A stretch of 64,000 nt of DNA from Eledone cirrhosa (Eukaryota): positions 22,444,001-22,508,000 of the forward strand of contig OZ024754.1 of the NCBI GenBank assembly GCA_964016885.1. Direction: 5' to 3'. The translations under genes and the position numbers were made by a program. Shown here piece after piece: positions 1 through 64,000 of this stretch. The stretch's first letter is position 1. Every line of letters begins with the position of its first letter. The notes under the pieces are model-generated. The model was not told the DNA's origin. It made no database searches and was given only the letters and a program-made list of their open reading frames with translations.

Positions 1-3000
1 GTGGTGGTGACAATAGTGATGTTGACAATAGTGATGTTGACAATAGTGGTGATGACAATGGTGGTGTTGACAATAGTGGTGATGACAATAGTGGTGGTGA
101 CAATAGTGGTGTTGATGATAGTGGTGGTGACAATAGTGGTGGTGACAATAGTGGTGGTGACAATGGTGGTGGTGACAATAGTGGTGATGACAATAGTGGT
201 GGTGACAATAGTGGTGTTGACAATAGTGGTGGTGACAATAGTGGTGTTGACGATAGTGGTGATGACAATAGTGATGATGACAATAGTGGTGGTGACAATA
301 GTGGTGGTGACAATAGTGGTGGTGACAATAGTGATGTTGACAATAGTGGTGGTGACAATAGTGATGTTGACAATAGTGGTGGTGACAATAGTGGTGGTGA
401 CAATAGTGGTGGTGACGATAGTGGTGGTGACAATAGTGGTGATGACAATAGTGGTGGTGACAATAGTGGTGTTGACAATAGTGGTGGTGACAATAGTGGT
501 GATGACAATAGTGGTGGTGACAATGGTGGTGTTGACAATGGTGGTGGTGACAATAGTGATGTTGACAATAGTGGTGGTGACAATAGTGGTGGTGACAATA
601 GTGATGTTGACAATAGTGATGTTGACAATAGTGGTGATGACAATGGTGGTGTTGACAATAGTGGTGATGACAATAGTGGTGGTGATGATAGTGGTGGTGA
701 CAATAGTGGTGGTGACAATGGTGGTGGTGACAATAGTGGTGTTGACAATGGTGGTGTTGACAATGGTGGTGTTGACAATGGTGGTGTTGACAATAGTGAT
801 GTTGACAATAGTGGTGATGACAATAGTGGTGGTGACAATGGTGGTGTTGACAATAGTGGTGGTGACAATAGTGATGATGACAATAGTGGTGTTGACAATG
901 GTGGTGTTGACAATAGTGGTGATGACAATAGTGGTGATGACAATAGTGGTGGTGACAATAGTGGTGTTGACAATAGTGGTGGTGACAATAGTGGTGGTGA
1001 CAATAGTGGTGTTGACGATAGTGGTGATGACAATAGTGATGACAATAGTGGTGGTGACAATAGTGGTGGTGACAATAGTGATGTTGACAATAGTGGTGGT
1101 GACAAGAGTGATGTTGACAATAGTGGTGGTGACAATAGTGGTGGTGACGATAGTGGTGGTGACGATAGTGGTGATGACAATAGTGGTGGTGACAATAGTG
1201 GTGTTGACAATGGTGGTGGTGACAATAGTGATGTTGACAATAGTGGTGATGACAATAGTGGTGGTGACAATGGTGGTGTTGACAATAGTGGTGATGACAA
1301 TAGTGGTGGTGACAATAGTGGTGGTGACAATAGTGGTGTTGACAATAGTGATGTTGACAATAGTGGTGATGACAATGGTGGTGTTGACAATAGTGATGAT
1401 GACAATAGTGGTGGTGACAATAGTGGTGGTGACAATAGTGGTGGTGACAATGGTGGTGGTGACAATAGTGGTGGTGACAATAGTGGTGTTGACAATGGTG
1501 GTGGTGACAATAGTGATGTTGACAATAGTGGTGATGACAATAGTGGTGGTGACAATGGTGGTGTTGACAATAGTGGTGATGACAATAGTGGTGGTGACAA
1601 TAGTGATGATGACAATAGTGGTGTTGATGATAGTGGTGGTGACAATAGTGGTGTTGACAATAGTGGTGGTGACAATAGTGGTGGTGACAATAGTGATGTT
1701 GATGATAGTGGTGGTGACAATAGTGATGTTGATGATAGTGGTGATGACAATAGTGGTGTTGACAATAGTGGTGGTGACAATAGTGGTGTTGACAATAGTG
1801 GTTATGACAATAGTGATGGTGACAATAGTGATGTTGATAGTGGTGGTGACAATAGTGGTAGTGACAATGGTGGTGGTGACAATAGTGGTGGTGACAATAG
1901 TGGTGATGACAATAGTGGTGATGACAATAGTGGTGATGACAATAGTGGTGTTGATGATAGTGATGTTGACAATAGTGGTGATGACAATAGTGGTGTTGAT
2001 GATAGTGATGTTGACAATAGTGGTGGTGACAATAGTGATGTTGATGATAGTGGTGATGACAATAGTGGTGTTGACAATAGTGGTGGTGACAATAGTGGTG
2101 ATGACAATAGTGATGGTGACAATAGTGGTGATGACAATAGTGGTGGTGACAATAGTGATGTTGATGATAGTGGTGGTGACAATAGTGGTGGTGACAATGG
2201 TGGTGTTGACAATGGTGGTGATGACAATAGTGGTGGTGACAATAGTGGTGATGACAATAGTGGTGGTGACAATAGTGGTGATGACAATAGTGGTGGTGAC
2301 AATGGTGGTGTTGACAATAGTGGTGATGACAATAGTGGTGATGACAATAGTGATGTTGACAATAGTGATGTTGACAATAGTGGTGATGACAATAGTGGTG
2401 GTGACAATAGTGGTGGTGACAATAGTGGTGTTGACAATAGTGGTGGTGACAATAGTGGTGGTGACAATAGTGGTGTTGATGATAGTGGTGGTGACAATAG
2501 TGGTGATGACAATAGTGGTGGTGACAATGGTGGTGTTGACAATAGTGGTGATGACAATAGTGGTGGTGACAATAGTGGTGATGACAATAGTGGTGATGAC
2601 AATAGTGATGTTGACAATAGTGGTGGTGACAATAGTGGTGATGACAATAGTGGTGGTGACAATAGTGGTGATGACAATAGTGATGTTGACAATAGTGGTG
2701 ATGACAATAGTGGTGGTGACAATAGTGGTGATGACAATAGTGGTGATGACAATAGTGGTGGTGACAATAGTGGTGATGACAATAGTGGTGGTGACAATAG
2801 TGGTGATTACAATAGTGGTGGTGACAATAGTGATGTTGACAATAGTGGTGATGACAATAGTGGTGATGACAATAGTGATGGTGACAATAGTGATGTTGAC
2901 AATAGTGGTGGTGACAATAGTGGTGATGACAATAGTGGTGGTGACAATAGTGATGTTGACAATAGTGGTGATGACAATAGTGGTGGTGACAATAGTGGTG

Positions 3001-4383
3001 GTGACAATAGTGGTGATGACAATAGTGGTGGTGACAATAGTGGTGATGACAATAGTGGTGGTGACAATAGTGGTGGTGACAATAGTGATGGTGACAATAG
3101 TGATGTTGACAATAGTGGTGTTGACAATAGTGGTGTTGATGATAGTGGTGTTGACAATAGTGGTGGTGACAATAGTGGTGGTGACAATAGTGGTGGTGAC
3201 AATAGTGGTGATGACAATAGTGGTGGTGACAATAGTGGTGGTGACAATAGTGATGGTGACAATAGTGATGTTGACAATAGTGGTGTTGACAATAGTGGTG
3301 TTGATGATAGTGGTGTTGACAATAGTGGTGGTGACAATAGTGGTGGTGACAATAGTGGTGGTGACAATAATGGTGATAACAATAGTGGTGGTGACAATAG
3401 TGGTGGTGACAATAGTGATGTTGATGATAGTGGTGGTGACAATAGTGGTGTTGACAATAGTGGTGGTGACAATAGTGGTGATGACAATAGTGGTGGTGAC
3501 AATAGTGATGTTGATGATAGTGGTGGTGACAATAGTGGTGTTGACAAGTGATGTTGATGATAGTGGTGGTGACAATAGTGGTGATGACAATAGTGGTGGT
3601 GACAATAGTGGTGGTGACAATAGTGGTGTTGACAATAGTGGTGATGACAATAGTGGTGTTGACAATAGTGGTGTTGATGATAGTGGTGGTGACAATAGTG
3701 GTGATGACAATAGTGGTAGTGACAATAGTGATGTTGATGATAGTGGTGGTGACAATAGTGGTGTTGACAATAGTGGTGTTGACAATAGTGGTGGTGACAA
3801 TAGTGGTGGTGACAATAGTGGTGTTGACAATAGTGGTGTTGACAATAGTGGTGATGACAATAGTGGTGTTGACAATAGTGGTGTTGACAATAGTGGTGAT
3901 GACAATAGTGGTGGTGACAATAGTGATGTTGATGATAGTGGTGGTGACAATAGTGGTGGTGACAATAGTGGTGATGACAATAGTGGTGTTGACAATAGTG
4001 GTGTTGACAATAGTGGTGGTGACAATAGTGGTGGTGACAATAGTGATGTTGACAATAGTGGTGTTGACAATAGTGGTGTTGACAATAGTGGTGTTGATGA
4101 TAGTGGTGGTGACAATAGTGGTGTTGACAATAGTGGTGGTGACAATAGTGGTGATAAAAATAGTGGTGGTGACAATAGTGATGTTGATGATAGTGGTGGT
4201 GACAATAGTGGTGGTGACAATAGTGGTGATTACAATAGTGGTGGTGACAATAGTGGTGTTGACAATAGTGGTGGTGACAATAGTGGTGGTGACAATAGTG
4301 GTGTTGACAATAGTGGTGATGACAATAGTGGTGATGACAATAGTAGTGGTGACAATAGTGGTGATGACAATAGTGATGTTGAT
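1..4383. repeat. 15-bp minisatellite (consensus GACAATAGTGGTGGT; variants GTT/GAT), intronic to Sm D2
   Basis: Continuous tandem array with 15-nt period and occasional 12/13-nt units. It extends beyond the left edge of the window. Confidence 0.97.
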
Positions 4384-4509
4384 GAAACTACAAATATAGC
4401 AGCAAGTTGGAAAAGGCGAATATTAAAAAAGAAATATATATTTTCATGTTTGTTGTACAAATGCTGTGAGCATTTACTTATTACCTGTCACTTTCCTGAG
4501 TGTATATAC

Positions 4510-4740
4510 TCCTCCTTCACTCTATCTCCCCCCCCCCCCCCATCTCCCTCCATATTCTCACTCTCTCTCTCTCCCTCATCTCCCTCCATATTCTCACTCT
4601 CTCTCCCCCATCTCTCTCCATATTCTCTCTCTCTCCCCCATCTCTCTCCATATTCTCACTCTACCTCTCTCTCTCTCCATATTCTCACTATCTCCCCCCC
4701 CCATCTCTCCATATTCTCACTCTCTCTCTCTCCCATTCTT
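4510..4740. repeat. CT-rich degenerate tandem repeat (CCATATTCTCACTCTCTCTCT-like units)
   Basis: About seven recurrences of CCATATTCTC separated by (CT)n/poly-C. Confidence 0.8.
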
Positions 4741-4829
4741 CACCTGTTGTTATGTATGATATCAATTGCTCCACCAACCAATGTATCAGATATTATATTA
4801 ATATTGTCTTCTTCTGTTTTCTCTTACAG

Positions 4830-5004
4830 ACATTGCAATATGGTCTTGGAAAATGTTAAAGAAATGTGGACAGAGGTACCCAAGACTGGAAAAGGTAAAA
4901 AAAAATCAAAGCCAGTCAACAAAGATCGATATATTTCGAAAATGTTTTTGCGAGGAGATTCGGTTATATTAGTGCTGAGAAACCCTCTAGCTGGACCTAA
5001 ATAA
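4830..5004 (+). CDS. SNRPD2: Small nuclear ribonucleoprotein Sm D2, final coding exon
   Basis: Translates (R)[57 protein letters not shown], the conserved Sm D2 C-terminal half. It is preceded by a polypyrimidine tract and TTACAG acceptor (AG 4828-4829, phase 2) and ends at TAA 5002-5004. Upstream exons lie outside the window. Confidence 0.96.
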
Positions 5005-5088
5005 ATACATTTAAATGTATTGCTACATCATGATTAGATCATATTTTTTAAAAATTCATTTTTTCATTTAACTATTTTGTCCATGTCT

Positions 5089-5094
5089 AATAAA
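5089..5094 (+). promoter_or_regulatory. Polyadenylation signal of Sm D2 mRNA
   Basis: AATAAA about 85 nt after the stop, followed by a GT/T-rich element (GTGTTGTTTTT, about 5117-5127). Confidence 0.7.
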
Positions 5095-5477
5095 ATGTGC
5101 TGTTTTTAAAGTATTAGTGTTGTTTTTCATTACTATAAACTTTTGTAAAAGTGACGAGTTACAACAGTTTTCTACCTGAGCTAGTTCTAGGATTCTTTTT
5201 AAATAGAATAATTCTTCCATATTAATCAACTAGCTACCAATAAATATAATTATTTTTCTGCTTATATTTTTGGATGGTGAACTTAATCATGACTTAATCC
5301 ATTGACCAGTTTAACCCCATGACCTGTCCTTTGGATGCCTCTTTTGCAAGCATTTGGGTCAAACTTCTAATTTGAGGATACCCTCGCCCTACCCTTCCAC
5401 CAGCCCCTGAAGCCCTGAAAAGTGTCATTGGCACTGCTCTTCTATTCCTGATTAAGCAGTAAAAAATAAGAAATATA

Positions 5478-5976
5478 TTGCTGTTGTTTCCTTGAGCAAG
5501 ACACTGTATTTCACATTGCTCCAGTTTACTCAGCTGTAGAAATGAGATGATAGGACTGGATTCCCTATCATTCCACTGCAAAATGGTCGTGGAGGTGCCA
5601 CGGCAAAAAAGCACCCAGCACTCACTGTAAATGAGGTTGGTGTTAGGAAGGGTATCCAGCTGTAGAAATCAAGCCAGAATCAGTTCCCATATGAGCAAGA
5701 CAAGGTCAGCCGACCGGACACTGCTCACAACAGGACAACCCATCTAACCCATGCTAGTACTCTGGTGCGTTATGGTCCACCTGGTTCCTTACCACATGTC
5801 CTTCGTTATATATATATATATATATATTTATTAAAATAACAGATTTCAGAAGATCTTTGCTTAAACTTTAATCTGTTATTTTAATAAATATTTGCTCTAC
5901 GGGGTTCTTATATATTTGATATATATTTATCCTTATCGAGCCCTCTTTGGATTTTAGTCTTCAAATTTCTTATTAT

Positions 5977-6017
<41 letters not shown>

Positions 6018-6067
6018 ATATATATATAAAAGCGGACGTAAAATGAAATGATGATGATGATGATGAT
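5478..6067 (+). mobile_element. SINE-like element with RTE-derived 3' tail, split by an insertion at about 5760-6027
   Basis: CCTTGAGCAAGACACT...CAGCTGTAGAAATGAG SINE central-domain-like motif, then GGTTGGTGTTAGGAAGGGTATCCAGCTGTAG shared with the RTE 3'UTR at 6240-6275. The tail AAAGCGGACGTAAAATG(ATG)n resumes at 6028. Confidence 0.6.
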
Positions 6068-6126
6068 ATATATATATATATATATTGTATATATATATAT
6101 ATTGTATATATATATATTGTATATGT

Positions 6127-7020
6127 ATCATCATCATCATTTAACGTCTATCTTCCACTCTAGTAAGGGTTTAGACGGGAATTGTCCCACGTGAGACAAG
6201 ATTAGTTGTCTTGCTCGTATAGGACTGTCTGGCGGGTTTTCTACGGCTGGATACCTTTCCTAACACCAACCACATTTACAGTTTGGACTGGGATGTTTTT
6301 ACTGTGTTACCTACACGGCCACATTACAGCGTAGACTGTGTTTTTTTTGTCGTGACGCCTACACGACCTCATTAGTTTGGACTGGATGTTGTGGTACCAA
6401 CATAACTTTAGGTGTAGATGCGGGTGTATTTTTGGTTGGGAGGTGCCTACTGACTAGGTTTCGCTTTGTACTTAGGCCAGTCGGGTCTTCTGTATTACTG
6501 CATAGCGCCAAAGATCTCGGTCCAGTGACATTGTCTTGGAGAGGTGTAAGTGTGTAAGGTCGGAATTTATCAAATCGTCTCAGGTTTTTCTGGGTCTACC
6601 TACTCTGTAGCTTCCATCTATTTTGATCGCCCTGCACTTTTTTATACAGCTGTCCTCTTTCATGCGCATCACGTGACCATACCATCGTAGTCTTCTTGCG
6701 AGTAAACAGCATCTGATCCCTCTTATTCCTAATTTCTCACTTAGTTCATTTATGCTTTGCCGTTCACGTATATTACTATTACACATCCAACGGAGCATGC
6801 AAGCTTCGTTCCTCTCCAGTCTGCGCAGATCCTCTACACACAATGCCCATGTCTCACTGCCATGTAACATTGCTGTTCGTATGCAGGCATCATACAGTCT
6901 GCCTTTCATTTTTAGGGAGAAACCTTTAGCGGCCAATAGTGGTATAAGCTCTCTGAACTTTTTCCATCCCGTTCTGACTCTAGCTACTGTACTTTCAGAG
7001 CACCCACCACCACTTCTGGT
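6127..7020 (-). mobile_element. 5'-truncated RTE-clade LINE (ORF C-terminus + 3'UTR + (ATG)n tail)
   Basis: ORF 6580-6936: KGRLYDACIRTAMLHGSETW...RRLRWYGHVMR...GRPRKT. Tail (CAT)n on + at 6127-6140. Confidence 0.88.
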
Positions 7021-7043
7021 ATATATATATATATATATATATA

Positions 7044-10000
7044 TATCATCATCATCATCATTTTACGTCTTGCAAAGGTGGGATGGGTCTTATTCAGCAC
7101 AGCATCCTTCCACTTGTCACGGTCCTTCGTCATCTCCACCGTGAGCTTCAGTGATCTGAGGTCTGTTCTCACCACCTCCACCCATGTTTTTCGTGGTCTA
7201 CCTCTACCATGTCTTCCTTCAACTGACATTTCCTGGCACTTCTTCACCCATCGGTCATCCTCCATGCACATCACATGTCCATACCACCTCAGTCTCCTCT
7301 CTCGTACACTACATTCTATCCCTCTCAGACACAGTTTCTCTCTCAACACATTCATGCTGGGTCGTTCACGCACATTGACACTGCACCTCCAACGGAGAAA
7401 GCTTGCCTCATTTCTCTCCAGCCGTCGCATTTCCTCTGCAGTTGCTGCCCATGTCTCACTAACATGCAGCATCGCGTTCCTCACACAGGCATCATATAAC
7501 CGGCTTTTCGTACGCAGGGAGAAACCCTTCGTCAGCAGAGGAAGCAGCTCCCTAAACTTCTTCCAACCCATCCTTATTCTAGATACTATGGCCTCGGAAC
7601 ATCCCCTCCCATGCTAATCTGATCTCCTAGGTACCGGAAGCTATCCACCACTTCTATAGCACCCGCCTGCATTTGAAAAATGTGTCTATCAATGCGACTT
7701 CTACTGTCTAGTTTCCCTGTACATCTACTGCATACATATTTCTCCCTACCTGATAGTTTGCCTGCTATCCCGCTACATCTCTTGTGTACCCAGGATCTGC
7801 ATTGTGTGCATTTTATAGAATTTATGCCAGTTCCTTTTCTGCATATCGAACATGGCCATTTCCTTGACGGAATCAGAGTTTTGTCCTCTTTTCTACTCAA
7901 CACTTTTGTTTTAGTTAGTCCTCTTGCTTCCAACTGTTGTTTCCATAGCCAGAATTTATTCTCTAGCTCCTCTACTGATTCTGCTATAAGAACCAGATCG
8001 TCAGCATAGAGAAGTTCCCATGGACAGCCAGTCTTAAACTCCTCTGTTATGGCTTGGATGACTATAATGAACAAGAGCAGGCTGAGGACCGAACCTTGAT
8101 GTACTCCTAACTGTATCTGGAATTCCTCACTAAACTCCATTCCTACCCTGACTTTACTGACAGTACCTCTGTACAAAGTCTGCACTATCCTCACAAGCCA
8201 TTCCTCAACACCTAGTTTCCTTAGGGACCACTATCCTTAGGTACCCTATCAAAGGCCTTCTCTAGGTCAACAAAGGCTAAGTATAGTGGCTTATTTTTCT
8301 CTAAGAACCTCTCTTGCAATTGTCTCACCAAGAAGAGGGCATCTGTTGTACTCTTCCCTGGCACAAAACCAAACTGCATCTCATCTAGTCTGACCCTTTC
8401 TCTAATTAGTTGTGCTAATATCCTTTCTGCCACTTTCATAACCTGATCCATCAGTTTTATACCCCTATAATTGCTCCTCTCCAGAGCATCCCCTTTACCT
8501 TTGTAGCAATTTATGAGAATACTGCTACACCAGTCTTTGGGTATGACACCACCATATATAGCCTGATTGATGATGTGTGCAACCAGTTTAGTGCCTATGT
8601 CTCCTCATGTCTTCAGCATCTCAGCAACTATTCCCGATGATCCATCAGCCTTACCATTTTTCATTTTCTTAATCGCCTCTTGGACCCTATATTCGTCAAT
8701 CTCAATAGCTGGTCCCTCTGTCGGATCTACCAAGGGTAATTTCTCTCTCTCCCATTTGTTCTCCACATTCATCAGTCTCTCATAATGACATTTCCAGGCC
8801 TCCTTTTTCTGATCATTCGTGACACTAAGTACACCGGCATCATTCCGGACACATTTATCTCCAACAACATCCTGATTTGCATTGACACACTGCCTTGCAA
8901 TGTGGAACACCGCACACCTCTGATCTTCCCGTCGCAGAACATTGGCAAACCTCCTACTCTGAGCCTCCCTGCGTGCTAAGTACACCTGACGTCTAGCTTC
9001 TCTCTTAGCGGTTGTACATTCTTCCTTACTCCCACCCTTTTTCCAAGCTTTCCATGCTAGTCTTTTGTCTCTAATGGCCTTATCTACTGTGCTGTTCCAC
9101 CACCAGGTCACTCTCTGTCTGGTTGGAGTTCTGCTCCAGCCACAAGTTTCATCAGTAGCCTGCAGTAAGTTGTCACGTAAGAAAGTCCAGTTATTATCTA
9201 TGCCATACGTCTCTAAATCGTCTTCTTTTTCGTCATACACATCTTGAAGGGCTTTCCTAAATTTGTATTTTAGTGAAAGGTCTTTTAGCTTCCAGACCTT
9301 TCTTCTCCACACCTTCCTGTATGTCTCATTCCATCTCTTGCTTACTGAGATATCACTAACGACTAACCTATGCTGTGGGGTACATTCTTCCCCAGAGTAT
9401 GCCTTGGTATTAGACACTATCTGCCTATCCCGCTGCCTAACTAGTAAGAAGTCAATCTGGCTTATGTACTCGCCAGATTTGTAGGTTATTAGGTGGTTGG
9501 CAGGTTTCTGGAAGTTTGTGTTGCAAATAGTCAGTGTACTTGCATCACAAAATTCAAGAAGTCTCACTCCTTCATTTCTTGAGCCGTAACCGTGCCCACC
9601 ATGTACCCCAGTGTAACCATCCTGGAGCTGTCCAACATGACAATTGAAGTCCCCTGCTAGCATAACGATGTTTCCGTTTTCTGTCATTGCGGTTGTTTGT
9701 ATAAGTTGCTCGTAAACGCAGTCTTTCTCATCTTTGCCTAGGCCTGCTTGAGGAGCATAGGCAGAGATGATTGTCAGTAGTCTCCTGCCTACAACTAATC
9801 TAAACTTAATTATTCGATTACTAACTCAAACTACCTCTATTGTCTTATTGATCCTTCTCTCAGCCAGGAAAATGCCTACTCCCCCTAACCCATCATCCTT
9901 ACCTACCCAGAAAAGCTTATAGCTAAGATGTTTGCGTGCGACTAGTCTCGCAGAGGCACCTCTCCATCTCACCTCTTGCACGCAACACACATCCACATGC

Positions 10001-10285
10001 CTTCTCTCCAGCATCTCCGCTATTTCAGCAGATCTACTTCTGAGAGTGCCAACATTAAGTGTTGCAACTCTGAGATGCGACGTCTTCATATTTTGTTGTT
10101 GTTCCTATCTATTTGTTGCTGTGCTGATAAGCGTTTTGGCATTGATACACTGGTTGGATGCCCTTCATAACACCAGCGCCTCTTTACAGCATGGACTGGG
10201 TGCTTTTATTTGTGCCACCAGCACTAGAGAGGATGTCTTACTAGACTGAAGGGCCCTCTCTACCCCTCCATTTTACAGCATGGTA
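7044..10285 (-). mobile_element. Near full-length degenerate RTE LINE (AP endonuclease + RT + PHD-like Cys cluster), frameshifted
   Basis: APE motifs (TLNVGTL, CVQEVRW, AGDFNCHVG, QIDFLLVR) and RT motifs (QFGFVPGKST, FVDLEKAFDRVP, GVHQGSVLS, LLYADDL). C-terminus RRLRWYGHV..GRPRKTW and (ATG)n tail at 7044-7060. Confidence 0.95.
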
Positions 10286-10473
10286 ATAACCCCCCCCCCC
10301 CCCACACACACACACACATTGACACGACACGCGCGCACACACACTCACACCAACCACTCATGCATACAAACTACAAACACTCACATATATATATTACCGG
10401 CAGTACTGATACAAAATGAAAATCATGTCAACTGTTGACTTTTCCTAGTCCAGTTCAGTTTTTATATAATAAT

Positions 10474-10577
10474 AATTGTTTCTACTTTAGGCACAAGGCC
10501 AGCAATTACCCAGTGCATTACTGGTACTTTATTTTATCGACCCCGTAAGGATGAAAGGCAAAGTTAACCTCGGCGGG
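10474..10577 (-). mobile_element. tRNA-derived SINE, 3' part
   Basis: Matches the 3' half of the full copies at 17541, 39302, 48549 and 53942. Confidence 0.85.
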
Positions 10578-10635
10578 TTATATAATAATAATAATAATTG
10601 TTTCTACTAATAATAATAATAATTGTTTGCTTTAC

Positions 10636-10832
10636 GCTGGTGGTGGATGGTGTCAGTGAAGGCGGTGGTGGTGGTGATGGCGGTGGTGTTGGTGGTGGTG
10701 GTGGTGGTGATGAAGGTGGTGGATGGTGTTAGTATGGTGATGGTGGTGGTGGCGGATGGTGTCAGTGATGGTGGTGACAGTTGTTGCTGTCGTTGTTATT
10801 GTTGTTGCTGTTGTTGCTGCTGCTGCCGTTGT
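10636..10832. repeat. (GGT)n/(TGT,TGC)n low-complexity tract
   Basis: Trinucleotide-type repeats read directly from the sequence. Confidence 0.8.
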
Positions 10833-11204
10833 TCTTCAAAAACTCATATAACGTTAATTTGAGGGTAACATATTCTAACTATATATCTTAATAGTACGTG
10901 TATTTACGATTATTAGTTGTTTAAAATTTGTTTATAATATAATATTTTTATTGTTATAAGTAGATAAATAAATAAATAAATAGATGCGTATATCATGTTA
11001 TAGATAATTGTTCTAATGAGTTATGAGGGATATTGGTTTTGTATTTTAAGTTAAATTAAATTAAATTAACTGAGTTAAGAAGAATATTTACATTTATATG
11101 ATTTAAAATGAGAAGATATGGAAAAAAACTCCGGTTTAATTTATTTATTCGTTAGTGTGAGATTATTTAGTCAAACTAAGTATAGATGTTGAAAGATACA
11201 TTTA

Positions 11205-11287
11205 GATATATATATAATATTTATGTATTTTCTTTTATATATATATGTGTGTGTGTTTGTGTATATGTATGTATATGTATGTGTATG

Positions 11288-11322
<35 letters not shown>

Positions 11323-11910
11323 GTATATATGTGTGTGTGTACGTATATGTGTATGTATGTGTATATGTATGTGTGTGTGTGTATGTATTTATTTTTACGT
11401 ATGTATGTGTATGTGTAATTGCGTGTATTGCTTACCACGTGTGTTTGTTCATTTATTTGTTGCCTGTATCGCAGTCAACTTTATAATAATTTTTTATTCA
11501 TTTTTATTCTTATGTGACGGTATTTTTATTATATTTTTTCTTATAATTATTTGTGTGTGCGTATGTAGGTGTGTGTACATATATCTATATTTGTGCATGC
11601 GTATGTATGCGTGTATATATATGTGTGTATGTATGTGTGTGTATGTACGTGTGTATATATGTATGATTGTGTGTATGTATGTATATATATATATGCATGT
11701 GTGTGTGCGTGTGCGTGTTTGTGTATTTGTGTGTATGCGTATGTATGGATATGTTGATATATATGTGTATGTATGTATGTGTATATGTATGTGTATGTAT
11801 GTATGTATATATATATATACATATATGTGTGTGTGTGTATGTATGTGTCTGTATATTTGTGTATGTATATATGTGTGTGTATGTAATTGTGTGTGTGCAT
11901 GTGTGTTTAT
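11205..11910. repeat. Compound (TA)n/(TG)n microsatellite region, probably within an orphan PLE 3' region
   Basis: Alternating purine-pyrimidine tracts, followed by a hammerhead motif at 12003. Confidence 0.75.
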
Positions 11911-12002
11911 TTTTCCTTTCCTTCTTCCTTATGCAGCCTCACTTTCATATAGATTATATTTTTGTTTTTAAAATCCAATGTCAATAAATACACCAGGATT
12001 TT

Positions 12003-12063
12003 TTTCATTCTGATGATTGAAAGCAAAATTTGTTTGCTTTTAAGAAACCACTGGTAAATGAAA
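12003..12063 (+). ncRNA. Type I hammerhead ribozyme, apparently intact
   Basis: Stem I UUUCAUU/AAUGAAA; core CUGAUGA (12010); 11-bp stem II UUGAAAGCAAA/UUUGCUUUUAA; GAAA; stem III ACC-ACU-GGU; predicted cleavage after GUA (12056). Confidence 0.85.
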
Positions 12064-12135
12064 TAATTGCCTTATGTCGTTTATTAAATAACTATATATA
12101 TATATAGTATATATATATATATTGTATGTATATAT

Positions 12136-12191
<56 letters not shown>

Positions 12192-12277
12192 TAACAGATT
12201 AAAGTTTAAGCAGAGAATCGCTGCTTTTACCCTTAACGGGATCTTTGGATTTTAGTCTTCAAATTTATCATAATTAC

Positions 12278-12302
<25 letters not shown>

Positions 12303-12308
<6 letters not shown>

Positions 12309-12640
12309 GTGAGGTTTTTTTACAAAATGAAAAATAGCCAAGGTGTCCTACACGACTGAAAGTATAAAGAAAAAAAGATGAAATCGAAAATGCAGCTGGA
12401 GTCATATTTAATAAAATATATATATATATTAATTTGGTTCCTTTACCGGTTTCGCAGTTCTTCTGCTTTTCAAAAGTAGAGTTGAGATGGAGGGTTTGTG
12501 GGTTTTTTCACAGACCCTCCATCTCAACTCTACTTTTGTAAAGCAGAAGAACTGCGAAACCGGTAAAGGAACCAAATGAATATATATATATTTTTTTAAA
12601 AATAAGATTGCATTTTCGATTTCATCTTTTTTTCTTTATA
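12303..12640. mobile_element. Miniature fold-back remnant made of two inverted PLE termini (same family as 38771-43575)
   Basis: Arms about 12365-12500 and 12508-12640 are reverse complements. Each carries (T)TGAAAAGCAGAAGAACTGCGAAACCGGTAAAGG, a hammerhead-like motif also found at 38788 and 43470. Confidence 0.85.
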
Positions 12641-12724
12641 TATATATATATATATTGTATATCTACATATATATATATCACATAAGAAACGGAGAGTCAG
12701 TGGTGCGACGAATTAAAATTATTA

Positions 12725-12819
12725 GACATATTACAATCGTTTCTCTGGCGACCAGATTGAGGCACGATCGATGCGATGATCAAACCTGACTCTGAAATCG
12801 CAAGTTCTTCAGATACGTC
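12725..12819 (-). ncRNA. Hammerhead ribozyme with extended helix II (PLE A; mirror copy 23766-23860 has core CUAAAGA)
   Basis: GACGUAU-CUGAAGA-[about 62-nt hairpin]-GAAAC GAUU GUA-AUAUGUC, with a 7-bp stem I. Confidence 0.75.
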
Positions 12820-13320
12820 TCTATCCCTCGAAGCAGAATTTCCAAATGTCCTATTTATCCCGCCTGACGTCGCTCGCCAGCATCTATCCTGTTCTTGTCG
12901 GTCGATGAATGGTCAATAAGTGTACACGTCATCGGTATTTCTGACTACTCATGGCCGTCCATTTTTATCGTTCCAATCATATGTCACCTGTCAATCAAAG
13001 TTGGTCCTTTTAGCAGAATTACTGCCGTAGGAGGTAAGGGGTTGTATGAGTGAAATGCCTGCGCACTGCCACAGCTGTCTCGGCCTGTAGACACACACAC
13101 ACGTAACCCTGGTGCGCGCAAGCGCAATACATATGGTCTCGTATACACACATAACAATTATACACACACCTGCAACTGTAATATATACGAAAATCACAGT
13201 AAATATTAAATGTGCAGCGAATACTTGGAAACATTTTTTTAAAAACTTAGAAAAACGTGTCTGTACATATACTTGGAGAGATGCCTATATCAGTAAAAAT
13301 GATACACATATATATATCTC

Positions 13321-13364
<44 letters not shown>

Positions 13365-13685
13365 GAGGCGTATAGATACAGTGTATACTGAAGGGTACAA
13401 TGAATACCTAGTTAATGCGCAGAAACTATTTAAAGACATTTAAAAACCCTTAAAAAAAGCCTTGAAAAACAATTAAAAAACATTAAAAAAAAACGATGAA
13501 AAAAGCCTCTCAAAAAATTATTTCAAAAGTATTTCTAACAAATATACATACATATATACACACACAGTACTCAAGAAAGCATATATATTTAAAGACACAT
13601 ATACTTGAAAAAATATATATGCATGCACATATATACACATGAAAAAACGGAAAATATACATAAACATACACCTACACAGACATAT

Positions 13686-13738
<53 letters not shown>

Positions 13739-14677
13739 CCCACACATACGCATGCACATGGGTATGCGTATACATCTTAAAAAACACATACTTGACGAAT
13801 ACCTACATATCTGCACACACACGTAAATGTGCACAGGACGCATAAAACATTATATGAAAAAACCTTCGTGAGACTTGCAGACGGAGGCACATTCAGGAGG
13901 CCATATATGCCCGAAAGTGCATGCATAATATGCATAAATGTAAGAATTACGCAGCAGCCACATACTAATGACAAATAACATGGGGTGGGGGGTGGGGGTA
14001 CATATATGAATGCGTGAACGTACAGAAAATACGTGAAAGAAATGTATACGTGAAAAAGATGCAAAGAAGGTATCCGTCAAGCCACCTAGATAGTGGGATA
14101 TACATAAAGTGATATAAGATACATAAAGACTGAGGATTCTAGGGACTGGGTAAGAACCTGCACATCAACTATGCATATGAAACAGATTTCATGCCAGGTG
14201 GACACAGGGGACCGTCTAGGTATACATAAATAGGTTATATATATCGGGAATGTGTAGAATATCCTTTTCATAACAGTATATATGAAATGTACATGGAATG
14301 GATGCATAAATGGAATATACCAGCGGCTTGTGGAGTAGGCATGCATATGGCAACGGCAACCAAAGTTAGAATTAACCTCAACATTAACCTTAAATCCAAC
14401 ATCAAGCCCAACATTAAAATTGCAAATAAAAAATAAAAAATTTAAAACAACAGATAAGGTTGAAAACAAAATCAAACTTATATTGAATCGCCGTCTCCGT
14501 GTTGGTGGGACGGCGGTATCCAAGGTACGTAACGAGGTATGTATCATTGGATCTGCCGTTGATTTCCACGTTTCGCCGTGCATTCATTAGTATGCTGTCT
14601 AATGTTGTTGTCCGCTGCAGGCACCCAAACTGGCATTGTCATACTGGCATTGTTATACTGTTACCCATCCGGTATCA

Positions 14678-16110
14678 CTAAACCGGAGATGTGCATTTAC
14701 GTTGGTGTCTGCCGGCCATGATGATTTCAGATTTGAGGTTGACTGCGTCGCCCTTTAGTTTTACTATCTCCATAGCCTCGGACAGGCACAACTTGCACTT
14801 CACCTCGCCAGTCGAATACGCATTCGCGCTGGACGATACTCCAGTTGAGGTCAAATGCCGTGCCACTGTCTTTGAGGCCCCATATTAGGTCCGCCTGTCT
14901 GGTGGAGTGCCTCTTATTCCGGTCCTTGAACGAGTTCTTGTGGTTGTACATCCTCGATTTAAAGGTCGTGGATGTTGCCCCGATGTAGGTGTGCCTATCA
15001 TTGGGCGTGGTAACTACACATCTGTAGACAACGCCCTTTGTCAGGCACATTCCCTGCAGAGGGCACTGTTCACCTACACGGCAGTTACATGTCCGTGCTT
15101 CATTTTGGCCAGTCCCTTTATGTGGGTCTGACGTCTTAGTGGGGCTCGCCCCCAGTACTCCTGTGGTGTTCCGGCAGAGTGGTGGACTCAGTGTTCACCA
15201 CCCGCGGGTCTCGGTTGTGAAGTGTTGCGTCCTCTACGGCCACGGCGCCTCCCCCGGGTACATCGCCGAAACCACTGGCCACGTCCACATACGCTCCCCC
15301 CGAGGTGACTGTGGCCTGTAATGTTTGGCGGTGGGGTGTCCTCATTTTCACTTCGTTGGCCTTGGCCATGTAGTCTGCCATGTTGGGTGCCGTATAAAAT
15401 GAGAACTTCACGGTGTGGTGGTTGAATATTTTGTGGTATCTGTGCGATGCCGGGAAACACTCGTCTAATGCCCTGAAGAAGAGGCCTGACACGTTGGTGC
15501 ATACATGCTTCGAGTAGGGCGCATTGAACCACGTTATGTTTCTAGACCTTTTCTTATTCCGTCGTCTGCGTGCGATGTCATGTTGGTTTCTCGGGTTTTG
15601 CCTTTCTCCTATTTCGGCCCCTATGCTATCACTATGCTTAGAACTACTATTTATGTCGGGAGAAAGGCATTCACTTACTATGTTGTTCCGGACATGTCTA
15701 CTGGCCCTAGTTTTCATCCCCGTCCTGCTACCCGAGTATCCCGCCGTATCATTGTTGGTATTCTTCATCCTGGTGTTATCTCTAGCGTGTTCTATGTCCT
15801 GTGCTGCGTTCACTACGTCACTATCCTTGGTTCCCCCGTCGTGGTGTGCGCTGGTGTTACGGTTCAGTCTGCATGTGCCTCCGTCTGTCTATGCGTCGTG
15901 GCGTCCTCCTTGTCGTACGCAATAATCTTAGTCTTATCGTTATGTGTGTGCTCCCGGGTAGTTTGCCTGCCTATATTAGTACTAATGGTATCCGGGTTTT
16001 TGCGTTCCTCGGTATACGGCCTACCCTTGTCCGGGGTATACACTATAGCTTCTGTGTAACCAGCCCTGCCCAGTGCCTCGTTATAGTAGTCGGCGTGTTG
16101 CGTGAACACA
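14678..16110 (-). pseudogene. PLE A polyprotein remnant: RT thumb, linker, GIY-YIG endonuclease
   Basis: HADYYNEALGRAGY; NITWFNAPYS...HKIFNHHTVKFS; CNC..CPLQGMCL..VVYRC..YIGATSTTFKSRMYNH; CKLCLSE. Contains stops and frameshifts. Confidence 0.88.
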
Positions 16111-17540
16111 TCCGCGGCCGTTTGACCTCAGCTGGAGTATCATCCAGGGCGCGAATGCGTATTCGGCTGGCGAGGTGAAGTGCAAGTTGTGCCTGTCCGA
16201 GGCTATGGTGATAGTAAAACTAAAGGGCGACGCAGTCAACCTCAAATCTGAAATCATCATGGCCGGCAGACACCAACGTAAATGCACATCTCCGGTTTAG
16301 TGATACCGGATGGGTAACAGTATAACAATGCCAGTTTGGGCGCCTGCAGCGGACAACAACATTAGACAGCATACTAATGAATGCACGGCGAAACGTGGAA
16401 ATCAACGGCAGATCCAATGATACATATCTCGTTACGTACCTTGGATACCGCCGTCCCACCAACACGGAGACGGCGATTCAATATAAGTTTGATTTTGTTT
16501 TCAACCTTATCTGTTGTTTTAAATTTTTTATTTTTTATTTGCAATTTTAATGTTGGGCTTGATGTTGGATTTAAGGTTAATGTTGAGGTTAATTCTAACT
16601 TTGGTTGCCGTTGCCATATGCATGCCTACTCCACAAGCCGCTGGTATATTCCATTTATGCATCCATTCCATGTACATTTCATATATACTGTTATGAAAAG
16701 GATATTCTACACATTCCCGATATATATAACCTATTTATGTATACCTAGACGGTCCCCTGTGTCCACCTGGCATGAAATCTGTTTCATATGCATAGTTGAT
16801 GTGCAGGTTCTTACCCAGTCCCTAGAATCCTCAGTCTTTATGTATCTTATATCACTTTATGTATATCCCACTATCTAGGTGGCTTGACGGATACCTTCTT
16901 TGCATCTTTTTCACGTATACATTTCTTTCACGTATTTTCTGTACGTACACGCATTCATATATGTACCCCCCCCCATGTTATTTGTCATTAGTATGTGGCT
17001 GCTGCGTAATTCTTACATTTATGCATATTATGCATGCACTTTCGGGCATATATGGCCTCCTGAATGTGCCTCCGTCTGCAAGTCTCACGAAGGTTTTTTC
17101 ATATAATGTTTTATGCGTCCTGTGCACATTTACGTGTGCGCGCAGATATGTAGGTATTCGTCAAGTATGTGTTTTTTAAGATGTATACGCATACCCATGT
17201 GCATGCGTATATATATATATATAGATAGATAAATCTACTAAAATATACGGTAGTGTCCAATCCGTATGAAGAACTCAATGTAATCCAAATATCATGAAAA
17301 GAGAAGATGTATTCAAAATTTTTTCGAGGAAAAACAGGAAAACAGAGTCAAGATAAATTAATAAAAATAATGAATAAAAACAAAGATACAGTTCCTTATA
17401 TTAAAAAATTCATCATTTTACGATCGTTTCTAGGATATATATGTGTGTGTTGGTATGTATATCATATAGATCTATGTAAAATTTTTACAAACTATCAGAG
17501 GGAAAATACATACCTACACATATATATGCTGTCTTCAGAA

Positions 17541-17730
17541 ATAATTGTTTCTACTTTAGGCACAAGGCCAGCAATTACCATGTGCATTACTGGTACTTTA
17601 TTCTATCGACCCCGTAAGGATGAAAGGCAAAGTCAACATCGGCGGGATTTGAACTTAGATCGTAAAGGGACGTAACTATGCTGGAAAGCATGGCGTCCGA
17701 CCCTCTACCGATACTGCCAATCCACCGCCC
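17541..17730 (-). mobile_element. tRNA-derived SINE, full length, with about 13-bp TSD
   Basis: On the - strand: A box TGGCAGTATCGG, B box (A/G)AGTTCAAATCC, GCCTTTCATCCTTACGGGGTCGATA central domain and AAACAATT tail. TSD CTTCAGAAATAAT/CTTCAAAAATAAT. The mirror arm (about 22595) is empty. Confidence 0.9.
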
Positions 17731-18469
17731 TTCAAAAATAATGATATTTGTTTATTGAAAAAAACCAACAAAGATTTAATATATTTGGGAACAGGTTTTG
17801 AATTGACCAATAAAAAGGTAGTAAGTGGTCAAGATGATAGAATAGTAGTAATAGAAATTTAATTTAGGAGTAGAGGAAAGCAGACTTCAGTTTTGAATGG
17901 AAAGACTATTTTGAATGAAAAGATTACTTTGGGGATGAACATGGGTCAAGCCGGTGAAAGGTACACGAAAATTTGATGTTATAAAAGAATAATGCTAATG
18001 TTAAAATCTAAGGAGAATAACATTTTACGATAAATGTGTTAGTGAAAAATATCAATCTTATTTAAAACATAAAGAATTTACATCTATAAAAAGAAAATAA
18101 ATTAATTTAATTGATAGGTATATTTATATTGATAAATTTATATTAATTCATATAGATATTATAAATAAGAGTCAGATGTAATTGAAGAATGTTGTTAAAA
18201 ACGAAGGGAGAAAAAAAAAAAAATTGGGGGTGGGGGGTGGGGGGTAAATGTATTAATGAGAAATAACAAATTTATATAGATTACAAGGAATATAGATTCA
18301 TAACCTGAGATTAAAATAGTTTATATGTATACTTATTGGTATAAATTTTAGAAAAAAGATAGCTGTAAAAGAGAAATAAAATTATGCAGTTCATTAGTAG
18401 TAGAATATTAATTATAGGTTAACTAATTAAAAAAAAAAGATTTTATTATAATAATTTGTAAAGTGTATA

Positions 18470-21017
18470 TTAATTAGGTTTATAATATTTAAAAGTTCTT
18501 CTAATTTTATGATTACATGATATAATTAATTCTTGTCGCTTATTTAATAGGATATCCTTAGATTTCATTATTTCAAAAAGTTCCTGGGAACATAATCTAC
18601 ATTCATATCTATTATTTTGATAAGAGGTGGCCCTTTTGAGCACACTCCAGGTCAGGTTATAATCGATATTCTTTTTTCTATAATTATTACTTATTTCAGC
18701 TAAGGATGTTGTATTAGCTAATGCGGCATTTTTAAAACTGTGTTTGTGGGTATTAAATCTTACTTTAAATTGGTTAGAAGTAGCTCCTATATATGAATAA
18801 GTTGAGTCCTTAGTGTTAATTTTACATTTATATACTATGTTATTAATAAGGCAATTTCCTTTTAATGGGCAATTTGCTTTGTTTCTACAGTTACAACCTT
18901 TCGTGAATGTTGTATCAGAGGAGATGGTCAAATCAGGTGTGGAATTTTCTCGACTTGTTGTATGTGAATGAGATGGTGGTTTGCTATGGTTTATTTTTGT
19001 ATTATGGTTAGTTTGATGTATTGGTGGTATATTCATGTTTTTTTTTACATTTATATGCATTATAGGCACTTATATTTTGTTGTATATTTTTGGTTGTTGA
19101 GTAGGAGAATTTGACCGTTGATCTATTTAAAATTTGATGGTATTTATGTTTTGGCGGAACGTTTTTCTCTAGGATAGTAACATTTTTTTTAGGTATATTA
19201 TCTTTAATTTGTAGATTAAATGGAGCATTATACCAAGTAACTCGTCTATTACGGTTTCGATGTTGTTTTTTATTTTTATACGATGTATCCTGATTTTTAC
19301 TAAGAGAATTAGTATTAGTGATTTTATTACACATATTTTTAGTTAGATTCATTGATTTAGGTGTTTTAACCTGATTATTAGGAATTTTGTTATTAAGATA
19401 TATTGGAATATTAGGATGAATGGTTTTTTGAAAGTTATTATATTGTATATTAGAAGAGTTAGAGAGAGAAATTAAGTTTTAAGTTGGTATTTTTGGGTAT
19501 AGTGTGAGTGGCATTTAGGTGTGTATATTTCATTTGGTGTTTGTTGGTAATATTGGGTTGTATGTTTGTAGTATTATTGGTACAAGGTATATATACTAAT
19601 TTATTTTTGTGGCCGCTTCTAGCTAAAGCTTCGTTATAAAAGGTCGCATTTTTATCGAATACATCCTGGTTAGATGAAAGGTTAGAAATTCTGAGTGAGA
19701 TATTATATGCTAGATTTTTAAGGATAGATTTAGGGTGATTAGATTGTGAGTGTATGTAATGTAAGTTTGGGTTAGGTTTATGGTAAGGTTGGTAGATACC
19801 CGTAGATAAGTCTAATGTTATATCAAGGAAATTAACTACTTTACTTGTGTTTTCAAATGTAATATTGAGACTATAATAGTCTTTGAGGAAAATTCTAATA
19901 AGTTTTTTATTTTTTTCAATTTCTGATAGGCTAAGGTTAGTGGAAAGAAGAAGACAGTTGTCACGATATAAACCACCTTTAAGGTGGGGAAAAGAAGCAT
20001 TTATGTTAAATAGAAGAAAGAGGCCCACAAGATCGGTAATTTGGGCAGAATCACTAGAGCCCATAGTAATGTCGAATAGATTACTATATGTATTTCTGGT
20101 CCAGTATTCCTTCTGAAATACCAGTAGTGTTTGTCTAGCATGCGTGATAATATTAATGTCATCCATAGTTAAGTTTGATCTATTTTTGGCAAATATCAAG
20201 GCTTTGTTCAGGAGTATGGGTGAATAATAAGCATCTATATCGAATTGTAGAAATGAAGCAGATGATTTATTTCTAATATTAGTAAACCAGTTAATTACCT
20301 GGGATGTGTTTTCCCAGAGTGGTAAATTAACATGTTTTCTTAATTGTGGGATGACTCTATCTAAATTTTTTTTTTACTAATGATGCCAATGTCAGATTTG
20401 GAAGGGCATATAAGTCTTATAGAAGGATTAGAGTTAAAATTAGATTTGTGATCTTTCAGGTTAAAATGTGTTTTTTTCAGTGCCAAAGGTTCAGTTCTAT
20501 CTTCAATATTAAGTCTATTTACTATGTTGTGTGTTTTGTTGTTGATATTGGTAAGTGTCGCATTGTTTGTTTTTTTATAATTTTTCCTGAGTTCTTTATA
20601 AATGAACTCATTATAATTATTAATATCCATGTGGTATAGATTTCCAGTTTTGTCAGAGTGGACATGGATTTTGTTAGATTCTTTTAGATCCAATAGGGTA
20701 GAATCAAGATCCTTTTGAAAATTAGATTTATATTTCTTAAATTTGAGGTGTTTGATTAAGTTAAAAAGGTCTTTCTCGAAGTTTTCAAGCAAGGAGTTGT
20801 GTGGTGGGTTCTTATATGTAGTGAAATCATATAAATATTTCTTATCAGTACATTTTGTTTTTTTATCAAAGTGGCAGGCCCTCCATCTGACCCTTTTGAT
20901 GAATTGGTTGGTTTTTTGTATCATAAGAAGTAAGAGTTCCTCCTTAGAAGGTATTGGTATATTATTTAAAGAAGTACCCAAGTATTGTTTTTCCATTGTG
21001 ATATGGATAATGGACAA
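18470..21017 (-). pseudogene. PLE B RT + GIY-YIG polyprotein, frameshifted (YRDD-type, Hydra-clade-like)
   Basis: SLNNIPIPS; SDKTGNLY; LKDHK..IRLICPSKSDIGIISK; ITMGSSDSAQITDLVGLF; GLYRDN; NFLDITL; SNHP; CNC.CPL.GNCL..IVYKC..YIGAT; CRLCSQE. Confidence 0.93.
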
Positions 21018-22592
21018 GAAAAAGAGCTCAACTATATATATATAGGGAGTTATAAAATTATATATATATATATAAAAATATGAATACCTTTATAAAATTA
21101 GGAGCAAAGTATGTAGATAAATTTACCAAAATATACGGTAGTGTCCAATCCGTATGAAGAACTCAATGTAATCCAAATATCATGAAAAGAGAAGATGTAT
21201 TCAAAATTTTTTCTATGAAAATACCATCAAATTTTAAATAGATCAACGGTCAAATTCTCCTACTCAACAACCAAAAATATACAACAAAATATAAGTGCCT
21301 ATAATGCATATAAATGTAAAAAAACCATGAATATACCACCAATACATCAAACTAACCATAATACAAAAATAAACCATAGCAAACCACCATCTCATTCACA
21401 TACAACAAGTCGAGAAAATTCCACACCTAATTTGACTATCTCCTCTGATACAACATTCACGAAAGGTTGTAACTGTAAAAACAAAGCAAATTGCCCATTA
21501 AAAGGAAATTGCCTTATTAATAACATAGTATATAAATGTAAAATTAACACTAAGGACTTAACTTATTCATATATAGGAGCTACTTAAAGTAAGATTTAAT
21601 AGCCACAAACACAGTTTTAAAAATGCCGCATTAACTAATACAACATCCTTAGCTGAAATAATTAATAATTATAGAAAAAAGAATATCGATTATAACCTGA
21701 CCTGGAGTGTGCTCAAAAGGGCCACCCCTTATCAAAATAATAGATATGAATGTAGATTATGTTCCCAGGAACTTTTTGAAATAATGAAATCTAAGGATAT
21801 CCTATTAAATAAGAAACAAGAATTAATCATAAAATTAGAAGAACTTTTAAATATTATAAACCTAATTATTATAAACCTAATTATTATAATAACATTTTTT
21901 TTTTTAAAATTAGTGAACCTATAATTAATATTCTACTACTAATGAACTGCATAATTTTATTTCCCTTTTACAGCTATCTTTTCCTAAAATTTATACCAAT
22001 AAGTATACATATAAACTATTTTAATCTCAGGTTATGAATCTATATTCCTTGTAATCTATATAAATTTATTTCTCATTAATACATTTACCCCCCTCCCCCC
22101 ACCCAATTATTATTATTTTTTTTCCCTTCGTTTTTAACAACATTCTTCAATTACATCTAACTCTTATTTATCATATCTATATGAATTAATATAAATTTAT
22201 CAATATAAATATACCTATCAATTAAATTAATTTATTTTCTTTTTATAGATGTAAATTCCTTATGTTTTAAATAAGATTGATATTTTTCACTAACACATTT
22301 ATCGTAAAATTTTATTCTCCTTAGATTTTAACATTAGCATTATTCTTTTATAACATCAAATTTTCGTGTACCTTTCACCGGCTTGACCCATGTTCATCCC
22401 CAAAGTAATCTTTTTATTCAAAATAGTCTTTCCATTCAAAACTGAAGTCTGCTTTCCTCTACCCCTAAATTAAATTTCTATTACTACTATTCTATCATCT
22501 TGACCACTTACTACCTTTCTATTGGTCAATTCAAAACCTGTTCCCAAACCTATTATATTAAATCTTTGTTGTTTTTTTTCAATAAACAAATA

Positions 22593-22730
22593 TCATTATT
22601 TCTGAAGACAGCATATATATGTGTAGGTATGTATATACCCTCTGATAGTTTGTAAAATTTTTACATAGATCTATATGATATACATACCAACACACACATA
22701 TATATCCTAGAAACGATCGTAAAATGATGA
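22593..22730 (+). ncRNA. Hammerhead ribozyme with about 100-nt helix II (PLE B; mirror copy about 17410-17545)
   Basis: 9-bp stem I UCAUUAUUU/AAAUGAUGA; CUGAAGA at 22602; long hairpin AUAUAUAUGUGU..GGUAUGUAUAU/AUAUACAUACC..ACACAUAUAUAU; GAAAC GAUC GUA. Confidence 0.8.
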
Positions 22731-22781
22731 ATTTTTTAATATAAGGAACTGTTTCTTTGTTTTTATTCATTATTTTTATTA

Positions 22782-22886
<105 letters not shown>

Positions 22887-23219
22887 ATTATGTCTGTGTA
22901 GGTGTATGTATATTTATATTTTCCGTTTTTTCATGTGTATATATGTGCATGCATATGTATTTTTTCAAGTATATGTGTCTTTAAATATATATGCTTTCAT
23001 GAGTACTGTGTGTGTATGTATGTATGTATGTATGTATGTATATTTGTTAGAAATACTTTTGATATAATTTTATGAGAGGCTTTTTTCATCGTTTTTTTTA
23101 ATGTTTTTAAAATGTTTTCCAAGGCTTTTTTTAAGGGTTTTTAAATGTCTTTAAATAGTTTCTGCGCATTAACTAGGTATTCATTGTACCCTTCAGTATA
23201 CACTGTATCTATACGCCTC

Positions 23220-23261
<42 letters not shown>

Positions 23262-23999
23262 GAGACTATATATATGTGTATCATTTTTACTGATATAGGC
23301 ATCTCTCCAAGTATATGTACAGACACGTTTTTCTAAGTTTTTAAAAAAATGTTTCCAAGTATTCGCTGCACATTTAATATTTACTGTGATTTTCGTATAT
23401 ATTACAGTTGCAGGTGTGTGTATAATTGTTGTGTGTGTATACGAGACCATATGTATTGCGCTTGCGCGCACCAGGGTTACGTGTGTGTGTGTGTCTACAG
23501 GCCGAGACAGCTGTGACAGTGGGCAGGCATTTCACTCATACAACCCCTTACCTCCTACGGCAGTAATTCTGCTAAAAGGACCAACTTTGATTGACAGGTG
23601 ACATATGATTGGAACGATAAAAATGGACGGCCATGAGTAGTCAGAAATACCGATGACGTGTACACTTATTGACCATTCATCGACCGACAAGAACAGGATA
23701 GATGCTGGCGAGCGACGTCAGGCGGGATAAATAGGACATTTGGAAATTCTGCTTCGAGGGATAGAGACGTATCTAAAGAACTTGCGATTTCAGAGTCAGG
23801 TTTGATCATCGCATCGATCGTGCCTCAATCTGGTCGCCAGGGAAACGATTGTAATATGTCTAATAAATTCTAATTCGTCGCACCACTGACTCTCCGTTTC
23901 TTATGTGATATTATACTCTTCTCTGTAAGAGCATCGAGTGCTCAAACGGCCTACCGCATACGGACGCTTTAAGCAGCCCACACCAAATATATATATATA

Positions 24000-24061
<62 letters not shown>

Positions 24062-24132
24062 ATACATTAACGGAGCCATAGACTCTCGCTGTTCCCTGTA
24101 AATAATGTGCTCAAAGGAGAGGAAATCCTGGG

Positions 24133-24332
24133 NNNNNNNNNNNNNNNNNNNNNNNNNNNNNNNNNNNNNNNNNNNNNNNNNNNNNNNNNNNNNNNNNNNN
24201 NNNNNNNNNNNNNNNNNNNNNNNNNNNNNNNNNNNNNNNNNNNNNNNNNNNNNNNNNNNNNNNNNNNNNNNNNNNNNNNNNNNNNNNNNNNNNNNNNNNN
24301 NNNNNNNNNNNNNNNNNNNNNNNNNNNNNNNN
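24133..24332. other. Assembly gap (200 N)
   Basis: Run of N. Confidence 1.
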
Positions 24333-26215
24333 TGCTAATGTTCTGTGACGGGAAGATCAGAGACGTGCGGTGTTCCACATTGCAAGGCAGTGTGTCAATG
24401 TAAATCGGGATATTGTTGGAGATAAGTGTGTCCGGAATGATGCTTGTGTACTTAGTGTCACGAATGATCAGAAAAAGGAGGCCTGGAAATGTCATTATGA
24501 GAGACTGATGAATGTGGAGAACGAATGGGAGGGAGAGAGAAATTACCCCCAGTAGACCCAGCAAAGGGATCAGCTATTGATTTTGAGGAATATAGGGTCC
24601 AAGAGCCAATTAAGGAAATGTAAAATGGTAAGCCGCTGGACCGTCAGGGATAGTTGCTGAGATGCTGAAGGCATTAGAAGAAGTAGGAACTAAACTGGTT
24701 GCACGAATCATCAATGAAGCTATATATGGCGGTATCATACCCAAAGACTGGTGCAGCAGTAGTCTCATAAATTGCTACATAGGTAAAAGGGATGCTCTGT
24801 AGAGGAACAATTATAGGGGCATAAAGCTGATGGATCAGGTTATGAGTGGCAGAGAGAATATTAGCGCAACTAATTAGAGAAAGGGTCAAATTAGATGAAA
24901 TGCAGTTTGGTTTTGTGCCCGGGAAAGAGAGGTTCTTAGAGAAGAATAAGCCACTATACTTAGCTTTTGTTGACCTAGAGAAGGCCTTTGATAGGGGAAC
25001 CCGATCTGTCACCTGGTGGTCCCTAAGGAAACTAGGTGTAAAGGAATGGCTTGCGGGGACAGTGCAAGCTATATACAGAGGTGCTGTCAGTAAAGTGAGA
25101 GTAGGAATGGAGTTTAGTGAGGAATTCCAGATACAAATAGGAGTACATCAGGGCTCGGTCCTCAGCCCGCTCTTGTTTATTATAGTCCTCCAAGCCATAA
25201 GCGAGGAGTTTAATGGGAACTTCTCTATGCTGATGATCTGATTCTTATAGCAGAATCAGTAAAGGAGCTAGAGAATACATTTTGGCTATGGAAACAGCAG
25301 CTGGAATCAAGAGGACTGAGAGTGAACATAGCTAAGACAAAAGTGTTGATGAATAGAAAAGAGGACAAAACTCTGATTCCGTTAGGGAAATGGCCGTGTT
25401 CGATATGTAGAAAAAGAACTGGCATAAATTCTATAAAATCCACACAATGCAGATCTTGGGTACACAAGAGATGTAGTGGGATAGCAGGCAAACTAACAGG
25501 TAGGGAAAACTACGTATGCAGCAGATGTACAGGGAAATTTGACAGTAGAAGTCGCATTGATAGACACATTTTTCAAATGCAGATGGGTTCTATAGAGGTG
25601 GTTGATAGCTTCCTGTACTTAGGTGATCAGATTAGCATGGGAGAGGGGTATTCTGAGGCCAGAGTGTCTAGAATAAGGACGGGTTAGAAGAAGTTTGGGC
25701 AGCTGCTTCCTCTGTTGACAAAGAAGTGTATCTACCTGTGTACGAAAGGCCGGTTATATGATGCCTGTGTGAGATGCACGATGCTGCATGGTATTGAGAT
25801 ATGGGCAGCAACTACAGAGGATATGCGATGGCTGGAGAGAAATGAGGCAAGCATGCTCCATTGGATGTGTAATGTCAATATGCGTGAACGACCAATCATA
25901 GATGAGTTGAGAGAGAAACTGTGTATAAGAGGGATAAGTTGTAGCGTGCGGGAGAGAAGACTGTGATGGTATGGACCTGTTATGCTCATGGAGGATGACC
26001 ACTGGATAAAGAAATGCCAAGAAATCTCAGTAGAAGGAAGACGCAGTAGAGGAAGACTACGAAAAACATGGGCGGAGGTGGTGAGAGCAGACCTCAGATC
26101 GTTGAAGCTCACGAAGGAGATGACGAAGGACCATGACAAGTGGAGAGATGCTGTGCTGAATAGGACCAGCCCCACCCCTTGAAAGCAGGGAAGAGCGGAC
26201 GAAAAATGATGATGA

Positions 26216-26219
<4 letters not shown>
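24333..26219 (+). mobile_element. Degenerate RTE LINE (RT and C-terminus), same family as 7044-10285
   Basis: QFGFVPGK, FVDLEKAFDR, GVHQGSVLSPLLF, WPCSICRK..CRSWVHKRCSG; ends in (ATG)n at 26206-26219. Its 5' part falls in the gap. Confidence 0.93.
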
Positions 26220-26266
<47 letters not shown>

Positions 26267-27146
26267 GAGAGAGAGAAGAAGTTTATGAAACGGAAATGCG
26301 GGTATAAAGAATTTATTAGGTAACAATTGTTTCTATAGTGTATGGGTTACCTATACCTCGCTATTTGAATAATATAAAAATATTATCATAAACCGAAGGT
26401 ACACTGCAAGCAAACACACCATGTCGTCAGACCTTTGTATTGGAATGATATGAAAATATTTTATACACTAGATAAAAGAGAAAGAAGGAGGTAGGAAGAG
26501 AAGGGGAAGAGGGAAGTGAGTAAGGGGGAGGGAGTCCTAGGATTTAAGACTGTCAGACTAGTAGAGATTGTAAGGAGAGAATGTTTTGGCAGCAGTTAGC
26601 TTAATGAGGCGTGTTAGGATTGGCGGGGGAAGTAAATTCTTCTAGTGGTGTTGTTTGGACAAAATTTAGTTAAAGGGGTCAAAGTGGTACAGAGTTACAG
26701 ACAAGTTATTGGGGCTATTATAGTAGCAGGTTATTTCTAAAGGGGTCCAGAAAACAGTGTTTAGTACTATTATTATAGAAAGCCATATCTTGTGTATAAA
26801 CATATAAAACAGAAATTTGCAAACGGTGGTGTAAAAAGGTAACATTACATGCATTTAAAAAAAGAAAAAGTCGTTTTCAAACGATGGTTACAGTACAGTG
26901 AACGTTCAATTTTGCTGTTCAAAAGTTTGTTTACCGACGTTAAAATGCAGTATATCTCCATATTGCATAATTTACAGAATCGATGATTTTGCTAATATGC
27001 AGGCGCAGCTGCAATACTTTGCCAATCAAGGGAGAATGCTTGATTGTTCCTCCGGAGCTGCCAGGCTTTATCGGCGAGGGTTGTTACGAAGCGCATTTTC
27101 TCGTGCCTGATCGAAGATCGATGTTGGTATAGGCGAGCTTTGAAAG

Positions 27147-28140
27147 TACGTTAATGTAAAATCGAACCATCCCCATTCCATTATTAAATCTATCCCTAAA
27201 AATATATCCATAAGGATCTCCCGACTGTCGTCTAATTTGCAGACCTTCAACGAGCATGCTGAATATTATAATGACGCACTTAGAAAAGCTGGTTACTGCG
27301 AGAAAATAGAATATCTAGACGATAACCACATAAGTACTATGAATAAAACACATCTAAGTCGAACTAGTATTGCACCACACACACACATCAATAGGCATAC
27401 TAATAGGTGCAAACCAGCAAATAGAGTCAGACGTAGAGAGTACATATGGTATAACCCCGTGTACAATATTTCTATTAGCACTAAGATTATCTCACAATTC
27501 TATACACTAATCAATAAACACTTTATAACTTCACATAAATACTATAAAATCTTTAACTCGCGCACCATTAGACTCTCATACTCCACTGCACCTAACATAG
27601 AACAACTAATTAAAAAACTCAACTCAGCAATACTAAATAAGTACATCCCTAATGACTCAGCGCACCAGCATAGCAACATACAACGCACTAACACGTAACT
27701 ACAACCCCACCAAACTATCCAGGATACTACTGCAAAACATAAAAATAATTGTAACTGCACCAAACCAGGTACGTGCCCACTGAATAACCAGTGCCTAGCA
27801 CGCAATATTGTCTACCGATGTACAATAAATTCCGGAACCAACAAATGGTATTACGTCGGATGTACCGCAACTTCTTTCAAAGCTCGCCTATACCAACATC
27901 GATCTTCGATCAGGCACGAGAAAATGCGCTCCGTAACAACCCTCGCCGATAAAGCCTGGCAGCTCCGGAGGAACAATCAAGCATTCTCCCTTGATTGGCA
28001 TATAAGCATATAAGCAAAATCATCGATTCTGTAAATTATGCAATATGGAGATATACTGCATTTTAACGTCGGTAAACAAACTTTTGAACAGCAAAATTGA
28101 ACGTTCACTGTACAGTAACCATCGTTTGAAAACGACTTTT
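27147..28140 (+). pseudogene. PLE C RT thumb/linker/GIY-YIG remnant
   Basis: YVNVKSNHP..RISRLSS..HAEYYNDALRKAGY; IWYNPVYN..KIFNSRTIRLSYST; CNC..CPLNNQCL..IVYRC..YYVGCT; FCKLCNME. Confidence 0.88.
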
Positions 28141-28572
28141 TCCTTTTTTTAAATGCATGTAATGTTACCTTTTTACACCACCGTTTGCAAATTTCTGTTT
28201 TATATGTTTATACACAAGATATGGCTTTCTATAATAATAGTACTAAACACTGTTTTCTGGACCCCTTTAGAAATAACCTGCTACTATAATAGCCCCAATA
28301 ACTTGTCTGTAACTCTGTACCACTTTGACCCCTTTAACTAAATTTTGTCCAAACAACACCACTAGAAGAATTTACTTCCCCCGCCAATCCTAACACGCCT
28401 CATTAAGCTAACTGCTGCCAAAACATTCTCTCCTTACAATCTCTACTAGTCTGACAGTCTTAAATCCTAGGACTCCCTCCCCCTTACTCACTTCCCTCTT
28501 CCCCTTCTCTTCCTACCTCCTTCTTTCTCTTTTATCTAGTGTATAAAATATTTTCATATCATTCCAATACAA

Positions 28573-28689
28573 AGGTCTGACGACATGGTGTGTTTGCTTG
28601 CAGTGTACCTTCGGTTTATGATAATATTTTTATATTATTCAAATAGCGAGGTATAGGTAACCCATACACTATAGAAACAATTGTTACCT
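28573..28689 (+). ncRNA. Hammerhead ribozyme with about 90-nt helix II (PLE C; mirror copy 26318-26434)
   Basis: AGGU-CUGACGA-[AUGGUGUGU...AUACACUAU hairpin]-GAAAC AAUU GUU-ACCU, immediately followed by AATAAA. Confidence 0.75.
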
Positions 28690-28841
28690 AATAAATTCTT
28701 TATACCCGCATTTCCGTTTGATAAACTTCTTCTCCATATTTTCTCCGGATTTTAAAACACTTTATTATACGTTGAGCAATCTCCGACGTCGGTTGACTCC
28801 ATCCAATGCAACTACTTAGTAACATTGGAATACAAATTTAC

Positions 28842-28915
<74 letters not shown>

Positions 28916-28918
28916 ATA

Positions 28919-29915
28919 CTAGCTGGTCCGTCCGTTTGGCGGCCGGCTAGGTATACCGGCATTTTATCTTTTCAAGAACCCCCCCCTCCACTCTAGTGCA
29001 AAGATACCGCTCTCCCTCTCATGTCAGCGAGGGTGGGGTGGGGGCGTGTCAATGTTCCCTGATGTTGGGTTTGAATAGTTAAAAATCGGACTCAGTTTTG
29101 CAAAGACTGTATGTCACACTGATGCTAAAATGCAATGTAGATACAATCAGCTTGTGAACTCACTTGCTCCAATCTGGGTTGTTCTTGTTCTGTCTCAGTT
29201 GCTGAAGGCGAGACTGGCGCTGCTCTTGAGACTGGGCTGATCGAATGGCTCTCGCTTGAGTCCTCATCTGCTGAAGGCGACGTTCATGATCCTCTTCAGA
29301 CTCTTTTGTGCTTTCGTGAAATAATTAGGTTTGTTTATATTTTGTTTTTATGTATGCAAAAATATTTGTACACGAATTAAAATAACAGATTAAAGTTTAA
29401 GCAAAGAATCACTGCTTTCACCTTTAACGGGATCTTCTGAAACTAAAAAAAAAACAATCTGTGAACGCAGAAGTAAATATTTCGAAAAACGTTATCTAAT
29501 GCAGACAGCCAGACATACAGGGGCATATTATAAGCGCGCGACGTTATAGCTATGTATCTATCCAAAAAGACAAACTAAGAAAAAGAGAGGAATATTGTGC
29601 GACGTCATAGCTATGTATCTAATGCAGACAGCCAGACATACAGGGACATATTATAAGGGCGCGACGTTATAGCTATGTATCTATCTAAAAAGACAGACTA
29701 AGAAAGAGTGGGGAATGTCGTATAACCGGAAGTTTTGACATTTGACATTTTAAAGGGAATATTTAAATAATGTCTTTAATTTTTTAACAAAATTCATTAG
29801 ACAAAAATACCCTCACCTTTTTACTTGGAAAAAGTTACATCTATGGTGTAAATTTGGTCCAGCCGTTTGGCGAAAAGTTTGTTACATACATACGGCCGTC
29901 GGCTTTATCTATATA
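28919..29915 (-). mobile_element. Non-autonomous Helitron-like element
   Basis: The - strand ends in a GC-rich hairpin-like segment plus CTAG followed by T (28919). The other end has a TA-rich/(GTAT)n start typical of animal Helitrons. Contains an internal direct repeat at about 29490-29700. Confidence 0.6.
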
Positions 29916-31238
29916 TATAAAACAGAGGATGTCTGTCTGTGTGTCTGTTTCCCTAAAACTCGAGAAGTACCCACCGTTTTTTTTTCAAACTTTACACATG
30001 TAACCCGTATGGCCCCGGAAGTGTTTTGAGCAAAAAAAAATTTCAAATTATTCTGACCTAGGAATCGAATTAGTGAAGTGGCCAATGTCTGTACATAATG
30101 AGGGAGTGAGAGGAGAGAGAAAGAAATGGAGAGGCGAAGTGAAGAAGTAGCTCTCTACTCCTCCTCATTCGTCACAGCGTTTTTTGATAGAAGGGAGAAA
30201 TGTGAACGAGTTACAGAGAGAAAGAGTGAGAGTGAAAGAAACAGACAGACTAAAAGAGGGGGATAGTGGGGGGGGGGGGGAGTGACAGACGCCGTCTTTT
30301 GAGAGTTGTATGCGTCAAAGATACATGACAGTGGAATAACTATTGCGCGTGTGTGTACGTGCGCGCGCGTGTGTGTACGTGCGCGCGCGTGTGTGTACGT
30401 GCGCGCGCGTGTGTGTGAGTTTGTGTGCGTTTGCATGCGTGAGTGCGTATGTGTGCGTGATTGATTATAAACTCTCTCACATGGTCTGATGGAATTAACC
30501 CTTTAACATTTACATTACTCTATATATACTATATTATTTTCATGGTAAAGGCTTTATCTCACATCATATAAAAATCTCATAGATTTAATATTATTTATTT
30601 TGAGAACAATACCTTAACCCTTTAGTATTAATGTGAGTGAGTTATAAAGAGAAAGAGTGAGAGTGAAAGAAACAGACAGACTAAAAGAGGGGGATAGCGA
30701 GAGAGAGAGAGAGACGCTGGAAGAGGGGAAGGAAAGCTATATGTCTTGCTGTCTGCATTACGATACATATATATACACACACACTGATCGCGTCATAATG
30801 ACGTAATACAAACAGCCAGACATACAGACAGATATTATAAGGGCGCAACGTTATATCTATGTATCTATCTAAATAGAAAGACTAAGAATAATAGAGAGAG
30901 ATCACTAAATCGCCTAATGCGGTCCCTAGAGCATTGAAAATTTGAAATATTGTTTGCTCAAAACACTCACAGGACCATAAGTATTACATGTGTAAAGTTT
31001 GAAAACAATCGGTTGGGTCGTTCTCAAGTTTTAGTGAGCTGACCGACAGACAGACATTCTCTGTTTTAGATATATAGATAGATATATAATTATATATTCG
31101 TGTACAGATATTTTTGCATACACAATAACAAAATATAAACAAACGTATTTATTTCACGAGGCCCAATAAGGATAAATATATATCAAATATATAAGAACCC
31201 TAGAGCAAATCCCGAGTAACGCCAGGCCATTCTGCTAG
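29908..31238 (+). mobile_element. Composite non-autonomous Helitron region
   Basis: 5' TCTATATATATAAAACAGAGGATGTCTGTCTG at 29908, with an inverted related 5' end at about 30940-31078. The 3' end CCCGAGTAACGCCAGGCCATTCTGCTAG|T matches the Helitron end at 63770-63798. Confidence 0.65.
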
Positions 31239-31295
<57 letters not shown>

Positions 31296-31675
31296 ATATA
31301 TATTGTATATATAGTAATAATAATAAAATTGAATACTAAAATCCAAAGAGGGCTCGATAAGGAAAATATATATCAAATATATAAGAACCGTAGAGCAAAT
31401 ATTTATTAAAATAAGCAGCGATTCTTTGCTTAAACTTTAATCTGTTATTTTAATAAATATTGTATATATATATATATTGTATATATAGCGTGAAAGCAGT
31501 GATTCTTTGCTTAAACTTTAATAAATATTTGCTCTAGGGTTCTTAAATATTTGATATATATTTTTCCTTATCGAGCCCTCTTTGGATTTTAGTCTTTACA
31601 ATTATTATTATTACTATATATTCTCTTTTACCTGTTTCAGCCATCCGGCTGAGGCCATGCTGGGGCACCGCATGT

Positions 31676-31730
<55 letters not shown>

Positions 31731-31732
<2 letters not shown>

Positions 31733-32409
31733 TTCGACTTTGCTTGGCCACAGCCAAAGCTTCGATTTTACTAAGCTTCCACTTGTATTATTTTTCCTAG
31801 ACTTAATAATTAATTAATTAATTTAATTAGACAATTCTGTTGATTGGTTAATTATTTGTGTTTGTTTAATAACGTCTGGTTGAGAGCTTTTATTCAGAAT
31901 ATTGAGCGGAAATATTTTTTCCTTTGTTAACACTTCGAATTTACCCGCCAAAAAGCAGGGGTTGCTTCCCTTGTTGGAAATAACACGTGACAGCGAAATG
32001 TTTGAAGGCTGTCTATTGTGGCGGTCGAATTTAGTTTGTTCACACCAGTTTGAGGCAATAGAACGGAATGACTCTTGATGAAATGAATCCCCTGTTCGAT
32101 CATGGAATACCACAAACTTACGAGTTACGTAAGTTGGATAGATGATTTCAGGTTCATAGAAACATATCAGACGTATTGCAGAATATCGTTCGATCTGTCC
32201 AGGTCTGTTGTTTTAACCTGATTAGTTCTTTCGTTGTTTTGGTATTGTATAGTTGGGTTTTGCCTGCCGCAATTTTCAATTTGTCAAGCTATTTAAACGT
32301 ATGTTATTACTCTAAGGACCTACCCTTATTGAGTGCTTTGCTACTCATTCTTTATTGTAGGTCGACTTTGCTTGGCCACAGCCAAAGCTTCGATTTTACT
32401 AAGCTTCCA

Positions 32410-32412
<3 letters not shown>
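31731..32412 (+). mobile_element. ORF-less 628-nt unit with 51-bp terminal direct repeat and hammerhead-like motif (non-autonomous PLE/retrozyme-like)
   Basis: 31734-31784 is identical to 32362-32412. (TA)n lies on both sides. Confidence 0.65.
32069..32173 (+). ncRNA. Degenerate hammerhead with about 77-nt helix II
   Basis: UGACU-CU(U)GAUGA-A AUGAAUC...GAUCAU...AACUUACG/CGUAAGUU...AUGAUU...GGUUCAU A-GAAAC AU AUC-AGACG. Confidence 0.55.
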
Positions 32413-32455
<43 letters not shown>

Positions 32456-32474
32456 ATATATATATATATCGTGC

Positions 32475-32562
<88 letters not shown>

Positions 32563-32595
32563 CATATATATATATATATTGTATATATATATCGT

Positions 32596-32628
<33 letters not shown>

Positions 32629-33370
32629 TTGTAGTTGGTTGATTGGATGCGTTGTACCCATAGGCGGTTGAGCACTCTATGCTCATTCGAAGCAGAGTAT
32701 GATAATATGGAAAACGAAGAATCAGTAATGCATCGGAACTCAATTTATTGCGTATTACAATTGTTTCTCCGACGAACAGCTCGAGGTGCGACCTGTTTGC
32801 GGATCGAACCTGACTCTGGATTCACAAGTTCCTCAGATAGGTCTAGTGACTTCGAAGCAAATTCTCTTTCTGCTGGACTCCGACCGTTCGAATTTCTATC
32901 ATCTGCCATCATCCTGTTTGTGCGGCGGTTTGATTGGTTGATAGTCCGCGACGTCATCTTTGTGCTTGACCATTGAAATCTGCCCACTGACCATTTCCAT
33001 TCAGGCGTGAGCTGTTACCCCAAGAAATTACTGCTATGTGTAGGATAGTATGAACTCTCACGCGCTTCCCTTGCTTGTATGCCTCCCCACCCACATGCAC
33101 GTGTGGTCACACATATAAAGACATTCCCAGCCATTAATCGCACACTTATCTGTGTCGACACACACACACAGACACACACACACAGATAGTGTTTGCGTGT
33201 GTGCGGTCACACATGTACATACATATATATTCACTTCTCGTATATACATTCCTACGCTGACATACGCACACACGTACACATAGGGACTCACATATATACA
33301 TATATGTGTCCATACACACACACATATATACATGTGTGTACATATACATACACACAAATATACACATACA
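32629..33370 (-). mobile_element. PLE 'F' pseudo-LTR/3'UTR, related to PLE A, with hammerhead at 32750-32843
   Basis: CUGAGGA ACUUGUGAAUCCAGAGUCAGGU...ACCUCGAGCUG...GAAAC AAUU GUA then AATAAA; colinear similarity to the PLE A terminus. Confidence 0.75.
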
Positions 33371-33371
33371 C

Positions 33372-33570
33372 ACCCTCTTTCAAGGGCCGGAGCAAGAGAC
33401 TCTCCACTAGGCTGGCGGACCTGATATGGGACTTGAAGGACACCGGCACCACCTATGATCTCAACTGGAGTATCGTTCAACGTGCCATTGTATATTCGGT
33501 CGACGAGAGGAAGTGCAGGCTGTGCCTGTACGAGGCCATGGAGATAGTGAGATTAAAGGATGACATGTAG
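33372..33570 (+). pseudogene. PLE GIY-YIG C-terminal fragment
   Basis: STRLADLIWDLKDTGTTYDLNWSIVQRA..KCRLCLYEAMEIV, close to the PLE A protein. Confidence 0.8.
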
Positions 33571-33609
33571 ACACCAGCGAAGGTGCACACTTATGTTGGT
33601 TGGAGTTCA

Positions 33610-34567
33610 GCAATGGGCTGCTGAACTCCAACCAACATGGATTCCGTAATGGAAGGGACTGCCTAACGCAGCTCCTGCATCACTTTGACGATGTTTTGAG
33701 AGCCTTGCGAGAGGGCTCCAACACTGATGTCATCTACCTTGATTTCAGCAAGGCTTTTGACGGGGTTGATCATAAGATTCTACTGAAAAAACTATCCAAT
33801 ATTGGTGTCTCTGGAAAGTTACTACAGTGGATCAAATGTTTCCTGACAGACAGAACCCAGCATGTTGTAGTCGAAGGAGTAAAATCAAACCCAGCCAAAG
33901 TCAGCAGTGGCGTCCCACAAGGCACTGTGTTGGGCCTACTTCTTTTCATCATCTACTCTAAGGACATTATTGACATCATCAAGCACAGCAACGTAAGAAT
34001 CTTCGCAGATGATTCCAAGCTCCAGAGGGTCATCAATGAGGGTGATGACCGGACTTGCCTTCAGTCAGACCTACTGGCTGTTATCCAATGGGCAGAAAAG
34101 AATAATATGCTGTTGAAGATAATGAGGATAAGTTTGAATTAATCCACTTTGGTAAAAGGGATGCCCCGAAACTACCATACTCTCTTCCTTCGAGTGAAAC
34201 TCTAGTGGCATCCAACAACATCAGAGATCTGGGAGTAATTGTGGACAACAACATAAGCTGGGCCACTCATATAAACAGCAAGTTGACATGGCCCACAAAA
34301 TGTGTTCCTGGATTCTCAGAACCTTCCAAGTCTGTTATCAGAACCTTCCACACTGTTATCCTTCTCTTCTCCACTTTTGCGGGATTCCACCTTGAATACT
34401 GTTGTCCACTGTGGTCTCCCCACACGAAACAAAGTATCATGAAAGTTGAAGCACCCCAAAGATCAATTACAAAAAAGATAGATGGCATGGCAGGCCTTGA
34501 CTATTGGAGTCGTTTAGAAAAGCTGAACCTTTATTCTCTCCAACGTCGCCGTGAGCGCTACATTATC
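33610..34567 (+). mobile_element. CR1-like non-LTR retrotransposon RT fragment
   Basis: NQHGFRNGRDCLTQLL, DVIYLDFSKAFDGVDH, SGVPQGTVLG, IFADDSKL, RDLGVIVD, LEYCCPLWSP, LNLYSLQRRRER. Confidence 0.88.
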
Positions 34568-36957
34568 TGTCGGCAAATAGAACTATCTTCAACCAGCACG
34601 CGGAATACTATAACTCCGCACTTGAAAAGGCTGGGTACATTGAGAACATATCTTACAATGACCCAACTAGAACCGCAACGCCGCTAAACCTAATCAGACC
34701 CTTAGACGAGGACACCACACCTAGAACAAATACTAACCTAAGACCCTCCTTAGCCGGAAGAACAGGCAACGTTACACACAACTTCCAAGGAGATAAAGCT
34801 ATACTCTCCAACCCCAATAAGGACTCTGAATATTGAACGCGTATACCTAGTAATAGATACCCGAGACATAACGCCAATAGAATAGTAGGAACCCGCATGA
34901 CAAATACGCCTGACCAAACGCACCGACGCAACCACCAAACCACAACAACCACACTAAACACCGTAAAGACCGAAGTAGACCTGTCACATGGTACAACGCC
35001 CCGTACTCTATACACCTTGCCACCAATATACCGGGGACCTTCTTCAGGGCTCTTGAACAATCCTTCCCACACACACATAAATACCACAAGCTCTTCAATA
35101 GACACACTGTCAAATTCTCTTTCTCCACAGCACCAAATCTAGGCGACACAATAGCACACAGTAATAGGACAAACATACGCAAACACATGGTTGCCCCACA
35201 ACAGACCACTAGCACAACCCAGAACGAAACCACACACACAACACAACAACCCACATGCCAGCTCCACACAGAATACGAACAACGGACAACTTGCCATCAA
35301 ACCTGTAACCCCCGATTACAACTGCAAAAAGCCGGTAGAATGCCCACTAAACGGGAAGTGTCTCGTTAAAAACATTATTTACAGGTAGCGATGTCACAGC
35401 TGGCAGAAAAGAGTACTCCTATATAGGGGCGACCTCGACTACGTTTAAGGAACGCTGGTACAACCACAAAAGTTCCTTCAAAAAGGCTCAAACGATCCCA
35501 AACTAGACTGGCCGTCTTGATCTGGGACCTCAAAGACAAGAACATTGAATTCCAGATCATATGGTCAGTTAAAAGACGCGTGGCCGAACTCCCCAGCGAC
35601 AGAAACCACTGCAGGTTATGCCTGGCTGAGGCGGCTGAGATCATTAAATTGAAATCTGCTATAAACTCTAGGTCTGACATAATTATAAATTGTAGACACA
35701 CCAGGTTGAACACCTTCTCTGCACAAACATTCGGCAGAGGGCCGCACACTAACCTTGACGCAACATAGTGATAATCACCTTTGCTCTGTCTCACCGTCAG
35801 TGCATTTGTCTTATATAACATGTAACCTTTGTAAGTTCAGATTTTGTAAATATCATGTCGCATCCATCACCCCCACCAAAAGACACATCGCCATACACCC
35901 CTCATATTAGTACCATTGTGTTCTATCTATCCTCTTTGTCAGGTTTTACCTTGTAAACCACCGTAACATGCGATCCTGTGAATATAATGTTGAAAATATC
36001 ACCCCATCGCCACCACCACTACCTCCATACACATCGCTATACGTACACCATCCCTCATTCACAACCTTGTTTTCCCCGTGTTCCCTATGTCATTTTTTAA
36101 CTTGTAATCCATCGTAAAATTCGATCCTGTAAATAGTTTGACGCTCCCACCACCACCGCCACCACCAGGCACATCTCCAGACTTCAACAATCATTAACAT
36201 CACCAACACATATCATCCCTCCCTAAACAACGCATGTGTGTGTAAGTATATTTATTTGTACAACGCCATCTCCACTGGCTCTCCCCCTCTCTCTCTATTT
36301 ATATATACATGTGTATATATACAACGTATTTGTCAGACTAAGTGTGTCTATGTATATATCTCCTTATTGAATTTGACATCACCAACACATCCACCACGCC
36401 ACCATAAACACCATTACCATAAACAACAACACCACACCCACACCCACACCATAAACAACAACACCACACCCACACCCACACCACACACAATAACCAGCCA
36501 CAAATACACGCCAATCTGTCTACCGACAATCCAGCACCCCCACCCCACCGCCCACTTCAGCCTGCGACCGTCACCACCAGCTTATCACCCCCCCACATAC
36601 ACTACAGGCAAAAACATCCCTATGAACTAATCCACCAATCAAAACAAACTTTATTGACAAATATATGAACTTCTGACTTTATCATACAGTATGTATTCAT
36701 TTTCTACTAGCACTACAAGAGGTCCAACGAGCCGCAGATTACAGAGTCGGGTAAGATCGATACAGATCGAACCTTGAGCTGATGAGTGGCGAAACGCGCG
36801 TCACCAACCAATAAATGTAATGAAGGAGTAACCAATCGTCCTTGTTATCCTTTCAATATATTACACTCTGTCTAGCTCTACACCTCGACACTGAAGTGAA
36901 CCTAAACATCGAGTGCTCACCTGGGTGAATCTACAGTAACTCCAAGTTACACTCCCT

Positions 36958-36960
<3 letters not shown>
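34568..36960 (+). mobile_element. PLE 'G': 5'-truncated (RT thumb, linker, GIY-YIG, 3'UTR)
   Basis: FNQHAEYYNSALEKAGY; LSHGTTP/TWYNAPYS (frameshifted); NCKKPVECPLNGKCLVKNIIYR; IWDLKDKN..HCRLCLAE..CRH. Ends at (TA)n. Confidence 0.87.
36721..36805 (+). ncRNA. Hammerhead-like motif with extended helix II (PLE G)
   Basis: GGU-CCAACGA (decayed CUGACGA)-GCCGC...CAGAGUCGGGU...ACCUUGAGCUG...GUGGC-GAAAC GCGC GUC-ACC; AATAAA at 36810. Confidence 0.65.
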
Positions 36961-37012
<52 letters not shown>

Positions 37013-37283
37013 TGTATGTATAATATATTTGGCAATATACCGTATGTTTAATTAAAACATTTTGAAGACCTTGCTCTATCCTTTTTAAAGTAGTGACTAT
37101 GTCACTTCTTTTTTCGGCAAAGGAAGTGAGAGAAGCTGACAGATTCTGTTTCACACTGTTGGTGATCCTCAGAGCAACATACTCGCCACCTCTGCCGAAA
37201 ATTATAGAGGCTGGATTCTTATAGAATTCCAGTAATAATCAGAAACTGATTATACAGAGCGATTGCCGGTCCAGCAAAAATTA

Positions 37284-37379
<96 letters not shown>

Positions 37380-37638
37380 GTATAGAAATTATTGTGAGCG
37401 TGAAGCCAAGAGTATTTCATAATATATAAGTGACTATAACGTCAAAATGGAAAATAATTAACGTAAGATGTGGGAAAATAATTCAAACTCAATTCAAAAA
37501 AAATCAAGACAGATTTATCCATAGAATTTTGTGAAATCCATGGAAAAAGCCTTAACTCTGAATAAAATAATAAAATAATATATATATATATATATATCTT
37601 AACCATTTAACATCTCAGGGTATGTCATGTATCATTAT

Positions 37639-37691
37639 ATTTTGTCTGATGAGGACGTACTGTTGTACATCCGAAATATGTATAATAAAAT
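37639..37691 (+). ncRNA. Minimal type I hammerhead in an orphan PLE terminus
   Basis: AUUUUGU-CUGAUGA-GGACGUAC UGUU GUACAUCC-GAAAU AUGU AUA-AUAAAAU. Confidence 0.75.
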
Positions 37692-37744
37692 GTAATTGAT
37701 CAAAAGAACATCTATTTTATTAATACTTATATATATAGATATAC

Positions 37745-38725
37745 ACACACAGATATGCACGGTAAGTTGTGGAGTCTAGTCTGCATGAAGAACTCAATCT
37801 AATCCATATGTTGAAAATGTTGTAGGTTAAAATAAATCCCGGAAAACAATAAAACATTAAAAGGAAAACAGTCATGATATAATTTAAAACAATGAAATAA
37901 GAAATCAAGTCATTAGAAATATACTTCACTGGTTTACGATCGTTTCTAGGTGAGGATAATACATTGTAACTATACTTCGTTATCGATGTATGTAAGGTTA
38001 GTTACAAAATATCAGAATAGGAGAATATTTACTTACATGCATATCACCAGCTGTTGTCAAAAGCAATAATAATTTTATTCAAAATTAGTAGTAAATTAGT
38101 ATTATGTTTAGTTCTATGACCTTATTTGGAGGTAGCTGAAGAACTAACTAATCAGATTGTTTTTTTCCATATGATGTTAATATGAAAAATAATTCACTTT
38201 AGTTGAGGTCATGACCCTTTGAAAGGAATGGTTGAATGGTGTTAATAACACAACTCAACATTTAATTTTTACATTCCTTTTAAACTTCACTATACCAGAT
38301 ACATTCAACTATCAATTTGACAATCCCTTTCTTCCTAATAGATTTTTTATGGCAATTCTGTTATTAACACCATTCAACCATTCCTTTCAAAGGGTCATGG
38401 CCTCAACTAAAGTGAATTATTTTTCCTCTTAACATCATATGGAATAAAACAATCTGATTGGTTAGTTCTTCAACTACCTCCAAACAAGGTCATAGAACTA
38501 AACATAATACTAATTTACTACTAATTTTGAATAAAATTATTATTGCTTTTTACAACAGCTGGTGATATGCATGTAAGTAAATATTCTCCTTATCTGATAT
38601 TTTGTAACTAACCTTACATAGATCGATAACGAAGTATAGTTACGATGTATTATCATCACATAGAAACGATCGTAAAGCAGTGAAGTATATTTCTAATGAC
38701 TTGATTTTTTGTTTCATTGTTTTAA

Positions 38726-38728
<3 letters not shown>
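37745..38728. mobile_element. Fold-back of two PLE 'I' pseudo-LTRs without ORF
   Basis: About 37885-38247 is the reverse complement of about 38360-38728. Same family as 45396-46075 and 48488-49458. Hammerhead-like motifs at about 37925-38070 (-) and 38542-38681 (+). Confidence 0.87.
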
Positions 38729-38778
<50 letters not shown>

Positions 38779-39008
38779 TTATTTGGTTCCTTTACCGGTT
38801 TCGCACTTCTTCTGCTTTTCAAAAGTAGAGTTGAGATGGAGGGTCTGTGGTTTTTTCTCACATCTGGTTGGTCTTTGAATGTTACTTGTTTTATATGGAA
38901 AAAAGTGGGTCAAAACGCCAGGTTTTTAGAGAAGTAATTTGATTGGTTGGTCAATATGTATAATAAATTTCGCGCCAGTTCGCGTTACAAAGTTCTTCAA
39001 ACAACGGT

Positions 39009-39040
<32 letters not shown>

Positions 39041-39301
39041 CTCAGGTTGTTTTTTCATAAATGAGTGAAGTTTGGTTGGTTGATGCAGTCACGTGAATAA
39101 GCACATCAGCTTTCGCGTCAGTTTGTTTGAATTTCTTTTTACTTTAAAAAAAGGGGCTCACGAAGGCTTTTTTTAAATAAATGTAAATTGATTGGTTATA
39201 AATGAAATTATGGCTGTCACGTGAACAAGTTCATTAAATTTCCCGCCCGTATTTAGGAATTTATTTTGTAGCCTTTTAGAGAATTTTATGACAAACAAAA
39301 G

Positions 39302-39492
39302 ATAATTGTTTCTACTTTAGGCACAAGGCCAGCAAATGCCCAGTGCATTACTGGTACTTTATTTTATCGACCCCGTAAGGATGAAAGGCAAAGTCAACCT
39401 CGGCGGGATTTGAACTCAGATCGTAAAGGGACGTAACTATGCTGGAAAGCATGGCGTCCGACCCTCTACCGATACTGCCAATCCACCACCGC
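39302..39492 (-). mobile_element. tRNA-derived SINE with 19-bp TSD
   Basis: TSD ATGACAAACAAAAGATAAT on both sides. The mirror arm (about 43010) is empty. Confidence 0.92.
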
Positions 39493-40305
39493 TAAATGAC
39501 AAACAAAAGATAATGGTCAAGAGAAATGGGATGGGAGAATTGTTCTGGTTCAGTGAATATGGCTGGTTCGCTGGGGTGTCAGAATTCAAACTTTCTATTG
39601 AAATAAAGAAAGTAGAGATATGTATGTTTATTTGTGTGCTTGTGTGTGTGTATGTGTGTAGGAAGATGATTCTATTAGTAGAAATGAGGGAGGGAGTTGT
39701 GTGTATGTGTGTAGGAAGATGATTCTATTAGTAGAAATGAGGGAGGGAGTTGTGTGTGTGTGTATATGGGTGTTATGTGTGTCTGGGGGGGAGTATGTTA
39801 AGATGGAGAGAATATATTTTATGTGTGTGTATGTGTGTAGGAAAGTGATTCTATTAATATAAATGGGGGAGGGAGTTGTGTGTGTGTGTGGGGGGGGGGT
39901 ATGTGTGTGTGGGAGTATGGTTAGCATGTTAAGATGAAGAGAATATATATTTTGTGTGTGTGTGTGTGTCTGTGTGTGTGTGTGTGTAGGAAAATGATTC
40001 CGTTAGTAGAAATATTTTTGAATGAACATATTTTCCTTATTTATTCGTATTTGTTCTGTTGTATTGTCAGCGCAAACGTATGTTAAGGTTTATTTAGTTC
40101 GGGTTTTTATTTTCTAAAGTAGAAGGTGTTATGTGTGTGTATATGTGTCTGTTTGGATGGTTAGCATGTTATGGTGTTGACATAATGTATATTAAACCAT
40201 ATTTAATGCTGGTCTATATTTTTGAATAAACATATTTTCCTTATTTATTCGTATTTGTTCTGTTGTATTGTTAGCGCAAAGTTAAAATGGGAAGACTTGG
40301 AATTT

Positions 40306-42410
40306 GGGTGTCTTATTAGAAAATTACGTCTCACAGAGGAATTCTTTGACAAGGAGAATAACGACCAATCAATTGTACGGAATAAAAGCAGCCACAACCC
40401 AACAAAAGGTAGAAACAGAGTTCTAGACAAATTTTGTGTCCACATAGCTACTTTCCCATATCATGAACTACCGCAACCTAAACCCAAACCCAACACGAGT
40501 TGAAGGGAATGGGAGATTATCCATGAACTAAAAAACAATACAGACATTATAATTAAGGAAGCGGACAACGGAAGTACTGTTGTCATTATGGATGCTGAAA
40601 AATATAAAAATTCTATGTTCTCTCTCTTACAAAATACTAATTACTATGAAAGAGTAAAAGACTACCAGCAATCAAAAACAATGACCAGATTAAACACACT
40701 GATTTGTCGATACCAGGAAGACTTAACTAAAAAGGAACGCGATTATTTAACACATTTTGAATACAAAACCAGCAACCTTTACGGACTTCCGAAGATCCCA
40801 AAGTGTAAAATAATTAACGATGCCTGTAAACAATCCACCTCAGCCTGCGTGAACACACAATACCCCACAGACCTTAAATTAAGACCAATTGTAGCGGGCC
40901 CACAATGTGAAACACACAGACTGAGCAACTTTATAGACATACTACTAAAACCAATTCTCAAACACATACCAAGCCTTGTAAGAGACGATCTGGACCTCTT
41001 AAACCACCTCCCCAAACATGTCAACAACGACACTATTATTGTGTCTTTCGATGTAGTGAATCTCTACGCAACGATCCCACACTAATACGGACTATAAGCA
41101 ATAGGATTATGGTTAGAGAAATATCCCAATGAGATACCTGGCAGAATAGAAAAAAGCTTCATCACCGAGAGATTAAAATTTATCTTACAGAACAACTTTT
41201 TTTATTTCGATGGCAGTACTTACAAGCAAATATCGGGGACTGCGATGGGTACAAAAGCCGCTCCAACTTATGCCAACTTAGTCATGGCATACTTAGAAGT
41301 CCAGATATATAAACAGTCCAAATCAAAATACGGATTGAACTTTCACAAATATTTATAAGGGAATTGGAAACGCTACTTGGATGATTGTCTCATTCTTTGG
41401 TCCCACACACTCGACCAACTGAATTATTTCAAACATTTAATTAACGGCATCAATAACCACATCCAATTCACAATGGAATACAGTCAAGATCAACTCCCAT
41501 TTTTGGACATCTTAATCTTAAAAAAAGACACAAATATTGAAACAGACATACACTACAAACCAACAAATTCCAAACAATACCTGCAAAGCACACGAAGACG
41601 AACATTCCTTTTAACCTAGCAAGAAGAATTTGCACAATTGTCTCCAATTATGAAACGCGAAATAAAAGACTTCAAGAATTAAAGGAAATTCTACTCGAAA
41701 GACAGTACCCACCATTACTAATAAATAATGGAATAGAAAGGGCTAAAGCAATAGGCATTGATGAATTACGAAAACAGAAACAAATTCAAGGTACATCCAA
41801 TATTCTATCATATATCTCAACACACAACCCAAGAAATGCGGACGCTTACAACACTATTCACAAGAACATTCCACTATTGAAACAAGACCCAAGAATGAAA
41901 AAAGCCCTTGAAACACACAAAATAATCAAAAGCAAAAGACAACCGAAATCACTGAAAACATTACTCACCAATGCCAAATTACCTACCACAAACCCACAAC
42001 CAACTGTCAAAAAATGTGGTCGCTCTAATTGTGGAATCTGCACTCACCTCATTGAAGGCAACACGTATACATTTCAATCAGGACAAAATTTTTTTGTAAA
42101 AAATCACTTCACTTGCTCATCAAAAAATCTAATTTATGTCATTAAATGTAAAGGATGCAATGAATATTATATAGGACAAACTAAATTCACACTCAGAAAC
42201 AGAATGACAGTTCATCGCCAACAATTACGAGATCCAACCACGAGACAGATACCACTAAGCGCACATCTAGACATATGCGCAAGTAATAAGACACTTAAAT
42301 TCCAAGTCTTCCCATTTTACCTTTGCGTTGACAATACAACAGAACAAATACGAATAAATAAGGAAAATATGTTTATTCAAAAATATAGACCAGCATTAAA
42401 TATGGTTTAA
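40306..42410 (+). pseudogene. PLE D RT + Cys-linker + GIY-YIG, with stops and a frameshift
   Basis: IIIKEADNGSTVV; YGLPKI; LRPIVAGP; SFDVVNLYATIPH; GTAMGTKAAPTYANL; WKRYLDD; LPFLDI; CGRSNCGIC; NLIYVIKCKGCNEYYIGQT..RMTVH. Confidence 0.93.
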
Positions 42411-43672
42411 TATACATTATGTCAACACCATAACATGCTAACCATCCAAACAGACACATACACACACACATAGCACCTTCTACTTTAGAAAATAAAAACC
42501 CGAACTAAATAAACCTTAACATACGTTTGCGCTGACAATACAACAGAACAAATACGAATAAATAAGGAAAATATGTTCATTCAAAAATATTTCTACTAAC
42601 GGAATCATTTTCCTACACACACACACACAGACACACAAAATATATATTCTCTTCATCTTAACATGCTAACCATACTCCCCCCCCCCCCCCACACACACAA
42701 CTCCCTCCCCCATTTATATTAATAGAATCACTTTCCTACACACATACACACACATAAAATATATTCTCTCCATCTTAACATACTCCCCCCCCAGACACAC
42801 ATAACACCCATATACACACACACACAACTCCCTCCCTCATTTCTACTAATAGAATCATCTTCCTACACACATACACACACACAAGCACACAAATAAACAT
42901 ACATATCTCTACTTTCTTTATTTCAATAGAAAGTTTGAATTCTGACACCCCAGCGAACCAGCCATATTCACTGAACCAGAACAATTCTCCCATCCCATTT
43001 CTCTTGACCATTATCTTTTGTTTGTCATAAAATTCTCTAAAAGGCTACAAAATAAATTCCCAAATTAGGGCGGGAAATTTAATGAACTTGTTCACGTGAC
43101 AACCATAATTTCATTTATAACCAATCAATTTACATTTATTAAAAAAAAGCCTTCGTGAGCCACTTTTTTTAAAAAATTGAAACAAACTGACGCGAAAGCT
43201 GATGTGTTTATTCACATGACTGCATCAACCAACCAAACTTCACACATATATGAAAAAACAACCTGAGCCCCCCCCCCCCCCCCCGCCACCGTTGTTTGAA
43301 GAACTTTGTAACGCGAACTGGCGCGAAATTTATTATACTTATTGACCAACTAATCAAATTACTTCTCTAAAAACCTAGCGTTTCGAGCCACTTTTTTCCA
43401 TATAAAACAAGTAACATTCAAAGACCAACCAGATGTGAGAAAAACCACAGACTCTCCTTCTCAACTCTACTTTTGAAAAGCAGAACTGCGAAACCGGTAA
43501 AGGAACCAAATAAATATATATATTTAAAAAAAAAATAAGACTTCAGTTGCATTTTCGATTACATCTGTTTTTCTTTATATATATATATATATGTATATAT
43601 ATATGTATATATATATGTATATATATATATATACACACACACATATATATATACATATATATATATACATAT

Positions 43673-43734
<62 letters not shown>

Positions 43735-43765
43735 ATATGTATATATATATATGTATATATATATG

Positions 43766-43821
<56 letters not shown>

Positions 43822-43861
43822 CACTTATATATTATATATATATATGTATATATATATATGC

Positions 43862-43914
<53 letters not shown>

Positions 43915-43916
<2 letters not shown>

Positions 43917-45300
43917 GTTAAAGAGTGAAGAATAACATGGTCAACAGTGCAAAAAGGGTTTTATTTGCAGTATTAACAATTGTTTCATTGGTTAAGTTGT
44001 CTTAAAATTGCTAATCACTTGAAGTTGTGTCACTCAATTTTAAATAAGATGTATGCTGAACCAAATCATCAGAAAAAACTGTTTTAAATTATTCACAACG
44101 TTTGCAAATTCAAATTACAACAACATTAATAAAGAAAGAAAAAGAACAAGATGAAAAAAGAAAAAGATAGAGAGAAAAAAAGAGAAAGAAAGAAAGAATA
44201 AAAAGAAGAATAAAGAAAAGATGAATAATAATAATAATAAAAAATGATAAAAAATAAATTAAAAAATGTTGTATGTGTGAGAAGGAAATGAACATAATAT
44301 GATTGTTGATTGTTGAAAATATTTGTGCTGTTGGTGGTTAAAATATAAAGATATGATAGTATAAACATGAAAGTATTAAATATATTCATATATGTATTAT
44401 TTAAATTAATACATTGATGAATTGGAAGTTATATTAGAAGTGAAGATAATACGATCGGTAATATTGTAAGAGATGAAATATATTTAGGAAAAGAAATTGA
44501 AAGATAGAAAATGAAAGAGAGAAAATATAATAGGTTATGATGTTGATTCATTGGCAGTTAATAACAATAATAACAGCAATGATGATAATGGGTTATTATA
44601 ATAGACTCAGGTGGTATAATTTGAATTATGGAATTGTTGGGTCCAATCAAGTTGATTTGAAATTATTGAATGTATTCGCTACATTATGACTACAGAAAAT
44701 TGACTGTTCAATTTTGCTGTTAAGCAGCATTTTGTCATATTTTAAAATATGGAATAGTTCCATATTACAAAGTCTACAATGAGACATACCAATTTTGTAG
44801 GCCATTGCTCCTGACAATTTAGACCAGTTAATCCTGTATTCTTGATTTGTATCTTTGAGCTGCCCGATTTTATTGGCGAGCGTTGTTGTATTCATTAGTT
44901 TACGTTTTTTTATAGAATGTCTGTGGACGTACCAACGTTTTTTTAACTCCCACGCCATAGAACCTATGTAGTGCCATGCTAAGTTGCCTGAATTTATAGT
45001 ACATAGGTACACTATATTAGATTCAAGGCATTTATTTTGTAGTGGGCACTTATCCGGTAAGTAACAGTTACATTTTGAGGCCTTCCTATGTGCCGGTTCA
45101 GCGATGCGGTTTTGTATGTTGTTATGTATGGGCTGAGATTTGGGTTTGTTTATGTATTGTTGTGATGTGTTCTGACGTGTGTGTGGTTGTGATGTTGTTA
45201 TGTGAATGTGTTTTGTATTTGGTGTTATGGTGTTTGTTTGTAGGCTATTTGTATTAGAAATTCTTTTAATTTTCTGTATGTGTGATTCTTACCGGATAAG
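43915..45300 (-). mobile_element. PLE 'E': GIY-YIG C-terminus + 3'UTR
   Basis: CPLQNKCL..IVYLC..HYIGS..KKRWYVH..CRLCNME..CSH (44647-45060). Confidence 0.85.
43968..44081 (-). ncRNA. Hammerhead ribozyme with about 79-nt helix II (PLE E)
   Basis: CUGAUGA-U UUGGUU...UAAAAUUG...CAAUUUUA...AACCAA U-GAAAC AAUU GUU-AAUACUG, then AATAAA. Stem I is imperfect. Confidence 0.7.
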
Positions 45301-45321
45301 TATACACCAAATACACATAAA

Positions 45322-45399
<78 letters not shown>

Positions 45400-46411
45400 T
45401 TAAAACAATGAAATAAAAAATCAAGTCATTAGAAATATACTTCACTGTTTTACGATCGTTTCTAGGTGATGATAATACATCGTAACTATACTTCGATATC
45501 GATCTATGTAAGGTTAGTTACAAAATATCAGATAAAGAGAATATTTACTTACATGCATATCACCAGCTGTTGTCAAAAGCAATAATAATTTTATTCAAAA
45601 TTAGTAGTAAATTAGTATTATGTTTAGTTCTATGCCCTTGTTTGGAGGTAGTTGAAGAACTAACCAATCAGATTGTTTTATTCCATATGATGTTAAGATG
45701 AAAAATAATTCACTTTAGTTGAGGTCATGACTCTTTGAAAGAAATGGTTGAATGGTGTTAATAACAGAATTGCCATAAAAAATCTATTAGGAAGAAAGGG
45801 ATTGTCAAATTGATAGTTGAATGTATCTGGGATAGTGAGGTTTAAAAGGAATGTAAAAATTAAATGTTGAGTTGTGTTGTATGGAGTTTTTAGGTGAATA
45901 TAAATTAAGGTCATGGCTAGGAAAGATAGTATATTAAAAGATGAAAATTATAATAAGATAATGAAATACAGAAATACAATAATATAATAATATAATAATA
46001 TAATGTAACATAATATAGTATGGTGTGGTAAATTGTACTTAGTATAATACAGCGTTTGATACGCCTTAAAATACCTTCATGTATGTTTATGTATAAATAA
46101 TCAAACTCAGATAAATACATGTTGACATAGTCAAAACGCAGAAATTTCATAGATCACAAAGTGCATATACCCATATTATAGATAGAGGTATAGTTATATT
46201 GATACTCAACTAAAAATACACATACACATAAATAGATGCAAATATATACATACATCTATACATGTGCATACAATCATATACACATATATCTATATATATA
46301 TACATTTACATATACACACCTATACACACATATATATATATGTATGTACACACACATATATGTACACACACATATAAACACTCATACACATATACTCGCA
46401 TATACTCGCAT

Positions 46412-46453
<42 letters not shown>

Positions 46454-46669
46454 TCCCATATCATAGATACATAGATACATATTTACTCATGCAATTACGG
46501 GTGGTTGTGTACCTTGTTGCCCTTAGTCAGTAACGCATAAATCTAAGCAAGCTAAAACATTAAAAGGTAAGAAATAAGCATGAATGTGTATAATTAGGAG
46601 AAAGGGATACTAACAAATGTTACGCCATATAGAATTATAGTGTGTTGCTATTTAGAATATTTAATTAGT

Positions 46670-48487
46670 ATTTAAATGTTTTTCGTATACGGTGATTACA
46701 AACTATAATCAGTTCCTGTCTTTTATTCAATAAATCGTCCTTAGATTTAGTAATTTCCAAGATCTCCCCTGAACATAACCTGCATTCCCTCCTGTTCCCA
46801 AGATATGGAGTTCTTTGTAGAATGGTGTTTCATGATAGCTTGAAATCTATTTTTTTCTTTTTATAGTTATTTACTGCTTCAGTTAAAGATGTGATGTTAG
46901 CTAGTTTAGTATTGTTAAAACTACTAGAGTGTGCGTAAAATCTTTTCTTAAATGTGTTTGATGTAGATCCTATATATGTTTTGTTGGAGTCAGTAGTAGA
47001 AACAGTGCATTTATATATTACATTATTAATCAAACAGTTGCCATTTAAGGGGCAAATGCTTCTATTTCTGCAATTACAACCATACGTAAGATGGTTGTTG
47101 GGGGTACCTATACCATTCTCATTAATCCTTGAGCTATTCCTATTGTAATTAATGTTAGTGGGTGGTTTAGTGCTAGGGTTGTATTGTGATTTTGTGTTCT
47201 GTTGTTTTTGTGTTGGTGATTTGGGTGGTTGTGTTTTCCAGGTTGAAGGATTGTATTATTTGTCCTTTTAAAAGGTGCAGTCCTATTTAAATTATGTTGT
47301 GGTGGTGTGGTCATATTATTTTTAATTTTATAAATGTTGTAGTTGCTTATTTTTTGCTGGAGATTGTTTGATGTAGAGTATGAGAATTTAACAGTATACC
47401 TGTTAAATATTTGGTGGTAGCTGTGATTTGGTGGAAAATGTTTATGTAGAATTTCGAAGAATTTTGGGGGGATTTGTCCAATAGTTTGCAGGTTGAAGGG
47501 TGCGTTGTACCATGTTATGTTTCCTTTGCGGTTTTTAGTTAAGTTCTTATTACCACTTATATTATTGTGCTGTGTTTTAGAAGAATTCCTATGGTTAGTA
47601 TTCGTATTTGTGGAATTTGGTAAACTACCGTGGTTGTATTTGGTTTTATTATTGGGTAGATTATGAGATTTTGAATGCTTGGTATTCATATGTGAGTTGA
47701 TAACATTGGCCATAGATCGTGTAGTAATAGTTGTTGTGGTTTTTCGGTTGTTTGGTGTAATAGGATTAACCCCTTTAGGTATTTGTTTCAATGGTTTTTT
47801 TGGTGTTTGTAGTTTTTGCTAGGTTTTATATTTTGGTCCATAGTAGTGTTGGGGATATATGAGATTTTTTCTTTATATCCACTTCTAGTTAAGGCCTCGT
47901 TGTAGAAGGGTGCATTATTATAAAATATATCTTCATTGGAAGATAATTTAGAAAGTCTAAGAGATATGTTATATACTAAGTTTTTTAGTATAGAGCCAGG
48001 GTGGTTAGAGCGTGAATGTACATAGTGTAGATTCTGGTTGGGTTTGTGGTAAGGTTGATAAATATTCGTAGAGAGGTCTAAGGTAACGTCAAGGAAATTA
48101 GCTACTTTTGAAGTGTTTTCAAAGGTGATGTTAAGGTTGTAGTAGTCCTTGAGGAATTTTCTAATTTGTTTTTTGTTTTTCTCTATATTGGAATTGCTAA
48201 GATTGTTAGATAACAATAGACAATCATCCCGATAAAGACCACCTTTGAGGTGGGGAAAAGAGGAATGAATATTATAGAGGAGAAATAGTCCAACGAGGTC
48301 TGTAACTTGAGCAGAGTCCATGGATCCCATCGTAATATCGAATAAGTTGTTATATGTGTTTCTTGTCCAGTGTTCTTCTTGGAAGTTTAGTAAGGTTTAT
48401 CTAGCGTATATCTGATCTATTTCTGGCGAAGATCAGTGCTTTGTTTAAAAGAATTGGAGAAATCGAAGAATAGTAAAAATTGATGTC
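46670..48487 (-). pseudogene. PLE I RT/GIY-YIG remnant (related to PLE B)
   Basis: MGSMDSAQVTDLVGLF..GGLYRDDCLL..NFLDVTL..SNHP; ITWYNAPFN; CNC.CPLNGNCLINNVIYKC..YIGST. Confidence 0.92.
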
Positions 48488-48548
48488 GTATCAAACGCTG
48501 TATTATACTAAGTACAACTTACCACACCGTACTATATTGTGTTACATT

Positions 48549-48735
48549 GCGGTGGATTGGCAGTATCGGTCGAGGGTCGGACGCCATGCTTTCCAGCATA
48601 GTTACGTCCCTTTACGATCTGAGTTCAAATCCCGCCGAGGTTGACTTTGCCTTTCATCCTTACGGGGTCGATAAAATAAAGTACTAGTAATGCACTGCGT
48701 AATTGCTGGCCTTGTGCCTAATGTAGAAACAATTA
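48549..48735 (+). mobile_element. tRNA-derived SINE, full length
   Basis: A box TGGCAGTATCGG, B box GAGTTCAAATCC, central domain and AAACAATTATATTATT tail. Absent from the mirror arm (about 46005). Confidence 0.9.
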
Positions 48736-49452
48736 TATTATTATATTATTGCATTTCTGTATTTCATTATCTTATTATAATTTTCATCTTTTAATATACT
48801 ATCTTTCCTAGCCATGACCTTAATTTATATTCACCTAAAAACTCCATACAACACAACTCAACATTTAATTTTTACATTCCTTTTAAACTTCACTATACCA
48901 GATACATTCAACTATCAATTTGACAATCCCTTTCTTCCTAATAGATTTTTTATGGCAATTCTGTTATTAACACCATTCAACCATTCCTTTCAAAGGGTCA
49001 TGGCCTCAACTAAAGTGAATTATTTTTCCTCTTAACATCATATGGAATAAAACAATCTGATTGGTTAGTTCTTCAACTACCTCCAAACAAGGGCATAGAA
49101 CTAAACATAATACTAATTTACTACTAATTTTGAATACAATTATTATTGCTTTTGACAACAGCTGGTGATATGCATGTAAGTAAATATTTTCTTTATCTGA
49201 TATTTTGTAACTAACCTTACATAGATCGATATCGAAGTATAGTTACGATCATCACCTAGAAACGATCGTAAAGCAGTGAAGTATATTTCTAATGACTTGA
49301 TTTTTTATTTCATTGTTTTAACTTATATCATGACTCTGTTTTCCTTTAATGTTTTATTCTTTTCCGGGATTTATTTTAACCTACAACATTTTCAACATAT
49401 GGATTACATTGAGTTCTTCATGCAGACTAGACCCCACAACTTACCGTGGATA

Positions 49453-49527
<75 letters not shown>

Positions 49528-50503
49528 TATATACATGCGTGTGTGTGCGCGCACGTATTTACATGTGGGTGTGTGTGCTCGCGCGTTATATACGTATTTA
49601 TGTGTGTATATTTATATACGTTTATATAATTATATGTATACGCACACACACACACACACATGTATATATATATTTTATATATATATATTTTTTTTTTAAT
49701 ATATATGTTTTATGTGTATTTGGTGTATACGTTGGTATGTGTGCGGGTACATGCGTTGCGTGGGTTTTTGTATGTGTGCGCTTGGTTTTGTGTACGTGCC
49801 TGTATTTGCATACCCATGGCGGGTGTTTCCGCGTATGCATGTGTATGTACGTACATGGATGCGTGCATCTATAAATTTAATTATTTTTGATTTCAATAAC
49901 GTCTGTAATTTATTTACATTATTCTTAACTCTGAAGCCGAGAATCATTCGGTTTCCTAAATAGAATTTTAGTCTACGACTTCAGTTATACCATAAACGTG
50001 GTTTTGTCTTGCGTGTAATTGTTCTCACCGCTCCACATAACGACGTATTATCTTCGTGTTTTCCATTCATTGCCAGGGAACGTCTCCACGAACCATCTAA
50101 TAGAATATCAGTCTACGACTTCATTTATACCATGAACGTGGTTTTGTCTTTGCGTGTAATTGTTTTCACCCTAATCTCTCTCTATATTTCTTTTGACTTA
50201 TATACCCCCCCCCTACAATTTACCATACCTTTATACATACATAACTTTATCCTTAACCCAGATCACTTTTTAACTATATACCCTTATCCAGATCTCATCA
50301 CAAACACTTACCCTCTTTTACACCCCCTTTCTCCCTTACCTGTTTTTTTTATTAATAGTTTTTATTATTTTCTTTCACTCTTACTTACCCACTACGTTTT
50401 TAAATGTACTCACTTAAGGTTGTATCTGGGCGCTTATGCAGACAGACTTATGTGTACTTACATATTTACGTGTTTTTATTTATATGTATGTGCGTGTGTG
50501 TAT

Positions 50504-50534
<31 letters not shown>

Positions 50535-50537
<3 letters not shown>

Positions 50538-51018
50538 GTATATATTACACAAAGAGAAGTGTGTTACACAGTGAGATGTGTGTAAAGAATTATTACGAGT
50601 GGTTTTACCGTTACTGTATCGGGAACAACATCTACAGGTTAGCAATTAAATAGAAAAAAACCAATTCAGAATCAAATATCTGGATTAGAGTTTTAAATCA
50701 CAAACCTTATAACTATATTTTGCTGATACGAATCTCGTTCGTTTCACCACCTATATGTGAAGTATATCAGGTCACAGGATCCTCAGTCAGCAAATGCGAG
50801 CACTGAACACTACACATCTAACCTCATGGATAGAGAGATTGCTAATAGACACGCTGGCCATATATATATACAGTGATCTTCCAACCTTCATTGGTATTTC
50901 ATCGCTTTAAAGACCATACACCTCCGGTTGGTGCGAGCAACAGCACTCCTATCTCCTCTCCTATCTCCTATCTCCTCTCCTATCTCCATCTCTCTCTTTA
51001 AGATTGGTTACACTTGAA

Positions 51019-51055
<37 letters not shown>

Positions 51056-51720
51056 AATATATTACACAGAGAGAAGTGTGTTACACAGTGAGATGTGTGT
51101 AAAAAATTATTACATGTGAGTTTAACCGTTACTGTATGGAGAACAATACCTACAGGTTAGCAATTAAATAGAAAAAAACTAAGTCAGAATCAAATCTCTG
51201 AAGTAGAGTTTTAAATTACTAACCTTATAGCGTTAATCTTGCTGATCCGAATTTAGTTCGTTTCACCACCGAAATGTGCGGTATAACAGCCCATAGGATC
51301 ATCAGTCAGCAAGTATGGGTACTGTCCACCACACATCTAGCCTAATGGATAGAGAGAAAGCTAATAACACGCTGCCCAGAGTAGGGCGAAATCACGTGTT
51401 ATGTGCACCAGATAACGGCTCTCTTGAATTAGGCTAGATGTGTGGTGGACAGTACCCATACTTGCTGACTGATGATCCTATGGGCTGTTATACCGCACAT
51501 TTCGGTGGTGAAACGAACTAAATTCGGATCAGCAAGATTATAGTTATAAGGTTAGTAATTTAAAACTCTACTTCAGAGATTTGATTCTGACTTAGGTTTT
51601 GTTCTATTTAATTGCTAACCTGTAGGTATTGTTCTCCATATAGTAACGGTTAAACTCACATGTAATAATTTTTTACACATATCCCACTGTGTAACACACT
51701 TCTCTCTGTGTAATAAATTT
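50535..51720. mobile_element. ORF-less hammerhead-bearing repeat family 'J': two diverged direct copies plus one inverted copy
   Basis: 50535-50860 resembles 51055-51375. 51428-51720 is the reverse complement of about 51058-51345. Confidence 0.8.
50719..50794 (-). ncRNA. Type I hammerhead with full stem III (family J; further copies 51238-51312 - and 51461-51536 +)
   Basis: UUUGCUGA-CUGAGGA-...-GAAA CGAA CGAGA UUCG UA-UCAGCAAA. The other two copies have GGA at the cleavage triplet. Confidence 0.82.
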
Positions 51721-52745
51721 ATATTTGAGCCCAGATGAAAATTCTCTGTTCTTCTTCGAGCTATTATTATTATTACTGTGAACTGTGGAATACTTTAATT
51801 CCGATCTTTGTATATATATATATATATATATATAGATATATACATATATATATATATAAATTACACAATAATCAAAGCTGTGTTCAAATCATTTTATTGC
51901 TGACAATCGTTTCTTCCAAACAATCGTTTGGAATCATCGGTGCAGCAGCAATGTTTGTACATATAATTAACCTCCTATTCAACTGAACATATAGATACAC
52001 GGATATTAATGTTGTCAACAGTTTCGTACTTACAAGGTGAAATGGATGCGACATAGATTACAAAAGAATTGTACAATAATTAAAATTAAAAATTAAAAAT
52101 TATAAAGGTACAGAGTGGAATGCAAGCGACAGAGATTATAAGGGAATAGTATAACAATTAAAGAGGCATTAAGGTAGAAAGTTACTCGTAAAATGAAGAC
52201 ACTAGCAGTACATATGCAAGCGTTAAGAGAGTGCAAATGCATTAGTCATATATAGGAAGAAAACAAGCAATGGTATTAGGCATATATAATTTTTTGCAAG
52301 GCAAAGGTATCACATGAAATAAGCATATTAGGCAAAGCTGTTTTTGTATTAAAACTATGTGTTTATGGTGGATGTAGTGTGACTGTTGTTTCTGTAATGT
52401 TCAAATGTATATGTGCTGAGAGTATCAATGTTATTTTTATTTTTTCCATTACATTGTCTATGTTTTATTTTAGTGAATGTTTTTAATCAGTCACAGTCAT
52501 GGATTGTACACTGGTCCTATTATATTGCTATCAGGGTTTCAAGTTTCTGTGGAGTGATTTTACTAACGGTTTAATTTCCGGAAGTGAGTTTGATCTATAT
52601 TAAGAGGAGCTAATACGAAAGGGGAGGTAACTAGCGATTACATTGTATATGATAGGAATTAGAAAAATGTAAAGTTGTTTACAGCTCCAATCTGCTAAAA
52701 TCTTTGTGTTGATATACATTATATTACAAGTGAATCCCTTTTATA

Positions 52746-52860
52746 TAATTGTTTCTACGTTAGGCACAAGGCCAGCAATTACCCAGTGTATTACTGGTAC
52801 TTTATTTTATCGACCCCGTAAGGATGAAAGGCAAAGTTAACCTTGGCGGGATTTGAATCC
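52746..52860 (-). mobile_element. tRNA-derived SINE, 5'-truncated
   Basis: Matches the SINE 3' half; flanked by repeated GAATCCC(C)TTTTATATAAT (TSD-like). Confidence 0.85.
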
Positions 52861-53941
52861 CTTTTATATAATGCTATTAGTTTATATTTAATTTTGAATA
52901 GAATCTATTTTCCTATAATACATTAAAGGTCTCATTATATTGTTATCTATTCATTACTTAATAAAGTATAAGAAAGTTACAGGAAAAATGTATAGTTGTT
53001 TACAGGTCTAATTAGTTAAATCTCTTGTGCTATTAATATACATTATATTATGTTATAAGTGAATCCCATATATATAATGCTATTAATTTATATATTTAAT
53101 TACAAATATAATTTATTTTTCTATACTACATTAAGTGTCTCATCATATTATTATCTATCCATTACTAAATATAATATAAGCAAGCTATAGTGGTTATATT
53201 AAATGGTGTTAGCTTTGTGTTTATTCTAAATAGTTATTGTATAGTATAAAGTTAGAGAAAAAAGGAGTTAAGTAGAGTGATGAGCTGATCAAAGAGTGAG
53301 ATGCTGTGGGGGGTACTTATATGCCGATAATACCTAGAGGTGAGGTGTTAATGGTGGTGAGGAATTCAGATCTGACATTGTTATATATTAGCAGCTAGGT
53401 TTAAAGCAATGAAAAGAGTGTCGGTGGTAATGTTGGCACATTGAAAAACCTCTGACTTTCTATTTAGGAGGTCTAGCTTAGAATAGATTATTGTTCGGGT
53501 CTCTAGAAGACAGAGATTAAATAATTTATTTGGTGGTTTATACGATGCGGCCCTATCTACTATCTCCCATTGAAGTGTATATGGTTTATTCCTAGTTTTC
53601 AGAGAGTGTAGCTAGATAAAGAAGTGGAGTTGGCTAGATTGCGATTTTTGAAAGTGTGGAGATGCGAGTTATATCTCGTCTTGAAGCAGTTTGAAGTTGA
53701 ACCTATATGTTTTAGAAGAGTTGTTTGTGTTGACCCTGCATGAGTAAATGATGTCTTTGATTAAGCAATTTTTACCTAAGGGGCTAAGTTCTATTTGTTC
53801 TACAGTTACAGTTATTCTGGTTGTTTGCTTGCCGGTTACTATGTTGCGTAGATGCCTGGTTGTTAGGGATAGCATTAGGGTAATGATGGTTATCGTTCTC
53901 ATTGTTATTAATTTCATTAGTGCTATGAAGTGCTATTCATT

Positions 53942-54130
53942 GGCGGTGAATTGGCAGTATCGGTAGAGGGTTGGACGCCATGCTTTCTAGCATAGTTACG
54001 TCCCTTTACGGCCTGAGTTCAAATACTGCCGAGGTTAACTTTGCCTTTCATCCTTACGGGGTCGATAAAATAAAGTACCAGTAATGTACCGGGTAATTAC
54101 TGGCCTTGTGCCAAAAGTAGAAACAATTAA
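53942..54130 (+). mobile_element. tRNA-derived SINE with about 20-bp TSD
   Basis: Full SINE. ATTAATTTCATTAGTGCTAT occurs at about 53907 and about 54126. Confidence 0.9.
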
Positions 54131-56345
54131 TTTCATTAGTGCTATTATCATTATTATTATTGCTACTAGAAATCTCTGGTACTATGTTGCCCTGTAAGTT
54201 TACCTCCTGCTGTGATTTAATTAGTTGGAAATAATTATTAATCTTCCTTTTATTACTACTAGCTATATGGTATGCTATATTAGGTGTGGTAGAGTAAGAA
54301 ATTTTAATGGTATTTTTATTGATAAGATTATGGTATTTATGGCCGACTGGGAAGTTCTTTTCCAAGATTGAGAAGAAAGCCTTAGGTAAGTTTGTAGAGA
54401 CATTTAGATTGAAAGGGGATTGAAGAATGTATTAGTTCTTCTATTTTTGTTTTTTGTAATTTTATTTGAAATATTGTTTATATTTCTGTTTATACTATTA
54501 TTGTGGTGTTTATTCTGGTGCGAGTTAAGTTTGACGTTACCCTTTGTATTAGAGTTAGAGTGACTAGTACTTTTATTATTTTTCCTCATGGCCATATTGT
54601 GAGAAATAATGTTTTAACTATGTGATTTTATAGGTAGAAATTTAATCTCATTTTTATGTCCTGATTTAGCTAAGGCCTCATTATAGTATTGGGAATTATT
54701 GTTAAATATGGTTTCGTTATATGATAGATTAGAGATTCTATTTGATATTCCTTTAGTAATTGAGTTTAATATAGATTTAGGGTGGTTAGAGTTGATATCT
54801 ACGTAAAGTAGTTTTTCGTTTGGTTTATGGAAGGGTGTATATATTTTAGAGTTCAGGTAAAGGGTAACATCAAGGAAGTAAACGTTAACTTCCTTAAATG
54901 TGTGTTTATGGTTATTTCAGCGTTCTTTGAATTTTGTAGAAGTGGCACCAATATAGTTAAATATTTTGTCTCTAGTTTTAACTGTGCATTTATAAACTAC
55001 GTTTTTGTCTAAACAATTATTTTGTAAAGGGCAGTTTGATTTGATTCTACAGTTACATTTCTGGAGTTGTTGTTGTTCGGAACGGTACTATTATTCTGAC
55101 TATTGTTGTTAGAAATATTATTATTGCTATTTTGGTTAGTTTGGTTAGGGTTTAAATTTAAGTTTCTATTATTAATTCTATTTATATTTTGTGCTATGTT
55201 CATAGTAGTAGAGTAGGATAGTTTTATAGTGTGTCTGTTAAAAATAGAGGGGTATCTGTGGGCTTTAGGGAAACATTTATCTAGTGCTTTAAAGAATAGC
55301 TTTGCTGAAAGTGTTTTTAACGCTTAATGAGAATGGGGGAGAGTACCAAATAATATTTTTAGTTCTAGTTTTTTTGTTTGGTTTAGCGTTTAAGTTAAAT
55401 TGTTTATTATTATTATAATTAATTCTAGGATGATTTGTCATGTTATTGTTATCTATGTATTTAATTTTATTCGAGTATCCTGCTCTATGTAAAGCTTCAT
55501 TATAATATTCTGCTTTATCATCAAAAATATTTTTATTAGCAGAGATGTGTGAAATCCGTTGTTGGACGCTATTGGCAATAGTGTTTTTTTATATTTCTAG
55601 GATGATTAGAATTGAAACTTACGTAATTTAGATTTTCGTTAATTTTATGGAAAGGATAGTAAAGACTTGTGCTAAGGTTTAATGTTACGTCTAAGAAGTT
55701 AACGATTTTGTAGTTATTCTCTATTTCTAACTTGAGGTTGTAGTTTTTGAAAAATTGTATTATGGATTTCCTTTTCCTATTAATTTCACTATTGCTATAG
55801 TTTTCAATTAAAAGTAACATATCGTCACGATATAAACCTCCGGTTATCTTTGGCATTTTCCTATGCAGTACATTATTAATGAATAATCCAACGAGGTCCG
55901 CTACTTGCGCCGAGTCAGATGATCGCATAGTAATATCAAAATTGTTTTTTCTGTCGGCTCTTGTCCAGAGATGATTATTAAATTCTATTAGGGTTTTACG
56001 TGCTGTTAGAATTATATTCATTTAATCACTAGATAGGTCTGTATGTTTAGACGCGTAGATAAGTACCTTATTAAGTAAACTAGGAGTAATAGCCATTTGA
56101 ATGAATTTTTGTTATGTTTTAATTTTATGTTATTGAACCAATCTATAACTTCATTAGTACCGTTCCATAGTTTAAGGTGTGATTTTTCTTTAAGTAATGG
56201 TATAATTCTATCTAATATATGTTTGCTAATTATGCCCAAGTCCGATTTAGATGGTGGATGAGTCTGACTGGTAGTTCAATTTTAAAATTTCTTTTGTGCT
56301 CCTTCAGGTTAATTTTCGGTTTTCTAGGTATAAAGTGTTCAGTCC

Positions 56346-57909
56346 TATTTTGGATGCCTGCATAAGCACCTGCACACCGAAATATGGCTTTCTCAAAATT
56401 CTGTAACTTGTGTATCGAAGAAGTTTTTTTTATATAATTAACTGTCAAAACTTTATTAATCTTAGAACCAAATTATTCAGTTCTTGCAGACATCGCCAAA
56501 ATTCCACGTACAGAACTATTTGTAATTTATAATATTCCTATACACCCTCAAATTGATCATATCTTCTTTAAAAATTTAATTGTAAATTTAAAAAAAAAAT
56601 TTAAAATTTTTAAATATTTTTAATATTTTTAATATTTTTAATTTTTTTAATATATCTAATATTTTTAGCTTTTGACATTAATTTTTTTAATAGATATATA
56701 TATATATATTTCTTTTTATATTTTAAATTCTGACATTATTTTCCTAATGACACCCCTCTAAATATATTTTTTAGATGTAGATTGATAATCTTTAATTGAC
56801 ATTCTGAAAATGTATCCACTTTATGATAATTCTTCGAAATGCACATTACGGTTTTCCTCTCTTTTTGATATTCAAACTTTCACACATCTTTCGACTAAAA
56901 TAATTAATCTCACACAAAATAATATATCATTTTCTCTATATATTTACTGAGTAAATCATTCATCAAATTTAACGGTTAACAAACAAGATTGGAGTTATCT
57001 TTCCTTTCTCAATCGTGCAAACATAAACAAATTATGTACGATAATCTATATAACTTCGCTAAATTAACAATATTCTGAAAACATTTTCAATGTTGAACAA
57101 AATATTCGAATCTACAAATTGTTTTCCTCTCACAACTTGAACCACCTATTTTTTTAAATGTAAAATACAAACTCATATTAGAAATATAAACAATTAATAA
57201 TTGTAAATTATTTCTATTTCTATAATAGTAATATATACACAATTATTAATCTATATAGATATTTATATACATATAACCTATTGTAAGATAATAAGATAAA
57301 AATACTTACAACCATAATTCTTCATATAATCTAATTGATTATATATACCATATTATAACTCATAATATAGGTAAATAAATTTAAATTTAAACTCTGGAAT
57401 CATATTCCACTTTTTCCCCCAAAATTAACGTAAATACAAGCTCTTCTTCCTTTTCCTTTTCCTTTTTTCTTTTTTCTTTTCCTTTTCCTTTTTCTTCTTT
57501 ACTACGCATACATAAATATATCCTAATTATTTAAATTCTCCATAGCCTCTAAAATAACGTTTTTTCAGCCCTTTAGCGCAACCTCATTTGCATACTCATT
57601 TTAATAATTTGAAATATCTGACTTTTCTTCTCTTATCCCTTCACAACCCAAGGAAAACTTGAACCGTTAAGGTATTTTTCTTGGTTATGTCAAAATTTAT
57701 AAAACACACTTCGTATTTTTCTGATGAAAGCGTACCAAAGTGTTGGTACCCTTGAAATATACATAATAGAATAAATATGGTTTTATAAATATAGTTTCCA
57801 TTTATTTAATATCATTGAATATTATACTCCAGAAAACTTGTTGAGTACTCTGAATCAGTTATAAACACTTATATTTGTTGAATTACCAACAAAATGAATA
57901 ACCCTTTTG

Positions 57910-57912
<3 letters not shown>
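56346..57912 (+). mobile_element. PLE 'L': GIY-YIG C-terminus + 3'UTR, joined head-to-head to PLE K
   Basis: KFCNLCIEEVFF..INLRTKLFSSCRHRQ (about 56390-56505). Hammerhead-like CUGAUGA AAGCGUACCA..UGGUACCCUU GAAAUAUACAUA at 57721-57766. Confidence 0.75.
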
Positions 57913-57992
<80 letters not shown>

Positions 57993-58035
57993 TATACATA
58001 TATATATTTATATATATATATATATATACATATAT

Positions 58036-58066
<31 letters not shown>

Positions 58067-58113
58067 TACATATACACATATATATATATACATATATATA
58101 TATATACATATAT

Positions 58114-58144
<31 letters not shown>

Positions 58145-58194
58145 TACATATACACATATATATATATACATATATATATATATACATATATATA

Positions 58195-60944
58195 AGAGAG
58201 TATTCAAGTTTGCTTGAAGCATTGTGGAATAATAAGATTTTTTGGGGGGCGTTTTGGGAGCCTCAACAATGCAGATGGGTAAATCTCCGGGTAACAGAAT
58301 CCGGTGGTGAAGAGAGAGATGTAAGGGAATGTAGAATGAGATGTATAGTGTGTAGAGGAACGTAGGAAAGAGCGTAAAAAATAAAAATAATAACACGAGA
58401 TAGAGTTACCTTGGGAGAGATTTAATTGTCCCTATATTTCGGATTCGCATCCATCAACTGGGGGAAGTTATCTGTCGGAGAGGAACGGTAGGTGGCTTCT
58501 GTTGTCCGCTGTTTGTGTGTAACTGAGGTATTCTGTAGAGCGCACGTGCGCGCGGAATAGGTGCCGTCAAGCAAAGGTCGAAGCAGTTCTTTTTATTGTG
58601 GGAGTGGGATGGCGTTAGCTGTCAATCTACTACCTATATGTACTGTTTTTTGGTACTAGCAGTGTAGTATAGTAGTATAGTAGTAGTTTGCCTGGTTGCT
58701 TGTTGGTCGGTGGATGGTGGGGGTGCTAAACACACAATAACAATCGTTCTAATGCCACTGTGTGTGTGTGTGCGTGTGTTGTTGTCTCGTTTGTTTACAC
58801 CAGCCACCTCGTCTCGCTTCTCTTGGATCGGTTATTTATTTGTGGTCCTAGGCGTTTGACCTAAAGTGCTTCCTTGATTCGTAACGTGCCGACGTTGCGT
58901 TCTGTCGCTAGCACTGTGACAATGGGCCTTCCGTCTTTGTTTCCGCATTTGCTTATGTGTTTCCGGAAAGACGGGGTCCTAGTGTTGATGTGCTCCTTGA
59001 TTCGGATATGTAGCGGCCGGATTGTGCTACCGATACAGTAGTGGTTGCACTTATCACATTCTACCTTGTATACAACGTATGTGCGTAAGCAACAGTTCGT
59101 ATGGCGCATCGGACAGCTTCTGAGGGAACACGCGTCAGTCGATTTGCCGGGTTTCCTGGAGAGGCATCTCCGCAGGGAGGGGCCCGAGTGGGCCAGGTGG
59201 ATGTCGAGGCCCTCTCTCCGTATAGCCCTGCGGATAGCGCTGGTGGTTTTCTCGCCCAGGTGTGGTATTTTAAGGAAGCACTTGCCTTGGGTGTTTCTCT
59301 GCCTCTTGCGTCAGGTGTCTCTTACTCTGTTTGTGAGCGAGGCTGGGTATCCGTTCGTCTCCAGCACTCTGAGGAATCGTTTGGTGTGGGTGACACTACT
59401 CACGGGATCGCTGCATCTGTTTTTAATTCGCGTGATCTCTTTTAGCACTGTTAGGGAGGACAGACTTGTAGTGGACGAACAAGTCCTTGCAGGCTGCCTT
59501 GCGGTAGAAGTTGGTGTGGAACCCTCCCTGCTCCGTGATGTTGATTCAGAAGTCGAGGAGGACAAGGGACCCATCGTCGTTGGGGTGTTCAACACTGAAA
59601 ACAATATTCTCGTCCGTGTTGTTGAACGTCTCATAAATTCCGTTCGCCATCTCCTGGGAAGATGTGAGGATGTGGATGACGTCCACGTACCTTGAGAAAA
59701 AGGCGGCGGCGTTGGGGTGACAGGTGTTGAGTGCCTTGCGCTCGAGGCTGTTCATGTATGAGCTCGCTAGCACACCTGATAGGCTTGAGCTCATGGGCAG
59801 CCCCGAGATTTGCCGGTATGTTTGGTCGAGAAAACTGAAATACGTGTTGTCAACGACGACAGATAGGACTGGTGGATGTGAGTGGGGGTGAGCCTGAAGC
59901 AGTGTAGGTAAATTGAACGCGTTCCATCAGTATATCAACGGCCGGGAGCGCCGGGACCGAGGTGTAAAGAGCGACCACATCAAGGCTGAAGGCATACCTG
60001 TGAGCCTTTCTGGTGTCGGGATCCATCTGATGCAGGCGCTCCAACACCTCCTCGGAGCTGTTTACGTGTCCCGGCAAGGTGTCTAGGATGGGTTTGAGTA
60101 TTCTGGCTAGGAGCCATGAAATTTTGTAGAGCGGCCCTTCCACGCTCGATACAATAGGTCTGATCTTCAGGTCGGGTCCCTGTTTGTGTGTTTTAACAAG
60201 GTGGTAGAAGGCGGGTAGTCTGCTGTTCCTCGTGAGGAGGTTGTATCTGAACTTCTTCGGGAGCTTCCGCCGGTCACAGATCTTGGTCCAGGCGGCGTTG
60301 ATGTGCTCCTCGATCTACGCGGGAGTGATTCCGTGACCTTGGAGTAGAGGTTGTCATCGTCAAGGTGTTGGAGGGCCAGGGTGTTGTAGGCCTCTCTGCT
60401 GATGACGCAGAATTCTTTTCCCTTGTCGGAGGGAGGTAGATGAGGTTCTTCGATTTCAGGCTGGAGAGAGTGGTGAGTTGAGATTTAGTGAGGTTGTGTG
60501 TTGTCCGTGTGTGTGTGTGTTTGTGTAGGATATCAGAGTGTTTTAACCTGATGAGTTTGGTGTCGAGTTCGTGGTTGGTGGGTGGGGGGTGGAATGGGTT
60601 GTCGAGGTGGTGAGTGGGGAACTTGGGGCGGGTTGTGTGGGCGCTGTTATTTTCCGTGGCGCTGTTGATGGCGGTCACCCATTTAAGTTGGTAAGCGGCT
60701 CGACAGAAGTTGGCTTCGATGTCGAGTTTGAGTCTGTCGTCGAGCCGCTGTGAGACGATGAACTTGGGTCCGAGGCGTAGGAGTTCCAGCTCGTCGTTCG
60801 TGAGGGTGCCGGTTAGGTCGGTGACCAAGTGCGTCGCATTGTTGAGGTGTCGCTCGGTGTTGGTGGATGTGGCGGCGGCGGTTGTTATGTTGCAGTTTTT
60901 CACGTGGTTCTGGTCTGTCTGTTTGTTAGTGTCGGTGTTTTCGT

Positions 60945-60945
<1 letters not shown>
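58195..60945 (-). mobile_element. GC-rich PLE 'M' of a third clade (RT + Cys-linker + GIY-YIG), frameshifted
   Basis: LLRLGPKF; FYHLVKTHK..IRPIVSSVEGPLYKISWLL; FSLDVVALYTSVP; GLPMSSSLSGVLA; FFSRYVD; CSLRSCPM..CCL..VVYKVECDKCNHYCIGSTIRPLHIRIKEH. Decayed hammerhead GGAU GCGA AUCC GAAAUAUAG at about 58428-58465. Confidence 0.9.
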
Positions 60946-61028
<83 letters not shown>

Positions 61029-61391
61029 TATATATATACAATAAAGTATATCCATAGAATCATTTGATAAAATATATACATTATTTCCTCTCCCAATCAG
61101 CATAATCAACCACACAAAAAACCAATTAAACAAGGCTATAAGATTAAAAGACACCTATGAAGAAACAATAGATAAATAAACGACACCTATCTATTCGCGA
61201 TCAACAGCTATATTTACCCATCAATTCTAATAGCACGTGAAAATCGATTAAATATATCGTCAACCATACACAATTAGGTATAAAATCAAAGTTAGAAGAA
61301 AAGATGTATATAAACATACCAAAATTACGTTTCTACCCCATGGGGATTCATTCGCTTTTGGAAATATCCGATCAAGGATAAATTCACGAGC

Positions 61392-61420
61392 TTCGAAATC
61401 GTCAGGAAACAAACTCACTT

Positions 61421-61476
<56 letters not shown>

Positions 61477-61505
61477 AAGTGAGTTTGTTTCCTGACGATT
61501 TCGAA
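61392..61505. repeat. 31-bp inverted repeat flanking a (TA)n tract
   Basis: TTCGAAATCGTCAGGAAACAAACTCACTTGG-(AT)n-CCAAGTGAGTTTGTTTCCTGACGATTTCGAA. Confidence 0.9.
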
Positions 61506-61713
61506 TATATATATATTTCGATATATATATATATGAATATATATATATACACATATATATTTACATATATATACACATACATATACATATATACATATAT
61601 ATACATATATATACGTATATATATATACATATAAATACATATATATACGTATTTATATACATATAAATATATATATATACATATATATATATACATATAT
61701 AAATATATATACA

Positions 61714-61814
<101 letters not shown>

Positions 61815-61859
61815 ATAAATTAACGGAGGCATAGGCCGTCATATATATATATATATATA

Positions 61860-62841
61860 CAGGGTGTGGACAATATTTGTTCGCAATTTTCAACTGCTAA
61901 TTTTATGCAAATTCTTTTTACTTCCGTAAAAACAGTGACTATATTTCCATTATTTATTTTCAGAATATTTGATTACGAATAATTTTGAACCTCCAAATTT
62001 GTGGAAGAGACACGGAGTTCTTCTTGGAATCCCCGCCGTGAGGACAAATAAGGAAATTTCAGACTTTCTCAGCGTCAGCAGGAGAATGGTGGAAAAGGTC
62101 AGAAAGGAATTGGAAGATTCAGGATTCGACTACGAAGCAACATCAGAGAGGAAAACACATGATCGACGATCTGACGCCTTCAGAACGCCCGAGTTTGTCG
62201 CTGAAGTTCAGGATATCATCAACAATGAACTTAGCAAGTCGATGCGTGCCATTGCAAGGGAGAAAGGCGTGGATGAAAAGCTCATTAGGCTGGTGGTACA
62301 TGAAGACATTCGCCACGTTTTATACAAGATGAAGAAAGGATAATTTCTGTCAAAGGCGATGCAAAAAAGCGACTGAAGCACGCAAAGAAGCTGATCAACA
62401 AGTTGAAACACCCACTGGAGCCAGACATGCTGTCGTTTTTCTACGACGAGAAAAACTTCTTCCAAGACCAGAAGATCAACTCCCAGAACAACAGGTGGCT
62501 CGCTGTCTCATCCAAAGACGTGCCCAGAGTCATGCAGACAAAGTTTCCAGCGACAACGATCACCAACAGATCTAGCTGCAATACGAAAGACGATCTGAAG
62601 GCCAGGATCACAAGTGCCTTTAGGGGCCTGAGTCTGGGGACAGTGACGAAGACCTGTAGCCGGTTCCGAGGCCGCCTTGAGGCCGTCATCAAAGCCAATG
62701 GTGGGTTTATCGAGTGAGATCGAAAGAACAAGTCATGAAGACAAACTAACCCAAGTTTGATAAACATATCTTAAAAGATAAAACTACTGTCTTATTTTTT
62801 CCTAGACAGTAATCTTGCGAACAAATATCGTCCGCACCGTG
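61860..62841 (+). mobile_element. Tc1/mariner-superfamily (DD37D/maT-like) transposon, internally deleted
   Basis: About 28-bp TIRs CAGGGTGTGGACAATATTTGTTCGCAA / TTGCGAACAAATATCGTCCGCACCGTG and TA target sites. HTH region plus FFYDEKNF..NSQNNRWLA..TKFPAT, fused to the C-terminal CSRFRGRLEAVIKANGGFIE. Confidence 0.92.
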
Positions 62842-62846
62842 TATCA

Positions 62847-63798
62847 TCTATATATATAAAACTGTGGTTGTCTGTCTGTCTATCGATTTTTGGCACACAT
62901 CTCCTCTTAGAATCTCTCACGGAATTGCACCGAAATTGCTATACTTGTACATTGAGCCCTAGCGAAGACATCGGAAAAAAAAAATTTCAAATTGACCCAC
63001 CCTATGTGACGAAATCGAATATAATGTATCGATTTTTGAGCGTAAGTTATCAGTTATTTCCCTTTGTTCTGTTTACATTGAGCGTCTTACATAAAAAATT
63101 ACGCTGGCTTTCTCAGCGTTTAAAATGACATTAACACAATACACGAACAGACAGTTGTCGAGCCAGCAAAATATTGACCTGCAAAATTCATCAGTTCGAA
63201 CACTAAGCTTCCGTTTTGCTTCATTTCCATTTAAAAGCATTTTAAAACAATATTTTTACTTGAAAACAAGTCTATTTAAAGACTACGTAAAACAAGCAAA
63301 TATTTCGTCGTTAGGCGTGCAGACAGACAGTCGTGCAGACAGACAGTCGTGCAGAGAGGTGATATACGCGTGCAGACAGACAGTCGTGCAGAGAGGTGAT
63401 ATAGGCGTGCAGACAGACAGTCGTGCAGAGAGGTGATATAGGCGTGTAGACAGATAGTCCTGCAGAGAGGTGATATAGGCGTGCAGACAGACATAACTGA
63501 TAATTTGGTTACGCTAATGTTTTTCTCTGCGTTGCAGTGTTTACATTTTCGATCTTTGTTAATAAATAACCAGTGCAGTTTTTATCCCCAGCATCCTCTT
63601 TTGTTATAACATTGGGGTTATCGTTATGTTTTCTTAACTTCATAAGGCATATTGTTGGTTGAGGGAATATTAATCAAAAACACCACATGCAAGTCTGCAC
63701 AGTAGACACTACAGTTTTTAAGCCAATAAAGAAACTTAACATTGTAACTTTAACACAGCTACTGAGCGACCCCGAGCAACGCCGGGCTTTACTGCTAG
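62847..63798 (+). mobile_element. Non-autonomous Helitron
   Basis: A|TCTATATATATAAAA..(GTCT)n 5' end and 3' hairpin CCCGAGCAACGCCGGG + CTAG|T. Confidence 0.85.
63313..63495. repeat. About 38-bp tandem repeat inside the Helitron
   Basis: GGCGTGCAGACAGACAGTCGTGCAGAGAGGTGATATA repeated 4-5 times. Confidence 0.88.
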
Positions 63799-64000
63799 TA
63801 ATCTATAAAGCTCAGTGTGTGGTCATGCTCCTTTCTTATAGAAATCTACGATATAGAATTTCTTCAATTGAAATTTACAATTCAGTATTCGAAATAGTTT
63901 CGATTGCGTCTTGGCACATCTCATTTTTTCAATTTCACCCACAATTACGCAAAAAATAGATAAAACTCAATATTTTACGATTTTTCTCTGTCATTTAAAC

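Follow-up and report, generated by a model that had tools for sequence, protein, structure and literature searches.

The locus analysed here raises the question of how a pairing between the 5' flank of a hammerhead ribozyme and its loop II is maintained, and what such a pairing would do to the ribozyme. The window, which is the whole 64-kb stretch of DNA that was analysed, lies within a 3.0-Gb genome and is rich in microsatellites with many broken retroelement frames. The first-pass annotation of this DNA described a short covarying pseudoknot in three hammerhead copies and proposed either a selected tertiary helix or an on/off switch.

Hammerhead motifs in the window

A descriptor scan found three type I hammerheads in the window (Table 1). 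Each has the CUGAnGA and GAAA core, stems I-III and an open stem I. The 10.1-11.1 position, which is paired in the standard type I hammerhead, is U.U in these ribozymes; this is described as a tolerated natural variant (PMC3088659; PMC7229834). Stem II consists of the U.U plus two C-G pairs and the 8-bp stem I is compensatory, with a U-A/C-G change at the outer pair, both as annotated. The 5-bp stem III of the annotation holds for copy 1, but the copies with GGA have 4 bp with A15.1 opposite G. A CAC/GUG hairpin was rejected as the true stem II, with ~20 nt between A9 and the stem and no covariation. The core patterns gave 347 and 233 exact matches in the genome vs 0 for the reversed control; by these pattern counts, the three motifs are more than chance. 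No Rfam family reached its gathering score, and the 46 matches obtained when E was relaxed to 10 did not include a hammerhead model. Other hammerhead-like cores with a longer stem II and a weak stem III occur at 37634-37696 (+), 12003-12063 (+) and near 37172 (-).

The cut sites had been read correctly as GUA in the copy at 50719 and GGA in the two near-identical copies. Among 108 distinct hammerheads of the family, 101 have GUA, with U16.1 and H17 at the cut site, as does copy 1; copies 2 and 3 lack this combination. The GAAA with U16.1/H17 is kept in 106/108 and the whole core in 90/108. GGA was rejected as a family version or functional variant, being found in 2/108 hammerheads, both in the window arms. 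Both GGA arms are likely dead.

The window copies had been described as a tandem arrangement of a ~330-bp repeat, and neither part of this description held. The window is not a tandem array; it has two separate insertions, one of subfamily B (copy 1) and, ~190 nt away, one of subfamily A, whose inverted arms (copies 2 and 3) meet at 51428-51430 and which runs to 51820. The two subfamilies are 84% identical. The length of 330 bp is that of the 5'-truncated window copies only, and the unit of the family is 544 nt. The arms at 51055-51346 and 51428-51720 are identical over the central 113 nt and have 9 differences beyond (p ~0.012 if uniform). Gene conversion between the arms is possible from this pattern, and would explain the GGA shared by both. 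A core-breaking change common to both arms is present in 3/21 inverted pairs (L037, L227 and the window arms).

Table 1. Features of the three family copies in the window
Feature	Position	Strand	Remarks
Copy 1	50536-50860	-	Subfamily B, 5'-truncated; separate insertion flanked on both sides by TA repeats; blastn vs full B unit, 97.8%
Copy 1 hammerhead	50719-50794	-	Type I with complete core and GUA site; cleavage predicted from the hammerhead consensus between 50727 and 50726
Copy 1 strand F (5' flank)	50795-50819	-	
Copy 1 strand L (loop II)	50753-50776	-	20 bp predicted with F
Copy 1 strand D (downstream)	50614-50636	-	Partly complementary to F; not favoured in the predicted fold of copy 1
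Copy 2	51053-51430	-	Subfamily A, inverted arm of second insertion, TA repeat at end
Copy 2 hammerhead	51238-51313	-	GGA at cut site; predicted inactive (U16.1 requirement, PMC3088659)
Copy 2 strand F	51314-51338	-	
Copy 2 strand L	51272-51295	-	
Copy 2 strand D	51132-51154	-	
Inversion junction	51428-51430		3 bases common to both arms of second insertion
Copy 3	51428-51820	+	Subfamily A, other arm of second insertion; extends beyond the end in the first-pass annotation (51720) into TA repeat
Copy 3 strand F	51436-51460	+	Final 6 nt (51455-51460) are the pseudoknot strand of the first-pass annotation
Copy 3 hammerhead	51461-51536	+	GGA site; predicted inactive
Copy 3 hammerhead parts	Stem I 51461-51468/51529-51536; core 51469-51475; stem III 51514-51526	+	
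Copy 3 strand L	51479-51502	+	23 bp with F; 4 nt remaining before GG of stem II
Copy 3 strand D	51621-51643	+	Complementary to F at 16/17 positions
Copy 3 junction segment	51762-51815	+	Unit junction, occurring at each end of a full-length copy; also one of the two sites where 3' ends cluster

The 544-nt element

The family, referred to as family J, has a period of 544 nt with units of 540-569 nt and a GC content of 0.35-0.37. The genome contains at least 347 copies by the exact core pattern, and DNA searches yielded initial lists of 1,057 and 1,203 candidates. Four subfamilies (A-D) were sampled, with pairwise identities of 79-99%. As annotated, the repeat is ORF-less; the family units contain no sense-strand ORF of more than 58 codons, and no tRNA or tRNA head was found in them.

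Copies were compared at 89 distinct places, a sample of mostly best matches which is biased to long copies. An inverted partner is present at 58, a piece exceeding one period at 41 (42 before a spurious join between window copies 1 and 2 was discounted) and two tandem hammerheads at 4. In a position-ordered set assessed by eye, 16/24 are inverted and 9/24 cross the unit junction. At the 3' end 123/151 copies run into TA repeats, with clusters at 180-199 and 280-299 nt past the cut site. The 5' ends are evenly spread with no pile-up at the cut site (4/151 nearby). Long pieces continue into the preceding unit and not into an ORF.

The anatomy of the family agrees in most respects with that of the metazoan non-LTR retrozymes, to which the window copies had been likened. 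By the ORF, tRNA and GC results, the units code for no protein and appear to lack an LTR/PBS/PPT organisation, the GC content is low, and autonomous Penelope-like elements are represented in the genome by reverse transcriptase (RT) and GIY-YIG remnants in the window. Head-to-tail units that each carry a type I hammerhead are found in the family but not among the window copies, so the resemblance holds for the family and not for a tandem arrangement in the window. The unit is longer than the ~150-450 nt of that class. The family also shares 5' truncation, inverted partners and TA-repeat targets with Penelope-like pseudo-LTRs, but at the 150 loci compared, apart from one chimera (below), it was not found attached behind an RT/GIY-YIG ORF.

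A link to a Penelope-like ORF, which the annotation proposed to look for in copies elsewhere, was not found. When 18 Penelope-type fragments from the window were used as queries, a same-strand match within 300 nt was found at 1/150 loci. This locus (L211) is a chimera, in which a subfamily C piece beginning inside loop II is joined on the same strand to a broken Penelope-type RT. No autonomous partner element sharing the 544-nt unit was found with these 18 fragments at the 150 loci, and the contigs of two DNA sequencing runs gave no additional information. Partial tandems, inverted truncated partners and TA targets have been described for Penelope-like elements (PMC8557442), and animal retrozymes have been proposed to be non-autonomous derivatives of these elements (bioRxiv 10.64898/2026.07.22.740005). 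Judged by its sequence organisation, the 544-nt repeat likely belongs to the animal non-LTR retrozymes and would be mobilised by a Penelope-like element.

Several other repeats were noted. In subfamily C (L180, L186, L208 and other loci) a 16-nt unit in loop II is repeated 2-5 times and the core is intact. An abundant short interspersed repeat occurs in the window at 48549-48738, 52743-52857 and 53943-54000 and beside many family loci; one copy is inserted in family element L190. Broken Penelope-type RT and GIY-YIG frames lie at 14727-15888, 18470-21089, 27144-27698, 40504-42410, 44647-48396, 55569-56021 and 58861-61059. Of the Penelope-type frames that were scanned, 41541-42407 alone has a GIY-YIG domain by Pfam. 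Broken LINE-type frames (AP endonuclease, RT and a PHD-like finger) lie at 6984-9825 (-), 24846-25687 (-) and 33564-34687 (+), and a long G-skewed tandem repeat at 1802-4399 gives rise to low-complexity frames.

Covariation of the 5' flank and loop II

In both window versions the beginning of loop II is complementary to the 5' flank, and the two double-sided changes and the extension given in the first-pass annotation were all reproduced. The annotation also called for covariation to be followed across more copies. The five inner pairs next to stem I are formed in 77, 78, 78, 76 and 76 of 78 anchor-aligned sequences, respectively. Pair 2 is U-A or C-G, and pair 5 is C-G, U-A or U-G. An extra U in the flank occurs together with an extra A in the loop in 18/18 sequences, and the loop A is present in 0/60 others. 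The sixth pair is held in 40/78. The flank and loop II sequences change while the complementarity stays, as judged by sequence comparison.

Folding indicates that the pairing continues to 19-23 bp in family copies, an extent which the earlier annotation missed. The annotated pseudoknot is the inner end of this predicted helix. The outer helix shows little covariation of its own, with two pairs kept in only 56/78 and 43/78 sequences and another in 29/78. By a computed count, 90% of the cells are paired vs 32-39% in slid controls, with 13/78 rows (subfamily C) out of register. In 38 full units, from which the extra-U/A insertions had been removed, the flank:loop II helix is the sole one with two double-sided changes among 228 possible helices of at least 5 bp. 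A parallel control gave 1/241 helices with two double-sided changes; therefore, the scan alone is modest evidence, and its weight comes from the position of the helix having been named beforehand. Placed on the tree, each double-sided change amounts to one event or two. The flank helix was absent from the RNAalifold structure of 24 whole units, in which subfamily C was out of register.

An out-of-sample test used 17 family regions chosen for unusual loops (one with a truncated flank), and the prediction was set before looking. One loop type matched 5/5 pairs in 8/8 loops. The new compensating flank bases were absent in 7/7 predicted cases, leaving C.A at pair 5, and three copies retain only 3/5 inner pairs, i.e. 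have two inner mismatches. No inner pair is therefore indispensable. All 16 regions with an intact flank nevertheless form duplexes of -13.9 to -21.8 kcal/mol. From the sequences compared, it is therefore the whole helix, more than any individual pair, that selection seems to maintain. As in the hammerheads of Perreault et al., a pairing of at least 4 bp that joins loop II to the stem I side is conserved, with exceptions in the regions with unusual loops. The proposal of a selected helix is thus supported by covariation within the family and by recurrence in diverged families (below), and weakened by the exceptions in copies with unusual loops.

Related hammerheads in the genome

A long-loop pattern that excludes family J gave 275 further matches vs 1 for the control, and 40 of these loci were fetched. 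They fall into several groups that are 60-75% alike or unalignable. In many of these groups the flank pairs with most of a 26-31-nt loop II, and a 14-24-bp helix is found across diverged groups. The same core with a flank:loop II helix is present in group G (L245, L253, L257, L290-L296, L302-L308), in group H (L254, L298, L300, L301, L327, L328) and in L252 and L258. The pairing starts ~8-9 nt from the core (stem I plus gap) in most complete ribozymes across groups.

When each flank was tested against the loops of all groups, its own loop was the best partner vs any other group's loop in 24/34 elements (11/11 in family J and 13/23 outside it), compared with 2/34 for a control segment; 10/34 elements failed the test. 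Against shuffled loops, z was -3 or lower in 10/15 complete ribozymes outside family J, with loop II up to 35 nt, and in 17/27 family J copies, vs 1/188 chance matches from other collections. The 188 negative controls came from pattern scans of metagenome and viral contigs, which contained 0 complete hammerheads among 97 and 91 testable matches, among the matches listed. Two high-scoring rows outside family J (L240 and L259) were rejected as examples of this helix because they are fold-back junctions; the figure of 10/15 is used since a count of 16/42 includes them. At the level of sequence, the shuffled-loop result is the strongest evidence that the long helix is maintained beyond its inner end.

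Other groups have a different architecture. A pair of families with a 44-nt loop II (L241-L251, L256, L309) has an 11-bp hairpin inside the loop and a 2-3-bp stem III, with tandem pairs 466-467 nt apart and a period of ~466 nt. This hairpin group has at most a short flank pairing and no clear long helix. The same U.U and CC/GG core with a short loop II of 5-6 nt has 7,501 exact matches in the genome (e.g. L450-L469). These minimal hammerheads have a palindromic loop III and often occur as close inverted pairs; 4/20 unselected loci lie 198-444 nt behind a Penelope-type ORF. Stem III is sound in the long-helix groups J, G and H, and tiny and near-palindromic in the short-loop and hairpin-loop groups. 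The architecture of family J had been called unusual. With 7,501 matches a stem II of U.U plus 2 bp is ordinary in this genome, and it is already published; only the long helix is unusual. Since so many hammerheads share this core and some of them lie behind a Penelope-type ORF, the core of family J is likely derived from a local Penelope hammerhead, by lengthening of stems I and III and of loop II.

Predicted folds and possible function of the long helix

The long helix is the minimum-energy fold in 9/11 copies, the exceptions being two of subfamily C; the 3' half folds into its own hairpin and stem I is absent. When the RNA ends 60 nt past the cut, at least 14 bp are expected in 22/22 copies of subfamilies A, B and D. 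Lying directly against stems I and II, whose positions its boundaries follow, the helix uses none of the bases of the core or the stems. A gap of 4-6 nt separates the far end of the helix from the GG of stem II. By a reach estimate for ten copies, taking 2.8 A for each pair and 5-6.5 A for each free base, 3-8 pairs must open before stem II can close in cis. In rough energy estimates for the same number of copies, with an assumed pseudoknot penalty and neither Mg2+ nor tertiary contacts included, the most favourable cis fold retains 14-18 bp at a cost of 5-13 kcal/mol relative to the hairpin; for the 6-bp pseudoknot alone the cost is 14-25 kcal/mol. Since a helix of ~20 bp dominates the predicted fold, the choice between a tertiary helix and a switch does not concern a pseudoknot of 5-6 bp.

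The most likely function of this helix is that of a lock that doubles as a prop. The helix would fold first, block the ribozyme when fully zipped and serve as a stem I-II pseudoknot once its far end opens, thereby protecting circles; this model is given about an even chance of being correct. It builds on dispersed copies that are often longer than one unit, end in TA repeats and often carry an inverted truncated arm. By analogy with known retrozymes in cleavage, circles and a helper element, read-through transcripts would be cut at the hammerheads and ligated to circles, which a Penelope-type enzyme primed at TA-rich sites would reverse-transcribe. The helix is predicted to fold first as a hairpin, with the 5' strand of stem I and the CUGAnGA core in its loop. 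Since the fully zipped helix is predicted to leave too few bases for stem II to close, the ribozyme would be off. Folding in cis would be blocked until the helix frays, is displaced or is assisted by a second copy. Cleavage would then require opening of the far end, through fraying of 3-8 bp or capture of the flank by a downstream strand, after which the inner helix would stack on stem I and support the weak stem II. Pseudoknots are described as rescuing hammerheads with a 1-2-bp stem II (PMC3088659). Such a lock would prevent re-cutting of the ligated circle.

A candidate for the capturing strand (strand D) lies ~90-115 nt past the cut site and is complementary to the flank. When it is added, the predicted fold becomes flank:downstream plus stem I in 9/22 copies of subfamilies A, B and D, and the catalytic fold is still 5-18 kcal/mol above the minimum. 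Strand D is the best partner of its own flank in 11/34 elements, and it shows no significant covariation in 38 full units. It was rejected as a general feature because it is unsupported outside family J and part of group G. In the predicted folds, strand D may possibly be the key that opens the lock. In subfamily C the 16-nt duplications slacken loop II and the long helix is not the predicted fold. This subfamily has nonetheless spread, which argues that a lock, if there is one, is dispensable.

The same geometry could also belong to a constitutive extended pseudoknot, in which the helix would only stabilise the active fold, its far end would fray freely and there would be no off state. A helix that abuts stems I and II and uses none of their bases is consistent with this, as are the nearly constant stem I plus gap of ~8-9 nt across groups and the concentration of covariation in the inner pairs. 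A pseudoknot of this kind is reported to be used by ~40% of hammerheads and can pre-form (PMC3088659), and on the optimistic estimate the cis fold costs only 5-7 kcal/mol, with Mg2+ and tertiary terms still to be counted. However, the known examples have 4-6 bp, so that a helix of 14-24 bp in diverged groups needs a further reason, and copies with two inner mismatches exist. A helix that only stabilises is considered to be on the unlikely side.

Whole circles fold better than shuffles in 11/11 units (z of -2.3 to -7.6; 12 shuffles each), which raises the alternative that the helix is part of a general self-paired RNA fold, for stability or recognition by the RT, and that the ribozyme is near-silent or dispensable for new insertions. 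The core defects shared in 3/21 inverted pairs and the lack of a 5'-end pile-up at the cut site point the same way, and 8/9 Xenopus dimers are reported not to have cleaved (bioRxiv 10.64898/2026.07.22.740005). This explanation is very improbable; the full core is kept in 90/108 copies, stems I and III retain pairing with compensation across family copies, and the helix boundaries follow stems I and II.

The energy estimates also allow a split ribozyme of two copies. The stiff helix would separate the two halves of each ribozyme, and the tip loop of one unit would bind the GAAA, stem III and cut-site strand of another, so that multimers would be cut and monomer circles spared. No unzipping is needed, and a rough estimate of -0.4 to +6.3 kcal/mol per monomer (18/20 at or below +3) is lower than that of the cis routes, making this the cheapest route on paper. 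The sound stem III of groups J, G and H, compared with the classical-dimer stem III of the short-loop and hairpin-loop groups, would fit this arrangement, but that correlation rests on five groups only. In addition, the energies are crude estimates, only 4/89 genomic places hold a dimer with two hammerheads, and the length constraint is removed in subfamily C. A two-copy ribozyme is decidedly unlikely for this family. It is likewise unlikely, although not to quite the same degree, that an animal retrozyme superfamily uses loop II as a rigid spacer of two turns, so that a unit could not form its hammerhead by itself and two units would swap halves across loop II in a double hammerhead of a new kind that would cut multimers and spare the monomer circle.

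Comparison with known hammerheads

The family is like the metazoan non-LTR retrozymes (PMC7229834; bioRxiv 10.64898/2026.07.22.740005) in being AT-rich and ORF-less, in carrying a single type I hammerhead in each unit, in having more-than-unit copies and in sharing its genome with Penelope-like elements. The axolotl HHR_Amex2 likewise has U.U at the base of stem II (PMC7229834). The unit of 544 nt differs from the 150-450 nt of the metazoan retrozymes described in these two sources, and the mostly dispersed copies of 1-1.8 units with inverted arms differ from their arrays. In family J a 26-31-nt loop II and a predicted long flank helix replace the loop 1/loop 2 contacts of the retrozymes (PMC7229834).

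The hammerheads of Perreault et al. 2011 (PMC3088659) are alike in having a Watson-Crick helix that links the sides of stems I and II, a 2-bp stem II and U10.1.U11.1. Pseudoknots between stems I and II in all three hammerhead types, with a 1-2-bp stem II and U10.1.U11.1, were already published there, and the human C10 hammerhead is described as needing a 5-bp pseudoknot for activity (PMC3088659). That helix has 4-6 bp and is activating, whereas the helix of ~20 bp in family J is predicted to be too long to coexist with stem II in cis. In the Pistol-like PK hammerhead (Zhan et al. 2024, PMC11300833) loop II also pairs 5' of helix I and stem II is reduced. Its partner is the loop of a separate helix IV hairpin with an A-rich linker, and the helix has 6 bp (PMC11300833); in family J the flank itself abuts stem I with no linker or hairpin. 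The minimal hammerheads of Penelope-like pseudo-LTRs (Cervera and de la Pena 2014, PMC4209133) share the U.U and CC/GG core and the insertion habits, and combine a palindromic loop III of the dimer type with a stem I of 3-4 bp. Family J differs from them in its 8-bp stem I, 5-bp stem III, long loop II and lack of a linked ORF.

The satRPV, viroid and plant retrozyme systems are plant RNA replicons with type III ribozymes. In satRPV, the satellite of barley/cereal yellow dwarf, an alternative structure of the stem I/II region reportedly attenuates cleavage and a double hammerhead is said to be needed, in work attributed to Miller and Silver (1991) and Song et al. (1999). Unlike in satRPV, viroids and plant circles, the block in family J would act by length, pair no core base and operate in an animal genomic element. 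Plant retrozyme circles are described as blocking their own ribozymes by self-pairing (PMC7229834). Most animal retrozyme circles are predicted to leave the ribozyme free, with some mussel circles excepted, and the same source leaves open how animal circles avoid self-cleavage (PMC7229834).

Significance

The literature searches and the main texts consulted gave no example of a long (two-turn) helix between flank and loop II in animal retrozymes. Relative to that literature the new feature is the long helix; the U.U stem II and short pseudoknots were already known. Rfam overlooks these hammerhead motifs. Should the helix do no more than stabilise the active fold, it would be a known design with a longer pseudoknot. 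If the lock is true, it would be a natural length-based off switch, or a new route to two-copy cleavage, in a model ribozyme. The covarying helix of ~20 bp, common to several diverged families (233 and 275 exact core matches), is thus a candidate lock for animal circles.
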